Below the pieces are notes generated by a model, which did no database searches, had not been told where the DNA came from, and saw nothing but the letters and a program-made list of their open reading frames with translations. Below are positions 1 to 64,000 of a stretch of 64,000 bases of DNA, piece by piece. Numbering within the stretch: position 1 is the first letter of the stretch; the number at the start of each line of letters is the position of its first letter. The translations under genes were made by a program, and so were the position numbers. Source of the DNA: Sphingomonadales bacterium (GTDB taxonomy: Bacteria > Pseudomonadota > Alphaproteobacteria > Sphingomonadales > Sphingomonadaceae); assembly GCA_038228305.1 (NCBI GenBank), contig JBBRPI010000017.1, forward strand, positions 532-64,531, in the 5' to 3' direction.

Positions 1-633
1 GGTTGAATAGCCGAAATTGTGCAGTCCCTGCTGCAACTGCTTGACCAGCAATTCGCGCACCCATAGCCGCCCGGTCATCGCCTTTTTGGCAATTGATCCC
101 AGATACACCGGCAGCGGCGCGTGCAGCAGCAAGGCCTGCGCATCGGGCCGCATCATCAACATGCCCGGCGCCAGGCCATTGGCAAGATTGCTGGGTTTGA
201 TAACAACAGCTTCGCCGGGTGAAAACGGCCGGGCCAGCAGTTTCAAAAGATCATCGAGCACGGGGGCAATCTGCGCCGCGGTGCCACCGCGCAACTGCCA
301 GCCGATCAGATCATTGAACAGCGGCGGTTCCTTCAAACCCATCGCCACGCCGGGCAGATCAAAGGCGCGGGCCAGCACCGTTGAACAGCAAAACGCCGAA
401 TGAAAGATGAAATGCACCGGCCCCGTCTCGCGCCGTCCCGCCATGGCAACGCTGCGATTGACGATGCTGGGTTCGGTCTTGCCCAGATACTCATCCGTCA
501 CAAATGTCGCGGCACGATGCTGGGCGCGTGTCAGATGCCGAAACTGCACAGCGTCCTGGCCGGGGTCATATCGATATGGAAACCACAGTGGATCATGGCT
601 GATACCGGCGATATTCAGGGCTGGCGTCATCAT
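1..633 (-). CDS. Hypothetical protein, possibly sulfotransferase-like; truncated at the window edge
   Basis: My translation gives an open frame from ATG at 633 to base 1 (MMTPALNIAGISHDPLWFPYRYD...HFIFHSAFCCSTVLARAFD...VIKPSN). It is missing from the ORF track because no stop lies in the window. HSAFCCST resembles a sulfotransferase PAPS-binding loop. Confidence 0.7.
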   Translation of the reverse strand, partial: MMTPALNIAGISHDPLWFPYRYDPGQDAVQFRHLTRAQHRAATFVTDEYLGKTEPSIVNRSVAMAGRRETGPVHFIFHSAFCCSTVLARAFDLPGVAMGLKEPPLFNDLIGWQLRGGTAAQIAPVLDDLLKLLARPFSPGEAVVIKPSNLANGLAPGMLMMRPDAQALLLHAPLPVYLGSIAKKAMTGRLWVRELLVKQLQQGLHNFGYST

Positions 634-742
634 TCTGCCATTTGGCGACGTTAGCTTATAATCTCAACAGTCAATCACGGGCTTGCTGCAACGCACAAGT
701 TTTGCAATTGTAAACGCTGAAACGATTCGACGGGAGTATCAC

Positions 743-1009
743 GTGCGCACACTTCACATCATGCTGGCCATTTCCGGCCTTATGCTTTCCACCGTTGCGA
801 TGGCTGCGGAACAGACGCCAGCGACACCAGGTGCCGAAATTGATCCGATGCAGCAGATGGTCTGCCGTAAGGACAAGGAAACCGGGAGCCTGGTAAAGTC
901 CAAAAAGACTTGCCACACGCGGTCGCAATGGGCCTTTATTGACGATGAAAACCAGCGGACCAGCCGCAAGTTCGTTGAAGACAATTCGGGCCGGCCGACC
1001 AGCAATTGA
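743..1009 (+). CDS. Small secreted protein (sphingomonad-type, two Cys)
   Basis: GTG at 743 after GGGAG; signal-peptide-like N-terminus ending AMA; VCRKDKETGSLV..K.C.T..QW pattern. Confidence 0.7.
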   Translation: MRTLHIMLAISGLMLSTVAMAAEQTPATPGAEIDPMQQMVCRKDKETGSLVKSKKTCHTRSQWAFIDDENQRTSRKFVEDNSGRPTSN

Positions 1010-1024
1010 TCCGAAATTGAAGGT

Positions 1025-1049
1025 GCCTCCGGCGATTCTGACCGGAGGC
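1025..1049. terminator. Hairpin between convergent genes (likely bidirectional terminator)
   Basis: GCCTCCGG-N9-CCGGAGGC inverted repeat between the small ORF stop (1009) and the clpB stop (1057). Confidence 0.6.
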
Positions 1050-1056
1050 CGCTTTG

Positions 1057-3630
1057 TTAGACCGTCAGCGCCAGCCGCCCATCGCCTTCATCCACGTGCA
1101 CCGTGCAGCCGTCGGGGACTTCGCCCTTCAGGATCAGTTCGGCGAGCGGATCCTGCAGATGTTTCTGCACGGTGCGTTTCAGCGGCCGCGCGCCGTAAAC
1201 CGGATCATAGCCGACCCGCGCCAGCCAGCGCCGGGCGGCGTCGGTCAGGTCCAATGTGACCTTGCGATCGACCAGCAAAGTCTGGACGCGGGCAACCTGC
1301 AGATCAACGATTGGCGCCATCGCCGATTCGCCCAGCCGCTGGAACAGGATGATTTCATCCAGCCGATTGAGGAATTCCGGCCGGAAATGCCCGCGGACAA
1401 TCTCCATCACCTGCGCCTCGGCCTCGGCGACCGGCTGATCATCGCGCAGTGCGGCGATATATTGGCTGCCCAGGTTTGACGTCAGGATGATCAGCGTGTT
1501 GGTGAAATCCACTGTGCGGCCCTGGCCATCGGTAAGCCGGCCATCGTCGAGCACCTGCAACAACACGTTGAACACATCCGGATGGGCCTTTTCCACCTCA
1601 TCGAACAGCACGACCTGGTACGGTCGGCGCCGAACGGCCTCGGTCAGCACGCCGCCTTCTTCATAGCCGACATAGCCGGGAGGCGCGCCGATCAGGCGGG
1701 CAACGCTGTGTTTTTCCATGAATTCACTCATGTCCAACCGCACCATGGCGCGCGGATCATCGAACAGGAAATTCGCCAGCGCCTTGGTCAATTCGGTTTT
1801 GCCAACACCCGTCGGCCCCAGGAACAGGAAACTGCCGAGCGGGCGATTGGGGTCTTGCAGCCCGGCCCTCGCCCGCCGCACGGCCGACGATACGGCATGC
1901 ACGGCGGCCGGTTGGCCGATCACCTGCGCTGACAATATGTCTTCCATTTTCAGCAGTTTGTCGCGTTCACCCTCCAGCATCCGGTCGACCGGAATGCCGG
2001 TCCAGCGTGACACCACCGCAGCAATGTCATCGGCGGTGACTTCCTCACGCGTCATCGCATTGGCGGTGGCCACCTCGGCGTCGGCCAGGGCGCGTTCCAG
2101 TTCGGGAATCCGGCCATAGGTCAGCTCGCCCGCCTTGGCGAAATCACCGCTGCGCTGCGCCTGGTCAACCTCCAGCCGCGCCGTGTCGAGCTGTTCCTTG
2201 ATTTTGGTGGCGGCGGCAAGCTTGTCCTTTTCGCCCTGCCAGCGCAGCGTCAGCGCCCCGGATTGTTCCTCCAGGTCGGCCAATTCGGTGCGCAAGGCGG
2301 TCAGCCGGTCCTTTGACGCCGCATCGGTTTCGCGTTCCAATGCGCCGGCCTCGATCTTCAACTGGATGATGCGGCGATCGAGGTTTTCGATCTCCTCGGG
2401 TTTTGATTCGACCTCCATGCGCAGCCGCGATGCCGCTTCGTCCATCAGATCAATCGCCTTGTCGGGCATGAAGCGATCCGAAATATAGCGGTTGGACAGG
2501 GTGGCCGCGGCGACAATCGCGCCATCGGTGATGCGCACGCCGTGGTGCAGTTCGTATTTTTCCTTCAGGCCGCGCAGAATCGAAATCGTGTCCTCAACGC
2601 TTGGCTCGCCGACCATCACCGGCTGGAATCGGCGTTCCAGCGCCGCGTCCTTTTCGACATATTTGCGATATTCGTTCAACGTCGTCGCGCCGATGCAATG
2701 CAGCTCGCCGCGTGCCAGCGCCGGTTTGAGCAGGTTCGATGCATCCATAGACCCTTCCGAAGCGCCGGCCCCGACAAGCGTGTGCATTTCATCGATAAAC
2801 AGCACGACGTCGGAGCCTTCGGCGCGGACTTCATCGAGCACGCCCTTCAGCCGTTCTTCAAATTCGCCGCGATATTTGGCGCCGGCGATCAACGCGCCCA
2901 TATCCAGCGACATCAGGCGCTTGTCCTTCAGGCCATCGGGCACGTCGCCATTGGCAATGCGCAGCGCCAGCCCTTCGACGACCGCCGTCTTGCCAACGCC
3001 GGGTTCACCGATCAGTACCGGGTTGTTCTTGGTGCGGCGCGCGAGCACCTGGATCGTGCGGCGGATTTCTTCATCGCGACCGATGACCGGATCCAGCTTG
3101 CCATCCCGCGCCGCCTGGGTCAGATCGCGGGCATATTTGTTCAGCGCGTCAAACTGCGCCTCGGCCCCGGCGCTGTCGGCGCTGCGGCCCTTGCGGGTGG
3201 TTTCGATTGTGGTGTTCAGCGCCTGCGCCGTCACCCCGGCCTTGGCCAGCGCCTTGCCGGCCTCGGTCGTCGTCGCCAGGGTCAGCGCGACGAGCAGGCG
3301 TTCGACGGTGACGAACGAATCCTTGGCCTTGGCGGCAATCGCTTCGGCATTGTCGAGCACCCGCACCGTGTCATTGTCCCAGGCCAGCGACTGCGCGCCC
3401 GCACCGGACACCTGGGCGATCTTGGCCAGCGCCTGATCGGTCAATTGCGTCGCGGTCGCCGGGTTGCCGCCAGAGGCACGAATCAGGTTCGCCGCCATCC
3501 CCTCCTCATCCTCCAGCAGAGCCTTCAACACATGTTCGGGCGCAACGCGTTGATGGTTATTGCGGATGGCAACCGTCTGCGCCGATTGCAGAAATCCCTT
3601 GGCGCGATCGGTGAATTTTTCGAGGTTCAT
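1057..3630 (-). CDS. clpB: ATP-dependent chaperone ClpB
   Basis: MNLEKFT start; two AAA+ modules ([16 protein letters not shown]); [13 protein letters not shown]; coiled-coil middle domain; GARPLKR. Confidence 0.98.
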
Positions 3631-3653
3631 GCGGGCATCTCCTGTGCCGCTCG

Positions 3654-3681
3654 ATATGGTGTGGTAATCGGGCAACACAAG
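3654..3681 (-). promoter_or_regulatory. Putative RpoH (sigma32) promoter of clpB
   Basis: The minus strand reads CTTG-N18-CCATAT about 25 nt upstream of the clpB ATG, resembling alphaproteobacterial heat-shock promoters. Confidence 0.6.
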
Positions 3682-3806
3682 GGGGACGGCGCAGGAAAGC
3701 GCCTTCGGCGGCGGGGCCGTTGCGCCGGGTGGCAGGCTGCGTGGCCCTGCACTGTCTGGCGCGCAACGCGGCGGCGCCGGCCAAAGCCAATTCTTGGCCC
3801 GGTCCG

Positions 3807-4169
3807 TTACACCGGCTCCATCAGTTCGATACGATTGCCGAACGGGTCGTTGACGTAACAGCGATGATAGCCTGAAAGTGGCTCGTCCCCGACGATTTGA
3901 TAACCAGCGCCTGCCAGCCGGGCAATCAGTTCGGGAAGGCCGCTGACCGTCAGCGCGAGATGGGCCTTTTTCGCAGGCCGAAAATCATGGTCCACGCCAA
4001 GATGTATTTTCAAAGCATCGCGCTCAAACCAGCAGCCGCCCCGTGTCGCAAGGTTCGGCGGCTTTGCAACTTCGGGAATGCCCAGCACATTAGTGAAAAA
4101 GGCGCGCGCCGCCGCCTCACCACCGGCGGGCATCGCGAGCTGAACATGGTTCAAAGCCTCTATGCGCAT
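3807..4169 (-). CDS. VOC/glyoxalase family protein
   Basis: LNHVQLAMP...FFTNVLG...GGCWF...IHLG...HLAL...YVNDPFGNRIEL motifs. Confidence 0.9.
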   Translation of the reverse strand: MRIEALNHVQLAMPAGGEAAARAFFTNVLGIPEVAKPPNLATRGGCWFERDALKIHLGVDHDFRPAKKAHLALTVSGLPELIARLAGAGYQIVGDEPLSGYHRCYVNDPFGNRIELMEPV

Positions 4170-4267
4170 GTTGCGGAGCGTAACGCCAATTGATGATCCG
4201 GGCGACCATTATTGGTCAGCCCCGCCTCTTTTGCCTGCTGCAGGGTGAATTTAGGCCACATCCTGAC

Positions 4268-4351
4268 GATAATACCTTATCGGGCATCAAAAAGGCCGCT
4301 GGTGGCTCTGGTGTTTCGAGCAGGAGTCGGCATCAACGAGAGTTGAGATAA
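4268..4351 (-). repeat. Dispersed 84-nt intergenic element, copy 1
   Basis: Its reverse complement aligns without gaps to 25981-26064 at 64/84 identity (counted by hand). Confidence 0.8.
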
Positions 4352-4363
4352 CAGGCGCTGACC

Positions 4364-5575
4364 CTAACGCGGCTGCGGCACCGGTGCTGCCGCCCCCGGC
4401 TTGCGCACAATCCCCGCCAGCACCGTGTTGATCAGCTTTGCATTGTCCCATTCCGGTGTCCGCGGCGGGCTGTCGCCGGTGCGCAGCACGATCAATTTCT
4501 GCGATGGCACGATGTAAACAATCTGGTCGGAATTTCCGTCAAACATCACCACATCATCAGCCAGATAGGGTTCGGAATGCAGCACTTTCGGCAATGGCCG
4601 GCCAGGGTTGGCAAAGCCGCGCCGTTCGATGTATTGGCCGCCAATCCACAGCCCAAGGCCATAATGCGGGTTTTGCGCGGTGGGGGTTTTCATCGCGGCA
4701 ACATACCCGACGGGCAACAGGCGTTTCCCGGCCCAGATGCCGTCGTTGATGACCAGCATCGCCATCCTGGCATAGGTTTGCGCCGGCAACAGCGCGCAGC
4801 AGCCGCTGTGCGCCAGGCCGCCGGGGCGATTGTTCCACACCTGCCCGCCGGCAGCGCCAATCGGTTTCAGCACTTCGCTGCCGATGAATTCGGCATAGCG
4901 CCGCCCGGTGGCGCGTTCGATGACCAGCGCCACCAGTTCGGCAGTGGCATTGTTATATTCGTAAATGCTGCCGGGCGCATCGGTCAGCGGGTAATCGTCG
5001 ATGATGATGCGGTCGTGATAGGGGTGAAGATAGGCACGGCTCCACGGGTTTTGCGGATCGGCGGAATTGCCCTGTGCGAGCAGCCCGGATCGCATGTCGA
5101 GCAAATGGCGGACCAGGATGGCGCCCTTGGGCTGCCCGCGCAGTTCGGCGATGAAATCGCTGATCGGTTGGTCGAGTGACTTGATCTTGCCCAGTTTTAT
5201 CGCCCGGCCGATGGCCAGCGCGGTGATCGGTTTGGCCAGCGATTTCGAAACGATCAGCGTCGCCGCATCGGCGCCACCGAAATAGCGTTCGGTCTGCACC
5301 TCGCCATTATGGATGACGATGAAGGCGCTGGATTTGTTGGCGGCGGCATAGGCGGCGGCGGCATCGAGTGCAGCCGCCGTTATGCTGGGGGTAGCGGCCA
5401 CGGGCAGCGGCTTGAAGGCGGCGCCAGCGACCGTTTCCAGCGGATCATAACGGCTCAATTCGCCTTTGCCGCTGGTCGCTATGTCCTGAAACCGGGTGAG
5501 ATACACTGCCTCGACTTCGGGTGGATAGGTCGCGGCCATCAGCAGCGGGGCCAGCAACAACAGCAAGCGGCGCAT
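4364..5575 (-). CDS. Secreted serine hydrolase, class C beta-lactamase-like family
   Basis: Signal peptide MRRLLLLLAPLLMAA; SxxK (SLAK) and YxN (YNN) motifs; YGLGLW. The ORF-track extension to 6154 is judged spurious. Confidence 0.88.
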   Translation of the reverse strand: MRRLLLLLAPLLMAATYPPEVEAVYLTRFQDIATSGKGELSRYDPLETVAGAAFKPLPVAATPSITAAALDAAAAYAAANKSSAFIVIHNGEVQTERYFGGADAATLIVSKSLAKPITALAIGRAIKLGKIKSLDQPISDFIAELRGQPKGAILVRHLLDMRSGLLAQGNSADPQNPWSRAYLHPYHDRIIIDDYPLTDAPGSIYEYNNATAELVALVIERATGRRYAEFIGSEVLKPIGAAGGQVWNNRPGGLAHSGCCALLPAQTYARMAMLVINDGIWAGKRLLPVGYVAAMKTPTAQNPHYGLGLWIGGQYIERRGFANPGRPLPKVLHSEPYLADDVVMFDGNSDQIVYIVPSQKLIVLRTGDSPPRTPEWDNAKLINTVLAGIVRKPGAAAPVPQPR

Positions 5576-5731
5576 ATTTGTCCCCCGATTTTCACCAACA
5601 CAGACTGGCGCAGCAGCGGTGCCGGGCCAGCATCGCCCCGCCATCAATCCGCCCAGCGGATAAAACCGCGACATTGCGGTTTGCCCAGCGTTGCGCCACC
5701 CTAGCATGATCGCTGCAAGGGGGGGCAGATC

Positions 5732-6970
5732 ATGGCAGCACGCCGTTACGGGCAAGACAGCATCATCGCCGGCTGGCTGGTGGCAATCGCCTATCTGGCG
5801 CACCAGCAGTTGACGGTGTTTCTGGCGCGCAGCGATCGTTTTGGGCCGCTGCGAGAGGATTATCGCGGCTGGCACTATTTGCTTGGCACGCTGGCCTTTG
5901 CTGCGGTGGCCTGGCGGCTGTGGCTGTGGCGGCGTGATGGCGCCGTCGCCCCGGCGATGGGCGTATCTGCGGCGGCGCACAATTGGGGGCGCTGGCTGGC
6001 GCTGATTTCCTATTGTCTGATCTTTGCCGCGCCGTTCCTGGGGGTGTTTTACGCTTGGTCGGACGAACTGAAAATCCATCTGGGGCCGTTTGTGACCCTG
6101 CCCAGCCTGATGCCGCGTAGCCGGGCGGTATGGATGTTTACCGGCTATTTTCATTCCGGCCTCGGCTTTATGCTGATGGTGATCACGGTCGCGGCGGTGC
6201 TGACACTGGGGTATAATCTGCTGCGCCGGGGCAAGGGAATGCTGGCGGTGATGCCGCCTGGGTTTGGCCCGCAGGTTGTGTTGGGCATGGCATCAACGGT
6301 TTATGCGTTTTCAACGTTTCGTTCGCCCGCGCCGGGGCCTCGAGCGCTGGCGATCTTCTTTGGGATTTGCGCGCTGGTCTGGGGCCTATCCTGGCTCATC
6401 CACCGCAACCGCCGCGATGTTGATGCGCGATTGCCGTTGGGCGGTTTTGCCCGCGTTGCCGCCCCGGTGGCGGCGCTGTCGCTGCTCGGACTGGGCGGCT
6501 ATGGGCCGCACGCCTTGTTCAAGGTGACGCCATGGCCGATGGGCGAAACGGTGAAGGCACCAGAGGGCGTGACATCGCATGAGATGCCGGCGACCCCGGT
6601 GGTGATGACCCCTGAAACCCCATTCGAGCGGCAGGTGAGGGCCGAAACCTATAAATGGTGCCGGTTCTGCCATACTGTTGCGAAAAATGGCCCGCATCTG
6701 GTTGGCCCAAATCTATATGGCATTTTCGGTCAGCGCGCCGGCACCGTGCCCAATTTCACCTATTCGACCGCGCTCGCCGATGCCGGGCGCAAGGGGCTGG
6801 TGTGGACGCCGGAACGCATCGCCTGGTATATTGCCGATCCCCAGAAACATCTGCCCGGCACCGCGATGATCGTGTCTTCGGGGCCAATTCCCGATCCAAA
6901 GGTGCAGGTGGCGGTGGTGAATATCCTGCGCCGCGAAACCATGGCGGATGGGGTTCAGCCGGCGCCGTGA
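5732..6970 (+). CDS. Cytochrome b561-like membrane domain fused to a class I c-type cytochrome
   Basis: About 7 TM segments with WHYLLG and GYFHSG; C-terminal CRFCH heme motif followed by GPNLYGIFGQRAG and PGTAM (axial Met), as in cytochrome c2. Confidence 0.85.
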   Translation: MAARRYGQDSIIAGWLVAIAYLAHQQLTVFLARSDRFGPLREDYRGWHYLLGTLAFAAVAWRLWLWRRDGAVAPAMGVSAAAHNWGRWLALISYCLIFAAPFLGVFYAWSDELKIHLGPFVTLPSLMPRSRAVWMFTGYFHSGLGFMLMVITVAAVLTLGYNLLRRGKGMLAVMPPGFGPQVVLGMASTVYAFSTFRSPAPGPRALAIFFGICALVWGLSWLIHRNRRDVDARLPLGGFARVAAPVAALSLLGLGGYGPHALFKVTPWPMGETVKAPEGVTSHEMPATPVVMTPETPFERQVRAETYKWCRFCHTVAKNGPHLVGPNLYGIFGQRAGTVPNFTYSTALADAGRKGLVWTPERIAWYIADPQKHLPGTAMIVSSGPIPDPKVQVAVVNILRRETMADGVQPAP

Positions 6971-6976
6971 CGCCCG

Positions 6977-7864
6977 CTATGCCGCGCCGGCAAGCACGCC
7001 GGCTGCGCGTGCGAAATCGATGATCAGCGCGGCATGTTCTGCCGGTGCTTCCTCATGCGCCAGATGGCCGAGCTTTGGCAGCAGCATCAGCGTCGGCAGC
7101 GGCAGTTTTGCTGCGACCTGGCGGGATGTGCTGGCCGGCACTGTCGCATCGCGCTCACCGTGGATCAACAGCACCGGGGTTTGCAAACCGGCGAGCCCGC
7201 GTTCGACCGGCACCAGATCCCAATGTGCCATCAGCGCCAGCGCGCCATGAACATGGCCGGAATTGGCCATCAACCGCGCATACAGCGCCATGCCGATGGG
7301 ATCGACGCGGGATCCGGTTGATCGGGGCAGGAACGATCCGATCATGCCGGGCTGGCGCGCGCCGAACGCAAACAGGCTGGGGGTGATCGGATTGTCAAAC
7401 AATATCCGCGCCATGGCTGGGAACAATTTGCCTGCCATGTCAGCGAAAGGCAGCAGCGCGCCGCACAGGCTGATCAGCGCCTGCGGTTTGGCCAGGCCCA
7501 GATCGGCCATGGTGACGGCGATTGCGGCACCGGCGGAATGGCCGGCGATGATCGCCGGCTGCAGGTCCAGCGCGGTCATCAGCGCCGACAGCGCCCGGCT
7601 GACGGCGGGCAGATTCGGGCGTTTCAGGGCGCTGGTAAAACCATGGCCGGGAAGGTCAGGCGCAACAACGGTGAAATGTTCGGCAAGCAACGGCGCCAGA
7701 TCGCGCCAGCTATGGGTTGAGGCAGCGGTGCCGTGGAGCAGGAGCAGCACGGGGCCGTTTCCCATCACCTGCACATGCCATTTCAGCTCGCCGCCGTCGA
7801 CAAAGCGGCTGCTGGCGGCGTTTGGCCAATCCCTGCCGTCAGTGCTCCAGCGCAGCGCCGTCAT
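6977..7864 (-). CDS. bchO: BchO alpha/beta hydrolase (Mg-chelatase-associated)
   Basis: WPNAASSRFV, LLLHGTAASTHSWRD, GHSAG nucleophile elbow, GHLAHEE; lies directly after bchD with a 4-nt overlap. Confidence 0.93.
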   Translation of the reverse strand: MTALRWSTDGRDWPNAASSRFVDGGELKWHVQVMGNGPVLLLLHGTAASTHSWRDLAPLLAEHFTVVAPDLPGHGFTSALKRPNLPAVSRALSALMTALDLQPAIIAGHSAGAAIAVTMADLGLAKPQALISLCGALLPFADMAGKLFPAMARILFDNPITPSLFAFGARQPGMIGSFLPRSTGSRVDPIGMALYARLMANSGHVHGALALMAHWDLVPVERGLAGLQTPVLLIHGERDATVPASTSRQVAAKLPLPTLMLLPKLGHLAHEEAPAEHAALIIDFARAAGVLAGAA

Positions 7865-9603
7865 GATGCGGCATTCACCGCGGCGACGACGGCGCGGGCA
7901 TCAAGCCGGGGCAGCGCGACAAAGCGCGCACCCATCGCGGCGGCCAACGCTGCACCTTCCGGGCGCGGGCGTGGGCTGCAATCGATGAACACGGCTGAAA
8001 TTCCTGTGCTTCCCAGGGTGCGCGCGCTGGCCAGCGCCAATTCCTGCGGGTTTGTGCCGCCGACATTGGCGCGGCCATCGGTCAGGATGACAATCAATGG
8101 CGTACGGCCCCGCGCGCGCTCAGCTTCGGCCACCTTGCGCGCCATGTCGATGCCCGCTGCCATCGGCGTGCCGCCGCCACCGGCCAGCGCCGCCAGTTCG
8201 CGTTTGGCGCGGGCCAGCGATCGGGTGGGCGGCAGGGTGATCGCCGCCGCATCGCCGCGAAACGCCACCAGTGCGACTTCGGCACGTTTGACATAGGCCT
8301 GGGCAAGCAGCAGTTCGACGGCGCCCTTTGCCTCGGAAAGCCGGGAAAAGGCTGCGGACCCTGATGCATCGACGGCAAAGATCGTCGTCGATTGGGCACG
8401 CGCGACAAAGCGGCGGATGCGCAGATCGTCATGGCGGATCGACAGCCGGCCATCCTCGCGCCGGGGTCGCAATTTCTGCCAGGGGGCGGCGGTCTTGATG
8501 GTTTCGATCAGTGCCAGCCTTGCGCCGCGCCCCGGCGCCCCGGCGCGCACCCCGGCGGGGCGGCCCGATGTCAGCGATTTCAGTTTTGCGCCCGAACTGC
8601 CGCTGCCCGGCGATTTCATCTGGATGCCATTGGCCAGGGCATCGAGCAGGCCCGGCGGCAAGCAAGTCTGGGCGGCATCCAGCACGATATCGGTCGGATC
8701 GGGCGGCGGCTGGTCGGGCGTATCGGGGCTGTCATTGGCACTGTCATCTGATGGGGGCGGCGGCTCGGGCGGTTGATCGGGGGCTTCCTCCGGCGACGGC
8801 GGCGCGTCACCGGGGGGCAGGCGCGTGGCGCGCGGGCCCAGCACCAGCGCAGCAGCAGCCTCGATGTCGCCGGCCGCAATCGCCCTGCGGCCATCCAGTG
8901 CGGCATGGGCATAGGCCAATCGCTGTGCCTGGATCGGGGCACGGATCGAATCGATGCCGAGCAACAGCGCCGCCGAAGCCAGCGCCGCCGACGCATCGTC
9001 GATCGGTTCGCCGGCCTCGATATCGTTCACCTGTGGCGGAAATCCGGTTTCGCCGGCCAGCAGCGCCGCCATCGGCAAGCGGACGTCATTCAGATCGAGA
9101 TGGATCGCCAGCCGGTCAGCCAGCGCCGCCGAAACATGCGCATCACCGTCGCCCGCCGCATCCGATTCATCGAACAGCACCAGCCGCAGGCCAGTGTCAT
9201 CCAGCGCCATGGCAAGCCGGGCGGCGAGCGCCGGCGACAGGCGTTCCGCCATCGGCACCAGCAGAATGCCGCCGCCAATTTCGGCCAGCAGGCCGTGTTT
9301 GCGCACCGGGCGGCCGCTGGCCAGCGTTGCCGTCAGGTCCAGCCCGCCATCCAGCGCCTCCGCATCGGCGCTGGCGGGCAGGCGTCGGATTGTCGCGACC
9401 ATGGCCAGCGCCGCCGCCCAGGCATCCCGCACCGGGCCGGGGCGGGCGCGCAGCACGATACCGCCAAGGCCAGCGGGGGTTGCGACCAGAATTTCGATCG
9501 CGGTCAGCGCCAGTGCCCAGCGGGTGGCGCTGGCCGCGGCCTGAGAATTGGCCGCGACGGCGTCATCTGCCTTTGGCGGCGGAGACAGCGCCGTGTCGAT
9601 CAC
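7861..9603 (-). CDS. bchD: Magnesium chelatase subunit D
   Basis: Degenerate AAA N-terminus, Pro/acidic linker, C-terminal vWA domain (FAVDASGS, GGGTP, LTDGRAN). Confidence 0.96.
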   Translation of the reverse strand: MIDTALSPPPKADDAVAANSQAAASATRWALALTAIEILVATPAGLGGIVLRARPGPVRDAWAAALAMVATIRRLPASADAEALDGGLDLTATLASGRPVRKHGLLAEIGGGILLVPMAERLSPALAARLAMALDDTGLRLVLFDESDAAGDGDAHVSAALADRLAIHLDLNDVRLPMAALLAGETGFPPQVNDIEAGEPIDDASAALASAALLLGIDSIRAPIQAQRLAYAHAALDGRRAIAAGDIEAAAALVLGPRATRLPPGDAPPSPEEAPDQPPEPPPPSDDSANDSPDTPDQPPPDPTDIVLDAAQTCLPPGLLDALANGIQMKSPGSGSSGAKLKSLTSGRPAGVRAGAPGRGARLALIETIKTAAPWQKLRPRREDGRLSIRHDDLRIRRFVARAQSTTIFAVDASGSAAFSRLSEAKGAVELLLAQAYVKRAEVALVAFRGDAAAITLPPTRSLARAKRELAALAGGGGTPMAAGIDMARKVAEAERARGRTPLIVILTDGRANVGGTNPQELALASARTLGSTGISAVFIDCSPRPRPEGAALAAAMGARFVALPRLDARAVVAAVNAAS

Positions 9604-10616
9604 GCCGGGATCAGCTCTGCCACAGCGCGGGCAATGCGCCCGGTCGATCCGGTGTCATCCAGAACATTGCGGCGCAGGCGATGGCGCAGGGCGAGTGCGG
9701 CGACGGCGGCGATATGGGCCGGGGCAACGGCTTTCTTATGGGCCAGCGCCGCGGTGGCGCGGGCAGCACGCAGCAGGGTGAGTTCACCGCGCAGGCCATC
9801 GGCGCCAACGGCCTGGCACAGCCGGCTGCCCAGTTCGAGCATGGCGTCGGAGACGGTGACATTGGGCAGGCGTTTGCGGGCGGTGGCGATGCCGGTCAGC
9901 GTTGCGGATTCTTCGGCCGCAAAATCGGCGGCGAAGCCATCGGGGTCACGATCAAAGCGGTCACAGCGTTTGACGATCTCGATGCGTTCGGCAAGCTCGG
10001 TCGGGGTGCGCACATCCACCGAAAGCCCGAACCGATCGAGGAGCTGTGGCCGCAATTCGCCTTCCTCGGGATTGCCCGAACCGACCAGGATGAATCGCGC
10101 CGCATGACGGATGCTCAACCCCTCTCGCTCAACCACATTCTGGCCCGATACTGCAACATCGAGCAGCAGATCGACAAGATGATCCTCCAGCAGGTTGATC
10201 TCGTCGATGTAAAGAAAGCCGCGATTGGCCTTGGCCAGCAAGCCGGGTTCAAAGCGCTTTTCGCCGGTTGCCAGCGCACGTTCCAGATCGAGGCTACCGA
10301 CGACGCGATCTTCGGTGGCGCCCAGCGGCAGATCGACAAACGGCACGGCGATGCTGGCGGTTTTCTTGCCGGCAATCTTGCGGCAATCATCGGGGCAGGG
10401 GGTGGTATCGGCCGGCGCGCAGCCATAGCGGCAGCCGGCGACGACCAGCATCGGCGGCAACAGCGCCGCAAGTGCCCGGACGGCAGTGGATTTGCCGGTG
10501 CCCCGATCGCCAAACACCATGACGCCGCCCAGCCGCGGTTCGACCGCCGCCATCAACAGCGCTTGTTTCATTTCTGTCTGGCCGACAATGGCCGAAAACG
10601 GGAAGGGGGTTTTCAT
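9600..10616 (-). CDS. bchI: Magnesium chelatase ATPase subunit I
   Basis: FPFSAIVGQ, GDRGTGKST, LYIDEINLL, NPEEGELRPQLLDRFG, GLRGEL. Confidence 0.98.
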   Translation of the reverse strand: MKTPFPFSAIVGQTEMKQALLMAAVEPRLGGVMVFGDRGTGKSTAVRALAALLPPMLVVAGCRYGCAPADTTPCPDDCRKIAGKKTASIAVPFVDLPLGATEDRVVGSLDLERALATGEKRFEPGLLAKANRGFLYIDEINLLEDHLVDLLLDVAVSGQNVVEREGLSIRHAARFILVGSGNPEEGELRPQLLDRFGLSVDVRTPTELAERIEIVKRCDRFDRDPDGFAADFAAEESATLTGIATARKRLPNVTVSDAMLELGSRLCQAVGADGLRGELTLLRAARATAALAHKKAVAPAHIAAVAALALRHRLRRNVLDDTGSTGRIARAVAELIPA

Positions 10617-10724
10617 GGACTTGCGTCTAGCAGGCCAGTGGATTGGGGCAAGATGGAAGGCATGACACGGCTGGCCTGCCCAGGCCGGTTCGACTCAAGC
10701 GGCAATTGCGCTAAACCCGCCACG

Positions 10725-11795
10725 ATGACCGTTGTCACGCGCCTGTCCCTGACTGATTTCCGGTCCTACACCGCTTCCAACATCGGTATCGGCAGTATCG
10801 CCCCGATTGTCATCACGGGGGATAACGGCGCCGGCAAGACCAACATCCTGGATGCCCTGTCGCTGCTCGGCCCCGGCCGTGGGTTGCGCGGTACACCGCT
10901 GTCCGACGCTGCCCGCACCGATGGTCGGGGCGGCTGGAGCATTGCCGCAACGCTGGGCGGTGATGTCGAAATTGGCACCGGCACCGCCGCACAGGCGCCC
11001 GAACGCCGCATCGTCCGCATCAACGGCGCCGCCAGCACCGCCGCCACGATTGGCGAATATCTGGCATTGGTCTGGCTGACGCCGGCGATGGACCGGTTGT
11101 TTGCCGATACCCCGGCAGCGCGCAGGCGCTTTCTGGACAGGTTGGTGCTGGCGCTGCACCCCGGCCACGCCCGCGAATCGGTGCGTTATGACGCGGCGAT
11201 GCGCGCTCGCACCCGGCTGTTGACGGCCGACACGCCTGCTGATCCGCAATGGCTGGCGGCGCTGGAACTGGCGATGGCTGACCATGGCGCCGCGATTGCC
11301 GCCGCGCGCGCCGATACCGTTGCCGCATTGACGGTGACGCTCACCGCCGCGCCGGCCAGCATCTTTCCCCAGCCCCTGCTGGCGCTGGAAGGCGGCGAAC
11401 CCGGCGCCGATTTGCGCCTTCAGCTCGCCCGAAATCGCGCCGCTGACAGCGCCGCCGGCCGCGCCCTGATCGGTCCGCACCGCAGCGATTTGGTCGTTAC
11501 CCACGCGGCAAAGGGTGATGCCGCAGCGCGCGGATCGACCGGCGAGCAAAAGGCGCTGCTGATCGCCATCATCCTGGCCCATGCCGGGCTGGTCGCCGGG
11601 CGCACTGGCCGGCCGCCGCTGTTGCTGCTCGATGAAATCGCGGCGCATCTGGACGCTCGTCGCCGCGCCGCACTGTTTGAGCGGCTTGCCGCCACCGGAT
11701 CACAAGTCTGGATGACGGGGACAGAGCCGGCGCTGTTCGAGCACCTGGAGCCGGCGACACGGCTCCATGTCGAAAAGGGTATTATCCACGGCTGA
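10725..11795 (+). CDS. recF: DNA replication/repair protein RecF
   Basis: DFRSY, GDNGAGKTNILDA (Walker A), GPHRSDL, STGEQKALL, LLLDEIAAHLD. The real start is ATG 10725, inside the long shadow ORF. Confidence 0.96.
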   Translation: MTVVTRLSLTDFRSYTASNIGIGSIAPIVITGDNGAGKTNILDALSLLGPGRGLRGTPLSDAARTDGRGGWSIAATLGGDVEIGTGTAAQAPERRIVRINGAASTAATIGEYLALVWLTPAMDRLFADTPAARRRFLDRLVLALHPGHARESVRYDAAMRARTRLLTADTPADPQWLAALELAMADHGAAIAAARADTVAALTVTLTAAPASIFPQPLLALEGGEPGADLRLQLARNRAADSAAGRALIGPHRSDLVVTHAAKGDAAARGSTGEQKALLIAIILAHAGLVAGRTGRPPLLLLDEIAAHLDARRRAALFERLAATGSQVWMTGTEPALFEHLEPATRLHVEKGIIHG

Positions 11796-11854
11796 TGCTG
11801 CCCGCGACACTGGCGCCGTTGACCGCAACGGGCGCCAGATCCAAAGCGAACGCC

Positions 11855-13408
11855 ATGACCCAAATTGTCATCATCCTGGGTGACCAGTTGAGCGTTGGGC
11901 TGGCCTCGCTGGCCCAGGCTGAAAAAGCCAATTCGGTGGTGCTGATGATGGAAGTGGCAACGGAAGCCACCTATGTCCGCCATCACCAGAAAAAGATTGC
12001 CTTCCTGTTCTCGGCAATGCGTCATTTTGCCGGTGAACTGCGTGCCCGGGGCTGGACGGTCGACTATGTCGCGCTGGATGATCGCGGCAACACCCAGGAT
12101 TTCGCCGGAGAGGTAACGCGCGCTGCTGCCCGCCATGCCGCGACCAGCCTTGTCACGGTCGAGGCCGGTGAATGGCGCGTGCTCGCCAGCCAGCAGGCAT
12201 GGGGCGCGCTGGCCGGCGTTGCATGCAGCGTTCTGTCCGATGACCGTTTCCTGATCAGCCGCAGCGAATTCGCGGATTGGGCAAAGGGGCGCAAGCGGCT
12301 GGTGATGGAGGATTTTTACCGGATGATGCGCCGCCGGACCGGGCTGTTGATGGCCGGCGACGAACCCGCAGGGGGCCGCTGGAATTATGACACGGAAAAC
12401 CGCAAACCGCCGGCAAAGGGCATGCGTTATCCGGCTGTTCCAAAATTTGCCCCGGATTCGGTCAGCGCGGATGTGCTGGCGCTGGTGGCAACCCGCTTTG
12501 GCGACCATTTCGGTGATCTCGACGGCTTTTGCCACGCCGTGACGAGGGCCGATGCGTTAGCAACGCTGGATGATTTCATAACGCATCGCCTGGCGCTGTT
12601 TGGCGATTTCCAGGATGCCATGGTCGATGGCGAGGATCAGCTGTTCCACAGCCAATTGTCGCCGCTGATCAATTGCGGGCTGTTGCTGCCACAGGAGGTT
12701 TGCACGGCGGCCATGGCGGCCTGGCAGACGGGCGCAGTGCCGCTGAACGCCGCCGAAGGCTTTATCCGCCAGATTCTGGGCTGGCGCGAATATGTGCGCG
12801 GCATCCATTGGATCGCCGGGCCCGATTATGCGACGCGCAACCATCTGGCGGCAACCCGCGACCTGCCGGCGTTCTACTGGACCGGCGACACTGATATGCG
12901 CTGCTTGTCACAGGCGATTGCGGCGACGCGGCGCAATGCCCACGCCCATCATATTCAGCGGCTGATGATTTTGGGCAATTTTGCCATGTTGATCGGGGCC
13001 GACCCGGTTCAGGTCCATGAATGGTTCCTGGCGGTTTATGACGATGCCTATGAATGGGTGGAAACGCCCAATGTGATCGGCATGAGCCAGTTTGCCGATG
13101 GTGGCCTGATGGGATCAAAACCCTATGCAGCAGGCGGCGCCTATATCAACCGCATGTCGAACCACTGCCGGCCGTGCCGGTACGATGTGAAACAGCGCAC
13201 TGGCCCCAACGCCTGCCCGTTCAACAGCCTGTACTGGGATTTTCTGGCGCGCAATCGCCCGGCGCTGGGCGGCAACCAGCGCTTGTGGCAGATGTATTCC
13301 GGCTGGGATCGTTTTTCGAATGCCGAGCAGGAAGCGATTCGCGCCCAGGCGGCGAAATTCCTGGCAGCGCTGCCATCTGGCGCGCGTCATTGGGGCATTG
13401 CCAACTGA
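11855..13408 (+). CDS. Fe-S cryptochrome/(6-4) photolyase of the PhrB/CryB (FeS-BCP) class
   Basis: ILGDQL, YVRHHQKKI, GGRWNYD.ENRK, ILGWREYV, HHIQRLM; four Fe-S Cys ligands (DMRCL, NHCRPC, NACPFN). Confidence 0.93.
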   Translation: MTQIVIILGDQLSVGLASLAQAEKANSVVLMMEVATEATYVRHHQKKIAFLFSAMRHFAGELRARGWTVDYVALDDRGNTQDFAGEVTRAAARHAATSLVTVEAGEWRVLASQQAWGALAGVACSVLSDDRFLISRSEFADWAKGRKRLVMEDFYRMMRRRTGLLMAGDEPAGGRWNYDTENRKPPAKGMRYPAVPKFAPDSVSADVLALVATRFGDHFGDLDGFCHAVTRADALATLDDFITHRLALFGDFQDAMVDGEDQLFHSQLSPLINCGLLLPQEVCTAAMAAWQTGAVPLNAAEGFIRQILGWREYVRGIHWIAGPDYATRNHLAATRDLPAFYWTGDTDMRCLSQAIAATRRNAHAHHIQRLMILGNFAMLIGADPVQVHEWFLAVYDDAYEWVETPNVIGMSQFADGGLMGSKPYAAGGAYINRMSNHCRPCRYDVKQRTGPNACPFNSLYWDFLARNRPALGGNQRLWQMYSGWDRFSNAEQEAIRAQAAKFLAALPSGARHWGIAN

Positions 13409-13492
13409 TTCCGGCAACTCGCCGCTCGCGTGCACGCGCGCCGGAGTCTATAGTAAGCGCGAAAACGCCGCTGCAAACCCCAAGGCGGTTGA

Positions 13493-15919
<2,427 letters not shown>

Positions 15920-15922
15920 GTG

Positions 15923-15959
15923 CCCCGGCGGCTGGGGCCTTAGGCCCCAGCCGCCGGGG
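15923..15959. terminator. Perfect 18-bp inverted repeat between convergent gyrB and TBDR
   Basis: CCCCGGCGGCTGGGGCCT-T-AGGCCCCAGCCGCCGGGG; no U-tract on either side. Confidence 0.7.
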
Positions 15960-15991
15960 GTCGCTGTCGTTCAATCAGCTATGTCTCTGCC

Positions 15992-18124
15992 TTAAAACCG
16001 CGTCCGTATCGTAAACCGCGCCGATCGCGGCCCGCCGGTGGAGATGTTGTTATCGGTATGGGCGGTTGGGAAATAGCCGGTGTTGAACAGGTTTTCGACG
16101 TTGATCTGCACGTTGATTTGTTTGGTCAGGGAAAAAAAGCCGGCGGCATCAACCCGGGTATAGGCCGGCAGCCGCACCGCATTGCTGATGGTTGCATAGC
16201 TGCCGCCCTGATGGGTTACACCCGCGCCAAAACCCAGGCGCGATGTCAGATCATAGCGGGTCCAGAATGACGCCTGGACGTGCGGCACCAGCGGCACCTT
16301 GCGGCCGGCCGGCGCCGCTGCCGTCGTGCTGCGGATTTCGGCATCCTGCACCGCCAGGCCGATGCTGATCTGCCAATCGGGCAGAATTTTGCCGTTGGCA
16401 GCAAGCTCCAGCCCCTGCGAACGCGTTGCCCCGGTCAACACGGTGGTGCCGGCGACAAGGCCATTGGCGCGGGTATTGGTGCGTTCCAGCCGATACAGTG
16501 CCGCCGTCAGGTTCAGCCCCGGCGTGACATCCCATTTGCCGCCAATCTCATAATTCTGAAATTGTTCGGGTTTCAGCGTCGCCTGTGTCGCGGTCAGGTT
16601 GGTGAACTGATCCCCCGATTGCGGCAGATACGACCGGCTGTAGCTGGCATAGATTGAAGCATTAGTGACTGGCTTCCAAATCAGGCCCAGCCGCGGTGAC
16701 CACAGATTATCGGTGCGACCAAAGCCAGCGCCGGTCAAACGGTCGGTGTAATCAAGGCTGAACCTATCATAGCGGACGCCGGCAAGGATTTCGAAATGCG
16801 GGCTGATGGCGATCTGATCTTGCACAAAGGCGGCGAACAAATCGGTGCGGGTGTAATTGTCACGCTGGCCGGGGCCGGGGCGCAGCACAAATGGCGGCGG
16901 CACAAACGGATCGGCCAGAATGGCCAGCGCGCGGGTGGCGTTGTTGCTGTCGAAATAGCCGTTCAGCCGCTGGCTGCGGGTGATCTGGCGACCAAACTCG
17001 ATTCCGGCGAGCACGACATGCTGGATCGCGCCGGTGCGGGTGTGCCATTCCAGATCGGTTTGGCTGAGCAGATTCTGGCGCTGCACCGCATCCTGATAGG
17101 CCTCGACGCCAAAGCCTTCTGAGCTGCTTTCATCCTCATCGCCGTCATCATCGCCGCCGCCGCCCAGGCCCGATACGGCGGTTGCCGGAAACAGATTGCG
17201 GTACAGCTTGTCATAATCGCCATAGCGCGCGCGCTGGCGCAGCGTCAGCTGGTCGGTCAGCCCATAGTCGGCATTAAGGTTGACGATATCACCGTTGAAG
17301 ATCGATCGATTGCGATCCCGATCACCGAAAAACGTGTTGCGATATTTGCGATCAAGCAGCGGGTGGCCATTTTCCGACGGCACACCGCGATCGACAAGGC
17401 GATCATCATCGGCATGTTCATAGCCGATGACCAACCGGCCCTTGCCGGCCAGATCAAAGCCAATGGTCGGGTTGATCGCCCAGCGTTGCAGATCATAAAA
17501 CTGCCGGTGATTGCGGCCGTCTTCATACACAGCGTTCAATCGGGCGCTGATGCCACCGACCAATGGCGCGCCGATATCGCCGCCCAACCGCCAGCCACCA
17601 AAACTGTCGACACTGGCATCGGCGTTGGCAAAATCCGTCGACGCAAAGGGTGATTTCGAGACGCGGTTGATGATGCCGCCGGCGCCGCCGCGGCCGAAAA
17701 TCAGCGCGTTGGGGCCTTTCAGTATTTCAAGCTGGTCGATGTTATAGAAGTCCCGATAATATTGGACGTCGTCACGCAGGCCATCGACAAAGAAATCGGC
17801 GCTCGAATTGTTGCCGCGCAGCACGATCTGGTCGCGATTGCCCTCACCCTGGGCAGCGACGGCGCCTGGCACATAACGCAGCGCATCGGTGATCGACAGG
17901 ATCGCCTGGTCATCCAGCCGGGCCCGGCTGAACACGCTGATCGATTGCGGCACATTCAGCAGCGGCGTTTCGGTGCGCGTGGCGGTGACGCTGTGATCGA
18001 CAAGATAGCCCTGATCGCGCGCCGCCGTAACGGTGATCAGCCCGCTGTCATCGGTCGCCAGTGCCGCTGCATTTGCGAAAATCGTCAGCATCGCAGCACT
18101 GGCGAGCAATAAAGGGAAACGCAT
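15992..18124 (-). CDS. TonB-dependent siderophore receptor (Fiu/PiuA-like)
   Basis: Signal peptide; plug domain (PQSISV, DALRYVPG, GEGNRD, EILKGPNALIFGRG); C-terminal Phe; Fur-like boxes upstream. Confidence 0.92.
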   Translation of the reverse strand: MRFPLLLASAAMLTIFANAAALATDDSGLITVTAARDQGYLVDHSVTATRTETPLLNVPQSISVFSRARLDDQAILSITDALRYVPGAVAAQGEGNRDQIVLRGNNSSADFFVDGLRDDVQYYRDFYNIDQLEILKGPNALIFGRGGAGGIINRVSKSPFASTDFANADASVDSFGGWRLGGDIGAPLVGGISARLNAVYEDGRNHRQFYDLQRWAINPTIGFDLAGKGRLVIGYEHADDDRLVDRGVPSENGHPLLDRKYRNTFFGDRDRNRSIFNGDIVNLNADYGLTDQLTLRQRARYGDYDKLYRNLFPATAVSGLGGGGDDDGDEDESSSEGFGVEAYQDAVQRQNLLSQTDLEWHTRTGAIQHVVLAGIEFGRQITRSQRLNGYFDSNNATRALAILADPFVPPPFVLRPGPGQRDNYTRTDLFAAFVQDQIAISPHFEILAGVRYDRFSLDYTDRLTGAGFGRTDNLWSPRLGLIWKPVTNASIYASYSRSYLPQSGDQFTNLTATQATLKPEQFQNYEIGGKWDVTPGLNLTAALYRLERTNTRANGLVAGTTVLTGATRSQGLELAANGKILPDWQISIGLAVQDAEIRSTTAAAPAGRKVPLVPHVQASFWTRYDLTSRLGFGAGVTHQGGSYATISNAVRLPAYTRVDAAGFFSLTKQINVQINVENLFNTGYFPTAHTDNNISTGGPRSARFTIRTRF

Positions 18125-18134
18125 TGCAATTCCT

Positions 18135-18178
18135 GGGAATGATTATCAATAGCGGCTTTATTGCGATTGGTTCGCAAT
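18135..18178. promoter_or_regulatory. Two Fur-box-like iron regulatory sites
   Basis: GGGAATGATTATCAATAGC (18135-18153) matches GATAATGATAATCATTATC at 14/19; a palindrome ATTGCGA-N5-TCGCAAT lies at 18160-18178. Confidence 0.7.
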
Positions 18179-18253
18179 CCGTCAAGCCGCTTCAGGCTGG
18201 CCAATCCGCAAATTCGCTTCTAATTGTCCGGACAAAGCGCTGGAGATCGCCCA

Positions 18254-19114
18254 ATGCAGTATGAACGCATCGATTGGCCCAACGGCGCGGCCTGTGCCTT
18301 GTCGATCGTCGTCAATGTGGAGGAAGGCAGCGAAATGACCGTGGCGCGCGGCGATCGCGGCATGGAACCGGTTGATGAGCTGGGTATCCACATCAAGTCG
18401 CCGATCCGCAATTACGGCAATGAATCCAATTATCTTTATGGCATAAAGGCCGGTGCGCCGCGGGTGGTCGATCTGCTCGACAGCTATGGATTTTCGGCCA
18501 GCTGGACCGTCGCGGCAATGAGCCTGGAAAACCACCCCCAGATTGCCGCAGCCATACGTGCGCGGGGGGATGAGGCGGTCAGCCATGGCTGGCGTTGGGT
18601 GCACCAGTTCAAGATGGACGAAGCCGCCGAACGCGAATTCATCGCTCGTGCGACCGCCAGCATCGCGGCAACCACCGGCACCCGCCCCTATGGCTGGCTA
18701 AGCCGCTATTTCCACACCGACAACACCCGGCGTTTGTTGATCGAGGCCGGATACGAATATCATATGGATGACTATTCGGGCGACGTTCCATTCCTGGACG
18801 CCGCGACTGTGCCTGGAAAATCGATTGCCATCGTGCCGTATCAACTTGATACCAACGACATGAAAATGTGGACTGATCCGGCCTACACCCCGCGCGCCTG
18901 GCTCGATTATGCGCGCGACAGCTTTGACCAGATTTATGCTGAAGGACTGGCCGGCAATCCGCGCATGATGTCGCTCGGCCTGCACCTGCGCATCATCGGT
19001 CGCCCCGGCCGGATCGGCGCCCTGGCGGCATTCCTGGCCCATGTCGCGGCGCACGACCGGGTGTGGGTGACGACGCGGCGTGAAATCGCAGGGGTTGTGC
19101 TACCGGCGCGTTAA
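18254..19114 (+). CDS. Polysaccharide deacetylase family protein (PuuE/allantoinase-like)
   Basis: LSIVVNVEEG, NESNYLYGIKAG, SHGWRW, YHMDDYSGD, MSLGLHLRIIGRPGR; GGAG RBS. Confidence 0.9.
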   Translation: MQYERIDWPNGAACALSIVVNVEEGSEMTVARGDRGMEPVDELGIHIKSPIRNYGNESNYLYGIKAGAPRVVDLLDSYGFSASWTVAAMSLENHPQIAAAIRARGDEAVSHGWRWVHQFKMDEAAEREFIARATASIAATTGTRPYGWLSRYFHTDNTRRLLIEAGYEYHMDDYSGDVPFLDAATVPGKSIAIVPYQLDTNDMKMWTDPAYTPRAWLDYARDSFDQIYAEGLAGNPRMMSLGLHLRIIGRPGRIGALAAFLAHVAAHDRVWVTTRREIAGVVLPAR

Positions 19115-19242
19115 CGATTGCAGTCAAAAAATGGCGCAGTGCTTGACTCTGGCGCAGTAATAGCTTGTCTTTTCGTTAATCCGAATCGCTGACAAATGGC
19201 ATCGGCTGTTTGTATTGCTTTTCAGGTTATGGGGAAACGGCG

Positions 19243-20673
19243 ATGCCAGCATTGATAAAGTTTCTGATGGCCTATGGTTGGTGGCTGTCCGCGGCTGCCG
19301 GAATAGTTGCTGCTGCGGCGCTTTACGTCAATCGCACCCGCCATTTCTGGCTGACCGATCTGGTCTATACGTTTCCGCTGATCGGCAAAATCAAACGCTA
19401 TTCACGTGACTATGCTGAATCTTCGTACACCGGTTGGCTGAATGTCGAGGACATGCTGTGCCGCGACTATGCCAAACACATCTCCTCGCTATCCAAGGCG
19501 CAGTTCGATCATCGGGTCGAGTATTTGAAAAAAACCTATGATCATGGTCGAAAACCGGTGCCTGTTGTCGCGATTGCCGGCATCGTGATCCTGGTCATTT
19601 TAGAAGGTTTTGGTTTTTCCTATCTGCTGGGCGCCGCAATGGCGGCCGAAGGTTCTGAAAACACCCGTCAAATCCTGATGATCGGTATCACCATCGTGCT
19701 GGCGATGATCCTTGTTTGGGTCATGCATTCCGCTGGCCATCAGATGTTTCGCACCAATGTGCTGCGCAGTTGCTTCCGGGCGTTTCAAACCTGTCGTGAC
19801 GATGGTTTCACCTCGGCAGTGGTTGGATTGAACGATCCATCAGGGATTGACGCCAACAAGCCACCCCATGTGCAATGCGCCAATCGTGTTGCCCACCGCG
19901 GTGATGATATTGGTGGCCGCGCCTGGCTGTGGGTGGCCGGCGCTTTGATTTTGGTCATTGCTGCCGGTTCAACCTATTTGCGCATCGAAACCCTGGCGGC
20001 GAGCGAGATTGCGGCCAGCAGCGATGTTGGTGCCGCGATGTTTGGCGGCGCACCGGCTGTGGCGCCTGCTGCCGATGGCAGCGCGGCTTCTGCGGTTTCG
20101 GCCCAACATAATGCTTCGTTGACCGCCTATATGATGCTGGCGGCAATCTTTGTGACCACGCAGATCGTTGGGATCGGGGTTGGTTATAGTTATGGCTTTG
20201 CTGGCAAACAGGCTGACAATGCCTATCGCGCAACGCGTGGTTGCGCCGATTATGAATCCTATTGGGAACCGATTCAGAATCGCATCAATCTGATCAACAG
20301 CCGGCTGAAAAAACTGCAACGCCTGTTGGAAGAGGGAATGCCGCGCCCGATTGATTTCTCCAAAAGCTTTCCCGATTTCATCCGTGAGGAGCGTACGCGG
20401 GGCGCAACCGATCTGCATGAGCCACCGGCACAGGCGCTTTCGCCATCGCACCAGGGCCATCAGTCAAACAGCGAAAATGTCGCCGGCGCTTTGGCAGAAT
20501 GGGATCATTTGGGGCCGGATCAAGACGCCCGGATCGCCTATGTCAAAACGCTGCGCGATTCGATGCAACTTGATCTCTATAAGGCGTTGAAGGCCCGTAC
20601 CGACGCCAGCAACGCCGATCGCGACCGCGAAATCCACGAAAAGGTCACTGCCATGTTCGCGGATGTTCTGTGA
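19243..20673 (+). CDS. Multi-pass membrane protein of unknown function
   Basis: About 5 hydrophobic segments, an Ala-rich extracytoplasmic linker and a C-terminal coiled coil; 4-nt overlap with the next gene. Confidence 0.8.
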   Translation: MPALIKFLMAYGWWLSAAAGIVAAAALYVNRTRHFWLTDLVYTFPLIGKIKRYSRDYAESSYTGWLNVEDMLCRDYAKHISSLSKAQFDHRVEYLKKTYDHGRKPVPVVAIAGIVILVILEGFGFSYLLGAAMAAEGSENTRQILMIGITIVLAMILVWVMHSAGHQMFRTNVLRSCFRAFQTCRDDGFTSAVVGLNDPSGIDANKPPHVQCANRVAHRGDDIGGRAWLWVAGALILVIAAGSTYLRIETLAASEIAASSDVGAAMFGGAPAVAPAADGSAASAVSAQHNASLTAYMMLAAIFVTTQIVGIGVGYSYGFAGKQADNAYRATRGCADYESYWEPIQNRINLINSRLKKLQRLLEEGMPRPIDFSKSFPDFIREERTRGATDLHEPPAQALSPSHQGHQSNSENVAGALAEWDHLGPDQDARIAYVKTLRDSMQLDLYKALKARTDASNADRDREIHEKVTAMFADVL

Positions 20674-21500
20674 AGTTCGTAAAATTTGCCGTGATGGCTG
20701 GAGTCATGGTCGCCTTCGCCGCTGCTGATGCCGCCGAAAATGCCGTTGCGAGTTGCTATGCCATGGTCAATATCGGCATGGTGCAGGCCAAACCAGCGCA
20801 TGAAATTTTTGTTCTGGTCGACCAGACAGTTTTGTTCGATGATGGTGTAAAGGCGTCGATCAACGAACGGCTACTACCGTTGCTGCGCCCGGGCACGGCC
20901 TATTCAGTTGCCAGCTTTTCAGCATATGGCCAAGGCCGCTATCCCGTGATCATCAGTTCAGGCGTTACCGAGGCTTCGGTCCCAGCGACGATGCGCAACG
21001 ATATTTCGGTGCCGAAACTGAAAAAGCTGGATGATTGTCTTCGCGCACAATTGCCATTTGCGTCCCGCACCATGCTGGCTGCCACAGCTATGGCGATTTC
21101 TGGCAGCAGCGGCGGTCTTGCCAATTCCGAAATCCTGGCCAGCCTTAAACAACTGTCGGCGCGCGTCGCCGCATCGCCAGCCCGGAAGAAAACCGTTGTC
21201 ATCATTTCCGACATGATCGAACATTCGACGATAACCAGCTTTTACAGCAAATCGATATTGCGCAAAATCGACCCTGACGTCGAATTTGCCAAAGCCACTG
21301 CTGCGGGCCTTGTTGCCAATTTTGGCGGCGCAGAGACTTATGTGATTGGTGCAGGCGCATTGCCGGCTGATAAACCCTCGGCGCGGCGCGGCACTGCCGA
21401 AATGACCAGTCTCGAACGCTTCTGGCGACAATGGCTCAATGCCAGCCGTGCCGATCTGGAAGAATTTGGTGAACCGTTGCTGTTGAAACCGATCGGTTAG
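20670..21500 (+). CDS. Secreted protein with a vWA-like fold
   Basis: Signal peptide; IFVLVDQT, SEILASL and VVIISDMIEHS resemble vWA/MIDAS elements; Cys pair. Confidence 0.72.
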   Translation: MKFVKFAVMAGVMVAFAAADAAENAVASCYAMVNIGMVQAKPAHEIFVLVDQTVLFDDGVKASINERLLPLLRPGTAYSVASFSAYGQGRYPVIISSGVTEASVPATMRNDISVPKLKKLDDCLRAQLPFASRTMLAATAMAISGSSGGLANSEILASLKQLSARVAASPARKKTVVIISDMIEHSTITSFYSKSILRKIDPDVEFAKATAAGLVANFGGAETYVIGAGALPADKPSARRGTAEMTSLERFWRQWLNASRADLEEFGEPLLLKPIG

Positions 21501-21622
21501 GGTTTGCCGGCCCAAGCTTGTGCCTGGCGTCCAAAAAATGCGATGAGTGCACCGCAACGTCGGCGGTCATGGTGCCACACCCCTGCTGCCAGCCGTCTTG
21601 CCTTGCGCTACAGCCCCACAGC

Positions 21623-22300
21623 ATGCCGTCTGATACCGTTCTTGCCTTAACTGGCCTTGCCAAGTCCGTTCCCGGCGGCCGTGTGCTGTTTTCCGGGCTG
21701 AATCTCGCCGTCGCTCCCGGTGAAATCATCGCCATCATGGGTGAATCCGGGGTGGGCAAATCGACCCTGCTCAATTTGATCGCCGGGCTGGACAGCGCCG
21801 ATGCAGGCGACATCCATATTGCCGGCAATGATCTGGGCCAATTGAACGATGATGCCCGCACGTTGCTTCGGCTCCGCCATATCGGTTTTGTCTTTCAGGC
21901 GTTCCACATCCTTCCGCATTTGACGCTGGCCCAGAATGTCGCGCTGCCGCTCGCGCTCGCCGGCAGCGACGCTGGCGCTACGCTGGCCGCTGCAGGCGCA
22001 ATGCTGGCCAATGTCGGGTTACCGGATCGCGACACAGATTTCCCATCCCAACTGTCTGGCGGCGAATTGCAACGTATCGCCATCGCCCGGGCATTGGTTC
22101 ATGCCCCGGCTCTGATTTTGGCCGATGAACCCACCGGCAATCTGGACCCCGAAACCGCCGCCCGAATCCTGACGCTGTTGACGGCGCAAATCCGTGCGTC
22201 GGGCGCCGCTGCGATTATCGTCACCCACAGCGACCGCGCCGCTGCCATTGCCGATCGCGTGCTGGTGTTGGGTCGGGATGGGCTGGTGGCGCGTGAGTGA
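21623..22300 (+). CDS. ABC transporter ATP-binding protein (LolD/AttE-like)
   Basis: GESGVGKST, LSGGELQRIAIARAL, ILADEPTGNLD, IIVTHS. Confidence 0.93.
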   Translation: MPSDTVLALTGLAKSVPGGRVLFSGLNLAVAPGEIIAIMGESGVGKSTLLNLIAGLDSADAGDIHIAGNDLGQLNDDARTLLRLRHIGFVFQAFHILPHLTLAQNVALPLALAGSDAGATLAAAGAMLANVGLPDRDTDFPSQLSGGELQRIAIARALVHAPALILADEPTGNLDPETAARILTLLTAQIRASGAAAIIVTHSDRAAAIADRVLVLGRDGLVARE

Positions 22301-22372
22301 AGTGCCTCCGGCGGCTGGAGCCTTGTGCGCCAGACCCTATTTTGCCGAGACTGAACCCAGAACACCGATCTG

Positions 22373-24922
22373 GTGCGCAGGGCCCCAGTCGCCGGAGGCA
22401 CTTTGATCGCCCTCACCCCCGCCCGCTGGCTGCTCATCGGCGAATGGCGCGCGCATCCCGGTCGGCTGATCATCGCGGTGCTGGCGATTGCAGTTGGCGT
22501 CGCGTTGGGATTTGCCGTGCATCTGGTCAACCAGACTGCGCTGGACAGTTTCGGAAGGGCGCTGCGCAGTGTAAACGGCGGTGCCGATCTGCAGGTTCAT
22601 GCGGCGACTGCGACCGGATTTGATGAAGGTCTGTACCCGCAGATTGCCGGTGTCGCCGGAGTCGCGTCGACCAGCCCGGTGATCGAACTGGCCGCAAGCA
22701 GTGGCACGATCGCCCCGCCCGGTACCCGTTCCAACGGGGGATCGCGTTTTACCTTGTTGGGGCTCGATCTGTTGCGGGCTGCTGTCGTCACCCCGGGCCT
22801 GTTGCCGTCCGCTGCCCCCGGCGTTGACAGCGTTTTCCTGTCCGGCCCGGCGTTGATCGCGCTCAATCGCCACATTGGTCAAAGGCTGACGATCGACGCC
22901 GCCGGGCGCAGTCACACCTTTACAATTTCAGGTACAATTCCCGGGGCTGATGACACAGCGCTGGCGATAATCGATATTGCCGATGCGCAGTGGCGGTTCG
23001 GCCAATTGGGCCGGTTGCAACGGCTGGATTTGCGGCTCGCGCCCGGTGCGGATCCTGCCGTGGTCAGCACCGCGCTGGCGGCAATCCTGCCTGTGGGCGG
23101 CAGCATCGAAACGCCGGCCAGCGCGGCGGGACGCACGGACAGCCTATCTCGCGCCTATCGCGTCAATCTGGAAATGTTGGCGATGGTGGCGCTGCTGACT
23201 GGCGGTTTCCTGGTCTATTCGGCGCAATCGCTCGCCGTTGCCCGCCGCGCGCCGCATTTTGCACTGCTGCGTGTTCTGGGGCTAAAGGCAAGTGCTCTGA
23301 CCGGGCAGGTCGTTGCCGAGGGTGCACTGCTTGGGGTTGCCGGCGCTGCATTTGGTCTGGCGCTGGGCTATGGCCTTGCCGTGCTCACGTTGCGATTACT
23401 GGGCGGCGATCTGGGCAGTGGGATGCTGCGCGATGCCGCACCAGAACTGCATTTTTCGCTTCCCGCCGCGATTGCCTTTGGCGGCATCGGCATCGTCGTA
23501 GCCATGGCGAGCAGCCTGGTTCCGGCCCGCGCCGCCGCCCGTGCTCGGCCGGCAATCACGCTGAAATCCAGCGACAATGCTGGCGATCAACGGCCCGATG
23601 CCCAGCTTGGCGTCACCGTGATCATCATTGGCGGCATTGCTGCGCTTGGGCCGCCGCTATGGGGCCTGCCGCTGCTTGGTTACGCCGCGATGGCGCTGCT
23701 GCTTGCCGGTGGTATCGCCATCATGCCGTGGGTTGCGCGTGCCTTGCTCGGTCTTGTGCCTGCCCGCCGCCTTGCGCCGCCGCTGGACCTCGCGCTCAAA
23801 CGTCTGAGGGGCGCCCCTGGCCAGGCCGCGGTGGCGCTGTGCGGCATTGTCGCCTCGACGGCGTTGATGGTGGCGATGGCGGTGATGGTCACGAGTTTTC
23901 GCGGTTCGGTTGATTCCTGGCTGACGCAGATTCTGCCGTCCGACATTTATCTGCACCTGGAAGGCGCAGACGCTGGTGGGCTGGATGCGGCGGCGCAAGC
24001 CCGGCTGGCCGCAACACCGGGCATCGTATCGATGCGCTTTGTCCGCCAGATGCCGCTGCGGCTGGCCGCGGATAAACCACCGGTGCTGCTGTCCGGCCAA
24101 CCCATCGATGCCGGCAACCCGGCAGCCCATCTGGCGATGATCGGTGGAACCGTGGCGGTTCCAGTGGGGGCAACCCCGGTCTGGGTTTCCGAACCCATGG
24201 GTTGGCTATACGGCTTGAAACCCGGCGACCAGATCAGCCTGCCGCTGGGCGGCGCCGCGCGGCCAGTTTTCGTTGCCGGCGTCTGGCGCGATTATGCCCG
24301 GCAATTTGGCGCGATTGCGATGCGTGATACCGATCTGGCGCGTTTGACCGGCGATGCCACCAAAACCGAGGCAGCCATCGATGTTGCGCCGAGAGCCGAT
24401 ATTCCCCGCAGCATCGCCGCGTTGCGCCAGCGCCTGCCAGTTGCGGTCGCAGGGCAGGCGATGTTTGGCCAGCCACGCCAGATGCGAGCCATGGCGCTAA
24501 CAATTTTTGACCGCAGTTTTGCCATCACATATGCCCTGGAGGCGATCGCCATCATTATCGGCTTGATTGGAATCGCCGCAACATTTTCGGCGCAGGTTCT
24601 GGCACGGACGCGGGAATTCGGAATGCTGCGCCACATCGGCGTGACACGGCGGCAGATCATGACGATGCTGGCTGCTGAAGGCGCATTGCTCGGCACTGTC
24701 GGCAGTATTGCCGGAATTACTTTGGGCGTGGTGATGAGCCAGGTGCTGATCGACGTCATCAACCCGCAGAGTTTCCACTGGACAATGGACACCAGCTTGC
24801 CGTGGGGCCTGCTCGGACTGCTGGCGGTCGCCCTCGTCGCGGCAGCGGCTGGCACTGCGGTGCTAGCAGGTCGGCAAGCAGTGTCGGCGCATGCCGTGCG
24901 CGCGGTAAGGGATGATTGGTAA
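22373..24922 (+). CDS. FtsX-like ABC permease (AttF/G-like, two MacB/FtsX units)
   Basis: Two periplasmic + TM repeats; FALLRVLG and REFGMLRHIG motifs. Start codon uncertain. Confidence 0.9.
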   Translation: MRRAPVAGGTLIALTPARWLLIGEWRAHPGRLIIAVLAIAVGVALGFAVHLVNQTALDSFGRALRSVNGGADLQVHAATATGFDEGLYPQIAGVAGVASTSPVIELAASSGTIAPPGTRSNGGSRFTLLGLDLLRAAVVTPGLLPSAAPGVDSVFLSGPALIALNRHIGQRLTIDAAGRSHTFTISGTIPGADDTALAIIDIADAQWRFGQLGRLQRLDLRLAPGADPAVVSTALAAILPVGGSIETPASAAGRTDSLSRAYRVNLEMLAMVALLTGGFLVYSAQSLAVARRAPHFALLRVLGLKASALTGQVVAEGALLGVAGAAFGLALGYGLAVLTLRLLGGDLGSGMLRDAAPELHFSLPAAIAFGGIGIVVAMASSLVPARAAARARPAITLKSSDNAGDQRPDAQLGVTVIIIGGIAALGPPLWGLPLLGYAAMALLLAGGIAIMPWVARALLGLVPARRLAPPLDLALKRLRGAPGQAAVALCGIVASTALMVAMAVMVTSFRGSVDSWLTQILPSDIYLHLEGADAGGLDAAAQARLAATPGIVSMRFVRQMPLRLAADKPPVLLSGQPIDAGNPAAHLAMIGGTVAVPVGATPVWVSEPMGWLYGLKPGDQISLPLGGAARPVFVAGVWRDYARQFGAIAMRDTDLARLTGDATKTEAAIDVAPRADIPRSIAALRQRLPVAVAGQAMFGQPRQMRAMALTIFDRSFAITYALEAIAIIIGLIGIAATFSAQVLARTREFGMLRHIGVTRRQIMTMLAAEGALLGTVGSIAGITLGVVMSQVLIDVINPQSFHWTMDTSLPWGLLGLLAVALVAAAAGTAVLAGRQAVSAHAVRAVRDDW

Positions 24923-25956
24923 TGCGCTGGCTGGTCTGTTTGTTGCTGCTGGGTGCGGCGCCCATCGATTACCCGTCTGTTCGCCCTGGCACGCCGATCA
25001 TCTTTCCCCGCGATCACGGCGCCCATCCCGATTTTCGCACCGAATGGTGGTATGTCACCGGCTGGCTGACGACCGCCGAGGGCCAGCAACGTGGTTTTCA
25101 GTTGACGTTTTTTCGAACCCGGCCGGCGGTGAATGACGCCAACCCAAGCAAGTTCACCCCGCGCCAGATAATGTTTGCCCATGCCGCGATTGCCGCGCCC
25201 AAAGCCGGCCATTTGGTCCATGACCAACGCATTTCCCGCGCGGGCTTTGGCCTTGCGGATGCGAGAGTCGGTGACATGGCGGTCAAGGTCGATGACTGGA
25301 CACTGGTGCGCAGACCCGACGGCATTTTCCGCGCTCGCGTCACCGCCAGCAGCTTTGACCTCAACATTGCGTTGACGCCGACCCAGCCACCTTTGCTGCA
25401 AGGCCGCGCTGGGTACAGCCAGAAAGGCCCCGATCCTCGCGAAGCCAGCCATTATTACAGCATACCCCAGCTTCGCGTCTCCGGCACGCTGGATGCCCAG
25501 CCCGTCACCGGCACCGCCTGGATGGATCGCGAATGGTCATCAACCTTGCTCAACCCGCGCGCCACTGGCTGGGATTGGCTGGGGCTGAACATGGACGACG
25601 GTGGCGCGTTGACGCTGTTTCGCGTTCGCGATGCCGCTGGCGCTGCTGTTTGGGCCGGCGGTTCCTATCGCGACAAAGATGGTGAAGTGACAATCCTGAA
25701 ACAGACCGATGTCCGATTTGCCGTCACGCGACGCTGGCGGTCGCCGCGAACAGGCGCCAGCTATCCGGTTGCCCCCACGGTCAGTTTCCTGCTGCGCGGC
25801 AAAAAATTGGAATTGCTGGTAAAACCTTTGTTTGACGACCAGGAACTTGACAGCCGGCGCGGTGGCGGCCCGGTGTATTGGGAGGGTGCTGTCACCGTGC
25901 CCGGCGGGCGGGGCTATCTTGAAATGACCGGCTATCAAAAACCGTTGAATATGTAG
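24922..25956 (+). CDS. AttH / carotenoid 1,2-hydratase-like lipocalin-fold protein
   Basis: FPRDHGAHPDFRTEWWYVTG, ASHYYSIP, WMDREWS, GWDWLG, YWEGAV, GYLEMTGY; 1-nt overlap with the permease stop. Confidence 0.92.
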   Translation: MRWLVCLLLLGAAPIDYPSVRPGTPIIFPRDHGAHPDFRTEWWYVTGWLTTAEGQQRGFQLTFFRTRPAVNDANPSKFTPRQIMFAHAAIAAPKAGHLVHDQRISRAGFGLADARVGDMAVKVDDWTLVRRPDGIFRARVTASSFDLNIALTPTQPPLLQGRAGYSQKGPDPREASHYYSIPQLRVSGTLDAQPVTGTAWMDREWSSTLLNPRATGWDWLGLNMDDGGALTLFRVRDAAGAAVWAGGSYRDKDGEVTILKQTDVRFAVTRRWRSPRTGASYPVAPTVSFLLRGKKLELLVKPLFDDQELDSRRGGGPVYWEGAVTVPGGRGYLEMTGYQKPLNM

Positions 25957-25980
25957 CCGTGATTTCCTGACACCGGCGAT

Positions 25981-26064
25981 TTATACCAACTCTTGTTGAT
26001 GCCGACTCATATTCAAGACAACAGAGCCGCCGACGGCCCTTTTGAACTCCGACAGGTTATGATC
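25981..26064 (+). repeat. Dispersed 84-nt intergenic element, copy 2
   Basis: 64/84 ungapped identity to the reverse complement of 4268-4351; the core CAACTCTYGTTGATGCCGACTC is 21/22 identical. Confidence 0.8.
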
Positions 26065-26424
26065 CGCAAGATGGGGTATCCGCAAAGGAAGCACCCAGAT
26101 TGAAACGTTAGCCCCGTCCATCGCCGCCTGTGCAAGCATTGTGGCATATCCCGCACCAAACGCCCGATGATTGCGGCCCGGCCCGCCAGTTCATAACGTC
26201 TGGCTATATTGCTGTCGGAGGTCGAAGTTCAGGGCCGCGCGCGCAAGGCGCCCAAGCCCGACGAGTTGTTTTTCGGGACGTTCCAAAGCCTGTTCAAGGT
26301 CAGGCTGTCCCCGCCGCTCGTCCTGTTCGGACAATACCACCCCGGAAAGCTTCCACGACGTCCTGGGGCTGTTGCCTGGCAGACGGGGAACAACTGAAAC
26401 GCCCTTGGGCAGGGATTGAGGCCT

Positions 26425-28601
<2,177 letters not shown>

Positions 28602-28719
28602 GTGCTGCCTGCTCTTGCACGAGCCATTGCACAAGAGGCGCTTTTTTCGGCCTTGCTGCATCCGGCTCGCTGAATTCGGGTCGGCGCTTGCACCTTCCCT
28701 TTCAATCCAAGAACGACCG

Positions 28720-28998
28720 TTAATCCTCACCGAATTTGTCGAGAACAAGGCCCCGCAGCTTGGTAATGGCGGCTTCGGCGTCGACGCCTGTCGCTGAAAT
28801 CTCGATTGAATCGCCACAGGCTGCGGCCAGCATCATCAGCCCCATGATCGATGTTCCTGTCACGCTGCCGCCGTCATGGCTGACAGTAACTTCGGCATCG
28901 AACGTGCTGGCCATGGTGACAAATTTTGCGCTGGCGCGCGCATGCAGGCCGCGTTTGTTGGTGATCGGAACGCTAATCGGGCCAACCGCGGCGCTCAA
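28720..28998 (-). CDS. ptsH: HPr/NPr family phosphocarrier
   Basis: ITNKRGLHARASAKFV (active His) and GTSIMGLMML (regulatory Ser). Confidence 0.95.
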   Translation of the reverse strand: MSAAVGPISVPITNKRGLHARASAKFVTMASTFDAEVTVSHDGGSVTGTSIMGLMMLAAACGDSIEISATGVDAEAAITKLRGLVLDKFGED

Positions 28999-29396
28999 GC
29001 CGCTTCGCCCAACATGCGAGAAGCGACGGCGATATATTTTCGCCCGGCCCCCTGCGCGGCCTCAACTGCTGCTGTAACGTTCATGGTCTTGCGCACGCTG
29101 GCCAGCTTGATCAGCATCGGCAGATTGACCCCGGCGATGACCTCGGTGTTCGGACCCATCAGCGAGATGGCCAAATTCGACGGAGTGCCGCCAAACATGT
29201 CAGTCAGCATGATTACGCCCTGGCCGGCATCGCAATCAGTGATCGCCGCCGCAATGTCGTTGCGCCGCACCTCCATGTCGTCGTCTGCTCCGATGCAAAT
29301 CGCGCGCACGCGATCCTGTGGCCCCACGACGTGTTCCATCGCGGCCATGAATTCGGCGGCCAGGCGGCCATGGGTGACGAGAACCAATCCGATCAT
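28995..29396 (-). CDS. manX: PTS EIIA, mannose family
   Basis: MIGLVLVTHG, LTDMFGGTPSN, VIAGVNLPML. Confidence 0.93.
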   Translation of the reverse strand: MIGLVLVTHGRLAAEFMAAMEHVVGPQDRVRAICIGADDDMEVRRNDIAAAITDCDAGQGVIMLTDMFGGTPSNLAISLMGPNTEVIAGVNLPMLIKLASVRKTMNVTAAVEAAQGAGRKYIAVASRMLGEAA

Positions 29397-30769
29397 GCAG
29401 GGCCTGCCTCACCCGATGTTGGGGGTGCTGTCAATATGGCGGCGTCATGACCGTGGCCTGCGACATCGCGGTGCACCAGCAATGGCCCTTGGCCAGCGGC
29501 GGTTAGGCGCGCCTGCAATTCGCGTGCGACGGCGACGCTGCGATGGCGACCGCCAGTACAACCGATAGCGATGGTGAGGTATGCCTTGCCTTCGCGGCCA
29601 TAGCCCGGGATCAGTGTCAAAAGTAGATCGGCGATGCGATCGACGGCCGGGGCATAGGCGGGATCGGCGCGGACAAATTCGGCAACATCGGGATGTTCGC
29701 CGGTCAATGGCCGCAGCGCCGGTTCCCAATGCGGATTGGCCAGGAACCGCATGTCAAACACCAGATCGGCGTCACGCGGCAGGCCATAGGCAAAACCGAA
29801 CGACTGAAGAGTGACATTCAGTGCGCCGTAACTGTCACGGCCCAATTGTTCAGCGATACGGCGGCGCAGATCGGCCGCGGACAGATCTGTCGTATCAATC
29901 ACCATGTCGGCCCAGCGCCTGAGCGGTGCTGTCAGCGCGCGTTCACGGCCAATGCCATCGGCGGCAGGGCGATCGGCAGCGAGCGGATGACGGCGGCGCG
30001 TTTCGGAAAAACGCTGGACCAGGCGATCGTCGCTGCAATCAAGATACAGCAGCCGGATGTCGATACCTTCGGCGCGCAGGGTGCGCAGACGTTCGACCAA
30101 AGCTTCTGCATCAAATTCGCGAGTGCGGGTGTCGATGCCGAATGCGAGCGGCCGGGGCGGGCCATCGCCGCCTTCGGCGGAATTGAGCAGGGTGTCGACA
30201 AGGCCAAGCGGCAAATTATCGACCGCCTCATAATCCAAGTCTTCCAGCGCCTTCAGCGCCGTCGATTTCCCGGCGCCCGACATGCCGGTGACGATCAACA
30301 TTGGCGGAACGCCGGGCAACGGGGCGGGTGAAATAGCAGCCATGATGCGGCCTTTTACGGCCAGACCGTGTTGGCGCAAAGCCCGTTCGACTTTCAGCGC
30401 GGCTGATTCGCCAAAGGCGGACAGGGCAATCATCGGGATGGCGATGCCGCGCCAGCTTTGCGTCGTGGTTTCGGGAAGGCGTTCGGGGTCGCCCGCGAGA
30501 TCGATAGCGAGCGCGACTGGTGATGACAGGTTTGATTCGGCGCATAATCCTACGCCGCGCACCTCGATCAGCCCGGCTATGGCAGCCGGCGCAGTGGCAG
30601 TGAGGATGCCGTTGTTGGCGGAAAGCACGGTGCGATCATCGGCGACCAGTTGCCAGCCCCGATCGATCAGCCGTAACGCCAGATCGGATTTGCCCGCTCC
30701 CGATGGCCCCAGCAGCAGCACTGCTCGTCCATCCAGAGCCACGGCAGTCGCATGGATTGTCGGTGTCAT
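29393..30769 (-). CDS. rapZ: In-frame fusion of the short HPr kinase/phosphorylase and the RNase adapter RapZ
   Basis: N-terminal IHATAV...GPSGAGKSDLAL...VADD...GLIEVRGVG (HprK); then IVTGMSGAGKS...AVDNLP...SFGF..GLP.DAD.VFD.RFL.NP...IGCTGGRHRSV (RapZ); no stop between the two. Confidence 0.9.
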   Translation of the reverse strand: MTPTIHATAVALDGRAVLLLGPSGAGKSDLALRLIDRGWQLVADDRTVLSANNGILTATAPAAIAGLIEVRGVGLCAESNLSSPVALAIDLAGDPERLPETTTQSWRGIAIPMIALSAFGESAALKVERALRQHGLAVKGRIMAAISPAPLPGVPPMLIVTGMSGAGKSTALKALEDLDYEAVDNLPLGLVDTLLNSAEGGDGPPRPLAFGIDTRTREFDAEALVERLRTLRAEGIDIRLLYLDCSDDRLVQRFSETRRRHPLAADRPAADGIGRERALTAPLRRWADMVIDTTDLSAADLRRRIAEQLGRDSYGALNVTLQSFGFAYGLPRDADLVFDMRFLANPHWEPALRPLTGEHPDVAEFVRADPAYAPAVDRIADLLLTLIPGYGREGKAYLTIAIGCTGGRHRSVAVARELQARLTAAGQGPLLVHRDVAGHGHDAAILTAPPTSGEAGPA

Positions 30770-32355
30770 CCCGCCGGCAGTTCCACGGTGAACATCGCGC
30801 CCTGGGTGCCGTCGCGTTCGCCCACCCGGATTGTGCCGCCGTGCGCAGTGACGATCGCCCCGGCAATGGAAAGCCCAAGCCCGGAATGGCGGCCGAAATC
30901 TTCGGATTCCGGCCGCTGCGAATAGAAACGCTTGAAGACATCTCCGCGATTTTCGGCAGGCACGCCCGGCCCCTGATCCTCAACCTGCAGCCGAACGCGA
31001 CGCGCGCCGGTCTCCGCCGAAACGATCACTGTGCCGGGGTTGGGCGAAAAGGAAATGGCATTATCGATCAGATTGCGCAGCACCTGGGCCAGCCGTGCCG
31101 GATCACCCCGCACCCGCGCTGCACCCGCCGCCGGCGGGGAATAGGCAATGGACATGCCAGGTGGCATTCCCGCCACCTGATAGGCGGCAACCAGCCCTGC
31201 CGCCAAAGCCCCCGCATCAACCGGTTCAAAGCGCGCACGCGACAGTTCGGCATCCAATCGGCTGGCATCGGAAATATCGCTGATCAACCGGTCCAATCGC
31301 GCCACATCATCGCGGATCACTGCCATCAGCCGGGCCCGCAAATCGGGCACTTGCACCGCGTCCAGCGTGTCAACCGCGCTGCGCAATGACGCCAGCGGGT
31401 TTTTCAATTCATGGGCGACATCGGCGGCAAAGGCTTCGGTCGCATCAATCTGCAGCCGCAGCGCCAGCGACATGTCGGACACGGCTCGCGCCAGCGCGCC
31501 AATTTCGTCGCGCCTGTCCGGCAGCCGCGGAACGATGACTTCACGGGATCGGCCCAGTCGAACGCGGTGGGCGGCGATGGCCAGCATTCTGAGCGGCCTG
31601 ACGATGGTGTTGGCGAGGTAAAACGACAGCGACAGCGTAATGCCGGTTACAGCGAGCAGCAGCCAAAATGATGTCAGCCTTTCGGCACGCAAGATCGCCG
31701 TCAGATCGGCGGCATTGTCGGCCAGATGGACGGTACCGCCATGGGCCAGCGGCGCTGCTGCGGTCAGGATGAAATCGCCATCCACAGCGCGGCGAAGCCG
31801 GGTAACGGGCGCTTTGGCTTGGCTTGCTTCGGCAATTTCGGGCCAATTCCGGGCGCGATCAGGTGTGATTTCGGTATAGGGGGTTATCGGGCGAAACCGC
31901 GCGACCTGTTCAAGTGCGCGATCAATGAAGCGGGCTGACAGCCGCCGCCAGCTTTGCCGTGCAGGGTTTTCGATGGTGAATCGGCGCGTGCCGGGGCTGG
32001 CCCAATTGTCCGCCGCCATCGTGCCATCGCCCGCATACAGGCGAACCCGGGTGCCGCGTGAAGTTGTGAAATCGCGCAGGCGATCCGCGGCGGCTGGCAG
32101 CGCATCGGCAAAGGCAGCGATGGTGGCCGCCTGGTTGGCAAGACCTGCACTGCGTTCATCGAGCAATCGCGACCGCACGGTATCGAGATACAGCAGCATG
32201 ATCGCCAGCACGATGACGGCGACAATATTGACCGCAAAAATCCGGGCACGCAGCGAACCAAAGCCCAGGCCGCGCCGCCATTCCTGAACTTCTGACGATT
32301 CAGGGGCCGATTCCAGGCCAGGCCTATTCCTCGTTGAAACGGTATCCGACGCCAT
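30766..32355 (-). CDS. chvG: Sensor histidine kinase ChvG
   Basis: Two TM helices, HAMP (RRDEIGALA), [27 protein letters not shown]; follows chvI. Start codon uncertain. Confidence 0.92.
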
Positions 32356-33061
32356 ACAGCGTCTCTATCGCCTTGAAATCATGGTCGACGGCGCGAAATT
32401 TCTTGCGCAGCCGCTTGATGTGCGAATCAATGGTACGATCATCGACATAAACATCATCCTGATACGCTGCATCCATCAATTGGTCGCGTGATTTCACAAA
32501 ACCCGGCCGGGCAGCCAGCGTTTCCAATATCATGAATTCCGTAACAGTCAGCGCGACATCGCCGCGCCGGCCTTCGCCGGCATCCCATATCACGCGGTGG
32601 CGGGCAGGATCCATGGTCAACCGGCCGCGGATAATGGGTTCGGCGGCGGGGGTATCGGGGGTTTCTTCCGGTGGCTTCCGGCGATTTGCGGCGCGGCGCA
32701 GCACGGCGCGAATGCGCTCAATCAGCAGCCGCTGGCTGAACGGCTTTCCGATATAATCATCGGCGCCCATCGCCAGGCCCAGTGCTTCATCAATCTCGGT
32801 GTCTTTTGAGGTGAGAAAGATCACCGGCACTTCGGATTTCTCGCGCAGGCGGCGCAGCACCTCCATGCCATCCATGCGCGGCATTTTAATGTCGAGCACG
32901 GCCAGGTCAGGCGGGTTTTCGGTCAGCGCCTTTAAGGCGGTATCGCCGTCGGAATACAGCCTGACCGTATAACCTTCGGCCTGAAGCGCGATCGACACCG
33001 AAGTAAGGATGTTGCGATCATCATCGACCAGAGCGATTACAGGGGCGGCGGTGTCTGGCAT
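32324..33061 (-). CDS. chvI: Response regulator ChvI
   Basis: [39 protein letters not shown]; divergent from pckA. Confidence 0.96.
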
Positions 33062-33229
33062 GCACTGCTGTTGTTACGCCTGGGCGCGGGAATGGCAAGC
33101 CAGAGCTTCTTCATTCCCACTTAATACAGTTGGTTTTGACGAAGCGGCGTGGCTTCGTTATGCGCCATACAGCACAACAATGCGATGGCCGCCGCGCTTG
33201 TACGGCATCGCCCTGAAAGGAACACCGCC

Positions 33230-34837
33230 GTGTCCGCTTCGATCGTTTCGAGCCATGGTTTGGCCGCACAGGGCTATGAAACATCGGCCGATCTGCACTG
33301 GAACCTGGGCACGGCGCCGCTGATCGAAATCGCGGTGACACGCCGTGAGGGCCTGCTTTCAAAGCGTGGCGCTTTCGTCGTCGAAACCGGCAAGCACACC
33401 GGCCGCAGCGCGCAGGACAAATTCATCGTTCGTGACGCGACCACCGAAAATGTCATCTGGTGGGACAAGAACAAATCAATCACGCCGGCGCAATTTGCTG
33501 CGATCAAGGCCGATTTCCAGGCGGCAGTGGCGGAGAAGAAGACCCTTTTCGTCCAGGATCTGTATGGCGGATCGCAGCCGGAATATCGGGTCAAGGTGCG
33601 GGTGATAACCGAATTCGCCTGGCACAGCCTGTTCATCCGCACCTTGCTCGTGCGGCCGGAGGCAGAAGCGCTGGCGGAGTTCCTGCCGGAATATACCATC
33701 ATCGATCTGCCCAGCTTCAGGGCTGACCCCGCCCGCCATGGCTGCCGCAGCGAAACCATTGTCGCGGTCGATTTTGCCAACAGGACAGTATTGATTGGCG
33801 GCACATCATACGCCGGCGAAATGAAGAAAAGCGTCTTTTCGATTTTGAATTACCTGCTGCCGGTCAAGGGTGTGATGCCGATGCATTGTTCGGCCAATAT
33901 CGGGCCAAAGGGCGATACCGCGGTGTTTTTCGGTTTGTCGGGCACCGGCAAGACGACGCTGAGCGCCGATGCCAGCCGCACGTTGATCGGCGATGACGAA
34001 CATGGCTGGTCCGACACCGCAGTGTTCAATTTTGAAGGCGGTTGCTATGCCAAGGTCATCCGCCTGTCGGCCGAAGCGGAACCCGAAATTTACGCGACCA
34101 CCCAGCGGTTCGGCACCGTCCTGGAAAATGTCGTTATCGACCCTGTCAGCCGTGAGATCGATCTGGACGACCACAGCCTGGCCGAAAACAGCCGGGCGTC
34201 ATACCCGATTGATTTCATCCCCAATGCCAGCGCTGACAATTTGGGTCCGGTGCCCGACAATGTGATCATGCTGACCGCCGATGCATTCGGTATTCTGCCC
34301 CCGATCAGCAAGTTGACGCCCGACCAGGCAATGTATCATTTCCTCTCTGGCTATACGGCGCGCGTCGCCGGCACCGAAATCGGCGTGACCGAACCCGATG
34401 CAACGTTCAGCACCTGTTTCGGCGCGCCGTTCATGCCGCGCCATCCATCGGTTTACGGCAATCTGTTGAAAGACCGCATCGCCAAGGGCGGCGTCGATGT
34501 CTGGCTGGTCAACACCGGCTGGACCGGCGGCGGCGCCGGCACCGGCGGCACCGGCACCCGCATGCCGATCAAGGCGACCCGCGCGCTGTTGAACGCGGCG
34601 CTGGATGGCAGCCTGAAGGCCGCGACCTTCCGCACCGATCCGAATTTCGGCTTCCAGGTGCCGGTCGCCGTCCCCGGTGTTGACGCCAAAATCCTCAACC
34701 CTCGCGATACCTGGGCCGACAAGGCCGCTTATGACGCCAAAGCCAAGGCGCTGGTTGGCATGTTCATCGAAAATTTCGCGCAATTTGCGGATCATGTGGA
34801 TGCGGGTGTGATGGAGAGCGCGCCAAAGGCGGCGTGA
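33230..34837 (+). CDS. pckA: Phosphoenolpyruvate carboxykinase (ATP)
   Basis: [50 protein letters not shown]; GTG start after AAGGA. Confidence 0.97.
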
Positions 34838-34934
34838 GGGGGAATTGCGGCCATTCTGGCTGCATCTGTCGCCCCAACACATTGATTTTAAGCAACTAAG
34901 CTGACACACTCCTGCGGTGCAAGGAGTGAACGAA

Positions 34935-35204
34935 ATGGCCGTGGTTTTCCGCTTTAGAAGCAGTGATCCTCGTCAGCGCACGATTATGAAGGTCGAAACC
35001 GTCGCCGATGCAGTCAACCATGTGATGCGAGTGCTCAACAGCAGAATGCGAAGTCGGCGGGAATACTGGACCTATGATCAGGAAGGCAGGCAGTTTCCGC
35101 TGGCTCGGGAACTCCGCGACACTCTGTCCAGGCATGGCACGGTGAAGCTTTATGATCGGGGCGGGGCTTACACGGATGACGCAGTGGAAATTTGTATCAT
35201 GTGA
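34935..35204 (+). CDS. Small hypothetical protein upstream of the RM system
   Basis: Strong AAGGAG RBS, 89 aa, no recognisable motif. Confidence 0.6.
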   Translation: MAVVFRFRSSDPRQRTIMKVETVADAVNHVMRVLNSRMRSRREYWTYDQEGRQFPLARELRDTLSRHGTVKLYDRGGAYTDDAVEICIM

Positions 35205-35343
35205 TGTGGTTCGCTGACTGCCTGCCGCTGGAATATTGGTGTTTGGATTGGCCTGAAAATCAGTGATAGTGCTTCGGCAACATGATCTCGCATTTGAGGC
35301 CGAAGCCGACAGTGCAAGATTGGTATGGGGAATTAATTGGCCA

Positions 35344-36510
35344 ATGCTGAGTTCAATCGAGCTGTTTGCCGGTGCAGGCGGGCTTGGGATGGGCATCAGC
35401 CAAGCCGGATTCGAGCCAGTGAAAATTGTTGAATGGGATAAATGGTGTTGCGACACCATAAGGCAAAACCGTCGTGCCGGCGTCGAGGCAATATCGAACT
35501 GGCCGGCGCCCACTCAAGGCGACATTCGCAAAATCAGCTTTGCCGGTTTTCAAAGCCAAATTGACCTTGTTTCGGGCGGCCCGCCCTGCCAGCCGTTTTC
35601 AATGGGCGGCAAGCATCGCGCCTATGATGACGACCGTGATATGTGGTCAGAGGCCGTTCGCGTAGTGCGTGAAGTGCGGCCCCGCGCATTTGTCTTTGAA
35701 AATGTCAAAGGACTGACTCGCGCGACCTTCGCTACCTATCTGTCCTACATTGTCCACCAGCTCAGCTATCCCGACATTGTTCGGAAGAACGATGACGATT
35801 GGTCTGCACATATGACGCGGTTGGAACGCCACCATACGTCGGGCGCTGGGACGGGGTTAGCATACAACGTCGTCTATCGCGTGCTCAATTCAGCCGATTA
35901 TGGTGTTCCGCAAAAACGCGAACGAGTCGTCTTTGTCGGATTTCGCAATGATCTTGGTATAGAATGGTCTTTCCCCAAAGCGACCCATTCACTTGAATCG
36001 CTTCTGTGGGAACAGTGCCATTCCGGCGACTATTGGGAACGGCATGAGATTTCTCGCGATGCGCGACCAGCCATTCGTTTTCACCGCCGTGGTGATATGC
36101 TCGCTAACCGCCCGTCGCTACTGCCATGGGGCACTGTAAGAGATGCGATTGGCGATTTGCCCGGCCCCGATCTGGATATTGAGCGCAGTGGGTGGCTGCA
36201 CAATCATCGCTTTCAAGCTGGCGCGCGCAGCTACGTCGGACACACCGGGAGCCCAATGGACGAGCCGGCAAAGACGTTGAAGGCCGGCGTCCACGGGGTT
36301 CCGGGTGGGGAAAATATGCTTTGCCGCGCTGACGGAAGTGTCCGCTATTTTACTGTCCGAGAGAGTGCTCGTTTACAGACTTTTCCGGACAGCTTTCGGC
36401 TGCATGGTTCATGGAGTGAATGCATGCGGCAGCTGGGTAACGCTGTACCTGTTCAATTGGCGAAAATAGTTGCCGAGAATGTAGCTAAGTGCCTTAATGT
36501 GGCGGAATGA
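35344..36510 (+). CDS. C5-cytosine DNA methyltransferase
   Basis: Motifs I (LFAGAGG), IV (GGPPCQPFS), VI (ENVKG), VIII (QKRERV), IX (RESARLQTFP) and X (LGNAVP). Confidence 0.96.
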   Translation: MLSSIELFAGAGGLGMGISQAGFEPVKIVEWDKWCCDTIRQNRRAGVEAISNWPAPTQGDIRKISFAGFQSQIDLVSGGPPCQPFSMGGKHRAYDDDRDMWSEAVRVVREVRPRAFVFENVKGLTRATFATYLSYIVHQLSYPDIVRKNDDDWSAHMTRLERHHTSGAGTGLAYNVVYRVLNSADYGVPQKRERVVFVGFRNDLGIEWSFPKATHSLESLLWEQCHSGDYWERHEISRDARPAIRFHRRGDMLANRPSLLPWGTVRDAIGDLPGPDLDIERSGWLHNHRFQAGARSYVGHTGSPMDEPAKTLKAGVHGVPGGENMLCRADGSVRYFTVRESARLQTFPDSFRLHGSWSECMRQLGNAVPVQLAKIVAENVAKCLNVAE

Positions 36511-37349
36511 GCCGAAATCCTTCAAGTATATCGGGCGTTGATAGCGCAATCGCGCAGCTTCAAGGGAATTTGGACAAGCTTGTTGAGCAGTCTGATTCTG
36601 CAGGTTTGGCAGCGAACAAGCGAAGGCCGGTTGAGAAGCAGATAAGGAAGATAATAACTCAGCTGTCTGGTCTGCTCGACAGGCTTGATCCTATACGACA
36701 GCCCACCGCGATTTTCGATCCCAGCAATCCTAAAATTATAGGCCGGTTTGTGTCGCTGGCGCTGGTGGCCCAGAGCCGGCACTCGCTTGGCGATATCGGC
36801 CAATTCTATGGATCGGGCGTTTATGCGATCTACTATACCGGGCCATATCATGCCTATCTGCCGATCAGTAAATCCGAAACTCCAATATATGTTGGGCAGG
36901 CGGCCCCGGCAATTCCCAGCGCACGAACGCCGATGGAGCAGGGCGCCAAATTGTGCAAGCGGTTGGCTGAACACGCGAAAAACATTGCGAAAGCTAATAC
37001 GACTTTATCGCTCGATGATTTCGAGTTTCGTTCACTTGTTGTGCAAAGTGGTTGGGAGTCAGCGGCCGAGGATTATCTGATTCACCTGTTTCGACCCATC
37101 TGGAATAGTGAGACGGATATCCTCTACGGACTCGGCAAGCATGGCGATGCCGCCACGACTCGGGCAAATAAGCGGTCGCCTTGGGACACGCTTCATCCAG
37201 GTCGAAAATGGGCGGCCGCCACAACTGAAGACGGACGCTCCGCTTCCCGAATTTCATCTGACTTGATGTCGCATTTTGCCTCCCATCGGGCCTTTCCAGA
37301 CATCGAAGCGGTTCTCACAAGCTTCATAGAAGAATTGCGGCAGGTTTAA
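36507..37349 (+). CDS. Eco29kI-family GIY-YIG restriction endonuclease
   Basis: GSGVYAIYY...IYVGQA, L.KRL.EH, AAEDYLI..FRPIWN, GLGKHGD, RSPWDTLHPGR; 4-nt overlap with the methyltransferase. Confidence 0.88.
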   Translation: MSRNPSSISGVDSAIAQLQGNLDKLVEQSDSAGLAANKRRPVEKQIRKIITQLSGLLDRLDPIRQPTAIFDPSNPKIIGRFVSLALVAQSRHSLGDIGQFYGSGVYAIYYTGPYHAYLPISKSETPIYVGQAAPAIPSARTPMEQGAKLCKRLAEHAKNIAKANTTLSLDDFEFRSLVVQSGWESAAEDYLIHLFRPIWNSETDILYGLGKHGDAATTRANKRSPWDTLHPGRKWAAATTEDGRSASRISSDLMSHFASHRAFPDIEAVLTSFIEELRQV

Positions 37350-37418
37350 GGTCGGGCGCGCTGCTTGGGCAGCCACTTCCCCCTCGCCCCGCACGCTTCC
37401 CCGCGCTATGCAGCGCGC

Positions 37419-38177
37419 ATGGGACGCAGACCGGTTACGAAAAATCATGGGCCAAAGAGCACATATCCGCGGCTATATGGTCGCCACGCGGTGTTTGCGG
37501 CGCTCGACAATCCTGAGCGGGTGTTTCGCAAGCTGTATGTGACGCATGCGACGGCCAAGACGATTATCATCCCCAAGGGGCTGGTGGTGCAATATGGCGA
37601 TGATGGCGATCTGGGCCGGCTGGTGCCGTCCGATGCGCCGCACCAGGGCTTTGTACTGGAGGTTGAACCGCTCGAATCGGTCTGGCTCGGCGACATATTG
37701 GGCGCAGCGCGAGAAGATGGCGAAAACCGCCCGATCATCGTCCTCGACCAGGTCACCGATCCGCACAATGTCGGCGCCATCATGCGCAGCGCCGCCGCCT
37801 TCAACGCCCGCGCGCTGGTAACGCAGGACCGCCACGCGCCCGGCGAATCGGGCGTGCTGGCGCGGTCAGCCTCGGGCGCGCTCGAAACTCTGCCATGGTG
37901 CCGCGTCGTCAACCTCGCCCGCGCGCTCGATGAAATCGGCGACGCCGGCTTCTGGCGCATCGGGTTGGACGGCACCGCCGAAACCGATCTGGAAACCGCG
38001 ATGGCCAAAACCCGGCCCTGCCTTATCCTGGGGGCCGAAGGCGAAGGCATGCGCGCGCTGACCCGCGAACGCTGCGACCAGCTGGCAAAACTGCCGATTT
38101 CGGCAGCGATGGAATCGCTGAATGTGTCCAACGCCGCCGCAATCGCGTTGTATGCGGCGGCCAGGCGCGGGCTTTGA
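37419..38177 (+). CDS. SPOUT/TrmH family RNA methyltransferase (RlmB-like)
   Basis: YGRHAV, HQG, LDQVTDPHNVGAIMRSA, LGAEGEG, ESLNVSNAAAI. Confidence 0.93.
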   Translation: MGRRPVTKNHGPKSTYPRLYGRHAVFAALDNPERVFRKLYVTHATAKTIIIPKGLVVQYGDDGDLGRLVPSDAPHQGFVLEVEPLESVWLGDILGAAREDGENRPIIVLDQVTDPHNVGAIMRSAAAFNARALVTQDRHAPGESGVLARSASGALETLPWCRVVNLARALDEIGDAGFWRIGLDGTAETDLETAMAKTRPCLILGAEGEGMRALTRERCDQLAKLPISAAMESLNVSNAAAIALYAAARRGL

Positions 38178-38557
38178 TCGACCCGCAGGTGCTCGCCAAC
38201 GCCTATACGGCGGCATGGAACACTGGCAATCCGACCGCCATAGCGGGGTTTTTCGCGAACGATGGTGCAATCACCATCAATGCGGGGACGCCCTGGCACG
38301 GCCGTGAAGGTGTCGCCGCGATGGCGGCCGAGTTCTTTGCCGACATTCCCGGCCTTGCGCTGCGCTGTGATGGCGTGCGCCGCGCCAATGCCCATCTTCT
38401 TTACCTGTGGACGTTCACCGGCACCCATGCGGCCTCTGGCAAGCCGGTGCACGTCATCGGCTGGGAAGAATGGCAACTCGGCGCCGACGGATTGATTGCG
38501 TCATCGCTCGGCTGGTTCGATGCCGACGATTACGCGCGCCAGACGGCGTTTCAATAA
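38174..38557 (+). CDS. SnoaL/NTF2-like protein
   Basis: YTAAWN, FFADIP, WTFTGTH, GWEEW pattern; overlaps the upstream stop. Confidence 0.85.
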   Translation: MIDPQVLANAYTAAWNTGNPTAIAGFFANDGAITINAGTPWHGREGVAAMAAEFFADIPGLALRCDGVRRANAHLLYLWTFTGTHAASGKPVHVIGWEEWQLGADGLIASSLGWFDADDYARQTAFQ

Positions 38558-39924
38558 CTCTCCGCCGCATAAGCCTTCGCCACATCGCCACCCCAGGCGC
38601 CGTTATACAGCGTCAGCATCCGGTCGGCGTTGGTGAGGCCGCTGGCGGCGATTTCGCGCAGCGGGTTAAGGAATCCCTGTTCGGTATCGCCCATCCGGTT
38701 CAGCCGTGCCCGGCGCGCCAGGCCCCGATCGGCGATTTCGAGCACTTGTTTCGCCAGATCCTGCAGCGTGCCGCCGTTCGGGCTGGCGGCCTGCAGGGCC
38801 AGGCGCGGCACTTCGGCGCGCAGCCGGTCATGGTCGGCATGGCTCCAAGCCTTGACCAATTGCCAGGCCGCATCGAGCGCGACATCGTCATACAGCAGCC
38901 CGACCCAGAACGCCGGCAGCGCGCAGATGCGATCCCAGCGCCCGCCATCGGCGCCGCGCATTTCAAGATAGCCCTTCAGGCGGACTTCTGGAAAAGCGGT
39001 CGACAGATGATCCTTCCAGTCACCCAGCTTGGGCTTTTCGCCGGGCAACACGCTCAGCTTGCCATCGATAAAATCCCGGAAACTCAGCCCCGCCGCATCG
39101 ATATATTTGCCGTCGCGATAGACAAAATACATCGGTACATCAAGGGCATAGTCGGTGTAGCGTTCAAAGCCAAAGCCGTCTTCAAACACGAATGGCAGCG
39201 TGCCGGTGCGGGCCGGATCGGTATCGGTCCAGATATGGCTGCGGAAGGATTTGAAGCCGTTGGGCTTGCCTTCGGTGAATGGCGAATTGGCGAACAGCGC
39301 CGTGGCCAGCGGCTGCAGCGCCATCGAGACGCGGAATTTCAGCACCATATCGGCTTCGCTGGCGTAATCCAGATTGGTCTGGATGGTGCAGGTGCGCAGC
39401 ATCATGTCGAGGCCGAGCTTGCCCACCCGCGGCATGTGCGAGCGCATGATGACATAACGGCCCTTTGGCATCACCGGCAGGTCGGCGCGCGCCTTGTCGG
39501 GCCAGAAACCCAGGCTGAGAAAGCCCAGCCCGAGCCGGTCACCGATTTCGCGGCACTGGGCGAGATGGCGGTTGGATTCGGCACAGGTCAGATGGATATT
39601 GTCCAGCGGTGCGCCTGACAGTTCAAACTGCCCAGCCGGTTCCAGGCTGACATTGCCGTCTGCACCCTTTAGCGCGATGACGTTTCCACCCTCAAAAATC
39701 GGTTCCCAGCCGAAATCTTCCATGCCTTTCAGCAAGTCACGAATGCCGCCGGGTTCGTCATACGACGGTGCGCGGTGATCGCCCTTGCGATAGACAAACT
39801 TTTCATGCTCGGTACCAATTCGCCAAGCGTCCACAGGCTTGTTGCCGTCTTCGAACACGCTGATGAGCTGTGCCCGGTTCTCGATGGGGGCGTCATCACC
39901 CGAGGTCGCGACTTTGTTGCTCAT
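38551..39924 (-). CDS. gshA: Glutamate-cysteine ligase (plant/alphaproteobacterial type)
   Basis: WRIGTEHEKF, SLEPAGQFELSG, MPKGRY, TCTIQTNLD, FANSPF, EVRLKGYLEMRGAD. Confidence 0.96.
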   Translation of the reverse strand: MSNKVATSGDDAPIENRAQLISVFEDGNKPVDAWRIGTEHEKFVYRKGDHRAPSYDEPGGIRDLLKGMEDFGWEPIFEGGNVIALKGADGNVSLEPAGQFELSGAPLDNIHLTCAESNRHLAQCREIGDRLGLGFLSLGFWPDKARADLPVMPKGRYVIMRSHMPRVGKLGLDMMLRTCTIQTNLDYASEADMVLKFRVSMALQPLATALFANSPFTEGKPNGFKSFRSHIWTDTDPARTGTLPFVFEDGFGFERYTDYALDVPMYFVYRDGKYIDAAGLSFRDFIDGKLSVLPGEKPKLGDWKDHLSTAFPEVRLKGYLEMRGADGGRWDRICALPAFWVGLLYDDVALDAAWQLVKAWSHADHDRLRAEVPRLALQAASPNGGTLQDLAKQVLEIADRGLARRARLNRMGDTEQGFLNPLREIAASGLTNADRMLTLYNGAWGGDVAKAYAAESY

Positions 39925-39972
39925 GGCACGCGGCATAGCCGGGCCGGGTGCGCGGCGCAATTGAGCCGGGCT

Positions 39973-40536
39973 TTAAATTCCCGCGACAGTCCGCTGGTTA
40001 TTGGCCGACGCCAGAAGCAGCAGTGCCGCGGCAAGGCACAGGTGCAGGATGACGACAGTGCTGAACGGCGCCGACTTGCCCCAGGCCGATGCCGCCATGC
40101 CAAGGGCGAGCAGGGTGCCGCCGGCGATGCCGCGCATATTTGGATGCTGGAACACGGTGAGCTCGACCACCAGCGCTGATATCAAAGCCACCGCCGGCGC
40201 CCACGGCGCAACCCCCAGCACGGTCGCGCCAACACCGACGCCGCCGAGCAGCAGCGCCGCGCGCACCGCCCCGGCCGGGCTAGCGGCGACGGGATCCTGC
40301 GGCCAGCGCAGCGCAAAGGCGAGCAGCGGAAACGCCGCCGCCATCGACACCAGTGAAGCAAAGCGATGTGCGCCGGCCAGCAAATCGGCGCCCAGATAAT
40401 GCAGCACGCCAAATGTGGCGGCAACGCCGATCAGCATGGCCGCCAGTGCCAGTCCCGGCCTATGGTTGCGGTGCGCCAGGATCAGCCAACCACAGGCCAG
40501 CGCCAGTATCATGTCGGACGCAGCATTGCCGATCAT
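39973..40536 (-). CDS. Small integral membrane protein
   Basis: About 6 hydrophobic segments; translationally coupled to the upstream desaturase-like gene. Confidence 0.75.
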   Translation of the reverse strand: MIGNAASDMILALACGWLILAHRNHRPGLALAAMLIGVAATFGVLHYLGADLLAGAHRFASLVSMAAAFPLLAFALRWPQDPVAASPAGAVRAALLLGGVGVGATVLGVAPWAPAVALISALVVELTVFQHPNMRGIAGGTLLALGMAASAWGKSAPFSTVVILHLCLAAALLLLASANNQRTVAGI

Positions 40537-41771
40537 TCGGCTGGCGCTGCAACCGCCGGACTGCGCAGCGACCGCAGCGTCCACGTCAGGCAATACAGCA
40601 GCGCCAGCACCATTGCGACGCGGGCCAGCAACGGTGTGGCGAGGGTAAACCATACCGGAAACAGCACGATGCCGACGATGACTGTCACCAGACGAATGGA
40701 TTCAAAGGCCCGGGCCCAACGCACCCTCTGCAACAACGCACCGATGGCGACCGCCGACCCCAGGATGATACCGGCATAGGCCAGCCGCGAAGCGGTCGTC
40801 AGCCCGGCCTGAACCACCAGAAAGTGGGCGAGCATCAGATTGATCGAGACATAATGGAGCAACGCATAGCGGCGCACATCGGCCGGTGTCTGGCGATCAT
40901 AGCGGGCAAAGCGTTCCGGATCGAACACGTCATCTGCGCCGGGATCACGCGCCCCATGCCAGCCACCCGGCGGCGCCAGCCAGACCTGCAGCTTGTTGCG
41001 CCAGCCGCGTTCAGCCCGCGCCTTTGCCGCCAGCTCGGCATAATAATGCACATTGGCCCATAACGGATTGAAGCTGTGCAGGGGTTTGCGAACGCCATAG
41101 ACGACCTTTTCGCCCCGGCGTTCATCGGCAAATGTGCCGAATATTCGATCCCAGATGATGAAGATTCCGCCGTAGTTTTTATCGATGCAATAATCGTTCT
41201 GGCCGTGGTGGACGCGGTGGTTTGACGGGGTCACAAAGACCCTTTCCATCCAGCCGAGCCGGCCGATCAATTCGGTATGCACCCAATATTGGTAAAGCAG
41301 ATCGATCAGGCCGACGACCGCCAGCATCGCCGGAGGCACCCCCAGAACGGCCAGTGGTAAATAGAAAATCCACCCGAACAGCCCGGTCGAGATCGACTGC
41401 CGCAGCGCCGTCGACAGGTTGTAATATTCGGAACTATGGTGGACGATATGCGCCGCCCACATCACGCTGACTTCATGGTTCAGGCGGTGGTTCCAGTAAT
41501 AACCCAGATCATAGAGCAACAGCGCCACCACCCACAGCGCCGGATTGTTCATTGGCCAGGCGACGACCGCAAACTTCTGGTAGGCCAGCACATAGATGGT
41601 GAAAGTGAGCAGTTTCACAAACACACCCGAAACCTGGCTGAGGATGCCCGAATGCAGGCTGGTCAGCGCGTCGGCAGTGTCATAACCCGTCAGCCCGCGC
41701 CGGCGCGCCAGCCATGCCTCACCCAGCATGGTCAGCAAGAACACCGGAAAGGCATAGAGGATCGGGTTCAT
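40533..41771 (-). CDS. Sterol desaturase / alkylglycerol monooxygenase-like di-iron membrane enzyme
   Basis: His boxes YYWNHRLNHE, WAAHIVHHSSE, WVHTE, SNHRVHHG; NYGGIFIIWDRIFGTF; C-terminal TM extension. Confidence 0.9.
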   Translation of the reverse strand: MNPILYAFPVFLLTMLGEAWLARRRGLTGYDTADALTSLHSGILSQVSGVFVKLLTFTIYVLAYQKFAVVAWPMNNPALWVVALLLYDLGYYWNHRLNHEVSVMWAAHIVHHSSEYYNLSTALRQSISTGLFGWIFYLPLAVLGVPPAMLAVVGLIDLLYQYWVHTELIGRLGWMERVFVTPSNHRVHHGQNDYCIDKNYGGIFIIWDRIFGTFADERRGEKVVYGVRKPLHSFNPLWANVHYYAELAAKARAERGWRNKLQVWLAPPGGWHGARDPGADDVFDPERFARYDRQTPADVRRYALLHYVSINLMLAHFLVVQAGLTTASRLAYAGIILGSAVAIGALLQRVRWARAFESIRLVTVIVGIVLFPVWFTLATPLLARVAMVLALLYCLTWTLRSLRSPAVAAPAE

Positions 41772-42009
41772 TTGAATCTCGCGCGCCGCATCGTCATGCA
41801 TTCTTAGGCCCAAAATCGCAGCGCCGCCAAGCCCGGCCAATGTCGCGCCCGGTCAAGGCCGGGCAGGATCCCGGCCTTGTGGAGGTGAGCAGCGGCGCCG
41901 CCCATACAACAAGGTTCCGCATCGGCTGGTCCTCCCCATCCTCTCTAAATCCAGCAATGCGTCTTTCAACCTCCAAGGCTAAGATGCTTTGGCAAACGGG
42001 AGTTGAAAC

Positions 42010-43752
42010 ATGCACGATATGGTCATCCGCGGCGGCACGATTGTCGATGGCAGCGGCGCGACGGCGTTCATCGGCGATGTGGCGATCGACAATGGCCTGA
42101 TCAGTGCCGTCGGGCGCGTGACGGCAAAGGGCCGGGAGGAAATCGACGCGGCTGGCCTGCATGTCACCCCCGGCTTTGTCGATATCCACACCCATTATGA
42201 TGGCCAGGCGACCTGGGATTCGGAAATGGCGCCCAGTGCCTGGCACGGTGTTACCACCGTCGTCATGGGCAATTGCGGCGTTGGTTTCGCACCCGCCAAG
42301 CCCGACAAGCACCAATGGCTGATCGGCCTGATGGAGGGGGTGGAGGATATTCCCGGCACCGCGCTCGCCGAAGGCATGGCGTGGAATTGGGAGACATTTC
42401 CCGAATATCTGGATGCGCTGGCTGAGCGGCCGCGCACCGTTGATGTGGCGACGCATGTGCCGCATGGCGCGGTGCGCGCCTATGTGATGGGCGAACGCGG
42501 GGCCAACAATGAAGCGCCGACAAGGCAGGAAATCGCGCAGATGAGCGCGATTGTGGAGGAAGGCCTGCGCGCCGGGGCATTGGGGTTTTCGACCAGCCGC
42601 ACGGTTCTGCACAAATCCATTGATGGCGTGCTGGTGCCGGGCACCACCGCGACCAAGGACGAATTGATCGGCATTGGCCGGGCAGTGGCGCGGGCCGGGC
42701 ATGGCGTGTTTGAAATGGCCAGCGATTTGAAGCGTGAATGGGATGAATTCGGCTGGATGGGTGCGTTGAGCCAGGAGACAGGCCTGCCGGTTACCTTTGC
42801 CATGCTGCAATCGATTGCCAAGGAATTGCCTTGGGAAGAACAAATGGCCGAAACGGCGGCCTGGAATGCCAAGGGGGCGAACATTGTCGCCCAGATCGCG
42901 CTGCGCGGCACCGGCATTTTGATGGCGTGGCGCGGCACCGTGCATCCGTTCAAGATGAAGCCATCCTGGGCGGCAATCGATGCGATGCCCTGGGACCAGC
43001 AATGGGCGCATATCTGTGACCCGGTATGGAAGGCGAAATTGCTGGCAGAAGACAGTGTTTTCCCCGAATCCGACGTGCTGCCGTTGCTGATGGCGGTCGC
43101 GCTGGGTTTTGGCCTGCAATACGGCATGGGCGAAGGCTTTGATTACGAACCCGGGCAGGCGGCAACCATCGAGGCACTGGCCAAGGCGGCGGGCAAGCCG
43201 GCGGCGGAGTACGCCTATGACCTGCTGACCGCAGGTGCGGGCACCGGCTTCATATATTTCCCGATTTTAAACTATGCCGATGGCAATCTGGATTTCATCG
43301 AAGGGTTGCTGAATCGCGACGACACGGTGATTTCACTTTCGGATGGCGGGGCGCACTGCGGCACCATCTGCGATGCCGCATCCCCCACGTTCCTGCTGCA
43401 GCATTGGGTGCGGGACCGGGCACGCGGGCGGATCACGATTGAAAACGCCATCAAAAGGCAGTGCAGCGATACAGCACGCCTGTATGGCATGAACGACCGC
43501 GGCCAGATTGCGCCGGGGATGCTGGCCGATATCAACCTGATCGACATGGCGCGGTTGAAACTGGGCGCGCCCTGGATGGCGTTCGATCTGCCCGCCGGTG
43601 GCAAGCGCCTGTTGCAAAAGGCAGAAGGTTATGTGGCGACGATCAAACGCGGCAAAATCACATTCCGCGACGGCGTGATGACGGGCGCGCTGCCCGGCGA
43701 GCTGGTGCGTGGCCCGCAGGCACAACCGATGGTGGCACTGGCGGCGGAATAA
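42010..43752 (+). CDS. N-acyl-D-amino-acid deacylase family amidohydrolase
   Basis: PGFVDIHTHYD, VVMGNCGVGFAP, GFSTSRT, SDGGAH, ADINLID. Confidence 0.9.
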   Translation: MHDMVIRGGTIVDGSGATAFIGDVAIDNGLISAVGRVTAKGREEIDAAGLHVTPGFVDIHTHYDGQATWDSEMAPSAWHGVTTVVMGNCGVGFAPAKPDKHQWLIGLMEGVEDIPGTALAEGMAWNWETFPEYLDALAERPRTVDVATHVPHGAVRAYVMGERGANNEAPTRQEIAQMSAIVEEGLRAGALGFSTSRTVLHKSIDGVLVPGTTATKDELIGIGRAVARAGHGVFEMASDLKREWDEFGWMGALSQETGLPVTFAMLQSIAKELPWEEQMAETAAWNAKGANIVAQIALRGTGILMAWRGTVHPFKMKPSWAAIDAMPWDQQWAHICDPVWKAKLLAEDSVFPESDVLPLLMAVALGFGLQYGMGEGFDYEPGQAATIEALAKAAGKPAAEYAYDLLTAGAGTGFIYFPILNYADGNLDFIEGLLNRDDTVISLSDGGAHCGTICDAASPTFLLQHWVRDRARGRITIENAIKRQCSDTARLYGMNDRGQIAPGMLADINLIDMARLKLGAPWMAFDLPAGGKRLLQKAEGYVATIKRGKITFRDGVMTGALPGELVRGPQAQPMVALAAE

Positions 43753-43780
43753 GGCGCGCTGCGAAACGACCGGAGGTGGG

Positions 43781-44674
43781 TTACGACAGTGTCGGCCCGG
43801 CAGACCCGCGCGCCATCGATGTCATCGATCGCATCATCAGATTGGCGTCGCCGCCATTGGCCAGCGCCGTTGGCCCGATATCGCGCCACAGATGGGCGCT
43901 GACGGCGGGCGGCACCGATCCGTCGGGCGCGATCGGATGTTCGGCGAGCAATTCTTCGTAGCGGGCATTGTCCGCTTCGGCATCACCCGACAGGTCACCG
44001 ACGCGTTCCAGCAGGCAGGCGGCCGCCACCGGCACGCCGCCGGCATCGGCCATGCAAGCCAGCGTGACGCCGTCCATCACATCGATACGCGGGCGGTGGA
44101 CCCGGTTGAAAATGGCAAAGATCGACCCGCCGGTGATCTGGTTTGTGGCGCAGCAGAACATTTGATCGCCCACCGCCATCGACCAGCCGACCAGCCGGCT
44201 GGAGAACAACCCGATGCGGAAGCGCAGCGGGCCATCGGCGCTTGCCTCCATGATAACATGATCATGGACGAACTTGCCGGGAAATTCGGGCACCGGGCGG
44301 GTGGTGCGCCAAAATCCTGCGATGGCGCGGCTGGCGGGGCCGCTGGCCAACGCCGATTCGCGAAATTTGCTCAGCGCAAGCCATTCATCAAAGCCCGACA
44401 GGATCAGGCGCGGTGCCGCGGTCAAGCTGATGCCGAAATTGGCCGCCAGATCGGCCAGCGGCATATCCCAGGCGTGCAGGGTAAATCCCGGCTGGCGCGT
44501 GGCGAAGTGCTGGGTCAACCGCGCCAGATTGTGCGACGATGGCACGACACTGCCGGCGCACCAGCGGCCAACCAGCGATTTGTCGACCCCCAGATCAGCA
44601 GCCAGCCGCCCCCGGCTCAGCGACAGTGCCTTTAGAATCAGCACCAGCCGTGCTGCAAACTCACCATCCCCCAC
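43781..44674 (-). CDS. XRE-type HTH regulator with an uncharacterised C-terminal domain
   Basis: LSRGRLAADLGVDKSLVGRW..G...P HTH at the N-terminus, followed by about 200 aa of beta-rich sequence. Confidence 0.85.
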   Translation of the reverse strand: MGDGEFAARLVLILKALSLSRGRLAADLGVDKSLVGRWCAGSVVPSSHNLARLTQHFATRQPGFTLHAWDMPLADLAANFGISLTAAPRLILSGFDEWLALSKFRESALASGPASRAIAGFWRTTRPVPEFPGKFVHDHVIMEASADGPLRFRIGLFSSRLVGWSMAVGDQMFCCATNQITGGSIFAIFNRVHRPRIDVMDGVTLACMADAGGVPVAAACLLERVGDLSGDAEADNARYEELLAEHPIAPDGSVPPAVSAHLWRDIGPTALANGGDANLMMRSMTSMARGSAGPTLS

Positions 44675-44755
44675 GGAAGAATTGCCCCCTTACCAAAGCG
44701 TAATACGCAGGCTTAACCATTGTCACTATCCGCTCGTCGCTGGCAACCCCAATCG

Positions 44756-44812
44756 TGCAACCGTTGCATGGCCAACATGCAACCGTTGCGCATTTCGGTG
44801 CGTGTTGTTGCA
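44756..44812. promoter_or_regulatory. Operator-like array with 22-bp phasing
   Basis: TGCAACCGTTGCA (44756), TGCAACCGTTGCG (44778) and a third half-site GTTGCA (44807); right half-sites start at 44763, 44785 and 44807. Confidence 0.7.
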
Positions 44813-44894
44813 CCTTTTGTCGCACCCCGCCGCCGCCTATCCAGTCGCCATGCCGCTGCCACCCGCAGACGGACAAATTCAGGGAAACATCATC

Positions 44895-45203
44895 ATGATC
44901 AAAACCATCGCATTTGCCGCCATTGCCGCTATCGCCGCCACGGTCGCCGTTCCCGCCGCCGCCGGGCCGGGGCTTATTTTGCAGGGTGTGGAGATGAACG
45001 GTCTGCAGCTTAACGGTCTGCGGCTTAACGGTCTGACGTTCAACGGCCTCAAGTTCAATGGCCTCAAGTTCAACGGTTTCAAAATGAACGGCCTCGTGTT
45101 CAACGGTTTCAATCTGAACGGCATCGATTCGGGCGCCGCGCAGGCCGGCTTCCGCGTCCAGCAGGTGACACTGGCCAATGGTGAAACCATCGTCGTAAAG
45201 TAA
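44895..45203 (+). CDS. Small secreted protein with nine NG-x-x-x pentapeptide repeats
   Basis: AGGGA RBS; signal peptide ending PAAA; NGLQL NGLRL NGLTF NGLKF NGLKF NGFKM NGLVF NGFNL NGIDS. Confidence 0.88.
   Translation: MIKTIAFAAIAAIAATVAVPAAAGPGLILQGVEMNGLQLNGLRLNGLTFNGLKFNGLKFNGFKMNGLVFNGFNLNGIDSGAAQAGFRVQQVTLANGETIVVK
44997..45131 (+). repeat. In-frame 15-bp tandem repeat (9 units)
   Basis: AA(C/T)GG(T/C) recurs every 15 nt and encodes the NG pentapeptides. Confidence 0.9.
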
Positions 45204-45224
45204 GGCGCACTGCCACCAGGCACC

Positions 45225-45259
45225 GGCCCCGGGCGTGCACCGCCCGGGGCCTTTGCGTT
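45225..45259 (+). terminator. Internal terminator/attenuator-like hairpin
   Basis: GGCCCCGGGCG-TGCAC-CGCCCGGGGCC followed by TTTGCGTT, between the repeat gene and the ADYC gene. Confidence 0.65.
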
Positions 45260-45273
45260 TGAAAGGATCGGCC

Positions 45274-46059
45274 ATGTTCCGCCTGCTTGCCGCCCTGCTG
45301 ATCGCCCTATTCGCGACGTCAGCAATGGCCGCGCCTGCCAGCCTTGGCGTTTCCGGCACGCGCTTCGTGCTCGATACCGGCGATGGCCGCAGCCTTGATT
45401 CGGCGGCGCTGATCGGCGCCGTATTCGATATGGTGACCCCCGAAGGCATCAATGCCAAGGTCCGCATCGATGGCATCCGTGCCGCGGCCGAAGCATCCGA
45501 CGTAACACTGCACAATCTCAGCGTCGAAAGCGCGCCGGGCATATGGTCGCCGTTGTGCGCCGCCGATGCCAAGGGCCGCAGAGCTGCCTTTCCAATGCGC
45601 GGCCGCTGGAACGGCGGCCATTTTGTCGCCGATGCCGGGGCCTGGTTCCTGACCTGCACATCGGGATCGCAGGCCAAATGCCGGCTTTGGGGCTTTGATC
45701 CCTGGGGTTCCGACCCCAACCGGTCACCGCTGCGACCGCTCTACGAGGCGTGCCAGCACATGGTGCGCGCCGATTATGATGGCAGTGGCGTCGCCCATAC
45801 CCGCGATGGCACCACCATCGACGGCTGGGGCGATATCGGCAGCGAACGGCCCGAAAGCCTGAATGATCCGCTGTTCGCCTTTGAGGCAGGATGGGGGCCG
45901 AATGGCGCCGTCTGCGTCGCCCGTACCCGCTGGCCGGAACTGCTGCCGACCAGCGTGCTGCTCGCCAGCCGGCCGCACCTGCGCGGCAACCCCTGCGATG
46001 AGGCCGAGGCGAGGCGGCGCGGCGCAGTGCTGTTCAACCGATCAAAGCTGAGACCCTGA
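45274..46059 (+). CDS. Secreted ADYC-domain protein (motif reads ADYD here)
   Basis: GAAAGGA RBS; signal peptide; WFLTCTSGSQAKC..WG..PW, ACQHMVRADYDGSG..HTRDGT.ID, FEAGW...GAVC. Confidence 0.82.
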   Translation: MFRLLAALLIALFATSAMAAPASLGVSGTRFVLDTGDGRSLDSAALIGAVFDMVTPEGINAKVRIDGIRAAAEASDVTLHNLSVESAPGIWSPLCAADAKGRRAAFPMRGRWNGGHFVADAGAWFLTCTSGSQAKCRLWGFDPWGSDPNRSPLRPLYEACQHMVRADYDGSGVAHTRDGTTIDGWGDIGSERPESLNDPLFAFEAGWGPNGAVCVARTRWPELLPTSVLLASRPHLRGNPCDEAEARRRGAVLFNRSKLRP

Positions 46060-46352
46060 GGCGGGCCGCCAGAACAGAACAGCAATTGCCTGTCATACCG
46101 GCTGCGCGGCCGCGGCTGAATTGGCCGGCCGGGCAATGTTTCCGCTGCCACCGTTCATGCGACGGTTACAATTTTGGACGGGATGGCGGCATCCAAGTGG
46201 GTGCGGGTTGCCTTGTGCATTGGCGGCATCGCCGAAGCTCGCACCTTGGCCGATCATGTCATCGACAATTGGCGTTCGCGGGTTTCCGCCGGACGCAACA
46301 ATGGGGGGACAGGGGATCACCGGCAGAATTGCGCGGCACGGATTATCGTCGG

Positions 46353-46850
46353 TTACGGCAACGTCCGCAGCTGCGACAGAACCGCGAGCCGGACCCTGAG
46401 TGCGGCTGCCGCCGCAAGCGCTGATTCCGCGCCGGCCTTGCCTGCCAGATCGTCTTCGATGCGATCCAGCGCGCTGTCTTGCTCGGCGAGAGGCAGAAAC
46501 AGCGATTCATAGCGGCTGCGCTGCACTTCGGCCTCGGCACCTTCGGGGGCCGCCATGGCAATGTTGCGCTGGGCAGGCACCTGTCGTTCGACGGTGGCGA
46601 TCGCCTGATCGACACGACTGAGCCGTTGCGCGATATCAGCGGAAACGGGCGGCGGACTGTCCGGCACTGCTGCCTTGGCGGCTGCTAACACATCCTGCCC
46701 GCAGCCGGCACAGGTTGGCGCCAAGGGTTGCCCCAGCGATGACCCTTGTTCCCCCGGCCGCGTCGCCAGGCTGGGCCAATTGCCGCCGCGATCCAGGCCG
46801 GAACAGCCGGTGACGACCAACAACAGGGCCAGATGTGCACGCAGGTTCAT
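46353..46850 (-). CDS. Putative lipoprotein
   Basis: Lipobox-like VVTGC; WPSLATRPGE; helical Ala-rich C-terminus. Confidence 0.75.
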   Translation of the reverse strand: MNLRAHLALLLVVTGCSGLDRGGNWPSLATRPGEQGSSLGQPLAPTCAGCGQDVLAAAKAAVPDSPPPVSADIAQRLSRVDQAIATVERQVPAQRNIAMAAPEGAEAEVQRSRYESLFLPLAEQDSALDRIEDDLAGKAGAESALAAAAALRVRLAVLSQLRTLP

Positions 46851-46931
46851 GCCACCGTTGCTAGGCCGGGGGACAATTTCTGACAAGCTGTTGCCATTCG
46901 CCGCTGGCTCGCCTATTCAGCGCCTCCCAAT

Positions 46932-47008
46932 GCGCCCGTAGCTCAGCTGGATAGAGCATCAGACTACGAATCTGAGGGTCGGACGTTCGAATCGTTCCGG
47001 GCGCACCA
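46932..47008 (+). tRNA. tRNA-Arg(ACG)
   Basis: 77-nt cloverleaf: GCGCCCG acceptor stem, D arm AGCTGGATA, anticodon stem TCAGA-CTACGAA-TCTGA, TTCGAAT T loop, encoded CCA. Confidence 0.98.
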
Positions 47009-47049
47009 AATTTCTTGTTCAGCGCTATCGGCGTGATGCGCCAGGGCGC

Positions 47050-47594
47050 TTAGTGTCTGATCCAGAACTCCGCTGGACCGACTTTGGCTGTGTGCTTGCG
47101 GACGCCGGCTATGGGATGAGCGGCCGCTTCCGGCGGGCCATCGGCGACGCGCACGACAAGGACGGCCAGCATCTGCCCGGCGAGGCGGTCTGGGTTGTTG
47201 GCGAGCATCGCTCGACCGGCGAGCGCAAATACTACCTGTCCAACCTGCCCGCCGACACGCCGCTCAAGCAGCTGGCCGGTGCCATCAAGGCGCGTTGGGT
47301 CTGCGAGCAGGCGCATCAGCAATAAAAGGAAGAGCTCGGTCTCGACCATTGCGAGGGACGATTCTGGGCCGGGCTGCACCGACACGCTTTGATGTGCATG
47401 ATCGCACTGGCCTTCCTCCAGCCCCAGCGCCTCAAACAGGCGAGAGAGGGAAAAGCATCGCCGGGCCGCCGCCACAGCCGACGCTGCCGGCGATACGCCA
47501 GGCCATCCTCACCGCACTCGCAAGGCCGCCGCCTTCAAAGTGCCCGCACTGCCATAAACCGATACCGCCAAATGTTCTGCCAAAGTAGTGCTAG
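47050..47594 (+). mobile_element. Internally deleted IS701-family element (transposase pseudogene)
   Basis: ADAGYG, KYYLSNLP, RWVCEQAHQQ*KEELGLDH.EGR.W.GLHRH, then a frameshift to GPPPQPTLPAIR...CPHC; TAA at 47323; flanked by TTAG and CTAG. Confidence 0.9.
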
Positions 47595-48568
47595 TTCCCG
47601 ATCACCAGCACGGCAAAGCTGCCAGGCACCAACGGCGGCCGACCACCGCCGGCGGGCGCGGCGCCAAATGTTGCCGACGGCAGATACAGGTGTCCGGTCC
47701 GTTTATCGATCGCGATCGTTCGCGCGCTCACCTGCGTGCGCAATATCTGGATTATCTTTGCCTGCTTTCCGCCAAATGCGACTACCGCCAATGTCCCGTC
47801 GCGGCCGGCCGGGACAAAAGCCAGACTTCGGCCGGCATCATAGGCGACGCCGTCGGCGCCCTTGCCGGTCGGCAACACCTGAATGACCTTGCCGGTCGCG
47901 ACGTCGACGATGACCGATGTGCCGTCGCAAGCCGAAATCAATTGGCGGTCTGCGTTGACAAGGGCGATGCCCGTTGGCCCTTCACAACCCGCCAGCGGCC
48001 ATCGCGCGATGACCTGACGGCTGGGAATGTCGATAACAGCGATTTCGTTCTTGTCCTCCACATTCACATAGGCGCGATTACCAAGCACCGCTGCGGCCTC
48101 CATTTCGCCGCCAACGGTGATCGTTGCGACGACGGCATGTGTTCTGGGGTCGATCAGGGTCACGTCGCCACCAGCATGGTCCATCACCAGCACCAATCCC
48201 GATTTGGGATCATAGGTCGCAGCATCGGGACCTTTGCCGGTGGGCACTGTTGCCAACGTCTTGCCGGTCGCGGCGTCGGCAAAGACGGCGGTTTCGGTGC
48301 CGCCGTTGGTCACCAGAAGTTCGCCGGCGACCGGCAGCGCATCGTGCAGCCGAACCCCGGGGGCCAGGCCGGGCGTCACGGTTCGGGTCCCCAGATCGAT
48401 CGCCATCACCGAGCTGCCGCGCGCCACCAGCACCCGGTTGGCGCCGCCATCCACCCGGACATAATCCCAGCCGCCATCGGGACCGGGGATTCGGTCGACA
48501 ATCCGATAGGGCGGCGCGGCGGCAACTGGCAATGCCAGCAAGGCCGCCAGCAGAATGATGAACCGCAT
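47591..48568 (-). CDS. Secreted YncE/YVTN beta-propeller protein
   Basis: Signal peptide; GGWDYV, TGKGPDA..YD and TGKGADG..YD blade repeats; ARTIAID. Confidence 0.88.
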   Translation of the reverse strand: MRFIILLAALLALPVAAAPPYRIVDRIPGPDGGWDYVRVDGGANRVLVARGSSVMAIDLGTRTVTPGLAPGVRLHDALPVAGELLVTNGGTETAVFADAATGKTLATVPTGKGPDAATYDPKSGLVLVMDHAGGDVTLIDPRTHAVVATITVGGEMEAAAVLGNRAYVNVEDKNEIAVIDIPSRQVIARWPLAGCEGPTGIALVNADRQLISACDGTSVIVDVATGKVIQVLPTGKGADGVAYDAGRSLAFVPAGRDGTLAVVAFGGKQAKIIQILRTQVSARTIAIDKRTGHLYLPSATFGAAPAGGGRPPLVPGSFAVLVIGN

Positions 48569-48651
48569 CGAAACATTTCCTCAAAACATCGCCAGCGAGC
48601 GCGGCAGATAGCGTCGGCGCAAACTGGACCAAAGTCCATCGGCAGGCTTGA

Positions 48652-50037
48652 TCATCGCCGGTCTGGGTCGATCTTGGCGCGTTCACACTGCGAATGGCGG
48701 CCGTTTATCGCGCAGCGGTTGACAATTCGGCCATCGCGGTCGTGCACCAGCACGCGCCATTTGCGGCTGCCGCTGCGTTCCATCGTCATAAACCCGAATC
48801 CGCCGGTCCAGCTGCTAAAGGCGTCGACCCGGGCATCAGGTGCCGGCTCGGTGCCTTGGGGAATTGTTGCTGGCATCGGCACTTCATTTTCCTGCGTTCC
48901 CGAAAATCCGGTGATGAACTGGCCGGGGTTATCGCTGGCAAAGCTGACCTGCTGCCAAAGATGGACATGGCCGGCGAGCAGCATTTCGATGCCTGGCGGC
49001 GCCATTCGTGGGCCAAAGCCAGCAAACACCGATTGGATCGCGGCGTTGCCCGGCTTTAGCACTGGCGGATTGCTGTCGTATTCGCCAGCAAAACCTAGAA
49101 TTGGATAATGACCAACGGCAAATGCATAGCGGGCACTGGCGCTGAGTTCGGCAACGCGCGCATAAGTGCGCCGCAGCGCTGCCGCCCGCCAATCATCAGC
49201 CTGCAGCGGTTTCGCACCCACTGCCGCCATGTCCATCATGATCACCCGGCCGCCATTGCCAAGATCGATCGCCCACGGATTGCTGGCATTCCCCATTCGG
49301 TCGTTTGCCGGATCATTGCAATCCTGGCCTTGGGCGCGTGGCCGGCTGTCGAGAAGCCGCCACCAGCCCTGGCCGGCGCGGTCGCAATTTTCATGATTGC
49401 CACGCGCCGCTGCCAAGGGAGCCGCAGCGAGCAGAGGTGAGGCTGGCGTGAAGAAATCCGCCGCCCAGGCATCCCAACCATAGCCCCATGGGCTGCCGGC
49501 ACATCCGGAATTGCCTGCCGGGCAGGGATTTTCGCGATAATGATAATCACCGACATGGATGACCAGGTCGGGTTTCCAGGCGGCTGCGCTGGCGGCGATC
49601 CGCGCAAAGGGAAATGTCGCGGGATCGTTACAGGCCTGCCAGGCAGCATCGGCGGCCTTTAGCCGGCAGCCGGTATCGCCGATGACCACGATGCGGCGGA
49701 TAACGCGTTTCGGCACTGACAGCTGTTGGCCCATCACGCTGACGCGGCGGGTGCCGGGTGCAATTCGGGTTTCGCAGACATTGAACGGAAACGCTGACGG
49801 TTTTGAAAGTGCCGCTGACGAGGCTGTCTGGCGCTGTGGCAAGGTTTCGGCGGCAAAGCGCAGCGTCATCGGTCGTTGCCGTCCATCGACGGTAGCCGAT
49901 GGACAGCCCGGCACCGCCGTGACCAGGCGCACGACCGCATCCCCGTCACCGGCCAGCACATAAGCGATATCGCTGGCCCCAGCCGCAGCCGGGAGGACCA
50001 GCAGGCCAAGGGCCAGCAACAAAAGCACGCGGGTCAT
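48652..50037 (-). CDS. Secreted calcineurin-like metallophosphoesterase
   Basis: Signal peptide; IGDTG, HVGDYHY, RGNHE, VGHYP, AGHVH metal-binding motifs. Confidence 0.9.
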   Translation of the reverse strand: MTRVLLLLALGLLVLPAAAGASDIAYVLAGDGDAVVRLVTAVPGCPSATVDGRQRPMTLRFAAETLPQRQTASSAALSKPSAFPFNVCETRIAPGTRRVSVMGQQLSVPKRVIRRIVVIGDTGCRLKAADAAWQACNDPATFPFARIAASAAAWKPDLVIHVGDYHYRENPCPAGNSGCAGSPWGYGWDAWAADFFTPASPLLAAAPLAAARGNHENCDRAGQGWWRLLDSRPRAQGQDCNDPANDRMGNASNPWAIDLGNGGRVIMMDMAAVGAKPLQADDWRAAALRRTYARVAELSASARYAFAVGHYPILGFAGEYDSNPPVLKPGNAAIQSVFAGFGPRMAPPGIEMLLAGHVHLWQQVSFASDNPGQFITGFSGTQENEVPMPATIPQGTEPAPDARVDAFSSWTGGFGFMTMERSGSRKWRVLVHDRDGRIVNRCAINGRHSQCERAKIDPDRR

Positions 50038-50051
50038 CGCCGGTGTGCCGT

Positions 50052-52319
50052 TCAGAACCGCAGGATGCCGGTCGCCTGAACACTTCGTCCGGGATTGAAG
50101 AAGTATTGGTTTCCGCCCGAAATGTTGGTCACCGACCGGTCGTTGAAGACATTGTAAACCGCGACACGAACCGCAACCTGGCCAAAACCGGCCTCGGCTG
50201 AAGCGATGCCGATGCTGTAGGCGCCGACCGGCAAGGTTTCATTGGCGCCGGTGAATTGCTTGCCGGTGAATTTCTGGACAAAACTGAGCTTGAACCGACC
50301 GGCATTGAACAGTGCACCCGCCAGCGCGGTGTATTCCGGTGCGCCCGGAACCCGAAAGCCGGTGACATCATCCTTTGACGAATTCACCGATCCATTGGCC
50401 AGCAGTGTGAAGTGCGAGAATGGCACAAAGCTGATTTGGCCTTCAAGCCCCTTGTAGGTCGAAGGGTGGCCGGTGTTGCTGCACTGTGCATTGGCGGGAC
50501 CAGTGCAGATGATCGTATTCGACAATTTTATCAGGTAAGCATCGACATCGATGTTCAGGCGATCACCGGCATAGACCGTGCCAACCTGATAGTTGGTCGT
50601 CGTCGTTGGATCCGGAATCAGCGGCGCTGTCGTTGACACTTCAAGGTTAGCTAGCGCCGGGATCAGGAAGCCCTTGGCATATTGGCCATAGATCGCCCAA
50701 TTGCCGTGCAGTCGATAATTCGCCGTCAGGAACGGCAGCGTCTTTTGGAAATTGGCCTCGCTGGCGGTGCCGAAACGGGCCTTTTGGGTGGCGATCGGTG
50801 ACAGGATATTGCGGCTGAAGTTCACATGTTTCACGCCTGGAGTGATCGTCAGGCCGTCCAACGGTTTCCAGTCAAACTGGGCGAAATACTGCTGTTGATA
50901 CCAGCTGGAACTTTCATCAAACTGGATGTTCTGTGGCACAGGTTGGCCATTCAATTGCAGCAATGGGCCGGTGACGGCTGTACCGTCCGGATTGACGCCA
51001 ATCTGCCCGGTGGTTTTTTGGTCATAATTATCGACTTGGGTGACGATTTCGCCATTGTTGAACGTGCTGCGGGTCATATCCAAGTCATACCGGAAACGGT
51101 GGGTATCGGAAAATTCCAGCCAGGCGCCAACCGTCAATTCGCCGAATCCGGTGTCATACTTTCCCTGCAATATGTCGCCATAGACGCGATATTGGTTCAG
51201 CTTGATATAGCCGGGAATGTCGCCCTTTATCGCGGTCGGTTTGCCATTGATCAGCGGGCTGGCGGATTGGCCGGCGCCGGGGGTGGTGATATCGGACGCC
51301 GACACCGTGTAGTTCTTGTAGAAATAGGTATAGGCCTTGTTATCGATCGAAAAACGATCGGTCAGCGGGACTTGCAGGCGGACAATCTCAAAATCTGCGC
51401 GTTTCTTGGTGAAATTCCAGTCGGCGCGGCTCTGGAAATAGGGATTGCTGGCAAAATCGGCATCGTTCACGCTGCTCAACGCGAAACCCTTGCCATAGCG
51501 TGCGACCTGATCAAGCGTCGCGCCATTATTGTCGGATTGGTTAAAGGCGTTGTTGTTGTACGATGCGACAATCGACAGCGTTCCCCGGCCGATCGGCACG
51601 ATCACCTTGCCAAACAGATTGTCGGCCTTCAGCGGGGAATTGCTCAACGCGCCATTGGTTTTCTTGTGCTCCCCGACAAACACCGCCTTGATGCCGGTTG
51701 ATCCGATTTCGCCGGTTTGCAGGGTGCCGCGATAAAGCTGTGTATTGAATGTGCCATAGCTGCCTTCCAAACTGCCACCGAACTTGTCGTTCACCGTGCG
51801 GGTGTAAATATTGATATTGCCGCCGAAATTGGCCTGACCCAATTGGCTGGCATTGCCGGGGCCGCGATCAACGACGATTTGTTCATAGGTGCCATTGGGG
51901 AAATAGCTGGTGGAATGATGGGTGGGATCATTGGTGTCGCCAAATGGGACACCATCAATGGTCATATTGTAATTGCCATCCTTGAACCCGCGCAGGTTGA
52001 TCTTTGATTCCGACAGGCCTGGGCCATTGCCGTTTGTGGTCTGCGACGCACCTGGCGTCAGCAGGATAACGTCGTTGAAGTCGGATGTTGCAAGGACGAC
52101 ATTGGCGATCACCGACCGGTTGATGATCGATTGCGGCTGCGTCGCTGCTATCGAAGACGTGATCGGCGTCTGTTCATTGACCTTGCTGGCGGTGACAACA
52201 ATCACGTCGCTGTCGGCGGCCGCCTCTGCCGCCTCTGCGGCCATCGGCAAGCAGGCGACGATCAGCGCGGCCAGCGAGGTGCAGGTCTGGAACGTGATGT
52301 GCAGCGGCGATGTGGTCAT
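50052..52319 (-). CDS. TonB-dependent receptor
   Basis: Signal peptide, DVIVVTA, plug domain (NLRGF, IDGVP, RGPG), barrel strands, C-terminal Phe. Confidence 0.92.
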   Translation of the reverse strand: MTTSPLHITFQTCTSLAALIVACLPMAAEAAEAAADSDVIVVTASKVNEQTPITSSIAATQPQSIINRSVIANVVLATSDFNDVILLTPGASQTTNGNGPGLSESKINLRGFKDGNYNMTIDGVPFGDTNDPTHHSTSYFPNGTYEQIVVDRGPGNASQLGQANFGGNINIYTRTVNDKFGGSLEGSYGTFNTQLYRGTLQTGEIGSTGIKAVFVGEHKKTNGALSNSPLKADNLFGKVIVPIGRGTLSIVASYNNNAFNQSDNNGATLDQVARYGKGFALSSVNDADFASNPYFQSRADWNFTKKRADFEIVRLQVPLTDRFSIDNKAYTYFYKNYTVSASDITTPGAGQSASPLINGKPTAIKGDIPGYIKLNQYRVYGDILQGKYDTGFGELTVGAWLEFSDTHRFRYDLDMTRSTFNNGEIVTQVDNYDQKTTGQIGVNPDGTAVTGPLLQLNGQPVPQNIQFDESSSWYQQQYFAQFDWKPLDGLTITPGVKHVNFSRNILSPIATQKARFGTASEANFQKTLPFLTANYRLHGNWAIYGQYAKGFLIPALANLEVSTTAPLIPDPTTTTNYQVGTVYAGDRLNIDVDAYLIKLSNTIICTGPANAQCSNTGHPSTYKGLEGQISFVPFSHFTLLANGSVNSSKDDVTGFRVPGAPEYTALAGALFNAGRFKLSFVQKFTGKQFTGANETLPVGAYSIGIASAEAGFGQVAVRVAVYNVFNDRSVTNISGGNQYFFNPGRSVQATGILRF

Positions 52320-52380
52320 GGTGGGGTCCCCGGTTGACGCTGTGCCCGGCCGGGCCGGGACAGCAGAAGTGGAACCTTTT

Positions 52381-52430
52381 GTGGCGTCTGGGTGACGGTT
52401 GCGTGCCGTTTGGGTTGCAGTTCGGTGACA
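52381..52430 (-). promoter_or_regulatory. Pho-box-like array of five 11-bp-phased direct repeats
   Basis: Minus-strand hexamers TGTCAC, TGCAAC, CGGCAC, CGTCAC and CGCCAC at exact 11-bp spacing, 62-111 nt upstream of the TBDR start. Confidence 0.68.
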
Positions 52431-52576
52431 TTGCTGGAGATTGGGAAATCACAATGTTTGGCACCGGGCAGAACATGAGAAAAGCGTAATGTCTTGCCAG
52501 CACGAAGCCATGTGAACCCTAATGTTGCCGATCGACAATATGCACGAACCGTCGGCAGCGTGCATCTGACACGGCG

Positions 52577-53968
52577 ATGCGTGCGGTTCCCTATCTTTTG
52601 GTCATGGTCATGGTCTTGCTCGCGGGTTGCGCGCGCTATGCCGCTTTGCCGATTGCGCCCGCCAATATCGCCGTGCGGCGGGCGGCGTTGCGGCTCGATC
52701 CAGTGCTGGCAGCGCCGGTGCTGGCCCGAATCGCTCCGGGCGCCGTCATCGCCGGTGACAGCTGGGATCGGCTGACTTTGTTTGCCGCCATGCTGGCTGG
52801 CAACCCTGATATTGCCGCGGCGCGTGCCGCCATCGATACCGCCCGTGCCGCCCGCCGCGTCGCCGCAGCCAGGCCTGGCCCTATGCTGACCCTGGCCAGC
52901 GAATATGCGGGCAAGGCCCCCGAAGCCTCGCCATGGTTGTTCGGCGGTGCGCTGGATGTTTCGATCGATGCCGGGGGCCGCCGGGCCAGCCGGCTGGCGA
53001 TCGCCGATCTTGGCCTGATTGCTGCGCGCTATGACTACGCCGAAACAGTCTGGACGGTGCGGATGGCGCTGCGCCGCGCGCTCGCCGACCGGCTGCTTGG
53101 CGAGGGCCGGTTGGGCGTGGCAAGTGATATCGTTGCCGTGCGCCAACGCCAGTTTGATGCTGTCGCGCGCCGGGTTGCGGCAGGGGCTGCATCGCGCGCC
53201 GATCTGGAACGGGTGCGCGCCGATACCGCTGATGCGCTGCGCCGCCAGGCCGAGGCGCGATTGGCGATCGCCACCGGTAATGCCGGGATCGCTGCGGCAC
53301 TAGGCGTGCCGGCAGCCGATGTTGCGGCCAGCAATATCGGCTGGGATGATTTGATGCTGCGGGCGGCGCAACCGATTGTCGATGCGGCCGCGCGAGCGGG
53401 GGCAATCACCGCGCGCGCCGATGTGCTGAAATCCGCAACGCGATATGATCAGGCCGAGGCTGAACTGCGCGGCGAGATCGCCCGGCAATATCCGGCGATC
53501 AGCATTGGTCCCGGCTATACCTGGGAACGCGGCCTGGTGAAGATCCCGATCAATCTGGCGCTGGTGTTGCCGCCGCTTGATGGCAATCGTGGTGCCATTG
53601 CCGCAGCGCAAGCGCGCCGCAGAGAAGCCGGAGCCCAGCTGGAGGCAAGTGTCGCCGCCGCACAGACCGCAATCGATCAGGCGCTGGCAGCGACGCGGCT
53701 GGCTCGCGCCGCGCTCGCCAAGGTGAGGCAGGCGGAGCTGCCGGCAGCGCGGCGACTGGCCATCCAGGCCGATCGTGAACTGCAGGCCGGGGTGATCGAC
53801 CGCAGTGACTGGGCCGCTGCCCAGGCAGGGGCGCGGCTGGCCCGGCTGTCGGAATATGACGCGCTGGCCGCAGTACAGGCCGCCGATGCCGATCTGGAGG
53901 CAGCGCTGCGACGGCCACTGGGCGGCCCGGAAATGGCCATAACCGGCGGATTGGAGGCGTTGAAATGA
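52577..53968 (+). CDS. TolC-family outer membrane factor
   Basis: Lipobox LLAGC; NPDIAAARA, QYPAISIGPGY, N.G.I..A.A OEP repeats. Confidence 0.9.
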   Translation: MRAVPYLLVMVMVLLAGCARYAALPIAPANIAVRRAALRLDPVLAAPVLARIAPGAVIAGDSWDRLTLFAAMLAGNPDIAAARAAIDTARAARRVAAARPGPMLTLASEYAGKAPEASPWLFGGALDVSIDAGGRRASRLAIADLGLIAARYDYAETVWTVRMALRRALADRLLGEGRLGVASDIVAVRQRQFDAVARRVAAGAASRADLERVRADTADALRRQAEARLAIATGNAGIAAALGVPAADVAASNIGWDDLMLRAAQPIVDAAARAGAITARADVLKSATRYDQAEAELRGEIARQYPAISIGPGYTWERGLVKIPINLALVLPPLDGNRGAIAAAQARRREAGAQLEASVAAAQTAIDQALAATRLARAALAKVRQAELPAARRLAIQADRELQAGVIDRSDWAAAQAGARLARLSEYDALAAVQAADADLEAALRRPLGGPEMAITGGLEALK

Positions 53969-54924
53969 CGGCGATGCGATCGGCCGGGCTGATGGCCGCA
54001 GGCGCGATAGTGGCGGTGGCTGCCGTGCTGATGTGGCATTCGGTGCATGACGGGATACCCGAGGCCGATACGTCGGTAGCGGCGGCACCGCCGATCGAAG
54101 GACCGTTGAAGATGGACGCTGCCAATCGGAAACGGCTGGGCATCATTGTCACTCGTCTGCAATTGGCCAGCGCGGCGCGCGTCACTGCCGGCTTTACCCG
54201 GGCGCTGGATATTGGGCCGCTTGCCGCCATTGACAGTGAAATCCGCACTGCCCGTGCCGCCGCCGCCGCATCGGCCGCCGATGCGGCACGGCTGCGCGAT
54301 CTTGCGGCGCAGGATCAGAGCGCGTCGGCACGATCGGTACAGGTGGCCAATGCGCAGGCGACCGGTGATCGGCTGCGCGTCGATCTGGCGGTGCGCCGCA
54401 TCGCGCTGGAATATGGTCCTGGCCTGGCGCGGCTGGGCGAAACGGCGCGGATGCAGTTGATCGGTGACGTCGCTGCCGGGCGTGCCGCGTTGTTGCGCAT
54501 CGATGTGCCAGGGGCAGCACCGGTTACCAGCGTGCGGGTCGGCGATCCGGCGGTGGCAGTGATAATGCTGGGGCCGGCATCAGCGGCCGATCCTCGCGTG
54601 CAGGGGGTGGCGCTGCTGGCAATCCTGCGCGGCCCTGGCGTGCGCGAGGCGGCGGCCGGGCGGCAATTGCCGGCGATCATCGGCAGCGGCGCGGCGGAGG
54701 CCGGAACGATCGTGCCGCGCGGCGCATTGTTGCGGCAACATGGCGATGTGTTCGTTTATGTGGCCAAGGGCGACAGGTTTGAACGCCGCATTCTGTCAGC
54801 CGCGCGCCCGGTCGCGGATGGTTGGTTCACCGCCAGCGACCTGACGCCAGGTGACACGATCGTCACGGCTGGTGCCGGCAGTTTGCTTGCCGCCGAAAAC
54901 GGCGCAGTTGGCGGGGACGAATGA
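53965..54924 (+). CDS. RND membrane fusion protein
   Basis: N-terminal anchor, helical hairpin, IVPRGALL, FERR, L.PGD.IV..GA; overlaps both neighbours. Confidence 0.85.
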   Translation: MTAMRSAGLMAAGAIVAVAAVLMWHSVHDGIPEADTSVAAAPPIEGPLKMDAANRKRLGIIVTRLQLASAARVTAGFTRALDIGPLAAIDSEIRTARAAAAASAADAARLRDLAAQDQSASARSVQVANAQATGDRLRVDLAVRRIALEYGPGLARLGETARMQLIGDVAAGRAALLRIDVPGAAPVTSVRVGDPAVAVIMLGPASAADPRVQGVALLAILRGPGVREAAAGRQLPAIIGSGAAEAGTIVPRGALLRQHGDVFVYVAKGDRFERRILSAARPVADGWFTASDLTPGDTIVTAGAGSLLAAENGAVGGDE

Positions 54925-57900
54925 TGCTCGCATCCGTTGTCCGGGCTTCGTTGCGTCACCCGGTTTTGGTACTGGTCGCTGGCGTGCTGTTGCTCGCCTA
55001 TGGCATGATGACGGTAGTTGACGCCCGCTATGACGTGGTCCCGGAATTCGTGCCGCCCCAGGCGACGGTGCAGACCGAGGCCCCGGGCCTTGCCGCCGAT
55101 CAGGTCGAAGTGCTGGTGACGCGGCCATTGGAGGCGGCGATCAACGGCACCAATGGCGTGACCAGCGTGCGATCGGAATCAGTGCAGGGGCTGTCAGTTA
55201 TCAATGTCACCTTTGCCGAAGGCAGCGATCCGTTCCGCACTCGGCAGGTGCTGGCCGAATCGCTGGCAGAGGCGAATGGCAGGCTGCCATCAAATATTGC
55301 TACGCCGGTGCTCAGCCCGCTGACATCATCAACGATGGACCTGCTGAAAATCGGTTTTGTGGCGCCGGCGATGGATCCGATGGTGCTGCGCGATCTGGTG
55401 CAATGGCAGGTCCGCATCCGATTGCTGGCGGTGCCGGGTGTCGCCCGCGCCATCGTATTTGGCGGGGATGAGCGCCGGCTGGAAGTGCGGATGCATCCTG
55501 CGGCAATGCTGGCGCGCGGCGTTTCGCTCACCGATCTGACGACCGCGGTTCAGGCCGCAGCGACAGTGCGCGGCGGCGGGTTTGTCGAAAGCGCGGCGCA
55601 ACGCATCATCGTCACTGCTGCGGCGCCGCGGCTTGACGCCGCCGATCTGGCAAAGGCACCGTTGTCGCTGACTATGGGCGCGCCGATCAGGATCGGCGAC
55701 ATTGCCGACGTGACCGAGGCAGCAACGCCCAAATCGGGTGATGCCCTGGTCATGGGACGGCCCGGGGTGCTGATGGCGCTGTCGAGCCAATATGGCGCCA
55801 ATACGCTGAACACCACACTGGCGGTTGAAAAGGCACTTGCGGAACTGGCTCCGGCGCTCCGGGCGCAGGGCATCACTGTTTATCCGCGCCTGCATCGGCC
55901 GGCGAATTTCATCGAAGCGGCGCTAGCTGGCATCGAACGCGACCTCGCTATCGGCGCAGCCATGATCGGCCTGGTGCTATTGCTGTTCCTGCGCAATGTA
56001 CGGGTGGCGCTGATCATCTTTCTCGCCATCCCGCTGTCGCTGCTGGCGGCGCTGATCGTGCTCAATCTGCTCGGCCAGACGGTCAACACCATGACTCTGG
56101 GCGGGCTGGCGGTGGCGCTGGGGGTGGTGATCGATGATGCCATTGTCGATGTGGAAAATATCGTCCGCCGATTGCATGCCAGCGACAGCGATGATGTGGT
56201 TCAGGTGATCGGCGATGCTTCGATCGAAGTGCGAGCGCCGGTTGTCTATGCAACGTTTGTTCTGATCATGACCATCATGCCGGTGCTGTTCCTGACCGGG
56301 TTGCAGGGCGCATTCTTTGCGCCGCTGGCGCTGGCCTTTGGCCTTGCGGTGCTGGCGTCGCTGCTCGCCGCGCTGACGATCATTCCCGCGCTGGCGCTGC
56401 TGCTGCTGAGTCGCATTCCGGATCATGAAGAGCCGGCGGTGATCACCCGTATAAAGGCCGGCCATGCCCGGCTGGTTACCCGCATCTGCGCGGCGCCGGG
56501 CACGGTGGTTGCTGCGACCGCGGCGGTCGGCGTGCTGGCCTTGATCGGGCTGTCGTTGTTTGGATCCGAATTGCTGCCGGCGTTTCGGGAACGGCATTAT
56601 GTGCTGCAGGTCTCCGGGCCGGCAGGGGCCTCGATCCCCTGGATGCGAGACCTTGGCCGGCACATTTCGCATGACCTGCTGGCGATGCCGGAAATCAGCA
56701 CCGTCGAGCATCAAATCGGCCGCGCTGAATCGGGCGAGGATACGTTCCCGCCCCACCGCAGCGAATTCCATGTCGAACTGACGGCGCTGGGCGGTGCCGA
56801 TGAAGACGCCGCACAGGCAAAAATCCGCGCCGTGCTGGCCCGCTACCCCGGCACGCAAAGCGAGGTGCTGACATTTTTGGGGGACCGCATCAGCGAATCC
56901 CTTTCAGGCGAGACGGCAGCGCTGGCGATCGGCATCTATGGCGCCGATCTTGATGAACTTGATCGTGTGACGGCGCTGGTGGCGCAGGTGGTGCGCCGCG
57001 TGCCCGGCGCGGCCGATGTGCAGATAAAGGCCGCACCCGGCGCGCCCAGCCTGACGGTGCGGCTTGATCCCGCCCGGATGGCGTTGCGCGGCGTATCGGC
57101 GGCCGATGCCGCCGATACGATCGAAACGGCGTTTCAGGGCCGGGTGGTCGCACAGCGGGCCACCGCCAGCCAAGTCAGCGATATCGCCATCACCCTGCCA
57201 CCCGGCCTGCAACAGGATCCCGAGGCCATCGGCAACCTGTTGGTACGGTCCAGCGACGGCGTCACCACCCGGCTAGGCGACATTGCGGTGTTGGTTCCCG
57301 CCGACAGTCGCCTGTCGATCAACCATGACAATGGTTTGCGCCGCCAGATCGTGACCGCCAATCCGGCCGGTCGTGACGTTGCCAGCCTTACCGCCTCTGT
57401 AAAGCAAGCGGTCGCGCAAGGCGTTGTACTGCCGCGGGGCATGTATCTGGAATATACCGGGCAAGCCGAAGGCCAGGCGGCGGCATTCCGCCAATTGGCG
57501 ATCAATGTCAGCACTGCTGCCATCGGCGTCGGTGCCTTGCTGGTGCTGGCGTTTGGCGGTGGCCGGCCGGCGTTGCTGATCGTTGCTGTCACACCGTTCG
57601 CGCTGGCCGGCGGCGTTGTTGCAGCAGCACTGGGCGGCGGCGTGCTGTCACTGGGCGTACTCGTCGGCTTTGTGACATTGTTTGGCATCGCGGCGCGCAA
57701 CGCCATCCTGCTGATTTCCCATGTCGATCACCTAGTTGCTGAGGAAGGTGCGCCCTTCGGCCTGGCAACAGTCGTCCGCGCCACCCGCGAACGTGTGACG
57801 CCGATCCTGATCACTGCGCTGGTCACCGGTCTGGGCCTGGCGCCGCTCGCGCTGGAGGCCGGGCAATCCGGACGCGAAGTGCAGGGGCCGATGGCGGCGG

Positions 57901-58010
57901 TCATCCTGGGCGGCCTGATCACTTCGACGTTGATGAGCCTGCTCTTGCTGCCGGCGCTGGTGCTGACCTATCGGCATCATCGCAATGGCAACGAACAGGA
58001 TCGCCGGTAA
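54921..58010 (+). CDS. RND efflux permease, CusA/CzcA-like
   Basis: DVVPEF.P..ATVQTEAPG, NTMTLGGL...G..IDDAIVDVEN, RERVTPILIT, GGLITST; 12-TM layout. Confidence 0.93.
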   Translation: MMLASVVRASLRHPVLVLVAGVLLLAYGMMTVVDARYDVVPEFVPPQATVQTEAPGLAADQVEVLVTRPLEAAINGTNGVTSVRSESVQGLSVINVTFAEGSDPFRTRQVLAESLAEANGRLPSNIATPVLSPLTSSTMDLLKIGFVAPAMDPMVLRDLVQWQVRIRLLAVPGVARAIVFGGDERRLEVRMHPAAMLARGVSLTDLTTAVQAAATVRGGGFVESAAQRIIVTAAAPRLDAADLAKAPLSLTMGAPIRIGDIADVTEAATPKSGDALVMGRPGVLMALSSQYGANTLNTTLAVEKALAELAPALRAQGITVYPRLHRPANFIEAALAGIERDLAIGAAMIGLVLLLFLRNVRVALIIFLAIPLSLLAALIVLNLLGQTVNTMTLGGLAVALGVVIDDAIVDVENIVRRLHASDSDDVVQVIGDASIEVRAPVVYATFVLIMTIMPVLFLTGLQGAFFAPLALAFGLAVLASLLAALTIIPALALLLLSRIPDHEEPAVITRIKAGHARLVTRICAAPGTVVAATAAVGVLALIGLSLFGSELLPAFRERHYVLQVSGPAGASIPWMRDLGRHISHDLLAMPEISTVEHQIGRAESGEDTFPPHRSEFHVELTALGGADEDAAQAKIRAVLARYPGTQSEVLTFLGDRISESLSGETAALAIGIYGADLDELDRVTALVAQVVRRVPGAADVQIKAAPGAPSLTVRLDPARMALRGVSAADAADTIETAFQGRVVAQRATASQVSDIAITLPPGLQQDPEAIGNLLVRSSDGVTTRLGDIAVLVPADSRLSINHDNGLRRQIVTANPAGRDVASLTASVKQAVAQGVVLPRGMYLEYTGQAEGQAAAFRQLAINVSTAAIGVGALLVLAFGGGRPALLIVAVTPFALAGGVVAAALGGGVLSLGVLVGFVTLFGIAARNAILLISHVDHLVAEEGAPFGLATVVRATRERVTPILITALVTGLGLAPLALEAGQSGREVQGPMAAVILGGLITSTLMSLLLLPALVLTYRHHRNGNEQDRR

Positions 58011-58688
58011 ATGCGCGTGCTGCTGATCGAGGATGATGGTCGCACAGCCGCGTTCATTGTCGACGGGCTTGGCGAACGTGGCCATGCCGTGATGGTGGCC
58101 GGTGACGGCGACGTCGCGCGCACCATCGCTGCAACCCGCAGCTTTGACATCATCATCGCCGACCGCATGTTGCCGCGGGATGACGGGCTGGGTGTCGTTG
58201 CCAGCCTGCGGGCCAGCGGCCACGCTTGCCCTGTTCTGATGTTGACGGCGCTTGGATCGGTGGAAGACCGGGTGATGGGCCTGGAAGGCGGCGCCGATGA
58301 TTATCTGGTGAAACCCTTTTCGATCGTCGAACTGGCGGCGCGTGTCGCAGCGCTGGGCCGACGCCCGGCGCTGGTGACGGAACCGCTTACGTTGTTGTCG
58401 GTGGATAGCCTGGTGCTCGATCGGCTGGCGCGGACCGTGCGGCGGTCCGGCACCACCATCGAGCTTCAGCCGCGCGAATTTCAGCTGCTCGAATTGCTGA
58501 TGCTCGAACAGCCGCGCGTGCTGACACGCACCATGCTGCTGGAGCGCGTCTGGCATTTCCACTTTGATCCCGGCACCAATATCGTTGAAAGCCATATCAG
58601 CCGGCTGCGTGGCAAGATCGACCGCGGCGGCGATCGCCCGTTGATCGCGACGATCCGTGGAGAGGGATATGCCATCAGGCCCCATTAG
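58011..58688 (+). CDS. OmpR-family response regulator
   Basis: LLIEDD, IADRMLP, GADDYLVKPF, REFQLLE, TNIVESHISRLRGK. Confidence 0.94.
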   Translation: MRVLLIEDDGRTAAFIVDGLGERGHAVMVAGDGDVARTIAATRSFDIIIADRMLPRDDGLGVVASLRASGHACPVLMLTALGSVEDRVMGLEGGADDYLVKPFSIVELAARVAALGRRPALVTEPLTLLSVDSLVLDRLARTVRRSGTTIELQPREFQLLELLMLEQPRVLTRTMLLERVWHFHFDPGTNIVESHISRLRGKIDRGGDRPLIATIRGEGYAIRPH

Positions 58689-60057
58689 GCCATTGCTCGC
58701 TTCCACCGGATTTCGCATCGCGCTGCTGCAAGCGGGTTTGCTGACAGTGGCGATGGCGGCTGCGGCATCGGGAGCCTGGATCGCCACACGCGATCTTGTG
58801 GCACGCGACCTGCGATCGCGGATCAGTGTCGAAGTCGAGGCGATCCGCCTTGAGGCGACGCGTGAGGGTCTTTCGGCTGCGGCCGAAGCCGTGATGGCGC
58901 GTGCCGAACGGCCAGGCGCACTTGAATATCGGCTGGTCGATGCTGCCGGTCACCGCTTGGCCGGCGATCTCGGGGCACCGGTGTTGCAGCCTGGCTGGAC
59001 AAATTTGGTCGATATGCCGCCGGAACCGGACGGGGATCGGCACGCCCGTATTCTGGTGTTTACCGCCGATTTGCCAGGCGGCGCGCAACTGTCGGTTGGC
59101 GATGATGTCACGCGGGGTACGGCAATGCGCGATGCGATTTTCCGGGCCATCGCAAGCTGGGGCGCTGCCGCGCTCGCGTTGGGGTTGGTGGCGAGCATCT
59201 GGCTGACAAGGCGCGCGCTGGGCCGGATGAAGGTCGTTTCCGATACGATTTCGGCGGCCGGACGCGGCGACCTGGCGGCGCGCACGGCGCTGCCGCTGAC
59301 CAGCGGTGACGATATCGACATGCTGGCGCGCGGCGTCGACGACATGCTGGATCGGATCGGCATATTGGTGGCGGCAGTGCGCCGGGTATCGGCGGATGTC
59401 GCGCATGAACTGCGTACGCCATTGATGCATCTTGGCCAGCGGCTTGAACAGGCAGCGGCTGCGCCTGATGCGCAATCGCGCCAAATTGCGCTTGTCGCGG
59501 CCAGCGCCGATCTTGGCAGCGCTCTCAGGCTGTTCGATGCGATGCTGCGCCTTGCCGAGATTGACGCCGGTGCATCGCGATCACGGTTCACCCTTGTCGA
59601 TCTTGGCGAAGTGGCGGAGCGCGTTGCGGATGCTTATCGGCCGGAATTCGAGGCGTCTGGACGTGTGCTCGATGCTAGCGCCATTGTCTCTGCACATGTC
59701 CTTGGCGACGCGGATTTGATCGCGCAGTTGCTTGCCAATCTCCTCGACAACGCGATCAAGTTCACGGCTGCTGGTGCCTGCATCACAGTCAGCGTCCGCT
59801 GCCACGATGCCGAAGCGGTGTTGACGGTTGCCGATGATGGGCCGGGTATTGATGCTGAAAGCCTTGATTCGATTTCCGATCCGTTCCGGCGCAGCGCAGC
59901 GGCGGGTGACACGGTAGGGTCCGGCCTCGGCCTGGCGATCGTCGATGCGGTGGCGCGGCTGCATGCGGCGCGCTACCGGCTTGAAGACGGCAACCCGGGC
60001 CTGGTGGCACGGGTGCGCTTTGCGCTAACCACGCAGCAGCTTGCCCCTCGGCCGTGA
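58669..60057 (+). CDS. Sensor histidine kinase
   Basis: Two TM helices, HAMP, VAHELRTP, NLLDNAIKF, DDGPGI, GSGLGL. Confidence 0.93.
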   Translation: MPSGPIRPLLASTGFRIALLQAGLLTVAMAAAASGAWIATRDLVARDLRSRISVEVEAIRLEATREGLSAAAEAVMARAERPGALEYRLVDAAGHRLAGDLGAPVLQPGWTNLVDMPPEPDGDRHARILVFTADLPGGAQLSVGDDVTRGTAMRDAIFRAIASWGAAALALGLVASIWLTRRALGRMKVVSDTISAAGRGDLAARTALPLTSGDDIDMLARGVDDMLDRIGILVAAVRRVSADVAHELRTPLMHLGQRLEQAAAAPDAQSRQIALVAASADLGSALRLFDAMLRLAEIDAGASRSRFTLVDLGEVAERVADAYRPEFEASGRVLDASAIVSAHVLGDADLIAQLLANLLDNAIKFTAAGACITVSVRCHDAEAVLTVADDGPGIDAESLDSISDPFRRSAAAGDTVGSGLGLAIVDAVARLHAARYRLEDGNPGLVARVRFALTTQQLAPRP

Positions 60058-60590
60058 ACTGGTCCTGGTCGATGTGAATGACGGAGCGTTGAAGCCAAAC
60101 CGATCCCGAGCTGGAAAACCCCCGGAGTTTGATGATTGAAGGTGGCATGAATTGCCTGCGGCGCAGCTTTAGAAATCCTGAGGGTAAGGCAATCGTCGCC
60201 AAGCTCGCGTGTCTGCGTAGTTTCCGAACCTATCCCCTGTGCAAGATGGATGCCTATTCTTGGGCAGGATCCACGAAATCACAGGATCGCTATAGCTGGC
60301 TTGAGGGGGGTCTCGACGGGGAACAGCCGATTGCGAGGCTGGATTCCGTCATGGTTGCAACCTATTGGATAACACGCTGTATTCGCCCTGCCATTTGCCT
60401 TTGCGGGACGCCAAGCAACGTTGCAGGCGCGCTTGCGGCGGCATATCGTGGTCCTGCCGGTCCAGCAGCCTTGCAGGGATTAGGCTCGTTTCGCACGGGC
60501 CTGACCTGCTGAATGCGGCGGCAAGCCGTTACGTTGCGTGTCCGGGCCGGCGTGGCTCCAACTAGACCCAATAAGCAGGAAGGTCCCGCA

Positions 60591-63500
60591 TTGGGAGCTT
60601 CAAAGGTGCCGGTGGGCCAACGGTCTCATGTCGGTTGCGGTGATTTGGGAACACCCGACAGCGCAGTGGCGGCGGAGCAGATCCGCATGCTGCTGCAAAA
60701 CCCCGCCGACGTTCCGGCCAACCTGATGAATGCCGGCATTGTCGGCATTTTCGTGTGGCCGCTGTTTCCGGTCTGGGTGATGGTGCTGTGGCTGGGTTCG
60801 GTTTGTGCCGTCAGCGTGATGCGGGCTTTGCTGCGGCACAATTACGCTCATTCTGCCGGTGACGCGAAAACATCGCCGAATTGGGCGCGAATGTTCACCA
60901 TCAACGCCTTTATCGCGGGGTGCCTGTGGGGGCTTTCTGCCTCGGTCATCCTGATGACGCCTGATCCGGTCTATTACAATTTCATCGTCTTCGTGCTCGG
61001 CGGCACGATGGCGGGGGGCGTTGTCTGCATCGCCATCAATTTTCGGGCAATGCTCGCGTTTGTCCTGCCAACCATTCTCCCCCCGATTGTCGCATTGGCA
61101 CTTCGTGGCAGTCCTGTTCTGATTGGCATGGCGATAATGCTCGCGCTGTTTACGATCGCACTGGTCTGGACCGGCCGCAGCATCAACAAATCGATCACAG
61201 AAAATGTTCGCTTGCGGTTCGGGCAGCAGCGTTTGGTGGCCAACCTGCTCGCCAGCGAGGCTGGCACCGCGTTACTGGCCGCAATCGTCGATGCCTCGGA
61301 CGACGCAATCGTTTCGGAGACGGTTGCCGGCGAGATCCTCAGCTGGAATCAAGGCGCCGCGCAGATGTTCGGCTATCGCGCCGACGAGGCGATCAACCGC
61401 AATATTCGAATGCTCATTCCCGGCGACCGGGCGAGGGAGATTGATGGAAACCTCGATGCGCTCGCCCATGGTCATCGGATAGAGCCATTTGATACCCAGC
61501 GCCGGCGAAAAGACGGCACGCTGGTCCCGGTGTCGATTGCGGTTTCAATGACGTACGATACTGCCGGAACCGTGGTCGGGGCGTCGTTTATCGCCCGCGA
61601 CATCAGTGAGCGACAGCTGGCGGCCAACGCGCTGGCCTATCGCGACCTGCTCGTACACGCCGTGACACTTGGCACCGAAACGCTGCTAAGGGCCCAATCG
61701 CTCGATTTGGGCATGCCCGAGGCCCTCCGCCTTATCGGCGATAGCATGGGGCTGGATCGCATTTTCCTGATACGTATCCTTTCCGATCCTGTGCCCCTGA
61801 TGACGATGCGCTATCGTTGGGAGGCAGCCAGCCTAAAAACGCGACTCACGGGCGCTACGTTTGGGGTTGATGCGTTGGGAGTGGCGACTGCAGCCGGATG
61901 GATAAAGCTGCTGACCGACGGCAAACCGGTAGCCATTCAGGTGGCGACCTGCGAGGGGCCCGCCCGGGCCTTGCTCGAAAACCTTGGCAACAAGTCCACA
62001 CTCCTTGTTCCGATCTTTGTTGGCAACCTGTTTTGGGGTGCTGTGGTTGCCGACGCCTGCACGACGGTCCGAGAATGGCACGTCAGCGAGATCGACACTT
62101 TAAGGACTTTTGCCGACATCGCCGGCGCTATAATCCGGCGCACTGACGCGGACCAGAAACTCCAGTTTGCCAACATCCTGCTCCAGACCCAGATGGAGGC
62201 TTCCCTTGATGGCACACTCGTTGTGGACGAGAAAAAGTCGATTGTTGCATGCAATCAGCGGTTCGCCGCGATGTGGCAGATCCCGCCGGCGGATATGGTG
62301 GCCGGCCATGACGACGCGGTTTTGGCAAGGGTGGCGTCCAACATGAAGGATCGTGAGGGCTTCGTCGCGCGCGTGGATTACCTCTATGCCCATCCCGGCG
62401 AAGATAGTCAGGATGAACTCCAGACGATCGATGGCCGGTTCATCGATCGCCACACGGTGACGCTTTATACCCCGTTGCACGACTATCTCGGACGCGCCTG
62501 GTTTTTTCGCGACATTACCGATCGCAAGCGGATCGAGGCCCTTGCACTGCGGATGGCACGATTTGACGTGCTGACCGGCCTAGCCAACCGCGCCGTTTTT
62601 GTGGAAGCGCTGCAGCACGCCATTGAGGCAGCAAAACGCGGCGCAAAAAGTTTTGCTGTGATTTATCTCGATCTCGATCATTTCAAGGACGTGAATGATA
62701 CGCTCGGTCATCCAGTTGGCGATGAACTGTTGAAAGCGGTGGCCGACCGGCTGCGTGCCAACACGCGCGAAACCGACACGGTCGCCAGATTTGGCGGGGA
62801 TGAGTTCGCCATTATCGTGGCCGATATCCGCGATCTCACCGATGCAGCAATGCTGGCGGAAAAACTTCTTGCCGCGCTTGCTGATCCCTATTCCGTGCGT
62901 GGAAGCGAAATTCACAGTGGAGCCAGTATCGGGATCGCTGCCTATGGCGCTGATTCCGCTGATGCCGAGACCTTGCTTTCGCACGCTGATGTGGCGCTTT
63001 ACCGTGCCAAGGGAGAACGGCGCGGCAGTTACCGATTTTTCACTGACCTGATGGACGCAGAGGTCAGGTCGCGGGTGACGCTGAGTGCCGAGCTTCGCAT
63101 GGCGGTCGATCAAGGCCAGCTGTTTTTAATGTATCAGCCGCAGGTTGCGATCGCGACTGGGCGAATCACCGGAGTAGAAGCGCTGGTGCGGTGGCGGCAC
63201 CCGACTCGTGGCATCCTGCCAGCAGCACTGTTTATTCCACTGGCAGAACAGATCGGCATCATCGGAAAGCTTGGCCATTGGGTGCTGTGGGAAGCATGCC
63301 GGCAAGGCAAGGCCTGGCTTGACGAGGGCGTTCCGCCCGTGCGGATCGCGGTGAATGTGTCGGCCCTGCAATTCCGGGCTGCGGTCGCGCTGGAAGCCGA
63401 TATCATTGCCGCCCTTGCGCACACCGGCCTGCCGCCGCGGCTGCTTGAACTTGAGTTGACGGAATCCATGCTCATGGAGGCATCGCGTGAACATAGTGAC

Positions 63501-63935
63501 GTCCTTCAGCGCCTGCGCAGCGCCGGCGTGACAATGGCCATTGATGATTTTGGTACCGGCTTTTCGTCCTTGGATTATCTCGGTCGATTTCCGAGTGACC
63601 GCATCAAGATCGCACAGACCTTTGTCGACAATCTGGAAAACACGCCGGGCGAAGCCGCCATCGTTCGCGCAACCATCGGCCTGGCGCGTGAATTGAAAAT
63701 CGCCATCATAGCGGAGGGGGTGGAAACGCGGGTGCAATATGATCGCCTGAAGGACTGGGGTTGCGCCGAGGTTCAGGGATTCTTGCTCGCAAAGCCACTG
63801 ACCGCGCAGGATGCGGCAACCGTGCTGCGTGACGGCAAAATTTCGCCGCCAGACTCGAGCCGGTCCCAGAGTAAAGCGCCGGAGCCTACGGCTGAATCCA
63901 CATCGGCTTCAAATGCGCCACGCTCCATGGTCTAA
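60591..63935 (+). CDS. Membrane-bound PAS-GAF-PAS-GGDEF-EAL c-di-GMP enzyme
   Basis: About 5 N-terminal TM helices; PAS (ILSWNQGAAQMFGY); GAF-like region; second PAS; RETD I-site + GGDEF; EAL, DDFGTGFSSL. TTG start after AGGAAGG chosen (ORF open from 60513). Confidence 0.93.
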   Translation: MGASKVPVGQRSHVGCGDLGTPDSAVAAEQIRMLLQNPADVPANLMNAGIVGIFVWPLFPVWVMVLWLGSVCAVSVMRALLRHNYAHSAGDAKTSPNWARMFTINAFIAGCLWGLSASVILMTPDPVYYNFIVFVLGGTMAGGVVCIAINFRAMLAFVLPTILPPIVALALRGSPVLIGMAIMLALFTIALVWTGRSINKSITENVRLRFGQQRLVANLLASEAGTALLAAIVDASDDAIVSETVAGEILSWNQGAAQMFGYRADEAINRNIRMLIPGDRAREIDGNLDALAHGHRIEPFDTQRRRKDGTLVPVSIAVSMTYDTAGTVVGASFIARDISERQLAANALAYRDLLVHAVTLGTETLLRAQSLDLGMPEALRLIGDSMGLDRIFLIRILSDPVPLMTMRYRWEAASLKTRLTGATFGVDALGVATAAGWIKLLTDGKPVAIQVATCEGPARALLENLGNKSTLLVPIFVGNLFWGAVVADACTTVREWHVSEIDTLRTFADIAGAIIRRTDADQKLQFANILLQTQMEASLDGTLVVDEKKSIVACNQRFAAMWQIPPADMVAGHDDAVLARVASNMKDREGFVARVDYLYAHPGEDSQDELQTIDGRFIDRHTVTLYTPLHDYLGRAWFFRDITDRKRIEALALRMARFDVLTGLANRAVFVEALQHAIEAAKRGAKSFAVIYLDLDHFKDVNDTLGHPVGDELLKAVADRLRANTRETDTVARFGGDEFAIIVADIRDLTDAAMLAEKLLAALADPYSVRGSEIHSGASIGIAAYGADSADAETLLSHADVALYRAKGERRGSYRFFTDLMDAEVRSRVTLSAELRMAVDQGQLFLMYQPQVAIATGRITGVEALVRWRHPTRGILPAALFIPLAEQIGIIGKLGHWVLWEACRQGKAWLDEGVPPVRIAVNVSALQFRAAVALEADIIAALAHTGLPPRLLELELTESMLMEASREHSDVLQRLRSAGVTMAIDDFGTGFSSLDYLGRFPSDRIKIAQTFVDNLENTPGEAAIVRATIGLARELKIAIIAEGVETRVQYDRLKDWGCAEVQGFLLAKPLTAQDAATVLRDGKISPPDSSRSQSKAPEPTAESTSASNAPRSMV

Positions 63936-64000
63936 GCCTGATGCCCGGCGATGTCAGAACTGCGGTTTGCAGCGACGAGGTTGCGAGAAGCAAAAGCCGA

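Follow-up and report, generated by a model that had tools for sequence, protein, structure and literature searches.

A probable small, modular intergenic repeat family in an uncultured sphingomonad

Introduction

Why do two unrelated genes of the same bacterium carry the same short stretch of DNA almost immediately behind their stop codons? The question arises from the window, by which we mean the whole 64,000-nucleotide stretch of sphingomonad DNA analysed here, in which an 84-nt segment behind one gene reappears behind another. The original prediction, made from the letters alone, left the segment unexplained and offered three leads, namely a structured or 3′-UTR-derived small RNA, an old MITE or insertion sequence end, and a recombination site. 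Here, we describe the anatomy, the further copies and the distribution of this element, and weigh the readings that they allow. The explanation that we favour, with moderate confidence, is a small, lineage-restricted, low-copy, non-coding and modular intergenic repeat family of the BIME/RIME/BOX kind.

Results

A 96-nt repeat follows two unrelated genes

When recomputed, the ungapped alignment between the reverse complement of positions 4268–4351 and positions 25981–26064 returned the same 64/84 identity as first reported. The pairwise similarity reaches 96 nt, with 4256–4351 on the minus strand matching 25981–26076 on the plus strand at 75% identity (E = 2e-15 and 1.6e-12 in two blastn runs within the window), and a self-blastn of the window ranks this pair as the strongest repeat across the whole 64 kb. 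Elsewhere in the window, positions 47834–47914 and 48206–48286 form a direct repeat of ~83 nt with 71% identity, 372 nt apart; it lies within an ORF at 47591–48568 (−) and may be an internal protein repeat.

Copy 1 (4256–4351, minus strand, 96 nt) is flanked by a beta-lactamase-family gene, which codes for a serine hydrolase, and by a glyoxalase/VOC gene that starts at 4169; clpB lies downstream of the copy. Copy 2 (25981–26079, plus strand, 96–99 nt) follows a CrtC-like lipocalin gene, and its right boundary at 26077–26079 is where the matching of the other copies ends. Downstream of it, positions 26080–26424 form a stretch of ~345 nt without a convincing ORF, Pfam match or Rfam match, up to the end of a convergent SDR gene (26425–27450), which is unusually long for a genome so compact. 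The offsets from the stop codons were confirmed, being 12 nt for copy 1 (from 4364, where the stop ends, to the first base of the element at 4351) and 24 nt for copy 2 (from 25956 to 25981), and both copies are indeed co-oriented with the upstream gene. The upstream genes also proved unrelated as stated, with Pfam assigning one to the Beta-lactamase family (PF00144) and the other to the CrtC/lipocalin families (PF07143 and PF17186). Post-stop, co-oriented placement in two cases is what is expected of any repeat that is tolerated only in intergenic DNA.

The element can be divided into three parts. Module A (~48 nt) includes a 22-nt core, the short GC-rich hairpin in the middle has a T-run behind it, and module B measures ~38 nt. 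Module A spans 4304–4351 (−) in copy 1 and 25981–26028 (+) in copy 2, with the core at 4324–4345 (−) and 25987–26008 (+), respectively. The core, CAACTCTYGTTGATGCCGACTC, differs by one base between the copies (21/22, as first noted) and occurs exactly twice in the window, whereas 100 shuffles yielded no match even when three mismatches were allowed. In copy 1, it consists of the mini-hairpin CAAC-TCTC-GTTG followed by ATGCCGACTC, which contains a GANTC site. Outside the core, identity is ~69%, and the core's excess conservation is not significant once the choice of this sub-window is allowed for. The central hairpin of copy 2 (26023–26040, +) reads AGAGCCG-CCGA-CGGCCCT and is followed by TTTTGA, and its counterpart in copy 1 (4292–4309, −) reads AGAGCCA-CCAG-CGGCCTT and is weakened, copy 1 being the more decayed of the two. 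Module B lies at 26041–26079 (+) in copy 2 (TTTGAACTCCGACAGGTTATGATCCGCAAGATGGGGTAT) and at 4256–4291 (−) in copy 1 (TTTGATGCCCGATAAGGTATTATCGTCAGGATGTGG).

The CAAC-N4-GTTG mini-hairpin and the GGCCYTTTTGA run singled out by the original prediction are both present in the two window copies. The ATG said to follow at a shared offset is likewise found in copies 1 and 2 (ATGTGG and ATGGGG, respectively), but a third copy, described below as record 2, reads AAGATATGG, with the ATG displaced by two bases, so that the one shared by copies 1 and 2 does not represent a start codon conserved in the family.

Further copies in the same genome combine the modules differently

Contigs of two sediment-metagenome runs (X1 and X2) were aligned to copy 2 at a likeness of at least 80%. 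In addition to the loci of the window, this brought up five contigs that carry part of the element between unrelated flanking sequences. In run X1, the depths of these contigs are 14.3, 13.8, 12.5, 11.1 and 15.5x, as against 13.2 and 15.7x for the contigs of the window, and in run X2, where four of the five were seen, the depths are 5.2, 2.9, 4.5 and 6.5x, as against 5.0 and 3.9x. Since their depth tracks that of the window's contigs in both samples, the additional contigs most likely belong to the same genome. The description of the element as present twice was thus an undercount, at least five further partial copies lying elsewhere, and the depths and alignments point to a repeat family with, most likely, at least seven loci in this genome.

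The description of the five additional copies (records 2, 3, 4, 6 and 7) draws on their alignment coordinates, the number of mismatches, some individually listed differences and flanks of 30 nt. The 5′ part of the element, from 25981 to ~26028 and thus module A of copy 2, is common to records 2, 3 and 4, and the 3′ part, from ~26035 to 26079 with the central hairpin, is common to records 4, 6 and 7, with module B present in record 2 as well. Accordingly, the full order of module A, hairpin and module B is found in copies 1 and 2 and in record 4. In record 2, module A is joined directly to module B without the hairpin (...CAGAGCC|TGAGACAGGTTATCATGCGCAAGATATGGT), while in record 3 it is followed by a different GC-rich continuation. 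Records 6 and 7 carry, in place of module A, the REP-like arm GATGGGGTCTGGGCCTGTGGCCCC, which is followed by the hairpin and module B. Conserved motifs are therefore combined differently from locus to locus, as in mosaic repeats, and the two window copies, the ones with known context, are extragenic. Among the X1 and X2 contigs aligned to the element, no joints and no empty-site polymorphism were seen.

The element appears private to one lineage

The sequence of the window was present in two runs of one sediment-metagenome study only, and no RNA run contained the locus. The best matches of its proteins are 73–82% identical and come from MAGs or genomes labelled Sandarakinorhabdus, Polymorphobacter or Sphingomonadales, and from these identities we conclude that the organism is an uncultured sphingomonad to which nothing in the searched collections is closely related. 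A core pattern with two free positions had no match in one genome each of 185,579 species (GTDB), none in 241 million JGI metagenome records and none in viral contigs. A degenerate module-B pattern returned one site in the JGI metagenomes, situated inside a coding region and about as expected by chance. In 300 kb of the nearest relatives' loci, an nhmmer profile found nothing credible, and both this search and a scan of the same 300 kb with up to five mismatches gave sub-threshold or in-gene matches only. The 96-nt family thus appears to be private to the lineage of the window.

The sites orthologous to the two copies do not offer a clean empty site, as the flanking proteins are 73–82% identical and the downstream gene order differs. 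Instead, the relatives carry REP-like inverted doublets there, behind the beta-lactamase-family gene in L002 (the site of copy 1) and behind the CrtC-like gene in L016–L019 (the site of copy 2). The presence of these doublets at the same post-stop sites indicates that the stretch behind those stop codons has repeatedly hosted small repeats in this clade. Contig L002 (NKIM01000071.1) is titled 'Burkholderiales bacterium PBB2', and its beta-lactamase-family protein is 82% identical to that of the window; its repeats and its clpB neighbourhood resemble those of Sphingomonadales relatives, and mis-binning of the contig, or a wrong label on the MAG, is a possibility.

The REP-like family to which these doublets belong occurs at several places, including positions 15923–15959 and ~22300–22405 of the window and the relatives' loci L002 and L016–L019. 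At 15923–15959, the window has a REP-like palindrome, a hairpin with a perfect 17-bp stem (CCCCGGCGGCTGGGGCC-TTA-GGCCCCAGCCGCCGGGG) that starts 3 nt past the TAA stop of an 804-aa ORF (13505–15919). The Logan contigs of run X1 terminate inside this hairpin, and one other contig (5767 bp, 15.5x) has a similar copy. At ~22300–22405, a decayed inverted doublet (TGCCTCCGGCGGCTGGAGCC...GGGCCCCAGTCGCCGGAGGCA) lies directly upstream of the ORF of an FtsX-type permease (22373–24922), overlapping its called start, and an intact doublet occupies the orthologous site in L016/L017 (7349–7450), between the ABC ATPase and permease genes. The REPIN-like inverted doublets behind the stop codons orthologous to those of the window lie at 2740–2880 in L002, 11055–11175 in L016/L017 and 3667–3787 in L018, and they are laid out as GCCTCCGGCGGCTGGGGCC-NNN-GGCCCCAGACCCCAT ... 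ATGGGGTCTGGGGCC-NNN-GGCCCCAGCCGCCGGAGGC.

The REPIN-type doublets of this neighbouring family look unlike the 96-nt element, which as a whole is not significantly self-complementary. When modules A and B were compared with the REP-like family (L002, L016 and the window sites at 15923 and 22300), local alignments scored no better than shuffles except for a GC stem of 12–16 nt. This is the central hairpin, whose stem differs very little from the outer stem of the REP-like units, e.g. GGCCGCCGGAGGCGC in L016, the likeness being confined to those 12–16 nt. With a consensus near GCCGCCGGCGGC, the hairpin would qualify as the kind of GC-rich imperfect palindrome (20–40 nt) that REP families repeat, but it makes up only ~18 of the 96 conserved nucleotides and is missing from one copy.

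The central hairpin and the case for an RNA

Predicted RNA folding of the central hairpin gave −8.6 kcal/mol for copy 2 on the plus strand, which is the strand of the gene, and −12.1 kcal/mol on the minus strand; for copy 1, the corresponding values were −4.6 (forward) and −7.4 kcal/mol (reverse). Four other copies have a G at the position equivalent to 26033, which turns the centre into the perfect palindrome GCCGCCGGCGGC. In record 4, the hairpin reads AGCGCCGCCGGAGGCGCT and folds at about −13.7 kcal/mol, the A.C mismatch of copies 1 and 2 being replaced by a C-G pair (26025 A>C together with 26038 C>G), so that the stem is kept or improved. On the strand of the gene, a terminator scan made no call at copy 1 or copy 2; the hairpins that it did call are all on the opposite strand. 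Across the aligned copies, the hairpin is a real feature that most of them maintain, yet it is weak; in copy 1 it has decayed, and record 2 dispenses with it. Together with the T-run, it could plausibly serve as a weak transcription terminator or as a 3′-end stabilizer for the upstream gene.

These features are also the basis of the main rival to the mosaic repeat, a family of small regulatory RNAs or 3′-UTR elements that would be made with, or processed from, the upstream mRNA and would end at the hairpin and U-run. In such an RNA, the 22-nt core would be the functional part, acting as a seed or binding a protein; we regard the RNA and this role of its core, taken jointly, as unlikely. The co-orientation of the window copies with the genes that end 12 and 24 nt before them would suit this explanation, as would the conservation of the hairpin with the TTTT(T)GA behind it, the contrast between the core (21/22) and the remainder (~69%), and the shift towards better pairing at one hairpin position in record 4. 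However, module B is conserved past the putative terminator, which a small RNA ending there leaves unexplained, and record 2 does without the hairpin altogether. The forward hairpin is weak in both window copies, terminators being called on the reverse strand only, and the fold of the entire element is unremarkable (z = −1.4 to −1.9). In addition, the copies share no conserved promoter, and the element was not found in related genera. The Rfam family that the original prediction had held out as an explanation did not materialize, since the search returned no match at E<=10 over 4100–4450 and, over 25940–26460, two sub-threshold chance matches that both fall outside the element. The sole Rfam match in the window at the gathering threshold is a tRNA at 46932–47005 (+; 66.2 bits), whose anticodon loop, CUACGAA, points to tRNA-Arg(ACG).

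Transposon ends, cassettes and other mobile elements

That the element is the relic of a transposon, either a MITE or a solo insertion sequence end (IS6/IS903-like, GGCTCTGKTG) that is now immobile, is improbable in our assessment and ranks behind the RNA family. As in a MITE, the copies are short (96–99 nt, against a MITE limit of 500 bp), non-coding, intergenic, found at no fewer than seven loci of matching depth and in various stages of decay. Copy 2 can, moreover, be folded back on itself into a long imperfect hairpin closed by ATACC...GGTAT, but this foldback is not significant by the shuffle test, and copy 1 does not fold in this way. Likewise, terminal inverted repeats are not apparent, as the alignment of either copy with its own reverse complement does not stand out from 500 shuffles (score of 8 versus 10.6±2.9 for copy 1, and 14 versus 11.0±2.6 for copy 2, with 87 of the 500 shuffles as good). 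Around copies 1 and 2, we saw no target-site duplication. The 30-nt flanks of record 3 both contain GACGCAG, but two flanks of 30 nt are expected to share a 7-mer by chance in ~3–4% of cases, and several flank pairs were inspected. A blastn search of 72,556 plasmids and 50,697 phage records likewise returned nothing for the element.

The specific resemblance to IS6/IS903-type ends fared no better. The motif in question, GGCTCTG(T/G)TG, is one arm of the central hairpin and is thus internal to the element, not terminal. As a decamer, it is not conserved, the GGCTCTGTTG of copy 2 being replaced by GGCTCTGGTG in copy 1 and by GGCGCTGTTG in record 4. Ends of the IS6 family, e.g. of IS6100 and IS26, have a conserved terminal inverted repeat of ~14 bp at the element boundary (GGCTCTGTTGCAAA for IS6100), and full copies carry a transposase gene. 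Of this repeat, only the first 10 nt are matched, and these by copy 2, while copy 1 and record 4 differ.

Mobility and transcription could also be combined in a duplicating '3′-end cassette' that lands co-oriented behind stop codons, supplies a terminator and releases 3′-UTR-derived small RNAs, in all of which the 22-nt core with its GANTC would act as seed or bind a protein; we give this version a low probability. Were it true, an uncultured lineage of Sphingomonadales, close to Sandarakinorhabdus and Polymorphobacter, would possess a new RNA family that is found nowhere else.

Several other candidates were rejected. An integron attC site would have RYYYAAC ... GTTRRRY core sites at its two ends and lie in a cassette array beside an integrase. 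On inspection, however, the ends read TCTCAAC/TACCAAC and GTATTAT/GTTATGA, and the copies, which are on opposite strands and separated by 21 kb, are surrounded by housekeeping genes, clpB being one of them. By inspection only, a TR/VR pair of a diversity-generating retroelement was dismissed because the mismatches are not adenine-specific, and an RP4-type oriT nic site because the ATCCTG-like motif is on the wrong side of the hairpin.

Regulatory sites and coding potential

A cis-acting DNA site, in which the CAAC-N4-GTTG dyad and the GANTC motif would act as an operator or as a methylation-sensitive promoter element of a small regulon, seems quite improbable. It would account for the core being the best conserved part, and it draws on the GANTC motif (the target of CcrM methylation) that the core contains at 4324–4328 and 26004–26008. 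This motif is under-represented in the window (113 observed versus 222±14 expected from shuffles), and the one in the core is the only GANTC within 3600–4500 and 25700–26500, i.e. in each of the two intergenic regions. On the reverse strand, copy 2 also reads TGAGTCG-N17-TATAAA, but the −10-like hexamer is not conserved in copy 1, and no sigma-70-like promoter was called in or beside either copy. By inspection only, none of the sigma-70, sigma-54, RpoH and EcfG promoter consensus sequences fits the element, nor do DnaA and IHF boxes. Moreover, copy 2 has no downstream gene on the same strand for 345 nt and nothing recognizable there, the flanking genes have nothing in common, and conservation over 96 nt far exceeds what an operator needs.

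A small protein gene or the fragment of a gene end is close to refuted, as the mismatches show no third-position bias in any of the six frames that has a start codon in both copies. Forward frame 2, encoding I(S/P)TLVDADS(C/Y)S(K/R)(H/Q)QS(H/R)(Q/R)RPF*, has 8 third-, 4 second- and 1 first-position mismatches over 20 codons and its stop at the same place in both copies, but a stop precedes it by five codons, and copy 2 offers no start codon in this frame. The other candidates, opposite-strand ORFs of 52–53 aa at 4190–4351 (+) and 25981–26139 (−), both end at the edge of the element; however, their mismatches are mostly at second positions (12/24), amino-acid identity is ~48% against 75% at the nucleotide level, and the N-terminal halves are unrelated. 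The hairpin-less copy would be frameshifted, the ORFs over the element have no Pfam match, and an exact look-up of five of them in a collection of 15 billion proteins found none.

Discussion

The element behind these two stop codons has several copies, is modular and non-coding, and is absent from all of the collections and relatives that were searched. What had been proposed in general terms, a repeated and possibly once-mobile non-coding element, agrees with its multiple copies and shuffled modules, while the specific leads attached to this proposal (an IS6/IS903 end, an Rfam RNA and terminal inverted repeats) found no confirmation.

The closest known systems are mosaic repeats. BIMEs (bacterial interspersed mosaic elements) of E. 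coli and RIMEs (Rhizobium-specific intergenic mosaic elements) of rhizobia join a GC-rich palindromic unit to conserved non-palindromic motifs in several combinations, often lie past gene ends and are restricted to narrow lineages. The 96-nt family resembles them in being short, non-coding and intergenic, with a GC palindrome and conserved flanking modules. BIMEs, however, exist in hundreds of copies, have as their backbone genuine REP units, to which IHF or gyrase binds, and are associated with a RAYT, whereas only ~7 copies were detected here, with a short palindrome (4–7 bp stem). More generally, classical REP, BIME and BOX families have tens to hundreds of members. Both BIMEs and RIMEs are mentioned in reviews (PMC3184786, PMC3116915).

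The BOX elements of Streptococcus pneumoniae are modular (boxA-boxB(n)-boxC), intergenic and non-coding, and their means of spread is unknown (PMC3049150). With them, the 96-nt family shares the layout of conserved terminal modules around an optional or variable middle module. BOX elements differ in numbering >100 per genome, in forming long stable foldbacks and in being transcribed, while the 96-nt element has no significant foldback over its whole length. The third comparison is with REPINs and RAYT-mobilized REP elements (PMC3116915, PMC3337134). The clade has REP-like palindromes and inverted doublets, the hairpin of the element is similar to the outer stem of these, and in records 6 and 7 a REP arm is joined directly to the hairpin and module B. 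Nevertheless, the 96-nt element is not an inverted REP pair, and its modules A and B have no REP similarity above shuffles. From MITEs and IS6 terminal repeats, which it recalls as a short, multi-copy, intergenic and decaying sequence, it is set apart by the lack of significant terminal inverted repeats, of visible target duplications at copies 1 and 2, and of plasmid or phage matches, as well as by the variation of its IS6-like decamer among copies.

If the mosaic repeat is the correct explanation, new copies would arise by duplication, transposition or recombination in trans, and the hairpin module may have been borrowed from, or be common to, the REP-like palindromes of the clade. Copies would survive only just outside genes, which would lead to their position right after stop codons, and they would decay after landing, as the weakened hairpin of copy 1 suggests. 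Three observations sit less comfortably with such a family, namely the low number of copies (only ~7 at a local identity of 80% or above), the restriction of the hairpin's likeness to the REP outer stem to 12–16 nt, and the near-perfect core. The last hints at a sequence constraint that a purely selfish or neutral repeat does not predict, a hint that lacks statistical significance after correction for the choice of sub-window.

A mosaic repeat of this kind would have little significance beyond annotation, where it extends the list of small repeat families confined to one lineage. Only a demonstration that the conserved 22-nt core functions as an RNA or DNA site would make it interesting. In practice, the family could be used as a marker for the binning and strain typing of this uncultured sediment sphingomonad, with the caution that Logan contigs end within the nearby REP-like hairpin at 15923–15959. 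Considering that relatives have REP doublets where the mosaic element is found here, the first few dozen bases behind a stop codon would be a preferred home for repeats in this clade.

Follow-up and report, generated by a model that had tools for sequence, protein, structure and literature searches.

The window analysed here, a 64,000-nucleotide stretch of DNA from a Sphingomonadales bacterium, carries a gene for a b561-cytochrome c protein whose stop codon lies against that of bchO, raising the question of what such a protein does with electrons and whether it belongs to photosynthesis. A sequence-only reading had described the product as a degenerate cytochrome b561 fused to a cytochrome c2-like domain, and had proposed either a transmembrane electron wire from quinol to haem c, possibly a donor for the reaction centre or an oxidase, or a photoprotective enzyme resembling superoxide oxidase.

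Architecture and topology of the protein

The reading frame at 5732-6970 (+) encoded 412 amino acids and was the sole long frame with homologues at the locus. More than 300 full-length homologues were found (49-81% identity), and homologues covered 97-100% of the frame. The protein is a seven-helix membrane protein in which a CybB-like four-helix b561 bundle is followed by three transmembrane helices and a class I cytochrome c domain. The whole gene (5732..6970, +) was accordingly divided, from its translation, its homologues and an AlphaFold model (pLDDT 92.6, pTM 0.89), into a one-haem b561 module, a helical hairpin, an anchor helix and a cytochrome c domain; the pTM indicated a confident prediction in which the domain arrangement is fixed. 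The earlier proposal of a b561-like module and a class I cytochrome c in one polypeptide was borne out in all its details. A promoter and terminator scan at the gene yielded nothing exceeding shuffled expectation. Literature searches found no publications on the one-haem b561-cytochrome c family, which is uncharacterised and patchily distributed.

The b561 bundle occupied residues 1-176 (5732..6259, +), with helices at 8-32, 39-69, 80-110 and 131-166 (VIA-align, hhalign). Its link to the E. coli superoxide oxidase structure 5OC0 was obtained by profile or by fold and not by plain sequence search, as residues 1-290 returned only chance matches against the PDB (E >1). Residues 3-176 superposed on 5oc0_A with a VIA-align Z of 13.2 and an rmsd of 2.8 Å over 167 of 174 residues, compared with Z of 8.4 or lower for other membrane-protein folds matching the model. 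Profile-profile comparison with canonical b561 (hhalign) gave 99.3% probability (E 3.3e-20). The Pfam model PF01292 scored 16.9 bits (E 0.0055), below its gathering threshold of 30.1, and in precomputed annotation only some family members passed that threshold. The b561 likeness of residues 1-176 is more than chance.

About three extra transmembrane helices had been reported after this region, and the AlphaFold model placed them at residues 178-195, 202-224 and 238-256. Helices 5 and 6 formed a hairpin (residues 178-224; 6263..6403, +) that the split, two-gene form of the protein does not have, as seen by aligning the split subunits. Helix 7, the anchor of the c domain, led into a conserved periplasmic linker, G-P-x-x-x-F-x-V-T-P-W-P (residues 238-296; 6443..6619, +; alignment and AlphaFold).

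The C-terminal domain (residues 297-403; 6620..6940, +) was assigned to class I cytochromes c of the mitochondrial c or c2 type by phmmer, fold and NCBIfam. The haem c attachment motif Cys310-Arg-Phe-Cys-His314 (6659..6673, +) was read directly from the sequence and was invariant in the family. Met379 (P-G-T-A-M379; 6866..6868, +), the predicted sixth haem c ligand, was likewise invariant and aligned with Met80 of mitochondrial cytochrome c. The domain thus combined a CxxCH near its N terminus, an axial Met about 65 residues on and the class I fold. Against the PDB, phmmer retrieved mitochondrial cytochrome c (horse, mouse; E 9e-18), and the fold matched cytochrome c 9msz_A (Z 14.5, rmsd 1.4 Å, 100 residues), P. 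denitrificans c552 (Z 13.1) and c2 (Z 12.8). The NCBIfam CycA domain matched at 7.6e-12, and a Foldseek search with the whole model returned cytochromes c only (TM 0.87 normalised to the target). The CRFCH motif that had been taken for a C-terminal class I cytochrome c therefore proved to be one, aligning with mitochondrial cytochrome c.

The predicted topology was of seven helices with the N terminus inside. Across 57 sequences, the positive-inside count gave 12.3 Lys plus Arg inside versus 7.6 outside, and a net charge of +9.7 versus +1.4, a distribution that places the CxxCH domain in the periplasm. Attachment of haem c is a periplasmic process. The seven-helix model and the charge count together predicted a periplasmic c domain, and a cytoplasmic placement was not indicated.

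Predicted haem b ligands and the outer face of the bundle

Two histidines, both on the periplasmic side, were predicted to bind haem b from the family and 5OC0 alignments. His48 in helix 2 (G-W-H-Y; 5873..5875, +) was His in 120 of 121 family rows, the remaining row being gapped there, and aligned with His45 of 5OC0. His141 in helix 4 (Y-F-H-S; 6152..6154, +) was present in all 121 family members and aligned with His137. These are the WHY and FHS histidines that the sequence-only reading had reported as kept. The same reading had noted the absence of an N-terminal LHW histidine and of a C-terminal one, and both absences held. At the site of the canonical His-Trp the protein has Gly14-Trp15 (5771..5776, +; alignments), so that the cytoplasmic-side haem is without its first ligand; Trp15 was invariant and Gly14 at least 90% conserved in the 57-sequence alignment, with Gly at position 14 in 10 of 13 fused representatives. 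No His occurs 14 residues after His141, where the family has Val, Ala or Leu, and the position of His151 of 5OC0 was non-His in 26/26 one-haem rows. In the 13 fused representatives and the 13 split forms, neither of these ligand positions held a His, and both were His in four of five canonical b561 controls; the fifth control, the paralogue L118_4 from the same genome, has Val-Trp at helix 1 and His at the second helix-4 position. In place of the four histidines of a two-haem b561, just His48 and His141 were present. A second haem site built from His24, His83 and His224 was considered and rejected, as only 87, 55 and 86 of the 121 members, respectively, have these residues.

In E. coli superoxide oxidase, the haem with ligand His151 lies at the cytoplasmic quinone site; this site, at haem 1, comprises the ligand His151 together with His87 and His158, and the periplasmic haem is the superoxide site, served by an antenna of R30, R35, R38, R108 and K134 (PMC11869295). 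In the present family the haem 1 ligands were absent, and His83 occurred in only 55/121 members. Judged by these aligned positions, the family keeps only the outer, periplasmic-side haem b site and has lost the ligands of the cytoplasmic-side haem along with the adjoining quinone site. The label "degenerate" did not fit this pattern: the two-His arrangement was invariant across the family and common to its free-standing relatives, which indicated a conserved design and not local decay.

The resemblance to E. coli CybB (superoxide:ubiquinone oxidoreductase, 5OC0), a stand-alone gene, lies in the four-helix bundle, in the periplasmic-side pair His45/His137 (here His48/His141) and in an R-S-D-R loop motif. 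Unlike CybB, the family has no counterparts of the ligands His13 and His151, and hence none of the quinone site; it also carries three additional helices and is covalently joined to a cytochrome c, and the identity is ca. 15%. The shared motif falls in periplasmic loop 1 (5828..5866, +; alignments), which contains conserved Arg33, Lys/Arg36, Arg41 and Arg45. Its R-S-D-R matches R35-S-D-R38 of the E. coli antenna, Arg33 and Lys/Arg36 aligning with R35 and R38, and the four cationic positions were invariant in the fused family although the loop faces outward. Clear counterparts were seen for only two of the five E. coli antenna residues, with none clear for R108 or K134, and the antenna counterparts were less conserved in split forms. 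The loop-1 arginines might merely pair with the haem propionates.

Gene fusion and genomic neighbourhood

The context of free-standing one-haem b561 genes was determined by a scan of metagenome loci. At 19 of the 19 loci with downstream DNA, the free b561 gene was followed on the same strand by a reading frame of 177-205 amino acids with one CxxCH, at a gap of no more than about 40 bp or overlapping. This split cytochrome c subunit aligned to residues 249-403 (37% identity, E 3e-29) with W-C-R-F-C-H and the Met in common; it has its own membrane-anchor helix, and the alignment started only at residue 249. In the tree, the one-haem clade had a support of 99, within which the fused forms made one group (support 99). 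The c domain formed a separate subgroup with W-C-R-F-C-H, common only to the split-operon partners. As the free one-haem b561 is always followed by an anchored cytochrome c gene matching residues 249-403, the protein represents a fused two-gene operon: the 412-residue protein arose by fusion of a one-haem b561 gene with a membrane-anchored cytochrome c gene.

Two systems offer parallels for this arrangement. In LcoA-BcnA, a cytochrome b561 is combined with a periplasmic YceI lipocalin, either by fusion or as a separate partner, and has been proposed to act in the chemistry of oxidative stress at the membrane (PMC9113575); there, as here, an alphaproteobacterial b561 module is found in two forms, in a two-gene operon and fused to its periplasmic partner, but that partner is a lipocalin in place of a cytochrome c, and the description of LcoA gives this b561 two haems. 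"Cytbc" of Gallionellaceae sp. KS, an inner-membrane protein with a b561 domain and a C-terminal di-haem cytochrome c, likewise joins an N-terminal b561 to c-type haem in one polypeptide. By its description (PMC5566968) it is set apart by the di-haem c, by its iron-oxidation (mto) cluster and by the proposed delivery of electrons to quinone.

The gene lies between a divergent beta-lactamase-family serine hydrolase gene (4364..5575, -; Pfam PF00144) and bchO-bchD-bchI (6977..10616, -), the latter being context only. The hydrolase gene is a conserved Sphingomonadales neighbour; related loci had it beside the homologue in about 38 of 80 cases (50-82% identity), and it was absent from gammaproteobacterial loci. 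The three bch genes were identified above the NCBIfam cut-off by TIGR03056 (bchO), NF009943 (bchD) and TIGR02030 (bchI). Convergence with bchO was confirmed, as the stop of the gene (6968-6970) is 6 bp from that of bchO (6977-7864, minus strand).

This proximity is one argument for a photosynthesis component, either a dedicated reaction-centre donor or a photoprotective enzyme inherited together with the photosynthesis genes, and the co-occurrence of pufLM appeared to offer another: pooled carriers had pufLM in 23/49 genomes versus 16/150 in the order sample, an enrichment confounded by kinship and habitat. The two within-clade comparisons showed no association. In the genus of the window, pufLM was present in 22/24 genomes and the gene in 6/24, and 17 pufLM-positive genomes were without the gene. 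Within one gammaproteobacterial family, none of the other 11 carriers had pufLM, and both other phototrophs were without the gene. Carriers without pufLM also included Niveispirillum irakense DSM 11586 and a complete Parasphingorhabdus chromosome. At the level of loci, bchO, bchD or bchI was found within 10 kb of a homologue in 0/80 related loci, five congeners carried bchO on contigs other than that of the gene, and in this genome bchIDO is itself detached from pufLM, which is on another contig. Like cybB, the gene is usually alone among unrelated neighbours. The adjacency to bchIDO is an accident of this genome, and the suggested link to bchIDO or the reaction centre, contradicted by loci, congeners and pufLM-less carriers alike, is largely refuted by distribution; a photosynthesis component is highly improbable.

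Possible electron donors and acceptors

The results above show the domain layout, the ligand pattern, the topology, the origin by fusion and the absence of a tie to bchIDO; which haems are bound, which way electrons run and what donates them is inferred. In the explanation favoured here, the gene product is a self-contained redox protein of the inner membrane with two haems. Its N-terminal bundle descends from a di-haem CybB-type (superoxide oxidase) b561 that lost its cytoplasmic-side haem together with the adjacent quinone site, keeping a bis-His haem b (His48, His141) on the periplasmic side under a strongly cationic loop. The helix 5-6 hairpin links what other bacteria encode as two adjacent genes, a one-haem b561 and an anchored cytochrome c, and the periplasmic His/Met cytochrome c, held by helix 7, would dock on the haem b face. 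At the membrane surface, haem b would collect single electrons, supplied by superoxide or a comparable one-electron donor; with the electron sink swapped from quinone to haem c, these would pass on to cytochrome c oxidase or another c-type acceptor. The loss of the cytoplasmic-side haem ligands and of the quinone site suggested that electrons move only along the periplasmic face, and a b-c relay confined to that side is very probable. The proposed transmembrane wire from quinol to haem c was not upheld, as the cytoplasmic-side haem ligands and an E. coli-type quinone site are missing.

By analogy with superoxide oxidase, the capture of single electrons at the outer haem b and their passage through haem c to an oxidase is the function that we tentatively prefer; a superoxide-type donor for haem b is a serious candidate, if short of a probable one. 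Cytochrome c reacts with superoxide unaided, so the gain from a haem b antenna is not obvious, and four canonical b561 genes already present in the genome also speak against superoxide. That the family is a superoxide:cytochrome c oxidoreductase, a new kind of superoxide scavenger in which the periplasmic half of superoxide oxidase was rewired from quinone to a built-in cytochrome c, is conceivable but somewhat unlikely. Of the photoprotective enzyme suggested earlier, the superoxide oxidase-like role stands as such a candidate, and the tie to phototrophy fell with the distribution.

The relay could instead start from quinol, with ubiquinol oxidised by haem b at an outer-leaflet site, as at the distal haem of NarI, and electrons passing through haem c to an oxidase as a bc1 bypass without a Q cycle. 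Several PF01292 relatives trade electrons with quinones, transfer from haem b to a high-potential cytochrome c is, on established redox grounds, downhill, the ESM Atlas search turned up an analogous family of NarI-cytochrome c fusions, and conserved aromatic or polar residues (Tyr49, Trp134, Tyr139, Ser142, Tyr191) line the periplasmic ends of helices 2, 4 and 5. However, the only documented quinone site of this fold is at the cytoplasmic haem lost here, the split form is without helices 5 and 6, from which a new site would most obviously have been built, and the genome encodes cytochrome c1, a marker of a complete bc1. A quinol donor is unlikely. In the PF01292 subunits FdnI (formate dehydrogenase-N) and HyaC (hydrogenase-1), a periplasmic-side haem similarly receives electrons from a periplasmically docked partner, but there the electrons are relayed across the membrane to a second haem and quinone, and the fold likeness was much weaker (Z 7.3-7.5).

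The bundle and its haem could also be purely structural, making the protein a tethered cytochrome c that shuttles between bc1 and oxidases or the reaction centre. Rhodobacter cy and Paracoccus c552 are periplasmic His/Met cytochromes c of this type on an N-terminal helix and linker, the fold matches of the c domain to c552 and c2 agree with such a role, tethered cytochromes c are common in Alphaproteobacteria, and a haem b of unclear role is known in other membrane anchors. The anchor here differs from theirs in being, or always pairing with, a haem-binding b561 bundle. One helix suffices for tethering, and the split c subunit has one, yet it is always encoded with its b561 partner; the His pair and cationic loop are invariant, and the genome has a separate lipoprotein-type cytochrome c. 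An anchor with no redox role is quite unlikely.

A periplasmic partner might, by analogy with the b561 and periplasmic barrel pairing of LcoA-BcnA (PMC9113575), supply the c/b pair with electrons or with a hydrophobic ligand that this partner binds, the candidate being a Tat-exported beta-barrel subgroup of DUF1838, or another periplasmic enzyme. Among 81 loci (80 related loci plus the first 17 kb of the window itself), 16, from several orders, had a gene of this subgroup no more than 6 kb from the fused gene; the linked proteins were 43-49% identical among themselves and 27-30% identical to paralogues. Those beside the fused gene had twin-arginine signals, and DUF1838 genes directly followed the split operon in marine loci, but the marine copies were without a signal peptide. 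DUF1838 was missing beside most loci, this window included, and six congeners carrying the fused gene gave no match to the linked subgroup at E 1e-60. In the gammaproteobacterial family sampled, most genomes held 3-26 DUF1838 copies (one copy in two genomes, none in two), so that chance adjacency is non-negligible, and the fold gave generic beta-barrel matches only (Z 8 or lower). Such a partner is very unlikely, and DUF1838 as an obligate partner was rejected, having no genome-level support in the genus. Alpha/beta hydrolases near fused and split genes were likewise rejected as a common neighbour, being unrelated to each other and to BchO.

Bacterial b561 proteins are usually treated as two-haem, membrane-spanning wires to quinone. 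The family described here is a conserved one-haem derivative that has given up the quinone end and is coupled to a cytochrome c, as operon partner or as fusion. For annotation, the lesson is that adjacency to bchIDO has no functional meaning for this gene. The family includes cultured carriers, namely N. irakense DSM 11586, Azospirillum sp. RU38E and strain AAP38. If quinol were oxidised, the protein would be a minimal bc1 bypass. If haem b reacts with superoxide, as in the reading that we tentatively prefer, it would provide a second way to recycle electrons from superoxide, with entry into the chain at the level of cytochrome c, and electrons lost to oxygen at the membrane surface, for instance in sunlit oxic water or beside bacteriochlorophyll, would be fed back to the terminal oxidase.

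Architecture and predicted haem ligands of the fused protein

The fused gene (5732-6970, plus strand) was an intact open reading frame of 412 codons with a purine-rich stretch 7-13 bases 5' of its ATG, and both the gene and its start were judged sound because homologues spanned 97-100% of its length. Full-length relatives (more than 300 clusters, approximately 400-420 aa, 49-81% identity) were automatically annotated as 'cytochrome c2/cytochrome b561' or 'c-type cytochrome'. In Pfam, prokaryotic cytochrome b561 (PF01292) matched residues 15-154 below threshold (16.9 bits, cut-off 30.1), and residues 306-381 matched the NCBIfam cytochrome c-550 domain (7.6e-12). A search against solved structures aligned residues 308-382 to mitochondrial cytochrome c (E 9e-18), an alignment that positioned the haem-binding motif at C310-R-F-C-H314 and the axial methionine at Met379. 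The AlphaFold model, for which 57 homologues were the input, was confident (pLDDT 92.6, pTM 0.89) and contained seven membrane helices (residues 8-32, 39-69, 80-110, 131-166, 178-195, 202-224 and 238-256), an ordered linker and the cytochrome c domain (297-403). By all-against-all structural comparison with known structures, residues 3-176 matched the E. coli superoxide oxidase CybB (5OC0; Z 13.2, rmsd 2.8 Å, 167/174 residues), subsequent membrane matches having Z 8.4 or lower, and the C-terminal domain matched cytochrome c (Z 14.5), Paracoccus c552 (13.1) and c2 (12.8). Profile-profile comparison matched the family to canonical b561 (99.3% probability, E 3.3e-20). All of these matches upheld, in every detail, the earlier description of a b561-like region, extra helices and a CRFCH class I cytochrome c.

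Among 121 aligned relatives, the membrane part conserved only two histidines, His48 and His141 (the latter in all rows; His48 in 120, the one other row being gapped there). Arg33, Arg41, Arg45, Arg62 and Trp15 were conserved in at least 95% of those rows and invariant in the 57-sequence alignment. Helix 1 of canonical b561 carries a His-Trp, and helix 4 a second His; both positions were non-His in 13/13 fused representatives and 13/13 free-standing relatives, while 4/5 canonical controls had both histidines, the fifth, a divergent own-genome paralogue (L118_4), having the helix-4 His but Val-Trp in place of the His-Trp. The sequence-only reading had called the b561 part degenerate, but the absent histidines were a family-wide trait common to fused and free-standing relatives. 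A conserved second haem site built from His24, His83 and His224 was ruled out by their patchy presence (87, 55 and 86 of 121 members).

In E. coli superoxide oxidase, His13 and His151 bind the cytoplasmic-side haem, which abuts the quinone site, and the periplasmic haem is where superoxide is collected, via Arg30, Arg35 and Arg38 (PMC11869295). By alignment, the lost residues were the counterparts of His13 and His151, and the retained pair those of the periplasmic-haem ligands; R33-S-D-R36 aligned to R35-S-D-R38, with Lys or Arg at position 36 in every sequence. The fused protein keeps the b561 fold while lacking two defining features of PF01292 and the superoxide oxidase: the four His ligands and the quinone site.

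Across the 57 sequences, Lys plus Arg averaged 12.3 on predicted inner loops against 7.6 on outer loops, and net charge was +9.7 inside against +1.4 outside, which supported a predicted N terminus inside and C terminus outside. The ligand pattern and predicted topology together indicated that the protein can accommodate a single haem b close to the periplasmic surface plus a single periplasmic haem c, and that it cannot serve as the type of transmembrane wire usual for b561. The transmembrane electron wire proposed earlier was thus discounted, the cytoplasmic-side ligands being absent and only the periplasmic-side His pair retained.

The two-gene form and its fusion

A search with residues 1-290 through 1.84 billion representative proteins recovered just 36 clusters, approximately 10 of them full length; the next-best matches were b561 proteins of about 180 aa with the same two-His pattern. 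A metagenome scan found this free-standing one-haem b561 at 21 loci. Downstream DNA was available at 19 of these, and in each case the next same-strand gene, overlapping or within about 40 bp, was a 177-205-aa reading frame with exactly one CxxCH, which aligned to fused-protein residues 249-403 (helix 7, linker and c domain; 37% identity, E 3e-29) and kept the axial Met as well as the unusual W-C-R-F-C-H motif. In the b561-module tree, one-haem sequences stood apart from canonical b561 (support 99) and fused forms made one group (support 99), a topology consistent with a single fusion event. Helices 5 and 6, which the split form lacks, resemble a joining hairpin. The fused protein is a fusion of this two-gene unit.

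The operon, with its anchored cytochrome c, occurred in metagenome contigs, among them marine ones of low GC (L094-L114, e.g. L104:5983-7037); the marine-group order was MFS, alpha/beta hydrolase, b561, cytochrome c, DUF1838, MFS and CoA-transferase III. Our literature search turned up no account of a b561 clade that has one haem and pairs with a cytochrome c. Two related precedents are a b561 fusion in an iron oxidiser, which differs in carrying a di-haem c (PMC5566968), and b561-lipocalin fusions (PMC9113575). A 592-aa family in the ESM Atlas, joining a NarI-type nitrate reductase gamma domain to cytochrome c domains, was a further fusion of haem c with a membrane haem b module.

Proposed electron transfer

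The obligate pairing of b561 with cytochrome c was the strongest evidence for haem b and haem c working together; very probably, the protein binds both haems, and electron transfer between them runs along its periplasmic face. A b561 part acting purely as a structural anchor for a tethered cytochrome c, which that pairing speaks against, appears unlikely.

As the electron source we tentatively prefer a superoxide-oxidase-like half-reaction, because the part retained from the ancestor would be the superoxide-reactive one, the cationic loop is invariant despite going against the positive-inside rule, and the lost quinone end would have been replaced by a high-potential c haem able to feed an oxidase. 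Quinol oxidation at an outer-leaflet site would use the same haem pair after loss of the ancestral quinone end, and we regard it as a rather doubtful possibility. None of the proposed roles was forced by a gap elsewhere, since canonical b561 is encoded four times over in the same genome, which has a bc1 complex and further cytochromes c as well. A cytochrome c2-like protein encoded at L002:1348-1977 (G000:C15) combined a signal of the lipoprotein type (L-A-A-C) with a linker rich in Ala, Thr and Pro, and is probably the usual membrane-tethered cytochrome c of the cell.

Genomic context and distribution

The fused gene was flanked 5' by clpB, a glyoxalase-fold gene and a divergent beta-lactamase-family gene, the last retained in approximately 38 Sphingomonadales-type loci of the 80 related loci. 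Two contigs that carry the fused gene with such Sphingomonadales-typical neighbours are probably mis-binned: L007 (NKIM01000071.1, labelled 'Burkholderiales bacterium PBB2'; 80% identity, beta-lactamase-family gene and clpB) and L012 (CALRKY020000007.1, labelled 'Synechococcus sp. UW140'; 72% identity, beta-lactamase-family gene).

In 38/81 loci, a set made up of the 80 related loci and the first 17 kb of the window, a class I SAM methyltransferase (approximately 350-400 aa, unknown N-terminal half) lay no more than about 3 kb from the fused gene, variable in placement and orientation, frequently with a soluble protein of about 115 aa that had no family match and carried the motif K-G-K-R-P ... 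L-A-x-E-x-x-V-x-x-D-R (examples of the two: L044:11273-12415, L029:5527-7077, L058:8200-8559). Three of the 38 were gammaproteobacterial, with the run methyltransferase, small protein, LemA, M48 peptidase, fused gene.

A DUF1838 subgroup recurred near fused and split genes in several orders (L026, L032, L034, L041, L045, L047, L060, L062, L069-L071, L073, L075, L081, L082, L086), with own-genome copies L122 and L123. Most copies adjoining the fused gene had twin-arginine signals, and the AlphaFold model (pLDDT 78.5) showed a soluble beta-barrel whose matches were all generic, to phycobiliprotein lyase, nitrobindin-like and YceI-like structures at Z 8 or lower. In one gammaproteobacterial family, DUF1838 occurred in 59/61 genomes, mostly at 3-26 copies each. 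Service to a periplasmic partner such as this barrel seems improbable. The genome-wide DUF1838 search showed one in-frame TGA at L123 (G000:C4:29096-29971); its 288-aa reading frame was uninterrupted, and the disruption may lie at the start or in an N-terminal extension.

On the 3' side lay convergent bchO, bchD and bchI (6977-10616, all above NCBIfam cut-offs), then a cryptochrome-related gene, gyrB and transport genes. The bchIDO genes were a detached trio, as pufLM sat on another contig (G000:C10:78217-79874), and no further photosynthesis genes were seen at 10.6-27.5 kb. At 21518-25956, remote from any carotenoid or bacteriochlorophyll genes, a pair of ABC transporter genes of the MacB type (ABC_tran, FtsX/MacB_PCD) preceded a gene for a CrtC-like double lipocalin protein. 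The link to bchIDO and phototrophy drawn by the sequence-only reading did not hold: bchO, bchD or bchI lay within 10 kb of the homologue in 0/80 related loci from public genomes, and bchO was on a different contig in five congeners carrying the fused gene.

Genome counts were made on draws of related genomes, many of them incomplete MAGs. The fused gene and pufLM occurred in 6/24 and 22/24 genomes of the window's genus, and in 2/150 and 16/150 of the order sample. Among carriers, selected for the fused gene, pufLM was present in 23/49 overall and 16/40 outside close relatives. The suggested co-occurrence with pufLM was therefore visible as enrichment in pooled carriers but vanished within the gammaproteobacterial family (fused gene 12/61, pufLM 3/61), where only the chosen centre genome had both, 11 other carriers lacking pufLM and two other phototrophs lacking the fused gene. 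Cultured non-phototrophic carriers included Niveispirillum irakense DSM 11586. A dedicated photosynthetic role, which the pooled enrichment would favor, is highly improbable given these counts. Together with the neighbourhood, they indicated that the fused gene is accessory in aerobic Alpha- and Gammaproteobacteria, common in lineages with many aerobic phototrophs yet not tied to the photosynthetic apparatus.

Follow-up and report, generated by a model that had tools for sequence, protein, structure and literature searches.

Genes of the RapZ/YvcJ family are nearly always found among regulatory PTS genes, as in ptsN-rapZ-npr of gamma-proteobacteria and yvcJ...crh of Bacillus. To our knowledge, the sole understood role of RapZ is that of an adaptor for GlmZ decay, in enterobacteria only, and in Alphaproteobacteria we know of neither a role for RapZ nor a regulation of the truncated HprK. 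E. coli RapZ is a GlcN6P-sensing adaptor that feeds the sRNA GlmZ to RNase E, with K270, K281, R282 and K283 as sRNA-binding residues, and it also stimulates the QseE/QseF two-component system (PMC7073468). The Firmicute HprK/P proteins (L. casei, 1JB1/1KKL; S. xylosus, 1KO7) combine an N-terminal domain of ∼130 aa with a catalytic C-terminal fold that carries Walker A, an Asp pair and ExRGxG. In most Sphingomonadaceae, hprK and rapZ (yhbJ) are separate genes of a chvI-chvG-hprK-rapZ-manX-ptsO locus. The window, a stretch of 64,000 nt from a Sphingomonadales bacterium (contig JBBRPI010000017.1 of assembly GCA_038228305.1), has the same gene order, domain content and tight stop/start coupling as these split loci, and its HprK C-terminus and rapZ start align with theirs codon for codon. 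In the split relatives, the hprK stop codon either precedes the rapZ ATG by three codons in the same frame or overlaps it out of frame as GTGA/ATGA; at this place the window has Lys139 and encodes one polypeptide.

The ORF listing and translation show one ORF of 458 aa at 29393..30769 (-), including the TGA stop at 29393-29395, with both halves in frame; this is the single ORF with two P-loops, HprK, linker and RapZ that the initial annotation had described, and Pfam agrees with it. Residues 1-138 are a complete short HprK, residues 139-156 a Pro/Ala-rich linker and residues 157-∼440 a complete RapZ; the two Walker A loops read GPSGAGKS (residues 21-28, 30686-30709) and GMSGAGKS (residues 162-169, 30263-30286). 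Across the genome from which the window comes, this ORF is the sole match to HprK or RapZ; neither hprK nor rapZ has a second copy. The neighbours, also on the minus strand, were correctly named beforehand and are confirmed by Pfam: a chvI-type OmpR-family response regulator at 32324..33061 (Response_reg and Trans_reg_C), a chvG-type sensor histidine kinase at 30766..32355 (HisKA, HATPase_c, HAMP and Sensor_TM1), an EIIA(Man)-type PTS protein (manX/ptsM) at 28995..29396 (EIIA-man) and an HPr/NPr at 28720..28998 (PTS-HPr). Together they form a tightly overlapped operon, chvI-chvG-hprK::rapZ-EIIA(Man)-HPr, in which the chvG stop and the hprK start share 4 nt (ATGA at 30766-30769), as do the fusion stop and the EIIA start (ATGA at 29393-29396). 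In HPr/NPr, the His motif reads GLHARAS and the regulatory Ser motif GTSIMG; this protein, encoded nearby, is the one that the HprK domain would be expected to phosphorylate. The PTS context of RapZ/YvcJ is present in the window as well, in the form hprK-rapZ-manX-ptsO.

Residues 1-138 (30356..30769, -) belong by domain, motifs and predicted fold to the short, catalytic-domain-only alphaproteobacterial HprK/P. Hpr_kinase_C (PF07475) is matched at residues 4-75 with 61.5 bits against a gathering cut-off of 33.3, and Walker A (21-28), Asp44-Asp45 and the signature E69-V-R71-G-V-G74 are all present; across 100 fused proteins, G26, K27, S28, D44, D45, R71 and G74 do not vary, and their functional roles here are presumably those known from the L. 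casei structures. PDB sequence matches were 1jb1 and 3tqf. The AF2 model has a pLDDT of ∼95 over this half, and Foldseek aligned it to 1kkl, 2qmh and 3tqf (target TM 0.64-0.75, rmsd 2.3-3.3, ∼140 residues), matches that include the HprK of L. casei and Coxiella (TM 0.65-0.75). The likeness to Firmicute HprK/P is one of catalytic fold and motifs; the N-terminal domain of the latter is absent from the window protein and from all short alphaproteobacterial forms, and the C-terminal RapZ module of the window protein is absent from Firmicute HprK/P.

By both Pfam domains and by predicted fold, residues 157-∼440 make up a complete RapZ/YvcJ (UPF0042, COG1660). RapZ-like_N (PF03668) covers the P-loop domain at residues 157-311 (29837..30301, -) with 141.7 bits, and PF22740 covers the C-terminal, PFK-like and putatively sugar-phosphate-binding domain at residues 318-436 (29462..29818, -) with 145.7 bits, both above the gathering score. 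Residues 3-277 of E. coli RapZ align to the window protein with E=4e-53, and Foldseek matched the N-terminal domain to 9m1v (TM 0.89) and the C-terminal domain to 5o5s (TM 0.94, rmsd 1.0). S164-G167 and C404-S411 are invariant in the 100 fused proteins. The likeness to E. coli RapZ (PDB 5O5O, 8B0J) extends over the two-domain fold, Walker A, the motif CTGG[KR]HRS and the regulatory PTS gene context; the window protein differs by the HprK domain in front and by the lack of the basic RNA-binding residues and of GlmY/GlmZ. The initial annotation had linked this half to RNA-adapter function and GlcN6P sensing, and an E. coli-like sRNA-binding RNase E adaptor that senses GlcN6P and has come under PTS control would fit the complete fold and the invariant motif C404-T-G-G-R-H-R-S411 (CTGGxHRS), which in E. 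coli RapZ is part of the metabolite pocket. The sensing part of the earlier proposal is plausible. The RNA part fares worse: 0/4 of the equivalents of K270, K281, R282 and K283 are kept (they align to Q427 and the tail DVAGHGH), and searches for GlmY and GlmZ (RF00083, RF00128), positive in the E. coli control, found neither in the genome, which is 99.98% complete. Because both the sRNA-binding residues and GlmY/GlmZ are absent, an RNase-adaptor role of the E. coli type is unsupported; we rejected it as the default reading and consider it highly improbable. A sensor kinase gene immediately precedes the fusion gene, an echo of the RapZ-QseE interaction of E. coli.

Comparison with the sister genera bears on how the two genes became one. 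In a codon alignment counted from the anchor SAPLKVE, codon 18 is Lys139 (AAA, 30353..30355, -) and codon 22 is Met143; codon 18 is TAA or TAG in 5/8 sister-clade rows and AAA, GAA, GAG, GAT, AAC, TCA or GCA in fused genes, and the rapZ ATG of the sister genera aligns exactly with Met143 (30341-30343). Because the sister stop corresponds to the Lys139 codon and the sister rapZ start to Met143, the comparison shows a stop-to-sense origin of the fusion. In an ancestor, the hprK stop stood three codons away from a rapZ start that shared its frame; the TAA/TAG stop changed to a sense codon, today Lys139, and what had been an N-terminal extension of RapZ turned into the linker. In the tree, 27 fused rows form a clade (support 99%), which is nested in a clade of 39 rows, 33 of them fused and 6 split. 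The initial annotation had offered a genuine fusion and a recent stop-codon loss with initiation of RapZ at 30343 as alternatives, and elements of both hold: the fusion is genuine and conserved, a stop was lost and the start at 30343 is kept, but the loss is old, since the genus as a whole shares it and so do three neighbouring genera (61-77% identity). Likewise, sister genera, and only they, have a stop in the region 30350-30390 to which the initial annotation pointed; it falls at the counterpart of codon 30353-30355.

The fusion is uninterrupted in 21 of the 24 sampled genomes of the genus (Sandarakinorhabdus/Polymorphobacter), at 61-77% identity, and is found in Glacieibacterium and two other neighbouring genera. 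More than 100 protein clusters carry it, all named "RapZ" alone; the best 120 protein matches listed are clusters at 90% identity with lengths of 360-527 aa, nearly all with PF07475+PF03668+PF22740. The idea that close relatives might all be split is therefore not borne out. An error of sequencing or assembly, or a very recent, strain-specific stop loss that left a nascent pseudo-fusion, had been considered from the outset, an explanation that draws solely on the prior expectation of separate hprK and rapZ genes; with the same junction in these 21 genomes, in three further genera and in >100 clusters from independent projects, both error and recent stop loss were rejected and are hardly conceivable. 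One frame in many diverged genomes, constraint on both halves and separate genes elsewhere mark the arrangement, at the level of sequence, as a conserved gene fusion of the 'Rosetta-stone' type. The fused state is nevertheless not indispensable, because two sublineages within the fused clade have been re-split by 1-nt indels and one member of the genus (G006) has rapZ without the HprK part.

The linker at residues 139-156 (30302..30355, -) is Pro/Ala-rich and was quoted in the initial annotation as HGLAVKGRIMAAISPAPLPGVPP (residues 134-156); among relatives its length ranges from 8 to 35 aa and its sequence is hypervariable. We modelled the fusion as a monomer in AF2 with an alignment of 100 natural fusion sequences as input, and obtained a pLDDT of 89.7 with the linker as the sole disordered part (residues 141-148, pLDDT <50) and a pTM of 0.57. 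With this pTM and a disordered linker, no HprK-RapZ interface can be claimed from the monomer model. HprK is expected to be a hexamer and RapZ a tetramer, with no obvious match between these oligomers.

The ATG at 30343 that had been pointed out as a possible internal start is indeed there (Met143, 30341..30343, -), and by alignment with the split sister genera it is the retained ancestral rapZ start. Codon 143 is ATG or GTG in 33/33 distinct fused genes of the clade (a raw count that ignores kinship), and where it encodes Val it is GTG in 23/23 cases compared with 50% GTG elsewhere, again with kinship ignored. RNA structure around the internal start is below the gene mean in 22/24 genes tested, and the anti-SD duplex energy upstream of it is weak and variable (-0.1 to -6.9 kcal/mol), so that we draw no evidence from it. 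A second possible internal start, Met157 (30299..30301, -), stands just before strand 1 of RapZ; codon 157 is ATG in 12/14 distinct genes of the window's subclade and ATC or TTG in the other two, and in the other fused subclades ATG is absent and GTG occurs in two genes. Because the old rapZ start is kept as ATG or GTG in all 33 fused genes, free RapZ may be made from Met143 besides the fusion. Such internal starts would suit a near-neutral fusion, in which RapZ is translated from Met143 or Met157, read-through yields HprK with a tolerated or clipped tail, and no coupling arises besides that which translational coupling had provided before. The conserved internal start with its low RNA structure, the hypervariable linker, the toggling between fused and split forms through single-base indels, the stand-alone rapZ of G006 and the lack of a predicted interface all agree with such a course. 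Against it, the fusion has persisted over a radiation of a genus and more with both catalytic sets invariant, and evidence from outside the clade weighs on the same side, as described below; we regard near-neutrality as possible but rather unlikely.

Independent HprK-RapZ fusions are known from Kiloniellales, Fodinicurvata, Tistlia and Algihabitans, and family f70 has a further one. Those of the first four (RefSeq 'RNase adapter RapZ') have the same architecture at 437-498 aa and the same invariant catalytic residues; they belong to a different family from the window protein, with 43-52% identity and split lineages between, which indicates an independent origin. They also differ at the junction, as the window's clade retains the old rapZ start and the Kiloniellales-type linker has no start codon: ATG, GTG and TTG are all missing from the 40 codons that lead up to the RapZ core. 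Because of this, fusion is obligate in these four, and RapZ therefore functions there while fused, which is difficult to reconcile with near-neutrality. In all, HprK-RapZ fusion has at least three independent origins, which suggests more than tolerance by chance. Searching titles and abstracts with incomplete literature access, which leaves absence unproven, we found no paper with such a fusion as its subject, and the words 'fusion' and 'fused' do not occur in the review PMC13104625.

Hence we favour, with a probability of roughly 0.8, a genuine and long-maintained bifunctional polypeptide of short HprK, disordered linker and complete RapZ that arose by stop-codon loss and in which the two activities are probably coupled. 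Under this reading, the gene would yield a 49-kDa fusion and a free RapZ of ∼34 kDa, their synthesis coupled to that of ChvG, EIIA(Man) and HPr by the 4-nt stop/start overlaps. The HprK half would phosphorylate the Ser of the operon's HPr/NPr, and the RapZ half would serve as a bound sensor or scaffold of a regulatory PTS branch attached to ChvG-ChvI, rather than as a GlmZ/RNase E adaptor of the E. coli type. Functional coupling of HprK and RapZ is what we infer from the comparative pattern; moreover, tolerance of the fusion and its repeated origin imply that the two proteins already act as a complex when encoded separately. More tentatively, HprK and RapZ could form one signalling machine across Alphaproteobacteria, perhaps wherever rapZ/yvcJ adjoins genes of the HPr family, although we would not call this wider view probable. 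If it were true, the N-terminally truncated HprK would have in RapZ its missing module for metabolite sensing or scaffolding, Ser phosphorylation of HPr/NPr would be tied to the status of cell-envelope precursors and to ChvG-ChvI, by analogy with RapZ-QseE of E. coli, and the repeated fusions would be the genomic trace of an HprK-RapZ complex and of a RapZ function beyond Enterobacteriaceae.

A fusion that has arisen at least three times and been kept for long would be direct genomic evidence that HprK and RapZ act together, and it offers a natural single-chain complex for biochemical and structural work. Material for tests exists in cultured type strains, for example S. limnophila DSM 17366 and Fodinicurvata spp., and in natural split/fused pairs one base apart. 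The clade is also a worked example of a fusion that was born from translationally coupled genes by a stop-to-sense change and undone by a 1-nt indel. Finally, because databases name these proteins 'RapZ' only, PTS surveys that rely on annotation miss the HprK of fusion-bearing organisms.

The HprK–RapZ fusion is a real, old and recurrent joining of two known protein families and not a new kind of system. The gene lies at 29393..30769 on the minus strand as a single ORF of 458 aa, in which Pfam places, each above its gathering cut-off, an HPr-kinase C-terminal domain (residues 4–75), a RapZ-like N-terminal domain (157–311) and a RapZ C-terminal domain (318–436). ORF, translation and Pfam matches bear out the initial annotation of one reading frame with two P-loops (both Walker-A loops are found in the protein), a linker (the string quoted there is residues 134–156) and an internal ATG (30343..30341, minus strand; Met143). 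No second copy of hprK or rapZ was found by six-frame search of the genome. On the same strand Pfam identifies chvI (32324–33061), chvG (30766–32355), EIIA-Man (28995–29396) and HPr (28720–28998), the last with both the His and the Ser phosphorylation motif. The chvG stop and the fusion start share the ATGA at 30766–30769, the fusion stop and the EIIA start share the ATGA at 29393–29396, and HPr starts 4 nt within the EIIA 3′ end; thus the whole block is arranged for translational coupling. A mechanical first-start rule gives chvG and chvI a 32-nt overlap (32324–32355), and the real chvG start may lie further downstream. The only PTS_EIIA_2 (PtsN-type) gene of the genome is on a separate contig (C13:71320–71697), hence the regulatory PTS occupies two or more loci, the usual state in Alphaproteobacteria.

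Relatives were compared by six-frame search, and the possibility that close relatives are all split was contradicted by the window's own GTDB genus (Sandarakinorhabdus/Polymorphobacter, including S. limnophila DSM 17366 and Sandarakinorhabdus sp. DWP1-3-1), where the junction was uninterrupted in 21 of 24 sampled genomes, with essentially full-length matches of 61–77% identity. The three exceptions are G020 (81% complete, no match), G021 (a fragment only) and G006. Among 300 genomes sampled from 112 genera of the family, stop-free full-length matches beyond the genus occurred in only three genera: Glacieibacterium (3/3 genomes), g94 (2/3) and g20 (2/3, one of them a contig-truncated match). 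In the remaining sampled genera hprK and rapZ are separate, which is their normal state: where they share a reading frame, one or two stop codons intervene, and where their frames differ, the start of rapZ lies near the hprK stop or overlaps it. A sequencing error or a recent event is ruled out, since the fusion is kept across the genus and three further genera. In a protein search with the window form, the best 120 listed clusters (90% identity) measure 360–527 aa, nearly all carry PF07475, PF03668 and PF22740, and those with names are called only ‘RNase adapter RapZ’, ‘UPF0042’ or ‘hypothetical protein’. Fusion proteins are numerous in databases but mislabelled. The searched literature held no paper with a title or abstract on an HprK–RapZ fusion, and the words ‘fusion’ and ‘fused’ are absent from a review which puts alpha-proteobacterial hprK between chvI/chvG on its upstream side and manX-ptsO on its downstream side, and rapZ only in the gamma-type rpoN operon (PMC13104625); the fusion is apparently undescribed in papers.

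To compare codons, the HprK frame was anchored on the conserved SAPLKVE (window S122–E128). Counted from this anchor, codon 18 is a TAA or TAG stop in five of the eight sister-clade rows (Sandaracinobacter, Sandaracinobacteroides and relatives), and the three in-frame rows among these have the rapZ ATG at codon 22. The window has AAA at codon 18 (Lys139, 30353–30355) and ATG at codon 22 (Met143), while other fused genes have AAA, GAA, GAG, GAT, AAC, TCA or GCA at codon 18. Most simply, one substitution would have turned TAA into AAA or GAA in an ancestor that already had hprK and rapZ in frame; the former N-terminal extension of RapZ, Pro/Ala/Ser-rich and variable in length, would have become the linker (8–35 aa in fused relatives). 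Hence, of the recent stop-codon loss proposed at first, the loss agrees with the sister stop at codon 18, and the recency does not survive fused relatives at 61–77% identity. In a maximum-likelihood tree built from 100 distinct HprK+RapZ sequences, junction excluded, the window's genus forms an entirely fused 27-row clade (SH-aLRT 99), nested in a larger clade of 39 rows (support 89), 33 of them fused and 6 split. On this tree the fused state must have changed at least three times, and two changes are demanded by well-supported branches alone. In the six split rows of the 39-row clade, the old stop position is a sense codon, GAA or GAG, and hprK stops 2–4 codons on at a new TGA that precedes or overlaps a rapZ ATG or GTG in another frame; they differ from fused sisters by a 1-nt indel, e.g. 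GAGACT-GC versus GAGACTTGA. We read this pattern as one fusion probably followed by two re-splits, though it may instead reflect three independent fusions. As the re-splits indicate, the fused state is dispensable in some lineages, and the clade illustrates cleanly how a fusion arises and is undone. In the 93%-complete MAG G006, rapZ-EIIA-HPr lies downstream of unrelated genes, no HprK match was found anywhere, and hprK and chvGI are not adjacent to rapZ; this arrangement could reflect deletion, rearrangement or misassembly. Its stand-alone rapZ (within locus L128, G006:C4:31439-35338) encodes 308 aa from a GTG start (MIQTMPLSLLVVSG...), with YciI-like and LrgA/B-like genes before it and EIIA-Man and HPr after it.

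The former rapZ start codon has been retained. Among distinct fused genes, the 20 outside the S. limnophila subclade all have ATG (3) or GTG (17) at codon 22 (codon 21 in one gene), and the 13 inside it all have ATG (7) or GTG (6) 2–3 codons before RapZ strand 1. Valine at these positions is encoded by GTG in 23 of 23 cases, against a GTG share of only 50% for valine across the RapZ bodies of these genes, and the surrounding linker is otherwise unconserved. In 22 of 24 genes, the 36-nt stretch around the start codon is less stably folded than is average for the gene (mean z +0.83), to which linker composition could contribute. Shine-Dalgarno pairing before the internal start is weak, and of the 14 distinct genes in the window's subclade, 12 have ATG at the Met157 codon. 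With moderate confidence, we infer that free RapZ is still produced from Met143, or from Met157; for the proposed RapZ start at 30343, the codon is thus conserved as ATG or GTG, and initiation there is probable.

A survey of 400 genomes sampled from the class gave uninterrupted full-length matches in family f41 (3/3 genomes, spanning two genera) and in a single genome of family f70, all confirmed at the DNA level. Searching with the f41 protein returned at least 120 more fused clusters among the matches listed (437–498 aa), including Kiloniellales MAGs, Fodinicurvata sediminis, F. fenggangensis, F. halophila, Tistlia consotensis and Algihabitans albus; those with names are called only ‘RNase adapter RapZ’ or a longer JGI form. 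The f41-type genes lack ATG, GTG and TTG throughout the 40 codons upstream of the RapZ core, therefore RapZ is an obligate C-terminal fusion in this clade. The f70 gene (L121, G396) keeps an internal ATG that follows GAAGAGG, and the AAAGAAGAGGTC in front of this ATG is a strong Shine-Dalgarno-like sequence; two other sampled f70 genomes are not fused. The window's lineage arose independently of the f41-type fusion, and the f70 gene is a further independent fusion. PF27840.1 is in the precomputed Pfam lists of nearly all fused proteins listed from the window's clade, but rarely in those from the Kiloniellales-type clade, and was absent from our Pfam scan of the window protein.

In an alignment of 100 fused proteins from both clades, HprK residues G26, K27, S28, D44, D45, R71 and G74 and RapZ residues S164–G167 and C404-T-G-G-x-H-R-S411 are invariant. 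AlphaFold2 on this alignment gave a mean pLDDT of 89.7 (HprK ∼95, RapZ ∼93; pTM 0.57), below 50 only at residues 141–148 and in the C-terminal tail; the model shows two well-folded domains joined by a flexible tether and predicts no fixed interface between them. Foldseek matched the RapZ C-terminal domain to 5o5s (TM 0.94, rmsd 1.0), its N-terminal domain to 9m1v (TM 0.89), and the HprK domain to L. casei and Coxiella HprK/P (TM 0.64–0.75). Both halves look functional from conservation and predicted fold, and their fusion is Rosetta-stone evidence for an HprK–RapZ partnership. The RapZ Walker-A lysine column (window K168) varies, with consensus GLSGAGRS (Arg) and GMSGAGKS in the window, and in many members this P-loop may bind rather than hydrolyse nucleotide. 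The RapZ half belongs structurally to the RapZ/YvcJ family. E. coli RapZ requires K270, K281, R282 and K283 for sRNA binding (PMC7073468), whereas these align to Q427 and the non-basic tail DVAGHGH in the window, and neither GlmZ nor GlmY was found in the 99.98%-complete genome (E. coli control positive). The ‘RNase adaptor’ label is therefore unsupported, as is the RNA-adapter side of the PTS coupling first suggested, and the RapZ half is probably not an E. coli-type RNase adaptor. When free of GlcN6P, E. coli RapZ binds QseE, a sensor kinase, and stimulates autophosphorylation of this kinase, and N-terminally tagged RapZ remains active (PMC7073468); by analogy, a RapZ half acting as a scaffold or sensor adjoining ChvG is conceivable.

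What the first reader, a model, noticed from the sequence alone, without database searches (positions are those of the whole stretch)
43781..46059. Candidate undescribed system: XRE regulator divergent from a secreted NG-pentapeptide-repeat protein and a secreted ADYC-domain protein
Seen in sequence: a 102-aa exported protein that is mostly nine NGxxx repeats (hydrophobic at positions 3 and 5), followed directly by an exported six-Cys protein with the ADYC-family pattern; both are divergent from an HTH regulator. Established knowledge: the ADYC domain has no known function, and as I recall it often occurs in myxobacteria fused to similar NG repeats. Inference: this is the split two-gene form of a partner system, in which the repeat protein is a beta-solenoid/amyloid-like surface subunit or a repetitive Asn-Gly peptide substrate, and the ADYC protein is its nucleator, cap or modifying enzyme.
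Basis: partly seen in the sequence, partly recalled or inferred. Interest (0 to 1): 0.85.

Follow-up and report, generated by a model that had tools for sequence, protein, structure and literature searches.

The report
Split NG-repeat / ADYC exported protein pair
A small exported protein made of Asn-Gly five-residue repeats and an exported ADYC-domain protein of apparently new fold form a gene pair that is conserved in many soil and water bacteria, is fused into one protein in others, always sits beside its own regulator, and has no known function.

Summary
The window holds an XRE-like regulator (43781-44674, -). It is divergent from a 102-aa exported protein with nine in-register NGxxx repeats (44895-45203, +). 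A 261-aa exported six-Cys protein follows (45274-46059, +) and matches Pfam ADYC at 132 bits.

The pairing is not chance. In 77 usable ADYC loci from other species, 50 have an NG array within 700 nt upstream on the same strand. At least 15 more have degenerate versions. All 66 arrays lie on the ADYC strand. Four of four NG proteins found independently are followed by an ADYC gene. Single proteins with a lipoprotein signal, an NG array and an ADYC domain also exist.

The most conserved part of the small protein is a C-terminal beta-hairpin. The fused forms lack it, so I read it as a docking tag.

The ADYC model is confident (pLDDT 94) and matches no solved structure. The array resembles pentapeptide-repeat proteins only weakly, and AlphaFold does not fold it.

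The only conserved neighbours are regulators, and their type differs by lineage: XRE-like, ECF sigma plus Ser/Thr kinase, or histidine kinase plus response regulator.

Function remains unknown. My best reading is a two-part envelope protein: a repeat stalk plus an ADYC head.

The parts
43781..44674 (-). XRE-like regulator, 297 aa: N-terminal helix-turn-helix (residues 14-59) plus an uncharacterised C-terminal domain of about 230 aa
   Evidence: ORF. Pfam HTH_31 24.2 bits and HTH_3 20.1 bits, both just below cutoff. Full-length homologues lie divergently upstream of the NG gene in about 20 loci (tblastn, 29-75% identity). No PDB sequence match.
44756..44768 (.). Palindrome TGCAACCGTTGCA (6-1-6), candidate operator 1 in the divergent promoter region
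   Evidence: with the next site, the only two matches in the 64-kb window (0.30 expected). The same palindrome occurs in 11 of the 25 other XRE-side intergenic regions examined in related loci.
44778..44790 (.). Second copy, TGCAACCGTTGCG (1 mismatch), 22 nt from the first
   Evidence: L011 and L014 also carry two copies, 23 nt apart.
44895..45203 (+). NG-repeat protein gene, 102 aa: signal peptide (44895-44963), nine NGxxx repeats (44997-45131), linker, C-terminal beta-hairpin tag VTLANGETIVVK (about 45156-45200)
   Evidence: Family alignment A3 shows the tail as the most conserved part after the signal-peptide cleavage region, with L93 invariant. In the AlphaFold model only the tail hairpin is confident (pLDDT about 87; strands 90-92 and 98-100).
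45225..45251 (+). GC-rich stem-loop (11 G-C pairs) followed by TTTGCGTTTG, between the two genes: intrinsic-terminator-like attenuator or stabiliser
   Evidence: Fold energy -39.1 kcal/mol, z -2.9. A comparable hairpin is present in 25 of 35 pairs (the window's own pair included) whose intergenic gap is at least 40 nt (z < -2).
45274..46059 (+). ADYC-domain protein gene, 261 aa: signal peptide (residues 1-20), N-terminal beta-hairpin region (22-43), ADYC domain (44-220), C-terminal helices; AAAGGA lies 7 nt before the ATG
   Evidence: Pfam PF20032 132 bits. 488 homologues. AlphaFold pLDDT 94.2, pTM 0.88. No structural match in PDB or BFVD. Residues invariant over 89 sequences are listed.

Best explanation
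The two + strand genes encode the two halves of one envelope (extracytoplasmic) protein unit, expressed under a dedicated local repressor or activator.

Shown:
- Both products carry Sec-type signal peptides.
- The genes are adjacent and co-oriented in dozens of species from several phyla.
- In other bacteria the same two parts, in the same order, are one polypeptide with a lipoprotein signal.
- Several NG genes can accompany one ADYC gene.
- The C-terminal hairpin of the small protein is conserved even where the repeats have almost vanished, and it is absent from the fused forms.
- A stable hairpin usually separates the two genes.

Inferred:
- The NG array is a variable-length stalk or spacer. 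It is either a divergent pentapeptide-repeat beta-helix or a flexible, turn-rich tether.
- The C-terminal hairpin is a docking tag. It binds the ADYC protein, probably against the ADYC N-terminal beta-hairpin region, and so replaces the covalent link of the fused forms.
- The ADYC domain is the working head. It is disulfide-bonded, has a new fold, and carries invariant polar residues (K135, R165, Y168, T176, D186, E204, R219) that may form a binding or catalytic site. It binds or acts on an unknown envelope ligand.
- The hairpin between the genes makes the small protein more abundant than ADYC.
- The XRE-like protein controls both promoters through the paired TGCAACnGTTGCA sites.
For: Adjacency:
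- 50 of 77 usable loci by a strict automatic rule. 66 arrays in total, none on the opposite strand.
- Degenerate variants that keep the signal peptide and tail occur in at least 15 more loci.

Reciprocal test: 4 of 4 NG proteins are followed by a PF20032 gene, with gaps of 2-116 nt.

Gene overlaps of -18 to +5 nt in Lysobacterales imply translational coupling.

Fusions:
- Seven proteins of 314-420 aa hold a lipoprotein signal, an NG array and an ADYC domain. Larger ones also exist.
- The precomputed Pfam hits for P0266 are Pentapeptide plus ADYC.

Tail:
- Most conserved part after the signal-peptide cleavage region.
- The only confidently modelled part.
- Missing from the fusions.

Multiple NG genes sit beside one ADYC gene in L016, L017, L019, L062 and L066.

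ADYC:
- Confident model with no structural relative.
- 26 residues are conserved in at least 93% of 89 sequences.

Hairpin between the genes.

Regulator and operators.

The only conserved neighbours are regulators.
Against: - There is no direct evidence that the two proteins bind.
- AlphaFold leaves the repeat array unstructured (pLDDT 40-47), so 'stalk' is an assumption.
- Profile comparison finds no homology between the NG protein and the ADYC N-terminus.
- Some NG genes, with their own XRE paralogue, have no ADYC gene next to them (L006, L016, L018).
- About 6 ADYC loci have no recognisable small partner.
- The small protein has an ordinary signal peptide, not the lipid anchor of the fused forms, so the split unit may not be tethered in the same way.
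- There are no expression data.
Confidence: 0.5

Rival explanations
1. Enzyme and substrate. ADYC is a periplasmic enzyme that recognises the conserved C-terminal hairpin as a follower peptide. It then modifies or cuts the Asn-Gly repeats (for example Asn deamidation or succinimide chemistry, cross-linking, or release of pentapeptides). This would resemble precursor/enzyme pairs of modified peptides, but outside the cytoplasm.
For: - A variable core plus a conserved recognition tail, with several 'precursor' genes per ADYC gene.
- Strictly conserved N-G, the most chemically labile dipeptide (established chemistry).
- Invariant K, R, Y, T, D, E, R residues in ADYC, typical of an active site.
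- The hairpin between the genes would give substrate in excess over enzyme.
- The array is unstructured in the model.
Against: - Fused lipoprotein forms place array and ADYC in one chain at 1:1 and lack the tail. That is unusual for an enzyme and its substrate.
- There is no similarity to any known enzyme in sequence or fold.
- In Lysobacterales the genes overlap, which suggests equal amounts.
Confidence: 0.2
2. Polymer with nucleator or cap. The NG protein is an abundant subunit that stacks end to end into a beta-solenoid or amyloid-like fibre. ADYC nucleates or caps it, as CsgB does for CsgA in curli.
For: - A small, N/G-rich, repeat-built exported protein is followed by a partner, with a terminator-like hairpin that would favour excess subunit.
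- There are multiple subunit paralogues.
- A divergent regulator is present.
- The subunit is disordered when modelled alone.
- The array profile matches solenoid-forming pentapeptide proteins in the PDB (Qnr 3pss, E 2.5e-7).
Against: - No outer-membrane channel, chaperone or other assembly genes are conserved near the pair in 80 loci.
- Arrays can be as short as 2-5 repeats.
- The fused forms are 1:1 and lipid-anchored.
- Genes overlap in Lysobacterales.
Confidence: 0.15
3. Signalling module. The small exported protein or its C-terminal piece is a signal, and ADYC processes or presents it. It is sensed by the neighbouring regulator: the periplasmic TPR domain of the Ser/Thr kinase, a histidine kinase, or, after uptake, the XRE-like protein. 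This would resemble XRE-type regulators paired with small secreted peptides in Gram-positive bacteria.
For: - Regulators are the only conserved neighbours, and three unrelated types occupy the same position.
- An ECF-NG-ADYC-kinase operon exists, with a kinase that has a transmembrane segment and C-terminal TPR repeats.
- XRE paralogues pair 1:1 with NG genes even without ADYC.
- The C-terminus of the small protein is its conserved part.
Against: - A cytoplasmic XRE protein cannot see a periplasmic ligand without an importer, and none is conserved.
- The XRE C-terminal domain has no TPR match.
- A regulator simply controlling its neighbour operon explains the same pattern more simply.
- The lipid-anchored fused forms do not fit a diffusible signal.
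Confidence: 0.1

Closest known systems
ADYC domain family (Pfam PF20032), function unknown
   Same: Full-length match at 132 bits. The conserved Cys pattern and the TC(T/S)G.Q.KC, RADY.G.G..T+.GT.ID and FEAGW motifs are shared with 488 homologues.
   Different: In this clade the name-giving Cys is Asp (RADYDG). The domain here stands alone behind a signal peptide, whereas other members carry the NG array in the same chain. I found no paper on the family.
Pentapeptide-repeat proteins (Pfam PF00805/PF13599; MfpA, Qnr, Np275/276, Rfr proteins): right-handed four-sided beta-helix
   Same: Tandem five-residue units with hydrophobic residues two apart. The family profile hits Qnr (3pss, E 2.5e-7), designed beta1 proteins, Np275/276 and MfpA in the PDB. 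Some relatives carry Pfam pentapeptide hits or the source name 'YjbI with pentapeptide repeats'.
   Different: - The window protein scores 16.5 bits against a 38-bit cutoff.
- Asn-Gly is nearly invariant at positions i+1 and i+2, and position i-2 is bulky (L/I/F) instead of small.
- The protein is exported, not a cytoplasmic DNA mimic.
- AlphaFold does not give the beta-helix.
- It has a C-terminal hairpin tag and an obligate partner gene.
Curli CsgA/CsgB (functional amyloid subunit and nucleator with divergent regulator operon)
   Same: A small exported N/G-rich repeat protein lies next to a partner gene, with a divergently transcribed regulator.
   Different: There is no CsgG/E/F-like export or assembly machinery near the pair. 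The repeat type is different. Fused single-chain forms exist. There is no sequence similarity.
XRE-type regulators paired with small secreted peptides (RRNPP-type quorum sensing of Firmicutes; from my own knowledge)
   Same: An HTH regulator lies beside a small gene with a signal peptide whose C-terminal part is the conserved part.
   Different: No TPR domain is detected in the regulator. The organisms have two membranes. The small protein has a protein partner, and other lineages replace the XRE protein with ECF/kinase or two-component regulators.

Membership tests
ADYC domain (PF20032) | Match to the Pfam model above its gathering score | tested here: met
   132 bits against a 27-bit cutoff, profile positions 2-175 of 176.
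ADYC domain (PF20032) | Conserved A-D-Y-C motif | tested here: not met
   The window has RADYDG, as do its closest relatives. More distant split and fused members have RADYCG. The other conserved Cys residues are kept.
Pentapeptide-repeat proteins (PF00805 / PF13599) | Match to a Pfam pentapeptide model above its gathering score | tested here: not met
   Pentapeptide_4 scores 16.5 bits, E 0.009, against a 38-bit cutoff. Some homologues do carry such hits.
Pentapeptide-repeat proteins (PF00805 / PF13599) | Sequence relationship to proteins with a solved four-sided beta-helix | tested here: inconclusive
   The family profile hits Qnr 3pss at E 2.5e-7, and MfpA, Np275/276 and others at weaker E-values. 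The match rests on shared periodicity of L and G.
Pentapeptide-repeat proteins (PF00805 / PF13599) | Right-handed quadrilateral beta-helix fold | tested here: inconclusive
   The AlphaFold model with 108 sequences leaves residues 30-83 at pLDDT below 50 with no strands. This may reflect a poor repeat alignment or real disorder.
XRE-family HTH regulators | Helix-turn-helix of the HTH_3/HTH_31 type | tested here: inconclusive
   HTH_31 24.2 bits (cutoff 27, E 4e-5) and HTH_3 20.1 bits (cutoff 23) at residues 14-59. A conserved palindrome in the promoter region supports DNA binding.
Curli-like functional amyloid systems | Dedicated outer-membrane export and assembly genes (CsgG/E/F-like) with the subunit genes | tested here: not met
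   Clustering of all neighbours within 5 kb in 80 loci finds only regulators as conserved partners.
Curli-like functional amyloid systems | Subunit forms amyloid fibres | not testable with these tools
   This needs purified protein, thioflavin-T and electron microscopy.
RRNPP-type peptide/regulator pairs | Regulator with a peptide-binding TPR domain behind the HTH | tested here: not met
   No TPR or other Pfam or NCBIfam domain is found in residues 60-297. No PDB sequence match.

The most novel reading that the evidence does not exclude
The NG array is not a passive stalk but a new kind of templated envelope material. In this reading the ADYC head, a fold with no solved relative, nucleates or caps the stacking of Asn-Gly pentapeptide arrays from one or several small subunits. 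These dock through a dedicated C-terminal hairpin tag. The result would be an inducible periplasmic or surface structure whose length is set by repeat number and subunit excess. Cells would switch it on through whichever regulator the lineage uses (XRE, ECF/kinase or two-component). That would be a new protein assembly principle and a new envelope-stress output shared by Alpha-, Beta- and Gammaproteobacteria and Acidobacteriota.
Probability: 0.2. Interest if true: 0.8.

Novelty: new variant of a known kind. Interest (0 to 1): 0.55.

Why it matters
ADYC is a catalogued domain with no function, no solved structural relative and no literature. This work gives it a firm partner, the exported NG pentapeptide-array protein. 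It also gives a split/fused relationship showing the two act as one unit, a candidate docking tag, a set of invariant residues to mutate, and defined regulators with a candidate operator.

The module occurs in cultured strains, including Glacieibacterium frigidum, Caulobacter ginsengisoli, Tahibacter aquaticus, Panacagrimonas perspica, Azospirillum soli, Nevskia ramosa and Solimonas flava. Binding, localisation and knockout experiments are therefore straightforward.

If the array really folds or polymerises on the ADYC head, it would be a new envelope structure. If ADYC is an enzyme, it would be a new periplasmic activity on Asn-Gly repeats.

As it stands this is a well-defined, widespread gene pair of unknown function, not a demonstrated new mechanism.

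Tried and rejected
- The single-sequence homologue search with the NG protein gave only 2 hits and missed the protein itself. A profile of locus-derived sequences was needed.
- AlphaFold of the NG protein alone gave a low-confidence array, so I did not search folds with it.
- Foldseek of the ADYC model against the PDB (best E 0.07, TM 0.14) and BFVD found nothing. A PDB sequence-profile search found nothing.
- NCBIfam has no model for either protein.
- Literature searches for 'ADYC' and 'PF20032' found nothing relevant.
- I considered that the N-terminus of the split ADYC protein is a relic of the repeat array, because it shows a 5-residue periodicity of hydrophobic residues. The profile-profile comparison aligned only the signal peptides, so I dropped this as evidence.
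- Expression: the window comes from a sediment metagenome with DNA runs only. RNA searches for two isolates' loci gave one metatranscriptome, and its contig covers only a stretch upstream of the small gene. This was uninformative.
- Second ADYC copies were looked for next to 'orphan' NG genes. None was found within the 5-kb flanks.
- The pair as chance neighbours or a spurious ORF: rejected.
Full report
**What is there**

The finding's interval holds three genes.

On the minus strand, 43781-44674 encodes a 297-aa protein. Its first 60 residues look like an XRE-type helix-turn-helix. Pfam HTH_31 scores 24.2 bits (E 4e-5) and HTH_3 20.1 bits, both just under the curated cutoffs. The remaining 230 or so residues match nothing in Pfam, NCBIfam or the PDB.

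On the plus strand, ATG 44895 to 45203 encodes a 102-aa protein. AGGGAAA lies 8 nt before the start. The protein has a typical signal peptide (MIKTIAFAAIAAIAATVAVPAAA|G), nine in-register NGxxx units and a 24-residue C-terminal part ending VTLANGETIVVK. The DNA shows 15- and 30-nt tandem periods. An independent gene call on a Logan contig gives the same 102-aa product.

ATG 45274 to 46059 encodes a 261-aa protein. AAAGGA lies 7 nt before the start. It has a signal peptide and six Cys, and it matches Pfam ADYC (PF20032) at 132 bits over the whole model.

The only nuance is that this clade reads RADYDG where the family name expects RADYCG.

**Is the pairing real?**

I collected 80 loci that encode ADYC relatives, one per species, from the genome collection. 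I then looked for runs of NG spaced five residues apart in all six frames. There were 66 such arrays in 737,628 nt. All 66 are on the ADYC strand, and 54 end within 700 nt upstream of ADYC. By this strict rule, 50 of the 77 loci with enough upstream sequence have one.

Most 'negative' loci hold degenerate relatives. Examples are NALTS/NALTT repeats (L005, L036), two or three repeats only (L037, L046, L055) and Gly-rich versions (L051). All of these still have the signal peptide and the same C-terminal motif. About six loci show nothing recognisable, and three are cut by a contig end inside or just before the array.

The taxa span Sphingomonadales, Caulobacterales, Rhizobiales, Azospirillales, Lysobacterales, Nevskiales, a Rhodoferax relative and Thermoanaerobaculia.

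I also ran the reverse test. Four NG-family proteins were picked from a search with the NG profile alone. They came from Falsiroseomonas tokyonensis, Solimonas flava, Nevskia ramosa and a metagenome contig. All four are followed, 2-116 nt downstream on the same strand, by a gene with a precomputed PF20032 hit.

In Lysobacterales the two genes overlap or abut (-18 to +5 nt), which implies translational coupling.

**Fused forms**

I searched 1.84 billion representative proteins exhaustively with the NG profile. This returned 12,006 hits at E <= 1e-3, a number that includes generic pentapeptide-repeat proteins.

Among the best 150, seven proteins of 314-420 aa match my ADYC profile behind an N-terminal NG array: P0266, P0274, P0308, P0252, P0305, P0349 and P0272. 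Larger proteins carry QGxSx arrays, an ADYC domain and further domains. For P0266 the precomputed Pfam hits are Pentapeptide (faint) plus ADYC.

The fused proteins start with lipoprotein-type signal peptides (…AGC, …CAC, …TGC). Their order, array then ADYC, is the gene order of the split form. I could not verify the organisms.

**Anatomy of the small protein family**

I extracted 64 small proteins from the loci. The repeat region is very variable:
- It holds 2 to 40 units.
- Unit types include NGLKF, NGVSY, NGIWE, NGQFQ, NGLST and NGGGE.
- There are sub-periods of 10 or 15 residues.

Many members have a Cys pair just before the array (CxxC or Cx4C) or just after it (Cx6-7C).

After the signal-peptide cleavage region, the most conserved part is the C-terminus, h-x-V-x-L-P/A-x-G-x-x-h-x-h-(K/R/D), with an invariant Leu. 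The tail motif differs by lineage:
- VTLANGETIVVK-like in sphingomonads.
- WSAVPL..VQVRLP..R in Lysobacterales.
- IELP.. in Rhizobiales.

The tail is nearly identical among paralogues in one locus, although their arrays differ.

In the AlphaFold model of the window protein (108-sequence alignment) only this tail is confident. It is a beta-hairpin with strands at 90-92 and 98-100 and pLDDT about 87. The array stays below pLDDT 50.

The fused proteins lack the tail. Their array runs straight into the 'SGTxFxV…G' hairpin that begins the split ADYC proteins. I therefore read the tail as a docking tag that replaces the covalent link. This is an inference.

**Is the array a pentapeptide-repeat beta-helix?**

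The family profile hits solved pentapeptide-repeat proteins: Qnr 3pss at E 2.5e-7, and designed beta1 proteins, Np275/276 and MfpA more weakly. In that alignment the second hydrophobic residue takes the central 'i' position and Asn-Gly takes i+1 and i+2. Some relatives carry Pfam pentapeptide hits or are named 'YjbI with pentapeptide repeats' by JGI.

Against this:
- The window protein is far below the Pfam cutoff (16.5 against 38 bits).
- The i-2 position is bulky where canonical members have Ala, Ser or Thr (my knowledge of the family).
- AlphaFold does not build the helix.

Membership is unproven. A flexible turn-rich tether remains possible.

**The ADYC protein**

With 120 homologues AlphaFold gives pLDDT 94.2 and pTM 0.88. 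The model has a beta-rich N-terminal half and a mixed C-terminal half.

Foldseek finds no relative in the PDB (best E 0.07, TM 0.14) or among viral models. A sequence profile finds no PDB entry. No library of predicted structures of cellular proteins was available, so 'new fold' means new relative to solved structures.

Over 89 split and fused sequences the following are conserved in at least 93% (window numbering): G48, C95, G101, C128, G131, K135, C136, G140, Y/F141, P143, W144, C160, R165, Y168, G170, T176, G179, D186, F203, E204, A205, W207, G211, A212, C214 and R219 (the printed numbers need +3). Five Cys and a set of polar residues this constant suggest disulfide bonds and a functional site. 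I cannot say whether that site binds or catalyses.

I found no paper on the domain.

**Expression signals**

Between the two genes lies a stem of 11 G-C pairs followed by TTTGCGTTTG (45225-45251; -39 kcal/mol, z -2.9). Among 35 pairs (the window's included) with a gap of at least 40 nt, 25 have a comparably stable hairpin, often with a T-rich tail. This suggests partial termination or transcript stabilisation, so that the small protein outnumbers ADYC. It is untested.

The 221-nt divergent region carries TGCAACCGTTGCA and, 22 nt on, TGCAACCGTTGCG. These are the only two matches in the 64-kb window. The same 6-1-6 palindrome occurs in 11 of the 25 other XRE-side intergenic regions examined in related loci, twice with 23-nt spacing. 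It is a good candidate operator for the XRE-like protein.

**Neighbours**

I clustered all predicted proteins of the 80 loci. The only conserved neighbours are regulators, and they differ by lineage:
- The XRE-like protein occurs in about 20 Sphingomonadales, Caulobacterales and Rhizomicrobium loci.
- An ECF sigma factor (PF07638) upstream and a membrane Ser/Thr kinase with C-terminal TPR repeats downstream occur in Lysobacterales and Thermoanaerobaculia. In places these form an ECF-NG-ADYC-kinase operon (L035; L090).
- A hybrid histidine kinase plus an OmpR-type response regulator occur in Rhizobiales, Reyranellaceae and Nevskiales.

No export or assembly genes are conserved.

Extra XRE + NG pairs without ADYC occur in L006, L016 and L018. 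No second ADYC lies within reach of them.

**Interpretation**

The association is established: the products are co-oriented, co-inherited, often co-translated, exported, and fused elsewhere. The function is not.

I favour a two-part envelope protein (confidence about 0.5). In this reading the NG array is a variable stalk or spacer. Its C-terminal hairpin docks on the ADYC protein. ADYC is the working head, and a dedicated regulator switches the operon.

The lipid-anchored fusions and the loss of the tail in them speak for this reading. The rivals are:
- Enzyme-substrate chemistry on Asn-Gly (0.2).
- A polymer with ADYC as nucleator or cap (0.15).
- A signalling role towards the neighbouring regulators (0.1).

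Each makes a clear experimental prediction, listed under the next steps.

**Novelty and score**

Both parts belong to catalogued families, and relatives are already annotated as 'ADYC domain-containing protein' and 'pentapeptide repeat-containing protein'.

As far as my searches show, the following have not been described:
- The obligate gene pair.
- The split/fused relationship.
- The hairpin tag.
- The conserved hairpin between the genes.
- The operator.
- The lineage-specific regulators.

I rate it a new variant of a known but uncharacterised kind, with interest 0.55. It is a clean, widespread and experimentally tractable unknown, and no mechanism is demonstrated yet.

Noticed in passing
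window 46932-47008 (+), and 47053-47886: A tRNA-Arg(ACG) lies about 870 nt downstream of the ADYC gene. It is followed at once by short ORFs in shifting frames (…YYLSNLPADTPLKQLAGAIKARW…, …MCMIALAFLQ…). From memory these resemble the 3' part of an IS701-type transposase. Pfam gave no hit on the two pieces tested. This may be a decayed insertion at a tRNA.
   Followed up: partly
window 46353-46886 (-): A 177-aa ORF with a lipoprotein-like start (…LLVVTGCSG…) and no Pfam match lies just downstream of ADYC. A 34%-identical ORF lies downstream of the ADYC gene in L009 only. It is probably an unrelated neighbour.
   Followed up: partly
L011 6830-7200 and L014 8720-9100: Paralogues of the XRE-like regulator, with the same paired TGCAACnGTTGCA sites, sit divergent from a different tiny gene (MKLIPLAIAAASLVVVVVMALSVPA…, about 33 aa). 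A conserved protein of about 170 aa follows. So this regulator family also controls other small exported or membrane peptides.
   Followed up: partly
L016 6835-7562 and 7757-10393; L018 5682-5987: 'Orphan' NG-repeat paralogues carry a CxxxxC motif just before the array (CPTWQC, CSVWRC, CPAWRC). They lie next to their own XRE paralogue. In L016 they lie directly upstream of an 878-aa ORF that looks like a TonB-dependent receptor (my reading of its sequence; no family search was run).
   Followed up: no
L031 3344-4300: Three tandem small genes carry a CNPDGTC motif, few NG units, an (AVS)n run and the usual tail (…VTLVDGSVVAVK). This is a local expansion of a divergent subfamily.
   Followed up: no
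L001, L032, L064 (locus starts): In three loci the public contig ends within or just before the NG array upstream of ADYC. The repeats seem to break short-read assemblies, so the pair is probably under-counted in metagenomes.
   Followed up: no
window 18001-22000, 34001-38000, 50001-52000: These segments have clearly lower G+C (0.55-0.58 against about 0.63 elsewhere). They were not examined.
   Followed up: no
window 47591-48568 (-): A 325-aa exported protein has weak YncE-like / PQQ beta-propeller matches, below the Pfam cutoffs. It is unrelated to the finding as far as seen.
   Followed up: partly
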